This document shows, piece after piece, positions 1 through 20,000 of a DNA stretch of 20,000 bases; position 1 is the stretch's first letter; each line of letters starts with the position of its first letter. The notes below the pieces were generated by a model. The model did not search any database. It had not been told where the DNA came from and worked only from the letters and a program-made list of their open reading frames with translations. The position numbers and the translations under genes are program-made. The DNA comes from an uncultured virus (IMG/VR IMGVR_UViG_3300024346_006890) (taxonomy: Duplodnaviria > Heunggongvirae > Uroviricota > Caudoviricetes). The stretch is taken from IMG/VR virus record IMGVR_UViG_3300024346_006890; one strand, 5' to 3'.

Positions 1-2
1 AA

Positions 3-2267
3 TCAATAACTCTTAGATTGAAAGACATGGGTGTTAAAGCTAGTTTGCATAGCCAAACTGGCACCTGGAGTAGGGCCGACACTATCGATGTTGATCAGAA
101 AAATTGGGGTTTGTATCGAACTACCTTAGTTGACAATGTCCCCGGTTGGGGATCAGAAAGTGGATCTAGTTCTCAAACGTCAACAATTAATGTGACGCCG
201 TCGGGGAAAGATGTTGATATTGTTGTTTTAGATGAAATGCTTTATCCAAGTCATTCCGAATTCGATTCTCGTGTAGTGCAATATGACTGGTTTGCAAATC
301 ATAACATTGCAGTCTGGCCTGAAAACCCAAATACAAATTATCAATACAATTTTTATTCGGGCGGCAACAACCATGCAACACATGTTGCTGGTATTATCGG
401 TGGAAATACACAAGGCTGGGCTAGAGGTGCCAATCTTTATAATTTCAGGCATGATACATCAGATGTAAATGGAGCACCTGGCGATTATACACCATCACAG
501 TATGTCATCGATTATATTAGAGAATGGCATAACAATAAAAACACAAACCCAGAAACTGGTAGCACTAACCCAACCGTTGTTAACTGTAGCTGGGGTTTAG
601 GCATCGGTGTAAATTATACTAATACAATTACCGGTAGTGGTAATAGTAGATTTAGCGAAATATTTTATAGAGGTTCTGTTGTTACTCCAGAAAGTATTGG
701 ACGAACACCTGTAGACACAGGATTCAGTGGCGTTTGTAATGCTACAACACGACTAGCTACTCTTTCAAATTTAGTCAATGGCGGGAACAGACTTACAACT
801 TCAGGTACTGCAACTGGTGCATGTACATCGATTACGTTAAATTTACAAGGCGATGTCGGCATGACAGACTTAGGTGCACCGACATCATCTTCTGTTGACG
901 GAGTTGATGTGTACGACGATGCGTATTGGTCAGTGACTATCCCATTCACAGTAACGTATTGCGGAGGCGACTACACAACTTGCTCCGTTAGTACTAATAG
1001 TTTTGTAATGTTTGGCGGTAGTGCATCTCAAGGATATACATATATTGTTGGAGCAAGTAGTCCGCCTGCTAGAAAAATTACTATATCAGCCGGTGACCGA
1101 AGTTGTCAAAGACTACTGACTAAGACTACAGGAACTACACCTAATAGAGAATTTACTGTTAGATGGGAAGGGCATGATGCTGCAAACGGCGGATTGCTAG
1201 GCAGTCCTACTACAGTCTGGGAAATAACATTTTACGAAAATACACCTACACAAATTGATTTGCATATTGGGAATAATGCATCATTTAGAGGTGAATTTAC
1301 ATTAGCTGACTTAGAAACTTACGGAATTGTACAAACAGGCTTCGATGCTCCATATCGAGATGCTGCGATGGATGCTGATATCACGGATGCTATAAATGAT
1401 GGTATTATTTTCGTTGGTTCAGCTGGCAACGGCGGATTTAAAGTTGATGTAGCAGGTGGCGGCGACTATAATAACTACTTTGTAGATAACGGCGAACCGT
1501 TTTATTATCATAGAGGGGCAACGCCGTCAGCTAGTCACCCTAATGTTATCTGTGTAGGAGCATTCGATAGCTCCAGTCAAGAAAATAAATCAACAGTTAG
1601 TAATACCGGTCCAAGAGTAGATGTATATGCACCGGGCAAGAATATTATATCGTCAGTGTATGATAGTTTAGGACCAAATGGCGGAAACACTTCTGGTGCT
1701 GTCAACGACGGCAGTGCTATACTTAATACATTAACTTCAGTATCGAGAAATGCAGGGAATACTGCTACAATATTTACTAGTTCACCTCATGGATTAACTG
1801 GGGATCCAATTAGTATTTCTTGCAGCGACTCTACCTTCAACGCTACTATGGTCAGTCCAATCATAACTGGATTACAAACTTTTGAATATACTAATGAAGG
1901 TGCCGAATTGGCGGAAGTTGCTGCTACCGGTACTATAACCGTAGGGTATTTTTATCAAAAGTATAACGGAACTAGTATGTCCGCAGCGCAAGTCACTGGC
2001 ATAACTGCCTTAGCATTAGAAACATATCCAAACATGACTTCGTACGATGCGAAAGAATATATAGTCGGCCATGCGCAGTCTAATAAAATGTTTACAACTG
2101 GAGGCGGCCATACTGATTATACATCACTGCAATCTGGAAATAACAAAATTCTTTATTATTACAAAGAGCGAGCAGATGAAGGTTTGGCATTCCCTAAACT
2201 AAATTGGAAGCTTCGACCGACTACAGGATCTGTATATCCAAGAACACGAATTAGAAAAACTCGCTAA
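3..2267 (+). CDS. Subtilisin-like serine protease (peptidase S8) with inserted beta-domains; 5' end truncated by the window edge
   Basis: Triad motifs DVDIVVLD (~210-233), NHATHVAG (~369-392) and NGTSMS (~1965-1982), plus oxyanion-hole GSAGNG. The frame is open from base 3 (SITLRLKDMG), which aligns with an internal part of the paralog (SVELHPSLKG), so the TTG at 18 is probably not the true start. Confidence 0.9.
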   Translation, partial: SITLRLKDMGVKASLHSQTGTWSRADTIDVDQKNWGLYRTTLVDNVPGWGSESGSSSQTSTINVTPSGKDVDIVVLDEMLYPSHSEFDSRVVQYDWFANHNIAVWPENPNTNYQYNFYSGGNNHATHVAGIIGGNTQGWARGANLYNFRHDTSDVNGAPGDYTPSQYVIDYIREWHNNKNTNPETGSTNPTVVNCSWGLGIGVNYTNTITGSGNSRFSEIFYRGSVVTPESIGRTPVDTGFSGVCNATTRLATLSNLVNGGNRLTTSGTATGACTSITLNLQGDVGMTDLGAPTSSSVDGVDVYDDAYWSVTIPFTVTYCGGDYTTCSVSTNSFVMFGGSASQGYTYIVGASSPPARKITISAGDRSCQRLLTKTTGTTPNREFTVRWEGHDAANGGLLGSPTTVWEITFYENTPTQIDLHIGNNASFRGEFTLADLETYGIVQTGFDAPYRDAAMDADITDAINDGIIFVGSAGNGGFKVDVAGGGDYNNYFVDNGEPFYYHRGATPSASHPNVICVGAFDSSSQENKSTVSNTGPRVDVYAPGKNIISSVYDSLGPNGGNTSGAVNDGSAILNTLTSVSRNAGNTATIFTSSPHGLTGDPISISCSDSTFNATMVSPIITGLQTFEYTNEGAELAEVAATGTITVGYFYQKYNGTSMSAAQVTGITALALETYPNMTSYDAKEYIVGHAQSNKMFTTGGGHTDYTSLQSGNNKILYYYKERADEGLAFPKLNWKLRPTTGSVYPRTRIRKTR

Positions 2268-2278
2268 GGAATTAAAAT

Positions 2279-4954
2279 ATGTCAATGATAGACTATGTTA
2301 AAAAGCGAGAATACATTGTAACATTAAAGAACTTCGAAGACTTAGAAGCATTTTACGCTGAGATGCAAGACTTTGGAAAGTTTCCAGGAAGCTGTGCTCC
2401 TGTTCGAGAAGTCGATTGTATCGAGCAACGACCTAGTAGCAGAAGTACACATTATTTGTTAACTGACTGGGAAGCAAGTGAATTAAGAGACGACATTCGA
2501 GTTCAATCAGTTGAGTTACATCCGTCATTAAAAGGTATAACAGCAGGAGAATTTGCAGCTACAAAAACACAAACTTCTAGTAACTGGAATAAATCAACTA
2601 GTACTAGTAGCAATATGTTAAATTTTGCACTGCTTCGTTGTACAGAAGAAGTAAATAGAGCAGGGTGGGGAAGCGACGGAACACCCAATGCTACAGGAAC
2701 TGTAACATTAAGTGCCACTGGTAAAAATGTCGACGTTGTTATAGTTGACGGGGACGGAGTTGCACTAGGACATCCTGAGTATGCAGTAAACGCAGACGGC
2801 ACAGGTGGAACAAGATTTAATGAATATAACTGGTATCAACATAATTTAGCAGTTAAAGGAACAGCTCCCGGAACTTACACATATAGTCCATCAGTATACA
2901 GTAGTCATGCAACGCATACAACAGGAACTACCGCAGGTAATACGCAAGGATGGGCTAGAGATGCTAATCTTTACAATATATATTATCTAGCAGGTGACGG
3001 AGCAGATTACAACTTTCCTTGGGTTATGGACTATGTTAGAGAATTTCATAGAACTAAATCTATTAATCCGGAAACTGGGCGCAAGAATCCTACAATAACA
3101 AACAATAGCTGGGGAATGAGTATATTTCCGGCAGAATGGTCATTTTCCGATATCACAGCAGTAACTTATAGAGGAACTAGGTACACTCCTAGCGCAGGCG
3201 GTGCAACATATACAGGATATAGCGGAGTTTGTACTTCTAATGCTAGATTGGCTACACTTGTTGGTGAAGAAAATATCGGTAACAGAATTTCAACAGACGG
3301 GCCTTACACTCCGCCATCTGGTTCAATTTTATCTAAACCTACTACTTGGATACAAGAGGGACAATCAGCATACCTTGCAGATTTTGCACAACCGGATCCA
3401 AGTTACGAATTAACTATAAGTGGGCCGGCTGATATTAATTTAATTCATAATGTTGCCATGGACGCTGTTAGTGGTGCTATGTCAATCTCCGGACTTATTA
3501 CCGTTAGAGATCAATCATCAAATATTGTTCATACATTCTCCGATGCTGCAAGCAGCACCGATGGCGGAACTATTGAAATAAACGCATCAGCGACTAATAT
3601 TTCTTTACCTAACATTCAAACTTATACTGTAACATTTGATACAACTATAACTTCCGACGGACAAAATATTACCTATGCCACTGGCATGAGCTTAACTGTT
3701 ATAACAGAATCAACACCTGCAACAGCTACGGTAACAGAAATTACAAATTCGCTATTAGGTGCAGCATCATTAACACCGTCTACTACGCCAACTTCAGGAA
3801 ATAATGATGATGGTTTTTGGGAATTAACGCTACCTTTTAATATTTCATATCTCGGAAACAGTTATAATACAATTTATGTTGGTACTAATTCATATCTTAC
3901 ATTTACAGCAGGATCTGTTGCTTACTCAAGCCTCGGAGCAGCGAATCCTAATTTACCAAAAATAATGTGGAGTTCTGCAGATAACAGTGTTCAGCGTATA
4001 TATTATGGGGTAGAAGGTACTGCTCCAAATAGAGTTTACAGAATAAGAGTAGAAGGCAACGGTGGTGTTAGCGGTACATTAGGATCTCCTAATATGGTGT
4101 CTGAGTACGTTTTCTATGAGGATACTCCTAATCAGATAGATTTACAACTAGGTGCAAATAATAGAAAAACAACATCTAGCGGATTTACTTCAGGACAATT
4201 AAATTCCTGGGGATTTATTTCTGGACAACGTATACCTGCCAGAGTCGCTGCACTAGATGCCGATGTCGAAGATGCTATGGCAGAAGGTATTATCTACGTA
4301 GGAGCAGCTGGTAACGGATTATGGAAACACGATGTGCCGGGCGGTCTTGACTGGAATAATACTTTTGAGATGGGTACTAGATACCCAGGGCAAGTTTATT
4401 ATTACATGAGAGGTTCCAGTCCAACTGCAAATGATACAACTAGTCACCCTGACGGCACTTACGAATTACCAAATATTTGTGTAGGTGCAACAGATTTACA
4501 AACAATCGATCAAAAATCTTACTATAGCGATTGTGGCCCAGGTGTTGATATTTGGGCTCCAGGAACTGGTATATTGAGTGCATATAACTCCGGTGTTTCT
4601 GATCCTAGAAGTACTGGGACGACATATTATCTAGGAAAAATAAACGGAACTAGTATGGCTAGTCCTCAAGTCTGCGGAGTTCTTGCGTGTGCATTAGAAT
4701 TAAATCCTCATTGGAATCAGGTGCAGGCAAAAGCATTTATTACGGGTGTTGCTAAATCGAATCAGGTAATATCTACATCTGGCGGGCCGGCTGATATTAG
4801 AGATACTCAAAATGCTGCTGACAAATTCTTGTTTTACAGGAACGATCGTCCTAGTAGCGGTCAAACTTTACCAAAAAACACACAAGGTGTGCGCCCCAAC
4901 AATGGTTTAGCATGGCCGCGTCCTAAAATTTATAGATACGGTAGTTCATACTAA
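2279..4954 (+). CDS. Subtilisin-like serine protease (peptidase S8), paralog of the upstream gene, with an N-terminal propeptide-like region
   Basis: NVDVVIVDGDG, SHATHTTGT, AAGNG and NGTSMASPQV motifs. The N-terminus EYIVTLK resembles I9-type propeptides. AAGGA RBS just upstream of the ATG. Confidence 0.92.
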   Translation: MSMIDYVKKREYIVTLKNFEDLEAFYAEMQDFGKFPGSCAPVREVDCIEQRPSSRSTHYLLTDWEASELRDDIRVQSVELHPSLKGITAGEFAATKTQTSSNWNKSTSTSSNMLNFALLRCTEEVNRAGWGSDGTPNATGTVTLSATGKNVDVVIVDGDGVALGHPEYAVNADGTGGTRFNEYNWYQHNLAVKGTAPGTYTYSPSVYSSHATHTTGTTAGNTQGWARDANLYNIYYLAGDGADYNFPWVMDYVREFHRTKSINPETGRKNPTITNNSWGMSIFPAEWSFSDITAVTYRGTRYTPSAGGATYTGYSGVCTSNARLATLVGEENIGNRISTDGPYTPPSGSILSKPTTWIQEGQSAYLADFAQPDPSYELTISGPADINLIHNVAMDAVSGAMSISGLITVRDQSSNIVHTFSDAASSTDGGTIEINASATNISLPNIQTYTVTFDTTITSDGQNITYATGMSLTVITESTPATATVTEITNSLLGAASLTPSTTPTSGNNDDGFWELTLPFNISYLGNSYNTIYVGTNSYLTFTAGSVAYSSLGAANPNLPKIMWSSADNSVQRIYYGVEGTAPNRVYRIRVEGNGGVSGTLGSPNMVSEYVFYEDTPNQIDLQLGANNRKTTSSGFTSGQLNSWGFISGQRIPARVAALDADVEDAMAEGIIYVGAAGNGLWKHDVPGGLDWNNTFEMGTRYPGQVYYYMRGSSPTANDTTSHPDGTYELPNICVGATDLQTIDQKSYYSDCGPGVDIWAPGTGILSAYNSGVSDPRSTGTTYYLGKINGTSMASPQVCGVLACALELNPHWNQVQAKAFITGVAKSNQVISTSGGPADIRDTQNAADKFLFYRNDRPSSGQTLPKNTQGVRPNNGLAWPRPKIYRYGSSY

Positions 4955-4974
4955 ACTGCTCTCTCGTTTTTGGG

Positions 4975-4980
4975 TAAATA
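4975..4980 (+). promoter_or_regulatory. TAAATA motif, candidate phage late promoter
   Basis: Intergenic TAAATA 17 nt before the ATG at 4998. It resembles the core of the T4 late promoter TATAAATA, and the same motif recurs before other genes. Confidence 0.5.
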
Positions 4981-4997
4981 CATAAACCGGAGCTAAA

Positions 4998-7900
4998 ATG
5001 GCGCTATCTGTATGGACACAATTATCGGGATATAGTTTTGGGACTATAAATGAAAGACAAACTGTTAATATCCCACTTCCCGTTCTGTTTACCGCTAATG
5101 TAACATTTAAAGTTATTAGTGGTAAATTACCACCAGGTTTACGAATTGTAAATAGCAATATTGTCGGTACGCCTTACGAAGTTCCAAGAACTACAGATTT
5201 TAAATTTGTAATACGTGCCAGTAATACAGACGGAATTTCTGATAGAACTTTCTATTTCACAGTAGAAGGCGCCGACGAACCAAATTGGGTCACTCCTACC
5301 GGGCCGTTGCCTGTAGGAAGCAACGATGCATATTATATTTTAGATAGCAGTTATATAGATTTTCAACTAATAGTTAGTGATACAGATACTGCTACTGGAC
5401 AAAAACTTCACTTTTTTATTGCCAGCGACGAAGGCGAACTTCCTCCCGGACTTGTATTAACTACAGAAGGGCGTATTACTGGATTTGTACAACCGTTATT
5501 AGCTGTTCCACTAGCTGCTGGTAGCGGATCGTACGACGAGGGATTGTATGATCAAGTAGCATATGATTTTGGTTATCGACCAAGCAACGGATACGACACT
5601 TACGTATTTGATTTAACAGTATTCGACTTTAGCGTCCCAACCGGTCGACCTAGAAAACTTAATAGAAATTACGAATTCTTAGTAACTGTAACAGACGGTG
5701 ATACTATTGCTAAAAGAAAATTTAGAATATTTGTAGTCGGCGACGATTTCTTTAGAGCAGATAATATTGTTGAGCAAGCAGGAACTGGAGTATACACTGC
5801 TGACATAACTTACGTTAGGGCTCCGATATTTACTACGCCGAACTATTTAGGTTTACGTAGAGCAAACAATTACCAGACGTTTATGATTGAAACATATGAT
5901 GGGTTTACTGATCTAGGACCTATCACGTATCAGTTGTCTGATGTGAATTCTTTAATTAGCGGTATTTGTATTCGAGAATTGCCCACTGATAATATTGTAG
6001 GATCGTTGTTTATAAGATTAGAAAGATCGAGCGATGTGCCACAAGTAGGATACAAGATTAGTTTTAATGGTGAGTTTGACGGTGCTACAGGCGCAATCTA
6101 TGAAATTATAGATGTAGATGTGTTAGGTGGGGATATCTATAGACTCACTTTAGACACTGGGTTAGAAATGACTATTCCTAATAGTACTGGAATATACATG
6201 GGCACAATGTCTGAACTACCACCAAGGATGGAATTTGATTTTACTACTGGAGAAGTATTCGGTGTTGTTCCTTACCAACCAGCAATTACGCAAACTTACC
6301 AGTTTACAATTAAGGCATATCGATTTGGACAAGGCTCTGAAAAAGCAGTTAGTAGACGTGTGTTTACTGTTGACATATTAGGAGAAGTAGAAAGTGTAAT
6401 GAGTTGGATTAGTCCAACAGATTTAGGAACTATAGACTCTGGCTACGTAAGCACACTAGCAATAAAGGCAGCTTCTACATTATCAACTAGTGCAATTCTA
6501 TACACACTAGAAAGTGGCAGACTTCCTTTAGGATTAACTCTAAACTTAGATGGCGAAGTTACTGGAAAGGTTAATCAGTTATCTAGCTTGTTCCGATATA
6601 AAAGTTATTGGAAAAGCTCAACCTCGTACAACCCGCGAGATATTGTAAAAATAAACAACATACGAGGTATTAAGAGTGTAACTAGAAGAAAAAATATAGC
6701 TAGTGTTGTAACCAGCGTTGATCACGATTTCTTAACGGGCGACTTAGTTGAAATTGTGTCAGATGATTTAGGATTTAATTACTACAATGCAGTTGAGGTA
6801 GATATTTCTCCTATACAATTAGAATCATTTACTAGTATTACAGGATCCGGGCCTTATAGAATAACATTTGCAATACCTACTCAGAAAATTGCTCCATTGG
6901 CTCCTGTAGTTACATTAATAAGCGGAACAGCAATTTCAACTGCACCTGCTGTTTATAATAATGTTTCTGCATCAAGCTCAACAGGTTTGGGTACCGGTGC
7001 ACGATTTAGAGTTGAAAAAGGAAACAACGGAATTTTAGGCACACCGACATATGTTGGAGTGACAACAATATCATTGCTAGATCCCGGAACTGGGTATCTC
7101 CCAGGCGATAGGATAACTATTTCTGGTGCTGATCTCGGAGGGACTAACGGAACACACGATTTAACATTTACAACATCCACCGGTCTTGAATTTTATTACA
7201 GGATCAACGGAAACAGTAATACTAATTTCAATGGAAGATTCTTTGCAACATCTTCAACATCGAGTAGTATAACATTAAACTTCGAAGAAGATCCGGGAAC
7301 TTGGGGTTCAGGCACTATTAGTGTTACAACTGGTCCTGGCACCTATGAAGGACAAACTTTAATAATACCAGTAAACTACTTTAACTATCCAAATAAAGGC
7401 AAATCGTTATCGATGAAGGTAGCTAGCGGTACTACTTACAATGCTCCAATATATTACAAGGCAAATACTGCACACACTTCAGGATTAACATTTAACGCCG
7501 TTTACTGGGATCTATATCGGTTCCCTGAAGAAGATTTGTCATTAACTACTTTTGATCAGGGAAGTTTAACAATTGACGGTAACGAAACTTCGTTAGATAG
7601 AAAATACACGTTTACAGTACATGCTAGAGATCAATTAGGTTATAGTGCTGTTACTAAAACATTTACCTTAACTGTTAATACACCTAACGATACTTACTAC
7701 AGTAATATTAGTACTCGTCCATTTTTAAAACTTGAACAACGAGATATGTTCAAGGAATTTATAAATGACCCTTCTGTGTTTAATCCATCATTAATTTACA
7801 GGCCAACAGATACATACTTTGGGATACAACGAGATTTAAGGATGTTAGTGTTTGCAGGAATAGAAACTAAGTCTGCCGCAGAGTATGTAAGTGCGATGGG

Positions 7901-8540
7901 TAGAAATCACAGGACTAAGAGATTTAAATTTGGCGAAGTTAAGAAAGCAGTTGCTAAAACTCCAGGTACTAACGATGTAATTTACGAAGTGATATACTTA
8001 GAAATGTTAGACCCTCTAGAAAAAGATGGTAAACATTTACCGCTATCGCTTAAATTAAATTCGTCTAATGTGCAAATAAAAGTAGACCAAACTGGAGAAT
8101 TTTATAAAGGACCATTTGATACAGTTAACCCATACTGGAAACGTCCAATACCTTTATATGCGACAATAGACAGGAATGACATTTTTGCTGGCGACTCTGG
8201 TTCAAGAATTAAATTGCCATCGAGCATTAGTTTATGGCGGTATCGAATTAAAAATATGACTAACACCCAAAGTGAAAGAAACTACTTACCGCTTTGGATG
8301 CGTAGTATTCAACCGGAACAAACCCAAGAAATCAACTTTGTTCCAGCAGTACCATTATGTTACTGCAAACCAGGTGGAGCAGATGAGATTATACTGAATA
8401 TAAAAAATTATATTAAAAATAACCCATTTAACTTCAATTTATTAGATTATACCGTTGACAGATATATAATAGATTCTGTCGAGGGTGAGTACACAGATAA
8501 ATATCTTGTATTTAGAAACGATAGGACTACAATAACATGA
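4998..8540 (+). CDS. Large virion structural protein (baseplate/tail-associated candidate) with putative Ig (He_PIG-like) repeats
   Basis: 1180 aa with four SGxLPxGLxL...G-type repeats (SGKLPPGLRI, EGELPPGLVL, SELPPRMEF, SGRLPLGLTL), each followed by FxFxIxA-type strands. Beta-rich Thr/Gly centre and GGAG RBS. Confidence 0.7.
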   Translation: MALSVWTQLSGYSFGTINERQTVNIPLPVLFTANVTFKVISGKLPPGLRIVNSNIVGTPYEVPRTTDFKFVIRASNTDGISDRTFYFTVEGADEPNWVTPTGPLPVGSNDAYYILDSSYIDFQLIVSDTDTATGQKLHFFIASDEGELPPGLVLTTEGRITGFVQPLLAVPLAAGSGSYDEGLYDQVAYDFGYRPSNGYDTYVFDLTVFDFSVPTGRPRKLNRNYEFLVTVTDGDTIAKRKFRIFVVGDDFFRADNIVEQAGTGVYTADITYVRAPIFTTPNYLGLRRANNYQTFMIETYDGFTDLGPITYQLSDVNSLISGICIRELPTDNIVGSLFIRLERSSDVPQVGYKISFNGEFDGATGAIYEIIDVDVLGGDIYRLTLDTGLEMTIPNSTGIYMGTMSELPPRMEFDFTTGEVFGVVPYQPAITQTYQFTIKAYRFGQGSEKAVSRRVFTVDILGEVESVMSWISPTDLGTIDSGYVSTLAIKAASTLSTSAILYTLESGRLPLGLTLNLDGEVTGKVNQLSSLFRYKSYWKSSTSYNPRDIVKINNIRGIKSVTRRKNIASVVTSVDHDFLTGDLVEIVSDDLGFNYYNAVEVDISPIQLESFTSITGSGPYRITFAIPTQKIAPLAPVVTLISGTAISTAPAVYNNVSASSSTGLGTGARFRVEKGNNGILGTPTYVGVTTISLLDPGTGYLPGDRITISGADLGGTNGTHDLTFTTSTGLEFYYRINGNSNTNFNGRFFATSSTSSSITLNFEEDPGTWGSGTISVTTGPGTYEGQTLIIPVNYFNYPNKGKSLSMKVASGTTYNAPIYYKANTAHTSGLTFNAVYWDLYRFPEEDLSLTTFDQGSLTIDGNETSLDRKYTFTVHARDQLGYSAVTKTFTLTVNTPNDTYYSNISTRPFLKLEQRDMFKEFINDPSVFNPSLIYRPTDTYFGIQRDLRMLVFAGIETKSAAEYVSAMGRNHRTKRFKFGEVKKAVAKTPGTNDVIYEVIYLEMLDPLEKDGKHLPLSLKLNSSNVQIKVDQTGEFYKGPFDTVNPYWKRPIPLYATIDRNDIFAGDSGSRIKLPSSISLWRYRIKNMTNTQSERNYLPLWMRSIQPEQTQEINFVPAVPLCYCKPGGADEIILNIKNYIKNNPFNFNLLDYTVDRYIIDSVEGEYTDKYLVFRNDRTTIT
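8498..8503 (+). promoter_or_regulatory. TAAATA motif, candidate late promoter for the 8537 gene
   Basis: GATAAATA inside the 3' end of the upstream gene, 33 nt before the ATG at 8537, followed by an AGGA RBS. Confidence 0.4.
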
Positions 8541-9856
8541 CAAGTGCAATAATTTCGTCAACGATAGACGCAGATTTTCCAATTGCTGGCCAGGACAACG
8601 ATAGCCAGGGTTTTAGAGATAATTTCACAATTATCAAAGATGGACTAGCAACTGCTGGCGCCGAAATTACCGTGCTGCAAGATAATACTGCAAAAACTAA
8701 TGCAGACAATGATTTTAACGGCAATGTAATCGATAATGCTCAAACTAACAGACTTTTCGGAACAGTTTATACCACTACAACTACATCACTTACAAATGTC
8801 AGTTTAAATAACGGAGAATACCAAGATATTACCGTTAGTGGCAACCATACATTAACATTAGTTGATTGGCCAGGTACAGGTTTGTACGCTAAAATTAAAC
8901 TTGGATTGAAAAGTAACGGAGCAACAAGGACAATTACATTTGCTACTGAAGCTGGCGGAGTTATTAAAAAAGAAATCACTCAAGCGTTGGCTGCTGCAAC
9001 CGGAGCAGACAGATCACCGTCTAGCGGTGCCACAACTTCAGGTTATTTAAGTTTTCTAAAATCTAACTTAACTAATACATTCCAAGCGTCTGAAAGACTG
9101 TTCGGAACAGGATTAACAGGCGAAGTAGTAATTAATACCGTTACAGATTTAACAGGAATTACTGCTACATTGACGGCAGCTCCAATAACTAAAGAATATA
9201 CCGCAATTTCATCAGGCGCGAAAGTAACAACATCAGTAACTTCAGTTGGTATTACTAACGGTGACGAGGTTACATTAAGCGACACTACAGGCATTAGTGG
9301 TCTAGTAACTACAACTACATATTATGCATACGGTGCAGACGGTACTGGTTTCTACCTAGCAGAAAGTTACAGCGATGCAATTAGTGGAACTCCAGTTCCG
9401 GGATTATCTGGCGCATTCAGTGGGACTGCTACTGCAACATTACCGAACATGACTGGATCTAATCTAGTTACTGTTAGTTCTACTACTGGCATGTATACTA
9501 ATATGCCTATAGCGTTTAGTGGATCTAACTTTGGCGGTATTGTGTCATCAACCGATTATTATGTTACAGTAGTCGATTCAACACATATTAGATTATCTAT
9601 TACGCTAGGTGGTGCACCAATTACGTTAACTTCAGGTTCTGGCACATTAACTATTGTACCTAGAGAAACTGTTGCCGTCGGTTGTACTAGTCAAGTTATA
9701 ACTAGCGGGTCTGGGTTAACTATTACAACATCAGCTGATATGTTTCCAGTACCATTTACTGTAGATGCAGATGTTAACAAAACTAAAATAGTAGAAGCAT
9801 GGACGACAGACGGTGGTGCTACTATATTTTTAAAATACCTAGGTGAATTTGCATGA
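8537..9856 (+). CDS. Thr/Ser/Gly-rich probable virion structural protein
   Basis: 439 aa with N-terminal FPIAGQDNDSQGFRDNF and a short helical segment, then beta-rich repeats. ATGA overlap with the upstream structural gene. Confidence 0.6.
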   Translation: MTSAIISSTIDADFPIAGQDNDSQGFRDNFTIIKDGLATAGAEITVLQDNTAKTNADNDFNGNVIDNAQTNRLFGTVYTTTTTSLTNVSLNNGEYQDITVSGNHTLTLVDWPGTGLYAKIKLGLKSNGATRTITFATEAGGVIKKEITQALAAATGADRSPSSGATTSGYLSFLKSNLTNTFQASERLFGTGLTGEVVINTVTDLTGITATLTAAPITKEYTAISSGAKVTTSVTSVGITNGDEVTLSDTTGISGLVTTTTYYAYGADGTGFYLAESYSDAISGTPVPGLSGAFSGTATATLPNMTGSNLVTVSSTTGMYTNMPIAFSGSNFGGIVSSTDYYVTVVDSTHIRLSITLGGAPITLTSGSGTLTIVPRETVAVGCTSQVITSGSGLTITTSADMFPVPFTVDADVNKTKIVEAWTTDGGATIFLKYLGEFA

Positions 9857-10086
9857 TACATCCGTTAGCTGAAGATTTTACTAGTCTTAAAGATTCCGAA
9901 ATTGAAGGGAAGTTGCAAGACTTAACTAAAAAATATTGGCAAGCTAGTAACCCATTGGTTAAACAACAAATAGCAGTTTTCATCGATATCTACAAAACAG
10001 AAATGAATACTAGAAGATCGAAACAAATAGATCAACTATACCAAAAACGTGACAAAGGACTTGACAATTTAATTAAAGTTAATTAA
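9853..10086 (+). CDS. Hypothetical protein (77 aa, helical, charged)
   Basis: ATGA overlap with the previous gene, AGGTG RBS, and it fills the gap before the next gene. Confidence 0.75.
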   Translation: MIHPLAEDFTSLKDSEIEGKLQDLTKKYWQASNPLVKQQIAVFIDIYKTEMNTRRSKQIDQLYQKRDKGLDNLIKVN

Positions 10087-10089
10087 AAT
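10061..10089 (+). promoter_or_regulatory. Sigma70-type promoter upstream of the DnaE fragment
   Basis: TTGACA (10061-10066), 17-nt spacer, TAAAAT (10084-10089). The ATG follows 7 nt later. Confidence 0.8.
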
Positions 10090-10096
10090 ATGTCAT

Positions 10097-10597
10097 ATGA
10101 GAATTGACAAATTTGGTAATCCTATACATCAAGAGCAAGATCTTATCGATTTAATTTATAATAATAAAATCGATTACATTGATAAGATCGCTATCGACGA
10201 TACTGACTCAATTAAAGAATTTGCAAAAAACTGCGAATTAAATCTTAAAGTTTATCAAGATATTGATATAAGCGTATCAGAGTTTGACAAAATTTGTCAA
10301 TCTGAATGGTTTATTCCCAACGAATATAAAACTATGGATATCGAAGGTTTTTTAGTTGATCGATGCCCTAAGCAAAACTACCAACGCCTAATCGAAGAAC
10401 TACAAGAATATAAATCTAGAAATATGCTTGATTTATTAAAATGGTTGAAATATATCGTCGATACCTGTAAAGCAAACAATATTATCTGGGGAGTAGGACG
10501 TGGAAGTAGTGTTGCTAGTTACGTCTTATATCTTATCGGAGTACACAAAATTGACAGTTTAAAGTATAATTTAGACTGGCACGAATTCTTGAGATAA
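10097..10597 (+). CDS. Stand-alone fragment of DNA polymerase III alpha subunit (DnaE-like, GRGS region)
   Basis: The C-terminal half, RLIEELQEY...YIVDTCKANNIIWGVGRGSSVASYVLYLIGVHKIDSLKYNLDWHEFLR, matches the DnaE pattern GxGRGSxxGSLVAYxLGITxxDPLxxxLxFERFL. The protein is only 166 aa. Confidence 0.85.
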   Translation: MRIDKFGNPIHQEQDLIDLIYNNKIDYIDKIAIDDTDSIKEFAKNCELNLKVYQDIDISVSEFDKICQSEWFIPNEYKTMDIEGFLVDRCPKQNYQRLIEELQEYKSRNMLDLLKWLKYIVDTCKANNIIWGVGRGSSVASYVLYLIGVHKIDSLKYNLDWHEFLR

Positions 10598-10624
10598 GTA
10601 CAACTATAAACAAGGAGAATAGCT

Positions 10625-10846
10625 ATGGCTATGAAACAACCAGCACGTAAAGTGTATAGATCAATGCAAGGTAAAGAAGTTGACCTAGATAAACTTCGAA
10701 ATAAAAACGAAACAACCTTAGCAGTAGGCAATGTTAGAATGAATGCTCGCGGAGACGAATTAGGCCCCGGCGGTAAAATTGTTCGAAAACGAGAAGATGT
10801 AATGGACGAATATTATACCGGAAGGCCGCCTTCGAAAGACGATTAA
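10625..10846 (+). CDS. Hypothetical phage protein (73 aa, basic)
   Basis: Strong AAGGAG RBS. Preceded by TAAGTA (10595-10600), a variant of the TAAATA motif. Confidence 0.8.
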   Translation: MAMKQPARKVYRSMQGKEVDLDKLRNKNETTLAVGNVRMNARGDELGPGGKIVRKREDVMDEYYTGRPPSKDD

Positions 10847-10847
10847 T

Positions 10848-11612
10848 ATGCAAAAAGGTATTGTCGGACTAGCTTTAATACTATGTGTTCACGCATCGGC
10901 CCTTGCACAATATACCGGCTTTCAACGAAGTCTCAATGATAAACCGTGGGGAGTTGTTCGAGTAGATAACGGTAATGGTCCTGTAGATAGAGGACAACTA
11001 AGCGAACGATTCGAGGTAAGGCAAGGTGACTGCGGATCACAGCCGGGCTGGAGTGATTGTGCAATGGATCGGGAGCGTTCAGAAATGAGCGAACTTAAAC
11101 CTTATACACAACTAAATCAACCAACTTGGTATGCTTGGAGTGTGTGGTTCGACCATAGTTGGCCTGATATTAGCCCGGTAACTACAACTATCGGACAATT
11201 TCATCAAAGAAACCAAAGTGTTCCTGCTGTACTTTTTATTCAAAGAGATGGCAGATATTTTCTAAGATTAGAGAGTGCTAAAAACTTATATCCTGACGAT
11301 CATGTAAGGACATTAGTGCCGGCACACAGTCTTAAAGGAAGATGGCACAGAATAGTAGTGTTTGCTAATTGGAGCACAGACTCTAACGGTATCTTACAAG
11401 TTTGGGTTAATGGTGTACAACGATTAGATCATAGAGGTCCTAATACAATTAACACTACGCCGGTATATTTTAAATATGGAATATACCGAAGTTTTGTTAG
11501 TAGGGTTCCTAACAGGCCGCCACATATAGTATATATAGACGAAGTTAGAAAAGGTCCTTCAAGAGAAAGTGTGGATTACCTAGTTAATCCTAAATTACAA
11601 CCTGTTAATTAA
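10848..11612 (+). CDS. Secreted polysaccharide-lyase-like protein (heparin lyase I / Polysacc_lyase-type beta-jelly roll)
   Basis: Signal peptide (MQKGIVGLALILCVHASALA). Motifs RFEVRQGDC, RERSE, WYAWS, IGQFHQ, GRWH, LQVWVNG and YFKYGIYRS are typical of this lyase fold. Confidence 0.75.
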   Translation: MQKGIVGLALILCVHASALAQYTGFQRSLNDKPWGVVRVDNGNGPVDRGQLSERFEVRQGDCGSQPGWSDCAMDRERSEMSELKPYTQLNQPTWYAWSVWFDHSWPDISPVTTTIGQFHQRNQSVPAVLFIQRDGRYFLRLESAKNLYPDDHVRTLVPAHSLKGRWHRIVVFANWSTDSNGILQVWVNGVQRLDHRGPNTINTTPVYFKYGIYRSFVSRVPNRPPHIVYIDEVRKGPSRESVDYLVNPKLQPVN

Positions 11613-11627
11613 GAGGAATTTATAAAC

Positions 11628-11963
11628 GTGAATGTAGTTAAAGGCAAATTAAAACCATTAAAAGATAATGTATTAGTTACTGATATGAGTTTCGAGGAAC
11701 AAAAAACTAGCAGTGGCATTATTATCCAAAGTGACGACGGCAAAAGCCACGGTGTTAAACCGAGATGGGCTAAAGTTTGGGCGATTGGGCCCGAACAGCA
11801 AGATGTAAAAGTAGGAGAATGGATTTATATCGAGCACGGCCGTTGGACTAGAGGTATTAAAGTCGAAGACGGCGATAATGAGATTATTGTTCGTAGAGTC
11901 GATACAACCGCAATTTTATTAACAGCAGAAGAAAAACCAACCGACGTCTATTTACCATCATGA
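11628..11963 (+). CDS. groES: Co-chaperonin GroES (Cpn10)
   Basis: LKPLKDNVLV, mobile loop EQKTSSGIII, and VWAIGP...VKVGE. GTG start with GAGGA RBS. Confidence 0.9.
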   Translation: MNVVKGKLKPLKDNVLVTDMSFEEQKTSSGIIIQSDDGKSHGVKPRWAKVWAIGPEQQDVKVGEWIYIEHGRWTRGIKVEDGDNEIIVRRVDTTAILLTAEEKPTDVYLPS

Positions 11964-12367
11964 CTAATCCTTTTAAAGATCAAGAAAAATTTATGCTTGC
12001 ATGTGACCAGAGCGTTAACGCATTTAACGAGTCACAATTTAATCTCTACACAACACTAATTCAAGAAGAAGTTGACGAACTTTGGGCCGCTAACGCTAAT
12101 GCAGATAAAACAGAATGCTTAGACGCACTGATTGACATTTTAGTTGTTACAATTGGTGCTATTCATTCGATGGGTGCAGACGGAGAAGGTGCATGGAAAG
12201 AGGTTATGCGCACCAACTTTGCTAAGATTGATCCCGAAACTGGTAAGGTACGTAAACGTGAAGACGGTAAGGTATTAAAGCCAGAAGGATGGCAACCTCC
12301 ACGGTTAGGACATTTTGTAAGCAAACAGATGTTAGGAAATGGATATATCCCGCCCGACTTGGGTTAA
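11960..12367 (+). CDS. MazG-like / PRA-PH-like nucleoside triphosphate pyrophosphohydrolase
   Basis: LIQEEVDEL...ECLDALIDILVV metal-binding pattern, then EVMRTNFAK and REDGKVLKPEGW. Confidence 0.85.
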   Translation: MTNPFKDQEKFMLACDQSVNAFNESQFNLYTTLIQEEVDELWAANANADKTECLDALIDILVVTIGAIHSMGADGEGAWKEVMRTNFAKIDPETGKVRKREDGKVLKPEGWQPPRLGHFVSKQMLGNGYIPPDLG

Positions 12368-12376
12368 CTAACACAT

Positions 12377-12404
12377 ATAGGGTCTTGACAGACCCTATTT
12401 TTTT
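12377..12404 (+). terminator. Intrinsic terminator overlapping the next promoter
   Basis: ATAGGGTCT-TGAC-AGACCCTAT 9-bp stem followed by a T-run, starting 10 nt after the stop at 12367. Confidence 0.8.
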
Positions 12405-12413
12405 CTATATAAT
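12385..12413 (+). promoter_or_regulatory. Consensus sigma70 promoter
   Basis: TTGACA (12385-12390), 17-nt spacer, TATAAT (12408-12413). ATG at 12420. Confidence 0.88.
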
Positions 12414-12419
12414 AAACTG

Positions 12420-12887
12420 ATGAAAACCGGATTTACATGCTCAACTTTCGACTTGTTTCATGCAGGTCATATCATAATGCTTAAAGAAGCAAAGCAACAA
12501 TGCGACTATTTGATCGTAGGTCTACAGACAGATCCCACTATCGATCGTCCAGACACTAAAAACAAACCAGTTCAAAGCATGTTTGAACGTTTTGTTCAAC
12601 TCGAAGCTTGTAAGTATGTGGACGAAATCGTTCCCTACTCTACAGAAAAAGAGCTTATAGACATCTTGCTTTCTTATCCTATTGATGTTAGAATACTAGG
12701 AAGTGAATACGAGAATCGATCATTCACTGGCAGACAGGAATGTGTCGACAAAGGCATTAAGTTTTATTTTAACCAGCGTAAGCATACATTCTCCACTACT
12801 GAACTAAGACAGCGTGTAGTTGATGCCGAAGCAGACAAACTAATGAGGAAAGTAAATGACTTGCAAAGTGTGCCAAAAAGAGTATAG
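12420..12887 (+). CDS. Cytidylyltransferase-family protein (TagD / glycerol-3-phosphate cytidylyltransferase-like)
   Basis: HxGH signature in TFDLFHAGH, plus DYLIVGL, KYVDEIVPY and C-terminal STTELR. Confidence 0.88.
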   Translation: MKTGFTCSTFDLFHAGHIIMLKEAKQQCDYLIVGLQTDPTIDRPDTKNKPVQSMFERFVQLEACKYVDEIVPYSTEKELIDILLSYPIDVRILGSEYENRSFTGRQECVDKGIKFYFNQRKHTFSTTELRQRVVDAEADKLMRKVNDLQSVPKRV

Positions 12888-13014
12888 CCCTGCCTGTGAT
12901 TGGCAACAAGGACGTTGTCCGCATCATCCGCCATACATTAACCCTCATTCAATGAGATTTTTAAATTTGTTCAACGCTATTAAAGGATTTTTTAAACGTG
13001 GAAGTTCAACCTAA
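12856..13014 (+). CDS. Small Cys/His-rich protein (52 aa, not in ORF track)
   Basis: Manual translation MTCKVCQKEYSPACDWQQGRCPHHPPYINPHSMRFLNLFNAIKGFFKRGSST. GAGGA RBS at 12845-12849. Fills an otherwise empty gap. Confidence 0.7.
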   Translation: MTCKVCQKEYSPACDWQQGRCPHHPPYINPHSMRFLNLFNAIKGFFKRGSST

Positions 13015-13165
13015 AGACACAAGCAAAGGACATTTTTATGTTAGCCTTGGTAAAAGTGCAATTCGTATTGTTGCAGGCGGCTGTTTGATTACAGGTAACT
13101 TGCTAATGGCGGGTGTTTGTCTTATTCTAGCAGAAGTGCTAGGCGTAGTAGAGGAGTTAGTATAA
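12998..13165 (+). CDS. Small membrane protein (55 aa, not in ORF track)
   Basis: Manual translation MEVQPKDTSKGHFYVSLGKSAIRIVAGGCLITGNLLMAGVCLILAEVLGVVEELV. GTG start, AAAGGA RBS, and its TAA overlaps the next ATG (TAATG). Confidence 0.75.
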   Translation: MEVQPKDTSKGHFYVSLGKSAIRIVAGGCLITGNLLMAGVCLILAEVLGVVEELV

Positions 13166-13389
13166 TGCCAACAGTATATACAGAAGTTGAAGTTGATGTC
13201 GATTTAGACGATTTCGACACTGACGATTTAATCGAAGAACTAGAACGACGTGGATCGTTACCATTTGAAGGCAGCATCGATGCTAAAGAAGTCTTAGAGG
13301 CAATTTGGCTCAAGCGTCGACTAGGCAATCAAGACTATCAACGCGAGCTCGATCAACTGATTTATGCAGTATTGGGACGAGTAGTATGA
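13165..13389 (+). CDS. Acidic hypothetical protein (74 aa)
   Basis: Start reassigned to the ATG at 13165 (GAGGAG RBS at 13151-13156, TAATG coupling). Begins MPTVYTEVEVDVDLDDFDTDDLIEELERRG. Confidence 0.8.
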   Translation: MPTVYTEVEVDVDLDDFDTDDLIEELERRGSLPFEGSIDAKEVLEAIWLKRRLGNQDYQRELDQLIYAVLGRVV

Positions 13390-13577
13390 CTTCGGATAAA
13401 GACATACAAGCACGTATGGGCCAATTAATGGTAATTATAGATCAGACATTAATGCTATGCGACAACGAACAAGATCAATTAATGTTAGCCTGTGCAATGT
13501 TACAGCGCACAACTGAAATATTTGATGATATATTAGGCGAAGAAGGCCGTAAAAAAATGTTTAAGGATATGGTATGA
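13386..13577 (+). CDS. Hypothetical protein (63 aa)
   Basis: Start reassigned to the ATG at 13386. ATGA overlaps on both ends. Confidence 0.75.
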   Translation: MTSDKDIQARMGQLMVIIDQTLMLCDNEQDQLMLACAMLQRTTEIFDDILGEEGRKKMFKDMV

Positions 13578-14491
13578 AAGAACTATGGGTAGAAAAATAT
13601 AGACCTAGAACACTAGAAGGTTATGTATTTAAAGACGAGACATTAAAATCCCAAATTAAAAAATGGGTTGATGAAAAAGCTATCCCTCATTTATTGTTTA
13701 GCGGTAACGCAGGAACTGGAAAAACAACTCTTGCAAAGGTACTGTTAAACGAAATTGGCGTCGAAGGTACTGATGTACTATTTGCTAACGGCTCTAAAGA
13801 AGGTCGTAAAATTGAATGGGTTGACAAACTAATTGGTTTCTGTCAGACAATGCCGTTTGGCGATTACAAGGTTGTAATCATTGACGAAGCAGATTATATG
13901 AACAAAGAATCAGTTCAACCTGCTCTTCGAAACTTGATGGAAGAATATAGCCACAGTGTTCGATTTATTCTTACTTGCAATTACCCGCATAAAATTATCA
14001 CACCTGTTAAAAGCAGATGCCAAGAAGTTCATATTGAAAAAACCGACATTACTGAATTCACTGCCCGTGTAGCAACAATCCTAGTTGAAGAAAATATCGA
14101 ATTCGATTTAGATACATTAGATACATATGTTAAAGGAACGTATCCAGATTTACGCAAATGTATTAATAATGTACAAATGAACAGCTTAGATGGTAATTTA
14201 AAATTCCCCGACTCAGTAGATTCTACCGCAGATTATAGAATTGAGATGGTTGATTTATTTAAAAAGGGAAAAATTAATGAGGCACGTAAACTGTTGTGCA
14301 GCCAAGCCCGTCCAGAAGAAATGGAAGAAGTTTATCGTTGGATGTACGACAATGTCAATTTATTCGGCAACGACGAAACAACACAAGATAACGCCATCCT
14401 CATAATTAAACAAGGTTTGGTAGATCACAACTCAGTAAGTGATCCTGAAATTAACTTAGCAGCAACTTTAATTAGACTTTCGAGACTATAA
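13574..14491 (+). CDS. Clamp loader AAA+ subunit (RFC small subunit / T4 gp44-like)
   Basis: LWVEKYRP, Walker A GNAGTGKT, Walker B IIDEAD, FILTCNY, SRC motif and DLRKCIN. Confidence 0.95.
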
Positions 14492-14493
14492 AA

Positions 14494-14817
14494 ATGACAT
14501 ATATTGTTACCGAAAATTGCATTAATTGTAAACATTCTGATTGCGTTGAAGTTTGCCCAGTTGATTGTTTTCATGAAGGCCCAAATTTTTTAGCTATTAA
14601 TCCAGACGAATGTATTGATTGCGGAGTCTGTGTTCCAGAATGCCCTGTTGATGCCATCGTAGCAGATAATGACGTATCAGTTGATACTAAATTTTGGATC
14701 GATCTTAATAAAAAATTAAGTGGCAAATGGCCAGTAATTACTAGAAAAAAGCCAGCCTTGCCGGATGCAGACGAGTGGAAAGATGTTCCTAACAAACTAA
14801 ATTTGCTTAAAGAATGA
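14494..14817 (+). CDS. fdxA: 7Fe-type ferredoxin (FdxA / Azotobacter FdI family)
   Basis: [26 protein letters not shown]...[19 protein letters not shown], and C-terminal WPVIT...PDADEW. Confidence 0.93.
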
Positions 14818-15368
14818 AAGAAAAATTTATCGATTTGTATATGGATTGGGCAACTAGGCTTGCACAATTAAGTCATGCCAAGCGCCTACAAGTAGGTGCG
14901 GTTATCGTTAAAGACGATACAGTTATCAGTTATGGTTATAACGGTATGCCTGCAGGATGGGATAACGATTGCGAAGACAAAAAGTATGATCCCGGAGCAG
15001 GTGGATGGCTTAGTCCCGAAGAGTTTAATGAACAATACCCATACGAGGAACTACACGGAGAGTTCCAAGACCATAAAGTGCGGTACGGTTTAAAAACTAA
15101 ACCAGAAGTTCTACATGCTGAAAGTAATGCTATTGCAAAACTAGCAAAGTCTAGCAACAGTGGTCTCGAAGCCGACATCTTTATTACTCATGCTCCGTGT
15201 ATGGAATGTGCTAAACTCATTTATCAGTCAGGTATTAAACGTGTGTTTTACAATAAACACTATCGCGACGATGCAGGGGTGGCATTTTTACAAAAATCAG
15301 GTGTGTTTGTATCCACACCTGAAATGCGAGAGTTTGCAAAAAAGACTAGGGGATCTAAGATCCCCTAA
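14814..15368 (+). CDS. dCMP deaminase
   Basis: VGAVIV, GYNGMP, and zinc motifs LHAESNAI and PCMECAK. Confidence 0.93.
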
Positions 15369-15373
15369 CTTTT
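15338..15373. terminator. Bidirectional intrinsic terminator between the convergent dCMP deaminase and phoH genes
   Basis: TAGGGGATC-TAA-GATCCCCTA (15347-15367), with an A-run upstream and CTTTT downstream. Confidence 0.8.
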
Positions 15374-16088
15374 AATCTCCGTAGACTTCAAGCACCTCCT
15401 TTACTGCTTGATGTCTTTCAATATCTCGACTATCAAAATGTACAACATCGATATGAGATAGTTTACGACCTTTTAACTTATCTGCAAAATCGATAAGACC
15501 ATTATCTTTTAATCTGTCTGCTTGTGCTAAATCCCCAGTTACTACCATTTTACTATTTTCTCCCAGTCGTGTTAGTAACATTTTCATTTGATTCTGCGTG
15601 GCATTTTGCATTTCATCCGCAATGACATACGAATTTTTAAATGTCCTACCTCGCATATAAGCAAGTGGGCTAATTTCTATAACTCCTTCATAGAGCATAC
15701 TTTCAATATCTTTTTGTTGATAATATTCTCCTAAAACGTCGAAAATTGGTCTAGTCCAGGGTGCCATTTTTTCATTTAGCGTACCTGGTAAAAACCCTAA
15801 ATCTTCATCTACACTAACGGCGGGTCTTGTAACGATGAGTTTGTCTACAATGCCCTCTTGTAAAAGCCTAATACCATTTTGTACCGCTAGCAGAGTCTTA
15901 CCCGTACCGGCAGGACCGATAGCAAAAACTATGTTTTTAGTATCGTCTTGTAGCTTTTGTAGGTAAGTTTCTTGGTGCTTATTGCGAGGCAAAAGTGTTA
16001 CTTTATGCTTCTTTTGAGGTGCATATGTTTGAAAATCAATAACGTTAACATTGGAGGTAAAACGTTTCTTCACTCGGTTTTTACTCAT
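15372..16088 (-). CDS. phoH: PhoH-like ATPase
   Basis: GPAGTGKT, TRPAV, LGFLPGTLNEKMAPW, PLAYMRGRTF, DEMQN, KMLLTRLG and GDLAQAD motifs. GGGAGA RBS. Confidence 0.96.
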   Translation of the reverse strand: MSKNRVKKRFTSNVNVIDFQTYAPQKKHKVTLLPRNKHQETYLQKLQDDTKNIVFAIGPAGTGKTLLAVQNGIRLLQEGIVDKLIVTRPAVSVDEDLGFLPGTLNEKMAPWTRPIFDVLGEYYQQKDIESMLYEGVIEISPLAYMRGRTFKNSYVIADEMQNATQNQMKMLLTRLGENSKMVVTGDLAQADRLKDNGLIDFADKLKGRKLSHIDVVHFDSRDIERHQAVKEVLEVYGD

Positions 16089-16103
16089 TAAGTTCTCCCA
16101 CTT

Positions 16104-16151
16104 AAAAAGTAGGACTTGTAGCGACCGCCTCGATAACTACAGAGGTCCTAC
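16104..16151 (-). promoter_or_regulatory. Structured 5' leader of phoH (long bulged hairpin followed by U5)
   Basis: Minus-strand RNA GUAGGAC-CUC-UGUAG-UUAU-CGA-GGCGG-UCG-CUACA-A-GUCCUAC-UUUUU, with 7+5+3 bp stems. Confidence 0.65.
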
Positions 16152-16156
16152 AGTAT

Positions 16157-16215
16157 TATTTAAGAGATTTTGTTAAAAATAATAAGATAAGATATGATTT
16201 AAAGCCAGCTAAATA
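16157..16215. promoter_or_regulatory. Back-to-back TAAATA motifs (divergent candidate late promoters)
   Basis: TATTTA at 16157-16162 (TAAATA on the - strand, facing phoH) and TAAATA at 16210-16215 (facing the 16242 gene), in an AT-rich intergenic region. Confidence 0.5.
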
Positions 16216-16241
16216 AGTGTAGAACCTTCTAGGGATGAAAA

Positions 16242-16802
16242 ATGCTTGATATTTTAGAAGTAATTAAAAACATTGATACAATCTATAGTACTAACAGTAG
16301 CCTAAGCACGTTAAAAGATTTTGAGCGTGTGTTAGACGAGATGGATATGTACGTATATAAAAATTGGCAGGATGGTGAGCTTGCCGAAGGACCTATTGTT
16401 GATCGACATTGGGTTACTGCTAGCTTCATGTGGCCTGAAGATAAAATGCCAGACCCCATGGCTGGTAAAAGGCTACTAGATTACGGATGTAAGGTAAAAT
16501 ATCGCCGTAGTCATCTTATAGAGCCAAGAAAAGTTAAAACACCAGACGACCTTCGACCCGGAACAAAGAAGGGAAAGATTGATCGTAATCCTATATGGAT
16601 AGTAGAAATTTCAATGCCTAAGAAATTAGTCAGTGATATATTCGACGGCTACATGACGAAAATGCGAGAGAGTATGAATATCGGTAGGACTGAGGGGGCT
16701 GTGCCTGCGGCAGCTGAGCCGGCCGATAACGCACAAGCAGCAGCACCTGCACCGTCAGCAGCACCAGCAGAAGGAGCACCAAGTGTACCGCCAGCAGCTT
16801 AA
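16242..16802 (+). CDS. Hypothetical phage protein with Ala/Pro-rich C-terminal tail
   Basis: 186-aa ORF with a globular-looking N-terminal part and a low-complexity tail. Confidence 0.8.
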   Translation: MLDILEVIKNIDTIYSTNSSLSTLKDFERVLDEMDMYVYKNWQDGELAEGPIVDRHWVTASFMWPEDKMPDPMAGKRLLDYGCKVKYRRSHLIEPRKVKTPDDLRPGTKKGKIDRNPIWIVEISMPKKLVSDIFDGYMTKMRESMNIGRTEGAVPAAAEPADNAQAAAPAPSAAPAEGAPSVPPAA

Positions 16803-17523
16803 TGAAGAATTAAAAGAACGAGATTTACATAATCTTGTCGATAACGTATTCGAGATAGACGGATACGCTAGTAAAATGGGTAGCGACAAAGATATTGTTG
16901 TCTTAAGTTTTACTGTTGAATATCACGATCCTGCAAAAGACCTAGTTAATTTTATCGAAAGAGGATATGACTTCGTACTCGATGCAGATGCAACACCTGG
17001 CGAACTTTCTGACGGTCGGTATAAAGTGTTTGTTGAAATTGAGAGAAACAGACGAATTAGCGACCAAATTTTAGAAGTATTAGACGGCGTAGGAAAACTT
17101 ACAGGCATAGATAAATTTAAATTTAGATATCATAAAAGTTTTCATTCAGTACCAGCAAGCGACCAAACTCTTACAGAGCTAGTTCCTAGAACTAGCAATG
17201 AATATGATATAAAGATTAAAGAAAATCATATGAATAATTTTAGTAACTTTTTTAATAAAAGTTATTTAGAAGGTATTAGTATAGACAACGATGATTTAAA
17301 TTTTCAGAAAAAGTACAGTGAGCCGTTGCGTATGAGAATTACAGACTTTGGCTCTACAAAAAGTGTTTATGAAAATATTAAAGGTCCTATAATGATTGAA
17401 GGCAAAGACATAGCCGAGACATTGTATCTTACAAAATACTTAGGAAACTACAACATTACTAAAATAGGATCTACTTTTATATTTGAAAACGAAGGTTATG
17501 CTGTAGCATTGGAGAAACTATAA
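16783..17523 (+). CDS. Hypothetical phage protein (246 aa)
   Basis: GTG start with AAGGAG RBS (16771-16776). TAATG coupling to the next gene. Confidence 0.8.
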   Translation: MYRQQLNEELKERDLHNLVDNVFEIDGYASKMGSDKDIVVLSFTVEYHDPAKDLVNFIERGYDFVLDADATPGELSDGRYKVFVEIERNRRISDQILEVLDGVGKLTGIDKFKFRYHKSFHSVPASDQTLTELVPRTSNEYDIKIKENHMNNFSNFFNKSYLEGISIDNDDLNFQKKYSEPLRMRITDFGSTKSVYENIKGPIMIEGKDIAETLYLTKYLGNYNITKIGSTFIFENEGYAVALEKL

Positions 17524-18032
17524 TGTGGCAGTTCCAGTGGATGGTCGGGTTGATTCCAGATGAGATGCTAAGTCTCATCTATTGGATTATTATTGCAGCA
17601 GGCATTACCGGATTAATTGCTGGTTGGTTAGGCAAGTGGGTTCCATTTTATGGGAAATATGCAGGCGTATTAAAACCAATAGGTATTATACTACTAGCAT
17701 TAGGTGTTTGGTTACGTGGCGGGTACGACACAGAAATGGCATGGCGAGATAAAGTTAACAAATTAGAAGAACAAGTAAAAGTAGCGGAAGAAAAAGCAAA
17801 CAATAAAACTGTAGAAATACAAAAAGTAATTGTAGAAAAAACTAAAGTTATTAGAGAAAAGGGCAAAACACAAATTCAATATGTTGATCGAGTAGTTACT
17901 CAAGATAAAGAAGTAATAAAGTTTATTGAAAATTGTCCTATTCCTAGAGTTATTATAGAAGAACATAATAAAGCAACTATCCCCCCAGAGTCTGTTAAAG
18001 AATTAAACAAAGCAGCGGAGAGTAAAAAATGA
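17523..18032 (+). CDS. Membrane-anchored coiled-coil protein, Rz / i-spanin-like
   Basis: Two N-terminal hydrophobic segments, then a charged helical region (WRDKVNKLEEQVKVAEEKAN) with one Cys. Directly upstream of a lipoprotein gene with ATGA overlap. Confidence 0.6.
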   Translation: MWQFQWMVGLIPDEMLSLIYWIIIAAGITGLIAGWLGKWVPFYGKYAGVLKPIGIILLALGVWLRGGYDTEMAWRDKVNKLEEQVKVAEEKANNKTVEIQKVIVEKTKVIREKGKTQIQYVDRVVTQDKEVIKFIENCPIPRVIIEEHNKATIPPESVKELNKAAESKK

Positions 18033-18295
18033 AACTCTATCCTGTAGTACTTGTGTTATTATTAACAGGATGTATTGGTACAGCACCAGTTAAACAAAAA
18101 TGGCCAGAAGCACCTCAGACATTAACTGAAAAATGTGAAGATTTAAAAAAGATAGAAGGCGATAGTGTAGCTATTACCGAAATGTTAAAAGTTGTTATAC
18201 ACAATTATACATTGTACTATGAATGCTCTACAAAAGTAGAGGGATGGAAAGAATGGTATAATGAACAAAAGAAAATATACGAAAGTGTAAAATGA
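18029..18295 (+). CDS. Lipoprotein, Rz1 / o-spanin-like
   Basis: Lipobox LLTG-C, Pro-rich start (APVKQKWPEAP), and two more Cys (EKC, YYEC). Confidence 0.7.
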   Translation: MKLYPVVLVLLLTGCIGTAPVKQKWPEAPQTLTEKCEDLKKIEGDSVAITEMLKVVIHNYTLYYECSTKVEGWKEWYNEQKKIYESVK

Positions 18296-18516
18296 AGGCA
18301 ACAATCCTAATTGTGTTACTGCTAACTGGCTGTGCTAGTTTTAATCCCGATGTTGAAAAATCAACGTCAAGGGATAAAACAATGGAGCGCATGGCTAAAA
18401 CTGCATTAATAAACGAAATGTTAAATAGTTCTGATCCGGTAGTAAGACAAGAAGGTGCTAGGATTGCTAGAGAATTTATAAACAACACCGAAAAGAAAAA
18501 TCTTTTTGGCTTTTAA
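18292..18516 (+). CDS. Second small lipoprotein
   Basis: MKATILIVLLLTG-C lipobox and ATGA overlap with the previous gene. Confidence 0.75.
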   Translation: MKATILIVLLLTGCASFNPDVEKSTSRDKTMERMAKTALINEMLNSSDPVVRQEGARIAREFINNTEKKNLFGF

Positions 18517-18527
18517 AGGAGCGTATT

Positions 18528-18647
18528 ATGTTAGATATATTATTTTGGATTGCGGTAGGAGCATTTATAGGTTGGAATTTTCCGCAGCCTTTTTGGGCTA
18601 AAGCAATACAAGAAAAAATTCAAACTATGTTAGCCAAGAAACAATAA
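18528..18647 (+). CDS. Small single-pass membrane protein (39 aa, not in ORF track)
   Basis: Manual translation MLDILFWIAVGAFIGWNFPQPFWAKAIQEKIQTMLAKKQ with AAGGAG RBS. Confidence 0.75.
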   Translation: MLDILFWIAVGAFIGWNFPQPFWAKAIQEKIQTMLAKKQ

Positions 18648-18657
18648 GGAGTGAACA

Positions 18658-19221
18658 ATGGCATTGCACGATTCGATTTTAAAAATATTAAACAAAGAAC
18701 CTAAAGAGGCTGATGCGCCAAAGCCAGCGCCAGGTAGTCGCAGTGAACGTGAAGCAAAGATTAAAGACAAAGCAGGTATGGTTATTTCTGTATTTGCATT
18801 ATTTTTAGCAGTTAACAGTTGGTACGGTGGTAAGTTAAGTTCTACAGTTCTTAACAATACACTAGGTGCTAACAATGAATGGTCGCAATATCAAGCAAAG
18901 AACAACAGATTAGTAAGTTATGAAATTGCTAGTAAGACAACTAGCGATGCTAAACTAAAGGCTGAATTTAAAGCAGAAGCAGAACGCATGGATTCTGACA
19001 AAAAAGAAATTGCAGTTAAGGCACGTAAAATGGAAGCCGATAGAGATACTGCAAAGAAATCTAGTCCATGGATTGGTTATGCTTCAACTGCATATCAATT
19101 AGCAATCGTAGTCCTATCAGCAAGTATTCTAGCAGTTAGTATGCCAATGTTCTGGGGCAGTTTTGTAGTTGCAGGAGTTGGTTTAGTTTTAAGCAGCCAA
19201 GGCGTGTTACTTTGGTTTTAA
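18658..19221 (+). CDS. Membrane protein, DUF4337-like
   Basis: TM helix, then NNEWSQYQAK, a coiled coil, and two C-terminal TM helices (QLAIVVLSASIL). AAGGAG RBS. Confidence 0.65.
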   Translation: MALHDSILKILNKEPKEADAPKPAPGSRSEREAKIKDKAGMVISVFALFLAVNSWYGGKLSSTVLNNTLGANNEWSQYQAKNNRLVSYEIASKTTSDAKLKAEFKAEAERMDSDKKEIAVKARKMEADRDTAKKSSPWIGYASTAYQLAIVVLSASILAVSMPMFWGSFVVAGVGLVLSSQGVLLWF

Positions 19222-19240
19222 CATATATTAGGAGCGAATA

Positions 19241-19786
19241 ATGACAACAGCGGAAGAATACAAAAATATGAGTGCAGCAGAAAAGAAAAAAGAAGATTGG
19301 ATGAATAGTAAGTGGCGCCCTATGATGGGCTGGCTTTATATGGCAACTTGCACATTTGATTTTGTTATCTTTCCGATTCTGTGGAGTTTGCTACAGACTG
19401 TTACTAAAGGTCAGATTACACAATGGCAACCATTGACACTACAAGGCGCAGGATTATACCATATTGCAATGGGTGCAGTTCTAGGTCTTGCAGCGTTTGG
19501 TCGTACACAAGAAAAATTAGCAGGAGCAAACAATGGCGGAGTGCAACCAGTATCACAAAGCGTCACAACAACATTTAGCTCACCTTCGTCAGGATTTGGT
19601 ACCACATCTGGGGGCTTCGGTTCTCCAGCACCAGTCACTAACAGCTTCGGATCGCAGCCGTTGGCAAGTGGCTTTGGCGGAAGCGGCTTTGGAGGCGCAT
19701 CTGTCCCAACGCCGGGCATGCCGGGTGTTAGAAAACCACCAAGTACCGGCCCTGTAGATAGCGATTTTATGCCGCCAAGAGATTAA
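19241..19786 (+). CDS. Holin-like membrane protein (GTA-type 3TM holin family resemblance) with low-complexity tail
   Basis: WRPMMGWLY motif, hydrophobic segments, and GAVLGLAAFGRTQEK. AGGAG RBS. Lies in a cluster with spanin-like genes. Confidence 0.65.
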   Translation: MTTAEEYKNMSAAEKKKEDWMNSKWRPMMGWLYMATCTFDFVIFPILWSLLQTVTKGQITQWQPLTLQGAGLYHIAMGAVLGLAAFGRTQEKLAGANNGGVQPVSQSVTTTFSSPSSGFGTTSGGFGSPAPVTNSFGSQPLASGFGGSGFGGASVPTPGMPGVRKPPSTGPVDSDFMPPRD

Positions 19787-19815
19787 TTGACAATTATGTC
19801 TAAATGCTATATAAT
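19787..19815 (+). promoter_or_regulatory. Consensus sigma70 promoter upstream of dnaJ
   Basis: TTGACA (19787-19792), 17-nt spacer, TATAAT (19810-19815). ATG at 19821. Confidence 0.88.
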
Positions 19816-19820
19816 AGCGT

Positions 19821-20000
19821 ATGGACTACTATTCAATATTAGGTATAAGTAAAAACGCTAGCCAGGATGAAATTAAAAAAGCCTATAAAAAATTGGCTAT
19901 GAAGTTTCATCCTGACAGAGGCGGTGATACACAAAAATTTCAAGAAATTTCTCAAGCATATGATACACTCGGCGATCAACATCGCCGAGCTCAATATGAC
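19821..20000 (+). CDS. dnaJ: DnaJ-family co-chaperone, J-domain (3' truncated by window edge; not in ORF track)
   Basis: Manual translation [60 protein letters not shown], with the HPD motif. Confidence 0.93.

Follow-up and report, generated by a model that had tools for sequence, protein, structure and literature searches.

The window analysed here, a 20,000-nucleotide stretch of DNA from an uncultured virus (IMG/VR IMGVR_UViG_3300024346_006890), encodes a long protein that is adjacent to two S8 proteases and followed by a partner gene. The long open reading frame, P0001, is on the plus strand at 4998..8540 and encodes 1180 amino acids, with residue n starting at position 4998+3(n-1). The start of the downstream partner gene, P0004 (439 amino acids; 8537..9856, plus strand), overlaps the stop of P0001. 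Protease 1 (P0003) contains an uninterrupted FCCH-like module (residues 577-646; 1731..1940, plus strand) that was found with family profiles of the halves of a similar module in P0001, and that is located within the Peptidase_S8 domain.

The neighborhood of P0001 is shared by related loci. We collected these loci with an alignment-based scan of viral contigs (a scan with the single protein gave its own record and one weak locus) and found that in 80 of 80 loci (19 with the nested region described below and 61 without it) the P0004 homologue starts between -10 and +60 nucleotides from where the P0001 homologue stops. An S8 protease gene was upstream in 46 of the 64 loci with room for one (18 of 19 loci with the nest and 28 of 45 without).

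P0001 belongs to a large family without a name. There were 1960 homologues at E≤0.001, and these either had no name or were called 'hypothetical protein'. Searches of Pfam and PHROGs at default thresholds gave no family match to P0001 (Pfam E≤0.01), and phmmer of P0001 against the PDB gave chance-level rows only, as did the family profile. PHROGs at E≤1 had nothing usable for the N-terminal and C-terminal parts of P0001 or for P0004, and the ESM Atlas had no usable match to the C-terminal domain of P0001. In Atu_ph07 and Phosso, this C-terminal domain occurs in one protein with an S8 protease (24.6-25.4% identity; E 4e-9 and 7e-8). We found no paper on the family among the titles listed for nested insertion and bacteriophages, there being no family name to look up.

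Five domains nested in P0001

Residues ~468-896 of P0001 contain one complete domain and the separated parts of four others. All parts are on the plus strand. The outermost (layer 0) is an Ig/cadherin-like domain of the He_PIG type, with part 1 at residues ~468-525 (6399..6572) and part 2 at residues ~846-896 (7533..7685); both were placed with VIA-align, and part 2 also aligned with the Ig domain that is uninterrupted in homologues of 784-880 amino acids. Layer 1 is a CBM5/12-like module, with half 1 at residues 534-555 (6597..6662) and half 2 at residues 817-840 (7446..7517), which include WKSSTSYNPRDIVKINN (residues 538-554; 6609-6659) and IYYKANTAHTSGLTFNAVYW (residues 818-837; 7449-7508), respectively. 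Layer 2 (L2) is an FCCH-like beta-barrel. Its part 1, residues ~556-604 (6663..6809), was placed with VIA-align and the family profile and includes SVTRRK...GFN (residues 560-594; 6675-6779); its part 2, residues ~787-816 (7356..7445), was placed by the family profile match to protease 1 and by predicted contacts and includes YFNYPN...ASGT (residues 794-812; 7377-7433). Layer 3 (L3) is a second FCCH-like barrel, with parts at residues ~605-636 (6810..6905) and ~731-786 (7188..7355; the boundary with L2 is approximate), placed with VIA-align and by comparison with unrelated proteins. The innermost, layer 4 (L4), is uninterrupted, about 94 amino acids long (residues ~637-730; 6906..7187), free-standing in other proteins, and has the motif G.G.GA ... 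G.GY..GD.ITI.G..LGG.

The nest has one more layer than a preliminary description of this DNA, which had named four layers starting from the CBM5/12-like module. VIA-align places that module itself in a loop of the He_PIG/cadherin-like Ig domain. The nine peptide strings that the description had quoted are all in the open reading frame at 4998-8540, at the positions where it had placed them.

The CBM5/12-like module is split in two. We used an HMM of 10 uninterrupted CBM-like modules from shorter homologues and found that it matched P0001 in two separate pieces that complete each other: residues 534-555 matched HMM positions 1-22, and residues 818-840 matched positions 22-43. Both halves (i-E<1, 254-356 amino acids apart) were present in 49 of 87 long homologues, compared to 0 of 435 shuffled sequences; 38 of the 87 long forms did not have both halves at i-E<1. 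W538, Y543, and W837 were at least 90% conserved among the long forms, and the joined halves of P0001 yield the W-x5-Y ... Y-x-A ... W pattern of CBM5/12 (PF02839). The Pfam CBM_5_12 profile matched half 1 of P0001 only (profile positions 2-18), at 15.8 bits and below the cutoff of 26.2 bits; the uninterrupted orthologous modules of P0098, P0090, and P0111 scored 59.3, 19.6, and 15.4 bits. AF2 strands around the halves are at residues 533-537, from 548, up to 822, and at 837-839. A solved CBM5/12 was not among the fold matches, as the domain is too small to rank. The module in P0001 differs from CBM5/12 in being interrupted by a guest far larger than the host: an insertion of 263 residues, approximately six times its own size, divides it at the hairpin. 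In a survey of nested insertion, guests are typically smaller than hosts (median 115 versus 199 residues; PMC13114784).

Each host and guest in the nest is also known in an uninterrupted form: the Ig and CBM domains in shorter orthologues, L2 in protease 1, L3 in 14 of 70 unrelated proteins, and L4 in 55 of the 70. Together with the complementary HMM pieces, these comparisons bear out the four layers of the preliminary description. The Pfam He_PIG profile (PF05345, cutoff 24 bits) was passed by nine of 10 scanned family proteins (38-63 bits), and P0001 had no match to it at E≤1. In a search of three proteins only, the family profiles of the L2 halves matched protease 1 at residues 577-614 (i-E 5e-6) and 621-646 (i-E 1.2e-3). 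These matches are separated by 6 residues in protease 1, compared to ~185 in P0001. Likewise, 2-11 residues separate the L3 halves in 16 units from the 14 unrelated proteins, compared to ~94 in P0001. Pfam E1_FCCH (PF16190, cutoff 29.5 bits) had no match in P0001, and the extra uninterrupted module of P0078 reached 24.7 bits. Because the cutoff was missed, we refer to L2 and L3 as FCCH-like folds and not as members of the family.

L4 was found in 99 free-standing stretches. Outside the P0001 family, L3 and L4 were found only apart from each other, indicating that L4 entered L3 somewhere on the P0001 lineage. The L4 profile matched only the T4-type sheath protein gp18 in the PDB, at residues 93-119 (27 residues; six of six matches, E 0.03-0.33). 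The Pfam profile of T4 gp18 domain I (PF22639) was matched below its cutoff, and at positions ~2-24 of 93 only, in four of 18 scanned proteins with L3 or L4; a whole-domain sequence match of L4 to domain I was not found. When L4 alone was searched against the PDB, SraP was the only match (E 0.02) and was low-complexity-like; the ESM Atlas gave unnamed clusters only.

A different view of this region is that it consists of successive domains, like beads on a string, and that the similar-looking 'halves' are short strands or linkers with no relation to each other. In keeping with this, P0001 has no Pfam match (E≤0.01), and an HMM built on four FCCH-like modules without interruption runs straight across residues 563-612, with the returning half not significant (E 3.9). 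Pairwise BLAST of P0001 against protease 1 and P0004 found no significant similarity (best E 0.26, for the returning half and protease 1). However, uninterrupted versions of every host exist elsewhere, and none of the shuffled sequences had both CBM halves, which argues against a simple succession of domains.

Predicted structure of the nest

Single known domains align across the separated parts. The AF2 model of residues 462-900 (pLDDT 89.8, pTM 0.70) has long strands at residues 548-564 and 804-822, and the model of residues 600-795 (pLDDT 94.1, pTM 0.86) shows L4 as six strands and a short helix. We compared these models with solved structures using VIA-align, for which the stated background is Z 7-8, such that values of 8-10 are only slightly above it, and for which the ranges give the first and last aligned residues only. 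For layer 0, single Ig domains aligned 83-100 residues over model positions 2..435 with Z 9-10.3; the best was SraP (4m00_A; Z 10.3, rmsd 2.4, 89 residues over 3..435), and SraP and cadherin domains had Z 8.6-10.3. L2 aligned with the FCCH domain of UBA1 (9mc4_A; Z 9.5, rmsd 3.0, 79 residues over 91..357) and with 4p22_B (Z 9.3). L3 aligned with 4p22_B (Z 8.2, rmsd 2.6, 78 residues over 3..194), 9mc4_A (Z 8.1), and 2v31 (Z 7.5). Both barrels are modeled as the six-stranded closed beta-barrel of FCCH; other barrels (flavin reductase type and Sf6 I-domain) were at Z 6-7.9. By prediction, the discontinuous halves of the Ig, CBM, L2, and L3 hosts each form one fold.

The outgoing and returning parts of the chain are predicted to pair. 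We folded residues 530-604 and 786-842 as two chains and obtained a score of 0.74, compared to 0.00 for the best control. This score is the predictor's own confidence, for two pieces of one chain and with a custom alignment; the mark was attained by 116 of 157 solved complexes and by two of 215 mismatched pairs. The runs had at least 97% of contacts in common and a partner pLDDT of at least 86. The predicted pairing is antiparallel (540:828, 544:826, 550:820, 558:811, 568:797, and 570:795). In the CBM module, residues 540-550 contact 819-828, and the contacts of half 1 as a whole are to 819-832; in L2, residues 567-570 contact 795-797, and 558 contacts 811-812.

These findings largely refute the beads-on-a-string arrangement. 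Foldseek found no match in the PDB at E≤1e-3 for either AF2 model, which is in its favor, but single Ig and FCCH domains align across 190-430 residues, and antiparallel contacts between the outgoing and returning parts are predicted where the best control has none. We regard that arrangement as extremely improbable. The nested topology of P0001 is shown both by comparison and by prediction, and the proposal that the chain runs out and back by nested insertion, with long-range antiparallel contacts, agrees with the VIA-align ranges and the two-chain contacts. The proposal of a stalk held in part: comparison and prediction show the link between the CBM module and L2 as one continuous two-stranded ladder.

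In the nested arrangement, the outgoing chain makes Ig part 1, CBM half 1, L2 part 1, L3 part 1, and then the complete L4, and the returning chain makes the remaining parts in reverse order, L3, L2, CBM, and Ig. Each guest is inserted into a host loop or beta-hairpin, and the host still closes around it. The guest is thereby tied to its host by two antiparallel strands.

States of the insertion in the family

Among the members scored, the inner layers are either all present or all absent. We scored the best 120 of the 1960 matches and found 25 with no insert, eight with the CBM module only, and 87 with the full nest; none of these 120 had an intermediate depth. The Ig domain is continuous in homologues of 784-880 amino acids, and the CBM-only forms have their insert at the same site as the nest. 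Shorter homologues that lack the inner layers had been anticipated in the preliminary description, and the 25 and eight forms are such homologues. In P0129, a distant member, L2-L3-L4 is inserted straight into the Ig loop, and the CBM module is absent. Some members have further additions in their loops: P0018 has tandem L4, P0063 and P0078 have additional FCCH modules (Pfam E1_FCCH E 2.5e-5), and P0081, P0084, and P0093 have other added modules. We considered and rejected an intein or mobile-element insert, as the insert consists solely of beta-modules known from virion proteins, and an assembly chimera, as the architecture is common to 87 homologues and 19 independent loci.

The full nest corresponds to a single change on a tree made from the flanking columns, which has no fixed root and does not separate gain from loss. 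This tree leaves out 57 of the 87 long forms and has a very long outgroup branch (4.05) and a support of 62 for the branch with only nest forms. The CBM-only forms are scattered within the no-insert clade, away from the nest forms, with four changes, at least three of them forced by the starred branches.

The layers might instead have been built one at a time in the P0001 gene, with CBM inserted into Ig, L2 into CBM, and then L3 and L4, and with the intermediates extinct or unsampled. The no-insert and CBM-only forms at the same locus fit such a history, as do the loops that are still gaining modules (P0018, P0063, P0078, P0081, P0084, and P0093) and the joining of L4 to L3 on the P0001 lineage. 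However, no intermediate depth was found among the best 120 of 1960, the CBM-only forms are not beside the nest forms on the tree, and P0129 has the three inner layers without CBM. We consider this stepwise history unlikely. The preliminary description had spoken of repeated insertion; the three states, P0129, and the single change for the nest do not support this part of it. We favor instead a history in which the L2-L3-L4 block would have been gained or lost in a single step and not stacked layer by layer in the P0001 gene.

A more specific possibility, which we offer tentatively and think somewhat doubtful, is that L2-L3-L4 travels, already nested, as a single cassette from the beta-hairpin 'socket' of one host domain to that of another. 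The socket would be the CBM5/12 hairpin in 87 members and the Ig loop in P0129, and such sockets would also take tandem L4, FCCH barrels, and small modules (in P0018, P0063, P0078, P0081, P0084, and P0093).

Discussion

Based on the comparisons and models, we believe, with a probability of about 0.78, that residues ~468-896 of P0001 are a four-level nested insertion of five domains forming an exposed, doubly tethered probe, and that L2-L3-L4 was gained or lost in one step. P0001 itself would be an exposed virion protein, on the tail or baseplate side. L4 is present in the tail-sheath protein P0136 and in the Phage_tail_L protein P0146, and fold matches in BFVD were to cyanophage proteins named 'Tail protein', 'Fiber', 'Structural protein', and 'Virion protein' (E 1.5e-4 to 8e-3). 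In this view, the nest would be a fairly rigid probe with two tethers that sets L4 and the barrels at a distance from the Ig scaffold, and it probably extends a binding module away from the virus particle. Carbohydrates or surfaces are the usual targets of CBM5/12 and Ig-like domains. The protein may be an adhesive appendage, and the target of the probe could be glycans on the host surface or on particles, or another part of the virion.

The nest could be real and not be an adhesin. It could serve in assembly or spacing by binding another part of the virion, as T4 gp18 domain I does, or a partner of the two adjacent S8 proteases. The L4 profile matches only the start of domain I of T4-type gp18, an S8 protease is upstream in most of the loci with room for one, protease 1 has the same FCCH-like module, and two phages have the C-terminal domain of P0001 joined to an S8 protease. 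However, the match to gp18 is marginal and covers 27 residues, and the CBM5/12 and Ig-like domains point to binding of carbohydrates or surfaces. Because there are orthologues without the nest, an accessory role is favored over one in assembly. We judge these non-adhesive roles to be rather improbable and prefer that of an exposed probe.

Nested insertion is already known as a kind of architecture, and P0001 is unusual for its tiny host domains. According to the survey cited above, recursive domain insertion is documented and is uncommon past one level (PMC13114784). In T4 gp18, domain I is inserted in domain II, II in III, and III between the termini, which form domain IV, with the innermost domain outward and domain I binding the baseplate and the retracted fibers (PMC3004832). 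Like gp18, P0001 has recursive insertion and is probably a phage structural protein. Domain I has six strands and a short helix, as predicted for L4, and its start shares the marginal 27-residue motif (E 0.03). In contrast, gp18 has three insertion levels with hosts of 150-250 residues, compared to four levels and hosts of ~45, 80, and 90 residues with other folds in P0001, which also lacks the sheath domain.

The Si3 insertion of the cyanobacterial RNA polymerase beta' subunit (RpoC2) has recursive nesting of hybrid-motif (SBHM) domains, described as up to six levels (PMC13114784). It resembles P0001 in its A1-B1-C-B2-A2 nesting of small beta-domains, which in Si3 form an elongated appendage, and a Si3 structure (8emb_D) was among the weak Foldseek rows (E 3.7e-2). 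Si3 has one repeated fold in an essential enzyme, whereas P0001 has four (Ig, CBM5/12, FCCH-like twice, and L4) in an accessory part that is missing from orthologues. FCCH domains face outward on siphophage tail tubes (PMC13576161). These decoration domains of tail tube proteins and the E1 FCCH domain (PF16190) share the six-stranded barrel with L2 and L3 (Z 8.1-9.5 to UBA1 FCCH). Those domains are terminal and uninterrupted, unlike the two copies in P0001, which are interrupted at different loops and are both below the Pfam cutoff.

One conserved locus gives a natural series, from no insert to one layer to four layers, with extra plug-in variants. CBM5/12 modules of ~45 residues and barrels of ~80 residues tolerate guests several times larger. 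The family is thus useful for studying how small beta-domains fold when they contain large inserts, and for challenging structure predictors and domain parsers built on the assumption of contiguous domains. Display scaffolds with a two-strand tether might also be modeled on it. The 1960 matches are an unannotated, abundant family of likely surface proteins in uncultured large phages, with modules in common with tail sheaths and cyanophage fibers. If L2-L3-L4 does move as a cassette, the family would be a natural plug-in system with which large phages make their surface probes longer and change the tips, leaving the anchoring ends undisturbed.

Outer layers of the nest in P0001

The nest in P0001 (1180 aa; ORF 4998-8540, + strand) begins with an Ig-like domain that is interrupted by a split CBM5/12-like module. 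The peptides from which the preliminary description had proposed nested insertions were all present in P0001 where it placed them. Pfam and PHROGs at default thresholds gave no family for P0001 and pairwise BLAST against the S8 proteases gave nothing significant, indicating that the pattern lies beyond simple look-up and that homologues were needed. At E<=0.001 a word-indexed search yielded 1960 homologues, every one unnamed or 'hypothetical', and we examined the best 120 of the 1960 rows (P0001 and 119 others).

There were three architectural states among these best 120 rows: no insert (25), CBM only (8) and full nest (87). The 25 and the 8 are the shorter homologues without inner layers that had been anticipated. 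In the former, '...GEIVGKVNQFG' is followed directly by the final strands of Ig-like domain 4. In the latter, an uninterrupted module of ~40 residues (W...Y...D.V...Y.A...W) occupies the same Ig site, in tandem copies in two of the eight; that of P0098 scored 59.3 bits (Pfam CBM_5_12 cutoff, 26.2). In the 87 P0001-like forms, ~254-356 residues split the module after 'V K x N N'. The HMM built on uninterrupted copies matched P0001 in two places (positions 1-22 to residues 534-555, and 22-43 to 818-840), and both halves were detected in 49 of 87 long forms versus 0 of 435 shuffles. Because the CBM-like module sits inside an Ig domain that runs unbroken in short forms, the nest is one layer deeper than the preliminary description listed.

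Inner layers: L2, L3 and L4

The next layer, L2, is contiguous in protease 1 (P0003), as had been claimed. Family profiles of P0001 residues 556-604 and 786-816 matched adjacent stretches of the protease (577-614 and 621-646), the returning half weakly (three proteins searched, i-E 1.2e-3). With the 263-residue insert as query, exhaustive HMMER searching found 72 proteins at E<=1e-3 and resolved two recurrent modules, L3 and L4. The two pieces of L3 ('SFTS.TGSGPY.VTF.IPTQ' and 'Y.I.GNSN..YNG.Y.A..S...SIT..Y..DPGTYG.GT') are separated by 2-11 residues in 16 units (14 of 70 proteins) and by ~94 residues in P0001. L4, the piece between the L3 halves in P0001, stands alone in 55 of 70 proteins (99 stretches), and one tail sheath and one Phage_tail_L protein are among the proteins that bear it. 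L3 enclosing L4 was not seen outside the P0001 family.

A relationship between L4 and domain I of the T4 sheath protein gp18 is a lead only. Against the PDB, the L4 profile matched T4-type gp18 alone, at residues 93-119 (6 of 6 rows, E 0.03-0.33), where domain I begins, and Pfam Gp18_dom_I gave sub-threshold matches in 4 of 18 scanned proteins. AF2 predicted six strands and a short helix for L4 (model of residues 600-795), as also described for gp18 domain I (PMC3004832). In the nearest record of this phage, a 2527-aa open frame contains another L4-like module (G001:C1:7116-7343, L085; E 1.2e-14), ~13.6 kb upstream of the L4 in the window.

Predicted structure of the nest

Three of the hosts (the Ig domain, L2 and L3) are each predicted to be a single fold assembled from distant segments. 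The AF2 model of residues 462-900 (65 sequences) had pLDDT 89.8 and pTM 0.70, with unusually long strands at 548-564 and 804-822; that of 600-795 had pLDDT 94.1 and pTM 0.86. We judged nesting from the aligned ranges of fold matches (VIA-align, 48,161 chains). In the larger model, single cadherin/SraP Ig domains aligned 83-100 residues across 2..435 (Z up to 10.3) and the UBA1 FCCH domain aligned 77-79 residues across 91..355/357 (Z 9.3-9.5). For the inner model, the FCCH match covered 78-79 residues across 2..195 (Z 8.1-8.2). All of these Z values are only modestly above the tool's background. It is these wide ranges for single domains that point to single folds, and L2 and L3 are both predicted to be FCCH-like barrels, broken at different loops. 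Foldseek of both models against the PDB gave no match at E<=1e-3.

A second, independent predictor folded the outgoing (530-604) and returning (786-842) segments as two chains, with three controls. The score was 0.74, and the best control scored 0.00; 116 of 157 solved complexes attained that mark, as did 2 of 215 mismatched pairs. At least 97% of contacts were common to the runs, and partner pLDDT was at least 86. The antiparallel long-range contacts named in the preliminary description as the test of an out-and-back chain were thus predicted: the most confident pairs ran antiparallel, their index sums nearly constant (540:828, 544:826, 550:820, 558:811, 568:797, 570:795), and in the model they form one ladder continuing from the CBM into L2. 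The confidence here is that of the predictor and does not amount to a measurement.

History of the nest

Long and short forms are positional orthologues, since they share the same downstream gene and upstream protease. A homologue of P0004 (the 439-aa downstream protein) starts -10 to +60 nt from the gene end in 80 of 80 related viral loci (19 nest, 61 non-nest), and, where the upstream sequence was long enough, an S8 protease preceded the gene in 18 of 19 nest loci and 28 of 45 non-nest loci. We built a tree from flanking columns only (IQ-TREE quick), using 64 rows that comprised every one of the 33 short forms, 30 of the 87 long forms, and P0129. One starred branch (SH-aLRT 95) had all 33 short forms on the same side. 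The full nest cost one change; 'CBM only' cost four, at least three of them forced. In the distant P0129, whose branch is very long, L2-L3-L4 occupies the Ig loop and neither CBM half is present.

These sequence comparisons are consistent with the inner block having been gained or lost in a single step, the data not distinguishing between the two. The earlier proposal of repeated insertion was not supported for this gene: no intermediate nest depth was seen among the best 120 of 1960 rows, and the tree needs one change for the full nest.

In some family members the same loops carry additional modules. P0018 has tandem L4; P0063 and P0078 have an extra uninterrupted FCCH-like barrel inside L3 (P0078, Pfam E1_FCCH E 2.5e-5); P0081, P0084 and P0093 have an additional ~60-aa module ahead of L4; and P0093 has an additional barrel between L3 and L2.

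Genomic setting and neighbouring genes

The + strand carries nearly all genes of the window, which encodes a clamp loader, a GroES-like protein, MazG, PhoH and dCMP deaminase, two 'virion structural protein' families and holin/spanin-like genes. The nearest relatives of the clamp loader are in PA5oct-like Pseudomonas jumbo phages (51.8% aa identity) and Sinorhizobium phage Phosso (45%), and P0001 homologues are present on contigs of up to 351-383 kb, which makes an uncultured large myovirus the probable source. The only match of a 166-aa ORF (10097-10597) is to the end of DNA polymerase families (phrog_11127, E 1e-41), and the ORF may be a split or fragmentary polymerase gene.

P0001 is preceded by tandem S8 peptidases assigned to phrog_9158, protease 1 (3-2267, 5' end open) and protease 2 (2279-4954). 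In both, the Pfam S8 match is in two stretches separated by large inserts, and the FCCH-like barrel of protease 1 (residues 577-646) directly precedes the 'GTSMS' serine motif; domain insertion therefore affects the neighbouring enzymes too. P0001 ends in '...DKYLVFRNDRTTIT' (8495-8540), and protease 2 has 'FLFYRNDRPSSG' (4790-4830) ~35 residues from its end. Their common 'F/Y-R-N-D-R' motif, also the most conserved pattern chosen by the locus scan, may be a common assembly or anchoring strand.

By eye, P0001 residues ~315-400 (5940-6200; 'VGYKISFNG...YEIIDVDVLGGDIYRLTLD') look like another small barrel, flanked by 'ITYQLS' and 'LPPRMEFD' and lying within the third Ig-like repeat; this would then be a separate single-level insertion. 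The C-terminal domain (residues 867-1126; 7596-8375) resembles the C-terminal part of the ~1250-aa S8 'serine proteinase' of jumbo phages Atu_ph07 and Phosso (24.6-25.4% identity, E 4e-9 and 7e-8); the Atu_ph07 gene is two genes upstream of a 'tail fiber protein'. P0174 (256 aa) appears by eye to be this domain ('...PNWMKTSQ...DRLLLKD...DKYIYF') carrying an inserted L3 barrel close to its end.

The start of P0004 (8537-9856) overlaps the P0001 stop. Neither Pfam nor PHROGs gave a family for P0004. Directly downstream in 80 of 80 loci, the first ~100-150 residues are conserved and the remainder is variable, a pattern typical of a fibre or receptor-binding partner.

Comparison with known nesting and possible function

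Recursive insertion is already known, and the P0001 nest is a further example. T4 gp18 has domain I within II, II within III and III within IV (PMC3004832), and cyanobacterial Si3 has recursive insertion of up to six levels (PMC13114784). One distinctive feature of P0001 is that its four levels come from four different small folds, and another is the natural series formed by its orthologues, some with the layers and some lacking them. Its hosts are also much smaller than their guests, in contrast to a survey of 2.7 million domains in which insertions were mostly single-level with guests smaller than hosts (PMC13114784).

We infer that P0001 is a virion protein from its module families (Ig-like, CBM5/12 and FCCH domains, the last outward-facing; PMC13576161), the presence of L3 and L4 in proteins of the sheath and tail and in fibre or structural proteins of cyanophages, the conserved N-terminus and variable rest of P0004, and the C-terminal domain common to the Atu_ph07 'proteinase' encoded near a 'tail fiber protein' gene. 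Because orthologues lack it, the nest is accessory. The main alternative for its role is that it binds other parts of the virion; our preferred reading, at a probability of roughly 0.4, is that the nest acts as a doubly tethered probe that binds surfaces or glycans weakly.

What the first reader, a model, noticed from the sequence alone, without database searches (positions are those of the whole stretch)
10097..10597. Stand-alone DnaE piece ending just before the catalytic aspartates: candidate split family-C polymerase
Seen: a 166-aa ORF with its own sigma70 promoter and clean start and stop. It carries the GRGS motif and ends at WHEFLR. No continuation or intein motif follows. Known: in DnaE this segment (FERFL) is followed within a few residues by PDIDxD with two catalytic Asp, and a full PHP domain precedes it. 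Inference: the polymerase is split, with a partner gene starting near PDID elsewhere in the genome, and assembles non-covalently. Alternatively the fragment modulates the host replisome. Short DnaE-like ORFs may already be annotated in related phages, so the novelty is mainly functional.
Basis: partly seen in the sequence, partly recalled or inferred. Interest (0 to 1): 0.75.

Follow-up and report, generated by a model that had tools for sequence, protein, structure and literature searches.

The report
N-half of split phage mini-polymerase III
This short gene encodes the first half of a two-piece, stripped-down DNA polymerase III that a large group of giant phages carry beside their main polymerase; the two-piece arrangement was described in print in 2021, so this copy is an ordinary member of a known but never biochemically tested system.

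Summary
The ORF at 10097-10597 (+, 166 aa) is real. It matches only the first part of the Pol III alpha palm (PF07733 model 16-94 of 260, E 2.3e-11). It matches phrog_11127 over its full length (E 1.1e-41).

RaK2, PA5oct, SCTP-2 and the IMG/VR records G008, G011 and G013 each carry a separate 190-215 aa gene that begins at (MP)DIDIDxxD, about 5 to 184 kb away.

Iyer et al. 2021 (PMC7824862; passages read) already describe this as a minimal Pol III alpha split into two distantly encoded proteins, found in group 2.2 jumbo phages next to a family B polymerase.

- **Break point:** fixed. 35 of 37 aligned N-halves end at EF[LM]R.
- **Selection:** omega is 0.08-0.32.
- **Co-fold:** the window N-half with the G011 C-half scores 0.90 against 0.01 for the best control.
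- **Not shown:** the window's own genome is not held, so its own partner was not seen.
- **Extras:** a small ORF (phrog_14844) follows the N-half in 88 of 89 loci. A TTGACA-17-TAnnnT promoter, conserved in 76 of 81 distinct upstream regions, lies 6-8 nt before the ATG in 60 of those 76.

Verdict: already known, low to moderate interest.

The parts
10097..10597 (+). N-terminal (NTP-binding) half of the split minimal DNA polymerase III alpha; 166 aa; ends ...WHEFLR then TAA
   Evidence: ORF. PF07733 model 16-94, E 2.3e-11. phrog_11127 full length, E 1.1e-41. At least 7991 relatives of 91-291 aa. Model pLDDT 89, and the top 11 Foldseek PDB hits are Pol III alpha/DnaE1, followed by three further family C chains including PolC.
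10496..10507 (+). Codons of the GRGS motif (residues 134-137) inside the invariant WGVGRGSS loop
   Evidence: G132, G134, R135, G136, S137 and S138 are invariant in 37 of 37 aligned N-halves. In the co-fold, residues 127-140 touch residues 2-10 (PDIDIDF) of the C-half.
10061..10089 (+). Sigma-70-type promoter-like site TTGACA-17-TAAAAT, embedded in the last codons and the stop of the upstream ORF; the -10 ends 7 nt before the ATG
   Evidence: 11 of 12 matches. TTGACA with exactly 17 nt and TAnnnT in 76 of 81 distinct upstream 60-mers of relatives. The Asp codon is GAC in 76 of 76 (35% background) and the Leu codon is CTT in 73 of 76 (13% background). Function is inferred, not shown.
10625..10846 (+). 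Small conserved ORF (73 aa, phrog_14844) that always follows the N-half; function unknown; possibly an accessory of the same system
   Evidence: phrog_14844, E 1.1e-13. The same family follows the N-half in RaK2, MIJ3 and SCTP-2. A homologue lies directly downstream in 88 of 89 IMG/VR loci that have downstream sequence. No Pfam family.
13574..14491 (+). T4 gp44-type clamp loader subunit. This is context, marking the conserved replication neighbourhood of the N-half.
   Evidence: phrog_168, E 7.5e-80. The same order (N-half, small ORF, GroES-like, clamp loader) occurs in RaK2, MIJ3, SCTP-2 and G008.

Best explanation
The ORF encodes the N-terminal subunit of the two-gene minimal DNA polymerase III alpha of group 2.2 jumbo phages. 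These are T4-like phages that also carry a family B polymerase and a clamp loader.

The N-half supplies the helical part of the Pol-beta-like palm, including the GRGS triphosphate-binding loop. A separately encoded C-half of about 190-215 aa begins at MPDIDIDF. It supplies the beta-sheet with the three invariant aspartates near its start, a fourth invariant aspartate in GYxKxD, and a reduced finger region (IRPxK, KSHAxxY).

The two proteins are proposed to assemble non-covalently, without an intein, into one active site of about 360 residues. That enzyme lacks the PHP, thumb, beta-clamp-binding and OB domains.

**Shown here:** family membership, a fixed break point, purifying selection, the presence of both halves in relatives, and a confident predicted interface.

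**Inferred:** that this phage has its own C-half, that the pair binds in the cell, and that it polymerises DNA in an auxiliary replication or repair role beside the family B enzyme, as Iyer et al. suggested.
For: **Family and anatomy**
- PF07733 model 16-94 only. phrog_11127 over the full length.
- The profile of N-halves ends at M. tuberculosis DnaE1 406. The profile of C-halves starts at DnaE1 412-424 (SMPDIDIDFDDRR) and continues collinearly at 638-667 and 773-787.
- In G013, PF07733 positions 19-95 fall in the N-half, and positions 98-114 fall weakly (E 0.068) at the start of the C-half.

**Partner in relatives**
- RaK2 ORF124 matches phrog_11778 at E 5.9e-104.
- 96 phage records hold a C-half.
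- 25 of the 40 listed N-half records also appear among the 60 listed C-half records. The other 15 cannot be judged, because 36 C-half records were not listed.
- G011 and G013 hold both halves. G012, G014 and G015, which are 22-26% complete, do not. G008 holds both.
- D3, D5, D7, D68, R135 with P136, K166 and H168 (G011 numbering) are invariant in 30 of 30 C-halves.

**Break point and selection**
- 35 of 37 aligned N-halves end at EF[LM]R. One has 5 extra residues, and one was cut short by my coordinates.
- All 16 relatives tested have TAA right after FLR. Omega is 0.08-0.32 in the 24 listed divergent pairs with dS < 2.

**Co-fold**
- Window N-half with the G011 C-half: 0.91, 0.90 and 0.90, with the best of 3 controls at 0.01. 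That mark was reached by 116 of 157 solved complexes and 2 of 215 mismatched pairs.
- The runs share at least 99% of contacts, and the partner's pLDDT is 91.
- Folded alone, the first 70 residues of the C-half have pLDDT of only 45-66.

**Context**
- The N-half lies beside a clamp loader. The C-half of G011 lies among a DnaB-like helicase, a primase and a second helicase.
- RaK2, MIJ3, SCTP-2, G011 and G013 all have a family B polymerase.

**Prior description:** Iyer et al. 2021, passages read.
Against: - The window's own genome is not held. A 61-kb metagenome contig that reaches into this gene could not be searched. The partner in this phage is therefore unseen.
- The co-fold used a stand-in C-half from G011, whose own N-half is 64% identical to the window's. 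Solved Pol III alpha structures contain the same contacts within one chain, so the pass may reflect that likeness rather than binding by this pair.
- No Pfam model reaches its cut-off on the C-half: PF17657 gives 14.4 bits against a cut-off of 22. Its link to Pol III alpha rests on short collinear motifs (E 0.002 to PDB) and on weak Foldseek hits (E 2e-3 to 0.27, TMq 0.3-0.44).
- No thumb, clamp-binding or exonuclease part was found, so processive DNA synthesis is not obvious.
- My four literature searches found no biochemical or genetic test of the system.
Confidence: 0.85

Rival explanations
1. The two halves do assemble, but the enzyme is not a templated DNA polymerase. It could be a Pol-beta-fold nucleotidyltransferase with another job, such as untemplated tailing, primer handling, or making or modifying a nucleotide.
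For: The thumb and most of the fingers are missing. The C-half has only about 60 residues between DIDID and the GYxKxD aspartate, and about 66 between that and IRPxK. No clamp-binding or proofreading part was found. The phages already have a family B replicase.
Against: The retained finger motifs (IRPxK, KSHAxxY) align with Pol III alpha finger segments. Both genes sit in replication neighbourhoods: clamp loader, primase and helicases.
Confidence: 0.12
2. The N-half works alone, for example as a decoy that binds host Pol III partners or nucleotides and so modulates the host replisome.
For: It is a separate gene, far from the C-half and with its own conserved promoter. It folds confidently on its own, with pLDDT 89.
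Against: Every sufficiently complete relative tested also has a C-half. The invariant residues of the N-half lie at the predicted interface with the C-half's DIDID strand. It carries none of the Pol III alpha regions known to bind tau, beta or epsilon; that these lie in the C-terminal region and the PHP domain is recalled knowledge, not tested here.
Confidence: 0.03
3. The ORF is a decaying remnant of a full-length phage or host dnaE.
For: It covers only about 80 of the 260 positions of PF07733 and lacks the catalytic residues.
Against: - At least 7991 relatives are of the same length class.
- The stop position is fixed in 35 of 37 aligned N-halves.
- Omega is 0.08-0.32.
- Neighbours and promoter are conserved.
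Confidence: 0.01

Closest known systems
Split minimal DNA polymerase III alpha of group 2.2 jumbo phages (Iyer, Anantharaman, Krishnan, Burroughs, Aravind 2021, Viruses 13:63; PHROGs phrog_11127 and phrog_11778)
   Same: Everything tested matches. There is a short N-terminal NTP-binding protein, and a C-terminal Mg- and template-binding protein encoded by a distant gene. The setting is phage-only, with a family B polymerase and a T4-type clamp loader.
   Different: Nothing in kind. This copy comes from an uncultured phage. Its closest relative in a cultured phage is SCTP-2, at 36.6% identity. Its own C-half was not seen.
Bacterial replicative Pol III alpha (DnaE, family C polymerase; PDB 2hnh, 2hpi, 5lew)
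   Same: The N-half aligns with E. coli residues 320-392, including the GRGS loop and FERFL. The C-half keeps PDIDIDF, RP and KSHA. The best fold matches of both halves are Pol III alpha chains.
   Different: There are two polypeptides totalling about 360 residues, against about 1160. PHP, thumb, beta-binding and OB domains are absent (for the N-half; for three whole phage genomes). The domain boundaries of E. coli Pol III alpha are recalled, not computed here.
Cyanobacterial split DnaE joined by a naturally split intein
   Same: A family C polymerase encoded by two distant genes.
   Different: The cyanobacterial halves carry intein pieces and are ligated by trans-splicing. I saw this in search listings only; the details are recalled. 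Here the N-half stops directly after EFLR and the C-half starts at MPDIDIDF, which leaves no room for an intein. The cyanobacterial split lies much later in the protein (recalled), and both of its halves are large.

Membership tests
Split minimal Pol III alpha, N-terminal unit (phrog_11127; Iyer et al. 2021) | Full-length sequence match to the family of short N-terminal units | tested here: met
   phrog_11127, E 1.1e-41, protein 3-166 on profile 9-171 of 171.
Split minimal Pol III alpha, N-terminal unit (phrog_11127; Iyer et al. 2021) | Carries the NTP-binding GRGS segment of the Pol III alpha palm and stops before the catalytic aspartates | tested here: met
   PF07733 model 16-94 only. GRGS is invariant in 37 of 37. 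The alignment ends at E. coli 392, Taq 454 and Mtb 406, just before SMPDIDIDF at Mtb 412.
Split minimal Pol III alpha, N-terminal unit (phrog_11127; Iyer et al. 2021) | A separate, distantly encoded C-terminal unit (phrog_11778) in the same genome | not testable with these tools
   The own assembly is not held. The window has none. G001 and four other fragments have none. The feature is met in RaK2, PA5oct, SCTP-2, G008, G011 and G013.
Split minimal Pol III alpha, N-terminal unit (phrog_11127; Iyer et al. 2021) | Host genome is a group 2.2 jumbo phage with a T4-type clamp loader and a family B polymerase | tested here: inconclusive
   The clamp loader (phrog_168, E 7.5e-80) and the RaK2/PA5oct gene order are present in the window. 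No family B polymerase lies in these 20 kb. It is present in RaK2, MIJ3, SCTP-2, G011 and G013.
Bacterial DnaE / Pol III alpha (full-length family C replicase) | N-terminal PHP domain | tested here: not met
   No PHP family at E <= 1 in the ORF. Residues 1-86 match nothing in Pfam.
Bacterial DnaE / Pol III alpha (full-length family C replicase) | Catalytic aspartates, fingers and C-terminal domains in the same polypeptide | tested here: not met
   The ORF ends at model position 94 of 260. Nothing related lies downstream.
Intein-split DnaE (cyanobacterial type) | Intein N-piece after the break in the first half, and intein C-piece before the second half | tested here: not met
   TAA follows EFLR directly in the window and in 16 of 16 relatives. 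C-halves begin 0-16 residues before DIDID.

The most novel reading that the evidence does not exclude
The system may have more parts and more regulation than the published two-protein picture.

First, the small basic protein (phrog_14844) follows the N-half in 88 of 89 loci, and also in RaK2, PA5oct-type and SCTP-2 phages. It could be a third subunit, for example standing in for the missing thumb or for a clamp adaptor.

Second, the N-half may be made from a leaderless early mRNA. A conserved TTGACA-17-TAAAAT promoter is written into the last codons of the upstream gene, and its -10 ends 6-8 nt before the ATG.
Probability: 0.2. Interest if true: 0.55.

Novelty: already known. Interest (0 to 1): 0.3.

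Why it matters
If the two halves really form an active enzyme of about 360 residues, it would be the smallest family C polymerase core known. Iyer et al. propose it as a model for the ancestral form of the bacterial replicase. It is also very common: at least 7991 N-half and 7308 C-half clusters turned up in the searches, both capped at 8000 candidates. Its role beside a family B replicase is untested. This window adds one more uncultured member and no new principle. The conserved small neighbour and the leaderless-type promoter are cheap, testable additions for anyone who takes up the biochemistry.

Tried and rejected
- **Own genome:** not held. The nearest record, G001, is a 24-kb fragment that ends inside the gene and holds no C-half.
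- **61-kb metagenome contig (L062):** it ends inside the gene at 100% identity, but it could not be searched because the record is not held.
- **Genome-contig scan with the N-half:** no relative found.
- **megablast of 9000-12000 against phages:** no match.
- **Search for fused N+C forms ('longer'):** 5 hits. The three I read are not N+C fusions (two have extra sequence upstream, one continues into ribonucleotide reductase), and the precomputed Pfam domains of the other two point to fusions with unrelated families. None is an N+C fusion, but the tool calls this weak evidence.
- **Matching 'longest_contig' lengths between the N and C hit lists,** to find pairs on one contig: no match among the 120 rows listed for each.
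- **Three 22-26% complete IMG/VR records with an N-half (G012, G014, G015)** and four C-half fragments (G006, G007, G009, G010) held only one half. This is as expected if the halves lie far apart, and is uninformative.
- **Earlier notes of this scan:** nothing for this genome or sequence.
- **ESM Atlas for the small ORF:** only unnamed viral clusters.
- **Supplement of Iyer et al.:** not readable. I could not check which accessions they list, or whether they mention the small neighbour.
- **Decaying remnant and stand-alone decoy readings:** rejected, as set out under the rival explanations.

Full report
**1. The observation**

The + strand holds an ORF at 10097-10597 (166 aa, ATG start, TAA stop). 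It contains WGVGRGSS at residues 131-138 and ends ...LDWHEFLR.

Pfam finds a single family, PF07733 (DNA_pol3_alpha), at E 2.3e-11. The match covers protein 87-165 on model positions 16-94 of 260, and no PHP or finger family appears at E <= 1. Against solved structures the single sequence aligns weakly with E. coli Pol III alpha 323-392 and Thermus aquaticus 410-454. A profile of 37 family members raises this to E 6.6e-4. It ends at E. coli 392, Taq 454 and M. tuberculosis DnaE1 406.

After the stop come 27 nt with an AAGGAG, and then an unrelated small ORF. So the description is correct: this is a stand-alone piece of the Pol III alpha palm that stops just before the catalytic aspartates.

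**2. What it is**

PHROGs matches the whole protein to phrog_11127, a 171-position family labelled DNA polymerase (E 1.1e-41).

tblastn against 50,697 phage records finds 139 records. The best are jumbo phages: Salicola SCTP-2 (36.6% over 98% of the query), the Pseudomonas PA5oct/MIJ3 group, Agrobacterium Atu_ph07, Sinorhizobium Phosso, Xanthomonas XacN1 and the RaK2/121Q-type phages of enterobacteria.

In SCTP-2, MIJ3 and RaK2 the homologue is a separate gene of 181, 169 and 172 aa. It is followed by a small ORF, a GroES-like gene and a gp44-type clamp loader. The window has the same order:
- N-half
- small ORF (phrog_14844)
- an inserted polysaccharide lyase gene
- GroES-like gene
- MazG-like gene
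- cytidylyltransferase-like gene
- clamp loader (phrog_168, E 7.5e-80)
- ferredoxin-like gene
- dCMP deaminase
- PhoH on the minus strand
- two virion proteins

In the three complete phage genomes PF07733 hits once each, on model positions 19-97 only. All three have a family B polymerase.

**3. The partner**

A weak finger-domain hit in RaK2 led to ORF124, which is 213 aa and annotated DNA polymerase. Its sequence begins ...KARTDIDIDVKD and matches phrog_11778 at E 5.9e-104.

tblastn with it finds 96 phage records, from the same groups of jumbo phages. Of the 40 N-half records listed, 25 are also among the 60 C-half records listed. The other 15 cannot be judged, because 36 C-half records were not listed.

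The halves are never adjacent. The distances are about 15 kb (XacN1), 33 kb (RaK2), 43 kb (PA5oct), 116 kb (SCTP-2), 182 kb (Atu_ph07) and 224 kb (Phosso).

Among uncultured relatives:
- G011 is 270 kb and 71% complete, and its N-half is 64% identical to the window's. It has a 192-aa C-half starting MPDIDIDF, about 184 kb from the N-half.
- G013 is 345 kb and 94% complete, and has a 191-aa C-half about 175 kb away.
- G008 has both halves about 5 kb apart.
- Three other records with an N-half, at 22-26% completeness, had no C-half. That says little, given these distances.

In 30 aligned C-halves the following are invariant: the three aspartates of DIDID, the aspartate of GYxKxD, R and P of IRPxK, and K and H of KSHA.

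A profile of the C-halves hits Pol III alpha chains best. M. tuberculosis DnaE1 scores E 0.0021, with collinear pieces at 412-424 (SMPDIDIDFDDRR), 473-525, 638-667 and 773-787. The N-half profile ends at DnaE1 406. The split therefore falls in the few residues between FL and SMPDID.

Both families are very large.

**4.

*Break point.* 35 of 37 aligned N-halves end at EF[LM]R. One (G008) has five more residues, and one was cut two residues short by the coordinates I gave. All 16 relatives examined at the DNA level have TAA directly after FLR.

*Selection.* 49 of 136 gene pairs had dS < 2. Among the 25 lowest-dS pairs listed, one was nearly identical (dN 0, dS 0.021) and the other 24 gave omega 0.08-0.32. 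Pairs with the window itself were saturated, with dS above 2.3 or undefined.

*Co-fold.* The window N-half (alignment A4) was folded with the G011 C-half (alignment A3).
- The scores were 0.91, 0.90 and 0.90, against 0.01 for the best of 3 controls. That mark was reached by 116 of 157 solved complexes and 2 of 215 mismatched pairs.
- The runs share at least 99% of contacts, and the partner's pLDDT is 91.
- The interface joins N-half residues 127-140 (the GRGS loop) with C-half residues 2-10 (PDIDIDF). N-terminal N-half residues (1-31, 60-72) meet C-half residues 40-48 and 62-65.
- The pass must be read with care. The partner is a stand-in from a relative, and solved Pol III alpha structures hold the same contacts inside one chain. 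It shows likeness to the intact palm, not binding of this pair.

*Folds alone.* The N-half folds confidently on its own (pLDDT 89). The first 70 residues of the C-half do not (pLDDT 45-66). This fits a sheet that needs the other half, but it is not proof.

*Fold matches.* For the N-half model the top 11 Foldseek PDB hits are Pol III alpha/DnaE1 chains, and three further family C polymerase chains (including PolC) follow (E 7e-3 to 1.0, TMq 0.36-0.47). For the C-half model the top 14 are all family C polymerases (E 2e-3 to 0.27, TMq 0.30-0.44). No hit reaches E <= 0.001.

*Fused forms.* A search among longer proteins gave 5 hits, and none is an N+C fusion. This is weak evidence.

**5. Comparison with what is known**

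Iyer et al. 2021 (PMC7824862) state the following in the passages I read in sections 3.2, 3.4.1 and 3.5 and in the legend of Figure 3. I did not see the figures, and the supplement is unreadable.
[quoted passage not shown] - These phages have none of the other Pol III domains.
- The enzyme might cooperate with the family B enzyme in synthesis of one strand, or in repair.

This is the same system. RefSeq and several depositors already label both genes DNA polymerase or DnaE-like.

Four full-text searches found no experimental study. I can say only that none turned up in those searches.

The other natural split of a family C polymerase is the cyanobacterial DnaE joined by a split intein. I saw it in listings only, and the details are recalled. 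It differs because it has intein pieces and a different split site.

**6. How it most likely works**

- Shown: the family, the fixed split, the constraint on the sequence, the presence of both halves in relatives, and the replication neighbourhoods of both genes. The N-half lies by the clamp loader. The G011 C-half lies among a DnaB-like helicase, a primase and a second helicase. The RaK2 C-half lies 1.4 kb from the gp61 primase gene.
- Inferred: the halves assemble without an intein into one Pol-beta-like active site. The N-half holds the incoming triphosphate, and the C-half holds the metals and the template.
- Inferred further, and less surely: the pair extends DNA in an auxiliary role. With no thumb, clamp-binding or proofreading part found, a non-processive or non-templated transferase cannot be excluded.

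**7. Two additions beyond the published picture, as far as I could see**

*(a) A constant small neighbour.* The small ORF at 10625-10846 (73 aa, phrog_14844, no Pfam family) follows the N-half in RaK2, MIJ3 and SCTP-2. It also follows it in 88 of 89 IMG/VR loci that have downstream sequence. The G008 copy did not reach the PHROG threshold.

Of 81 distinct upstream 60-mers, collapsed from 93 loci, 76 have TTGACA, exactly 17 nt, and TAnnnT.
- The site lies in the last codons of the upstream ORF.
- The Asp codon inside it is GAC in 76 of 76, against 35% of Asp codons in the N-half genes.
- The Leu codon is CTT in 73 of 76, against 13%.
- The -10 begins with the upstream TAA stop in 74 of 76.
- The -10 ends 6-8 nt before the ATG in 60 of 76.

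These loci are related, so the counts are not independent events. Still, the fixed synonymous positions argue for a signal at the DNA level. The spacing and the lack of a Shine-Dalgarno sequence suggest a leaderless or nearly leaderless transcript. This is inference.

**8. Verdict**

The partner in this very genome was not seen, because the genome is not held. The kind is already known, and this is one more uncultured member. Interest is low to moderate.

Noticed in passing
window 10625-10846 (+): A small basic ORF (73 aa, phrog_14844, no Pfam family) directly follows the N-half. It does so in the window, in RaK2, MIJ3 and SCTP-2, and in 88 of 89 IMG/VR loci with downstream sequence. It may be an accessory of the mini-polymerase, or simply a conserved operon neighbour.
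   Followed up: partly
window 10061-10096 (+): TTGACA-17-TAAAAT sits in the last codons and stop of the upstream 77-aa ORF, 7 nt before the ATG and with no Shine-Dalgarno sequence. It is conserved with fixed synonymous positions in 76 of 81 distinct relatives, which suggests a leaderless early transcript.
   Followed up: partly
window 10848-11612 (+): A 254-aa ORF with a signal-peptide-like N-terminus is a polysaccharide lyase (PF14099, E 1.5e-34). It sits between the small ORF and the GroES-like gene, where RaK2, MIJ3, SCTP-2 and G008 have nothing comparable. Its first part has higher G+C (0.44-0.46, against 0.27-0.34 over the N-half gene). It looks like an inserted auxiliary or depolymerase gene.
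   Followed up: partly
window 3-9856 (+): Four large ORFs in a row (754+, 891, 1180 and 439 aa). The first two match phrog_9158 (unknown function), and the last two match no PHROG or Pfam family. They are probably virion or tail-fibre proteins.
   Followed up: no
window 11960-15368 (+): A run of auxiliary metabolism genes lies between the GroES-like gene and PhoH. It holds a MazG-like pyrophosphohydrolase, a cytidylyltransferase-like protein (PF01467; phrog_7878 heptose adenylyltransferase-like), a ferredoxin with DUF3470, and a dCMP deaminase.
   Followed up: no
window 18029-19786 (+): A possible lysis cluster: a spanin-like ORF (phrog_2425/456), a DUF4337 protein, and a holin-like ORF (phrog_3427).
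   Followed up: no
LR588166.1 (MIJ3) 124889-128666, loci L012, L013, L016: The family B polymerase match of the PA5oct-type phage is spread over two open frames (825 and 379 aa) about 2.5 kb apart. The main polymerase of that phage may therefore also be split or interrupted.
   Followed up: no
protein P0243 (666 aa, one ENA contig): An N-half continues in frame, right after EEFLE, into the C-terminal part of a ribonucleotide reductase (PF02867). It is a single contig, so this could be a real fusion, a remnant of an insertion, or an assembly or gene-call artefact.
   Followed up: no

Follow-up and report, generated by a model that had tools for sequence, protein, structure and literature searches.

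Few "auxiliary" genes are as widespread in phages as phoH, which also serves as a marker gene; PhoH is an ATPase, and its family has reported RNA-helicase members. The locus analyzed here, in a 20,000-nt stretch of DNA from an uncultured virus (below, the window), raises a specific question: what does a strong hairpin followed by a run of uridines do between a promoter-like box and the ribosome-binding site of phoH, where nothing lies upstream for it to terminate? An earlier note, made from the letters of this DNA, had described on the minus strand TAAATA, 5 nt, a 43-nt hairpin, U5, GGGAGA and AUG, and had read the structure as a terminator-like attenuator, a cis-regulatory leader possibly autoregulated by PhoH, or a small RNA of about 50 nt. 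All of these elements are exactly where the note had put them, and it was right that the next gene is divergent (Table 1).

Among the 24 ORFs annotated in the window, phoH is the sole minus-strand gene, flanked by a dCMP deaminase gene on one side and by the divergent virion-protein gene on the other; all 21 relatives inspected share with the window this divergent upstream neighbor. Domain matches of the PhoH protein comprise PF02562 and generic AAA families only, with no PIN domain among them. Since phoH is inverted between its neighbors and a terminator-like hairpin follows its stop codon, it constitutes an inverted one-gene cassette. A near-identity nucleotide search of positions 15300-16900 against cultured phages gave no match. 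The nearest record (G001) leaves the region uncovered and yields a single match of 41 nt (80% identity). Among proteins, the closest similarity is to the group of the Pseudomonas jumbo phage PA5oct (PhoH 55%, clamp loader 52%), PA5oct being the nearest cultured relative at 52-55% protein identity; its phoH is inverted too, between the same neighbors. Some relatives lie on contigs of 300-383 kb, and the clade bearing the leader is one of uncultured freshwater jumbo phages.

Table 1. Positions of the phoH leader elements, their pairing strands and the surrounding cassette in the window
Feature	Position	Strand	Basis, pairing partner or context
phoH TAAATA box (putative promoter element of late type)	16162-16157	-	sequence and conservation
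ATACT spacer	16156-16152	-	sequence
43-nt hairpin	16151-16109	-	sequence, minimum-energy fold
UUUUU	16108-16104	-	sequence
AAGU	16103-16100	-	sequence
GGGAGA	16099-16094	-	sequence
AUG of phoH	16088-16086	-	sequence
S1, 5' arm GUAGGACC	16144-16151	-	partner S4 (open fold) or S3 (closed fold)
S2, inner 5' strand UGUAGU	16136-16141	-	partner CUACA of S3 in open fold
S3, AGG-C-GGUC-G-CUACA, conserved "loop" and inner 3' strand	16117-16130	-	partner S1 in closed fold (Alt-1)
S4, 3' arm GUCCUAC and UU, anti-Shine-Dalgarno strand	16107-16115	-	partner S1 (open fold) or S5 (closed fold, Alt-2)
S5, AAGUGGGAGA, A-run and Shine-Dalgarno sequence	16094-16103	-	free in open fold, paired with S4 in closed fold
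phoH	15372-16088	-	PF02562 (E 9.8e-74); phrog_170; PhoH-only ATPase, 238 aa
Two-way terminator-like hairpin	15345-15369	both	scan match on each strand; directly past phoH stop codon
Second terminator-like site	15322-15297	-	terminator scan
Divergent virion-protein gene	16242-16802	+	next gene beyond phoH leader
TAAATA box of the divergent virion-protein gene	16210-16215	+	sequence, conservation

The 43-nt hairpin has a single exact match in the window, and 0 of 200 shuffles matched. Folding of the 66-nt leader by itself gives the hairpin of the earlier note at the energy minimum (-23.7 kcal/mol); the stability of the whole 166-nt intergenic stretch is not unusual (z = -1.68). A pairing of S1 with the leader of the divergent gene, seen in the fold of the 166-nt stretch, was dropped, as that sequence is unconserved in relatives. 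A coding reading of the region, by a plus-strand ORF at 16051-16176 that overlaps the leader, was rejected because relatives carry 1- and 2-nt indels within the loop.

Conservation of the leader was examined in loci collected in two ways. Retrieval from IMG/VR by PhoH similarity alone yielded 478 related stretches, and in all of the best 80, which were fetched (77-88% identity), the leader lies directly before the phoH start codon. A covariance model has exactly one match per locus, ending at the phoH ATG, and none elsewhere in these 80 loci (489,778 bases); the model, built from the leaders, had been trained on most of these loci, and two that were not part of its training set (L004 and L028) still score 81 and 54 bits. 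The window itself has a single match of 99.8 bits. Likewise, each of five large phage records (199-383 kb) contains one strong copy (E 1e-12 to 1e-23), the remaining matches there being all weak (E >= 0.02). Two of these weak matches (L208 and L209) are other TAAATA-led leaders and not copies of the phoH element. The second collection came from a scan for the hairpin pattern over all viral contigs, which gave at least 120 matches. Among 200 loci examined, 179 have the PhoH N-terminal coding motif downstream, and the remainder comprises at least nine G+C-rich chance matches, truncated loci and two variant N-termini. The 179 loci reduce to 110 distinct leaders, of which 108 were aligned and two were dropped with their 5' context cut by a contig end.

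A further retrieval, seeded with the most divergent PhoH (that of L028), returned the same clade (75-86% identity). At gathering thresholds the window has no match in Rfam, a comparison that the earlier note had also suggested; at E <= 10, positions 15950-16300 give three weak matches, which score 9-16 bits where the thresholds are 42-100, and none lies on the sense leader. A literature search in a limited library found no described leader or RNA motif for phage phoH. The leader is a real, conserved, phoH-specific RNA, absent from Rfam, in a clade of freshwater jumbo phages. To this extent the interpretation in the earlier note is borne out: the RNA is a structured leader acting in cis, with no upstream gene for it to terminate.

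Folding and comparison of the leaders gave two predicted structures for this RNA. The open fold is the hairpin of the earlier note, with S1 (GUAGGAC) paired to S4 (GUCCUAC), S2 (UGUAGU) paired to the CUACA of S3, and the Shine-Dalgarno (SD) sequence free. Its outer (7 bp) and middle (6 bp) stems hold up across the family, 98.3% of cells being paired over the 13 pairs in 108 leaders, whereas the innermost CGA/UCG stem does not, with 71% of cells paired, below the shuffle mean of 73.2%. Only one open-fold pair (two cells) changed on both sides, and the shuffles were not exceeded; in the second helix (S2:S3) 97.5% of cells are paired and three of six pairs never vary. One-sided changes are nearly all to G·U on the phoH strand: 115 cells of the open fold carry G·U against three with A·C, and in the closed fold described below the counts are 125 and nine. 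This excess of G·U over A·C indicates that the selected object is the phoH-sense RNA and not the DNA or the opposite transcript.

In the closed fold, S1 pairs with S3 (GGUC-R-CUACA), while S4 and the following U's pair with S5 (the A-run and GUrGGA) and the SD sequence is hidden. The two folds are mutually exclusive, S1 and S4 being strands common to both. An anchored scan found that UCCUAC+UU... of the 3' arm is complementary to ...AAGUrGGA before or within the SD sequence. An SD-hiding helix of 6-11 contiguous bp is present in 110 of 110 distinct leaders; its best partner is S4 in 103 of them and another site, ties included, in seven. Over the 108 aligned leaders the 19 pairs of the closed fold have 95.7% of cells paired, and four pairs (26 cells) changed on both sides. 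The observed values for paired cells, for cells changed on both sides and for the covariation score were reached by none of 500 shuffles, and slid controls had 37-55% of cells paired. Inclusion of an S1:S3 extension (22 pairs) gave 94.9% paired and five double-sided pairs (28 cells), again with 0 of 500 shuffles reaching these values. All these shuffle results are to be read with the caveat that related sequences can beat every shuffle even without structure, the family being shallow (PhoH identity 75-88%, effective sequence number of the model 2.05).

The two helices of the closed fold differ in their kind of evidence. In the SD helix (Alt-2), 93% of cells are paired and four of ten pairs changed on both sides; the tail after the hairpin and the A-run before the SD sequence change together, as in CUACAU/AUGUAG, CUACUA/UAGUAG and CUACUUUA/UAAAGUAG. 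The S1:S3 helix (Alt-1; 12 pairs including the extension) is 96.5% paired, but five of its pairs never vary and are uninformative either way; since there is almost no covariation and pairs are invariant, both S1:S3 and the open fold rest on conservation and complementarity. The earlier note had looked to upstream regions of relatives for conservation and covariation: the conservation is there, and covariation is present in the SD helix, but the hairpin helices that it had drawn are nearly devoid of it. Changes within S4 (C to U, A to G) cannot separate the folds, because many of them suit both partners.

The S1:S3 pairing does account for the most conserved part of the "loop". All 108 leaders have GGUC unchanged, whereas the 5' half of the loop differs among them both in sequence and in length; pairing of GGUC with the 5' arm in the alternative fold explains its invariance. 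On free folding of the 108 leaders the SD sequence is paired in 95, where the 5' arm UGUAGGACC pairs with GGUC-R-CUACA; when the SD helix is enforced, S1 pairs into GGUCnCUAC in all 108. The 8-bp SD helix of the window, taken alone, is not beyond chance, and a 14-mer containing S4 makes 3-9 contiguous pairs with each of 20 ribosome-site regions from other genes of the window, at least eight in three of the 20. An unpaired conserved core of the riboswitch type is absent: the invariant bases lie in S1, S3, S4 or S5, and the bulges vary.

The promoter-like box is TAAATA in 90 and TAAGTA in 18 of the 108 distinct leaders, and it precedes the first G of the 5' arm by 5 nt in 97 leaders and by 4 nt in 11. 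By the geometry of T4 late promoters, transcription would begin at the first G of S1 or directly beside it. With TAAATA 5 nt upstream of the hairpin, the phoH mRNA probably starts at or next to this G, at about position 16151, as judged from the spacing of the box. RNA runs bear on the matter only through relatives: the four freshwater runs obtained, in each of which 0.04 of the sampled words occur, are Logan contigs of relatives, which cover conserved parts, carry no RNA-end information and are uninformative on start, end or expression. The same box is found elsewhere in these genomes; all 21 relatives inspected keep TAAATA unchanged at 26-30 nt in front of the divergent virion gene, and TAAATA also lies 23 nt before gene 4998. 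For the related jumbo phages CBB and GAP32, structural genes are reported to be preceded by the motif ATAAATA, and a sigma factor resembling gp55 is reported as well (PMC5259590).

We suggest, with moderate confidence, that the leader is a translational gate in the 5' untranslated region of a phoH mRNA that is monocistronic and made from a promoter of late type. In this model phoH would be a self-contained transcription unit of one gene, with the element as its 5' untranslated leader, and the TAAATA promoter would drive an mRNA starting near the first G of the hairpin. In the open fold S4 would be locked by S1, leaving the ribosome-binding site free; in the closed fold S1 would be parked on S3, and S4 and the U's would cover the A-run and the SD region. 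The control point would be the translation of phoH and not its transcription. A cassette having its own promoter box, its terminator and a conserved leader able to hide or expose the SD sequence argues that the dose or the timing of PhoH is under selection.

The first of the two main rival readings, which we consider unlikely, takes the element as a plain 5'-terminal stabilizer hairpin that guards phoH mRNA against 5'-end-dependent decay, the alternative pairings being incidental and stemming from an anti-SD-like 3' arm and A/U-rich flanks. Several observations fit it: the nearly complete pairing of the open fold, a box that stands 4-5 nt ahead of the hairpin in every one of the 108 leaders, the unremarkable SD helix of the window when taken alone, and the fact that other TAAATA-led leaders (that of L208 in a relative and that of PA5oct phoH) start with a hairpin of the UGUAG...CUACA type. 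However, a stabilizer needs no invariant loop segment, and GGUC is kept throughout while the other half of the loop drifts; it also leaves unexplained the compensatory changes between the tail after the hairpin and the A-run before the SD sequence.

For the translational gate, predicted energies place the two folds close to each other. The energy of the closed fold minus that of the open fold averages -1.14 kcal/mol (sd 2.35) over 108 leaders, and the folds are predicted to lie within 2 kcal/mol in 64 of them; the lower predicted energy belongs to the closed fold in 80 leaders and to the open fold in 27. The leader of the window is among those predicted to favor the open fold (-23.7 versus -20.1 kcal/mol), which dominates there with a predicted SD-unpaired value of 0.99. 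By predicted SD accessibility, phoH does not stand out from other genes (median 0.29 for the family, 0.34 for other genes). Minimum-energy folds of the nascent chain have S1:S3 at 30-38 nt and the hairpin at 40-54 nt, and the closed fold is competitive once the SD sequence has been made, at 58 nt. The findpath heuristic puts the barrier at about 15-16 kcal/mol between the two finished folds, and at about 10 kcal/mol for conversion of S1:S3 into the hairpin in a chain of 46 nt. The early formation of S1:S3 and the high barrier suggest, within the limits of such calculations, that the share of open and closed molecules is decided while the RNA is made, S1:S3 presumably forming before S4 is synthesized. 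This share may then be shifted by a later input, for instance temperature, a 30S subunit, or a helicase or chaperone. Calculated over 5-45 °C for four leaders, the order of the folds was unchanged in three; for L029, the fourth, the gap never exceeds 1.4 kcal/mol, and there is a crossover of 0.1 kcal/mol at 45 °C.

The same order of events, with S1:S3 first in the nascent chain and then competing with the hairpin, is also the layout of a transcription attenuator, in which the hairpin and the U-run would terminate before phoH and S1:S3 would serve as the antiterminator. This reading, the other main rival and one that the earlier note had proposed, now appears quite improbable. The hairpin is stable and G+C-rich (the minimum-energy fold of the 43-46-nt RNA has -18.7 to -19.9 kcal/mol), and, as in intrinsic terminators, the strong stem of the window runs straight into U5. 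However, at least five U's among the eight nucleotides after the stem are kept in only 42 of 108 distinct leaders and are lacking in 66; the leading U-run is two or fewer in 23, with tails including AUUCCCCA, UUCCCCAA and UAUCAUUU. The U-run of a terminator is not conserved across the relatives, though the window has it, and where it is kept it pairs with the A-run. Neither is the element at the end of a transcription unit, as intrinsic terminators are, and a scan of the window that reported 18 terminator-like sites did not have the phoH-leader hairpin among them. Moreover, the read-through RNA would leave S4 free to hide the SD sequence, which makes little sense for an antiterminated state, and both a leader peptide and a known sensor are absent. 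With its own U5, the leader of the window may still allow some termination in this particular phage.

A third alternative concerns a protein operator: PhoH or another RNA-binding protein of the phage would bind the hairpin and set the fold, with autoregulation as a result. We give it a small chance as a separate explanation; it overlaps with the translational gate, because it would supply the trigger of the latter. In its favor, the element is phoH-specific, present in a single copy per genome and strongly conserved in sequence, and structured RNAs also adjoin bacterial PhoH2 genes: the available part of a recent preprint describes lineage-specific long multi-stem RNAs, with a 357-nt motif named, next to bacterial PIN-PhoH genes (10.64898/2026.10.21.760802). 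Against it, RNA-RNA pairings already account for all conserved bases, and the cases of the preprint, as described in that part, are PIN-PhoH proteins with much longer RNAs, whereas the phage protein is PhoH-only. As far as a comparison by description goes, the two situations are alike in that a conserved structured RNA adjoins a gene of the PhoH ATPase/helicase family, and they differ in that the phage leader has 66 nt and stands beside a PhoH-only gene. Given a protein without PIN and a far smaller RNA, the link to these PhoH2-associated RNAs is a lead only.

It is a long shot that the leader is the cognate RNA of phage PhoH, which would recognize or remodel its own two-state leader, for example by unwinding from the paired 5' end. 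If PhoH flips its own leader between the SD-open and SD-closed folds, phoH would be autoregulated; of greater weight, PhoH, whose part in phage biology has been a question for decades, would have in this leader a defined natural substrate. The bacterial PhoH2-linked RNAs, to the extent that the accessible text of the preprint describes them (10.64898/2026.10.21.760802), would then share a rule with it, namely that PhoH-family enzymes travel with their RNA. In any case, the 66-nt leader is a small testable RNA for the control of PhoH and for the question of whether PhoH acts on RNA. Finally, a free trans-acting small RNA of ~50 nt, running from the TAAATA promoter to the U-run and acting through the anti-SD-like 3' arm, hardly seems credible even though box, hairpin and U5 are all in the window and the arm is able to pair with several ribosome-site regions there, since the U-run is unconserved and the element is always joined to the phoH ribosome site, with which its spacing covaries.

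The translational gate proposed here has close counterparts in known systems. According to Altuvia and co-workers, the lambda cIII mRNA reportedly has two alternative conformations, of which one leaves the ribosome site exposed and the other occludes it, and their balance is shifted by RNase III and temperature. The phoH leader is similar in having two mutually exclusive folds of similar, here predicted, stability, one of which hides the SD region and the other frees it; the sequences are unrelated, and the cIII switch region spans the coding start, whereas all strands of the phoH element lie in the 5' untranslated region. An anti-SD strand common to a sequestering helix and a competing upstream helix is also known from translational riboswitch platforms and from the leader of the MS2 maturation gene, the latter being kinetically controlled. 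Like these, the phoH leader would probably have an outcome that depends on the folding order during synthesis. In contrast to the riboswitch platforms it has no evident ligand-binding core, as two sets of helices explain all conserved bases, and it has no Rfam match.

In the nearest cultured relative, PA5oct, the phoH leader likewise has a TAAATA box and then a hairpin in the same gene order, with unrelated sequence; no convincing SD-hiding helix was seen on examination of that leader. Promoters reported in the available part of the PA5oct paper are sigma-70-like only. A further parallel is provided by T4, where, in the available part of the source, the SD sequence of genes e, soc, 49 and I-TevI is described as sequestered by an inhibitory hairpin; a late promoter within the region encoding the 5' strand yields late transcripts that are without this strand and translated, whereas the long early transcripts are silent (PMC3014915). 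As far as that description reaches, the phoH locus resembles the T4 scheme in holding the SD sequence in an RNA helix in a phage with TATAAATA-like late promoters. It differs in that the phoH box is upstream of every strand, 4-5 nt before S1, and that no upstream gene supplies read-through, the neighbor being divergent in the window and in all 21 relatives inspected. With the box upstream of all strands and no gene upstream, a single phoH transcript would carry both the inhibitory helix and its competitor. The RNA family is uncatalogued, and its type of mechanism, an anti-SD strand common to two helices, is well known.

A hairpin of the form UGUA(G)...(C)UACA begins 4 nt past a TAAATA box in further leaders of the phage group, including that of phoH in Pseudomonas phage PA5oct, the nearest cultured relative. 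Late-type mRNAs in this group may commonly start with a hairpin at the 5' end. The divergent intergenic region upstream of the phoH leader (16163-16241) contains a second conserved block, which reads AAATCATAAC.TA.CAGTTTATTATT on the phoH strand and is retained in the same region of many relatives (related loci L002-L081). On the plus strand it carries a promoter-like pair, TATGAT / TTGTTA, at 16170-16198, and the block might serve as an additional promoter or as a site for a regulator. On the other side of phoH, two terminator-like hairpins follow the gene in succession on the minus strand (15297-15369); the first of them, which overlaps the dCMP deaminase gene at that gene's end, is terminator-like on the plus strand as well.

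Features of the window and of related leaders
Feature	Coordinates	Strand	Remarks
Terminator-like hairpin	12377-12413	+	ATAGGGTC..GACCCTAT, then T-run
Near-perfect sigma-70 consensus promoter	19787-19815	+	12/12; at gene boundary
Near-perfect sigma-70 consensus promoter	10061-10089	+	11/12; at gene boundary
UGUA(G)...(C)UACA hairpin after TAAATA box	G005:260763-260831	-	L208, related locus in large phage record G005
UGUA(G)...(C)UACA hairpin after TAAATA box	L202 1020-1100		PA5oct phoH leader
Large protein, 754 aa	3-2267	+	phrog_9158; open at window edge
Large protein, 891 aa	2279-4954	+	phrog_9158
166-aa ORF	10097-10597	+	DNA polymerase families phrog_11127 and phrog_405

Because they match the same family, the adjacent 754-aa and 891-aa products are tandem paralogues; the former additionally matches a protease family. 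The matches of the 166-aa ORF are limited to a piece of the DNA polymerase families (positions 362-429 of 1190), pointing to a polymerase gene that is split or fragmentary.

The sigma-70 consensus promoters, which lie where one gene gives way to the next, suggest that this phage uses promoters of the host type in addition to its TAAATA boxes. A perfect sigma-70 consensus promoter (TTGACA-17-TATAAT, 12/12) has its -35 element inside the loop and 3' half of the terminator-like hairpin at 12377-12413, which is flanked by the MazG-like gene and gene 12420. This arrangement looks like a terminator/promoter cassette, resembling the promoter-early stem-loops that are a feature of T4-type phages.
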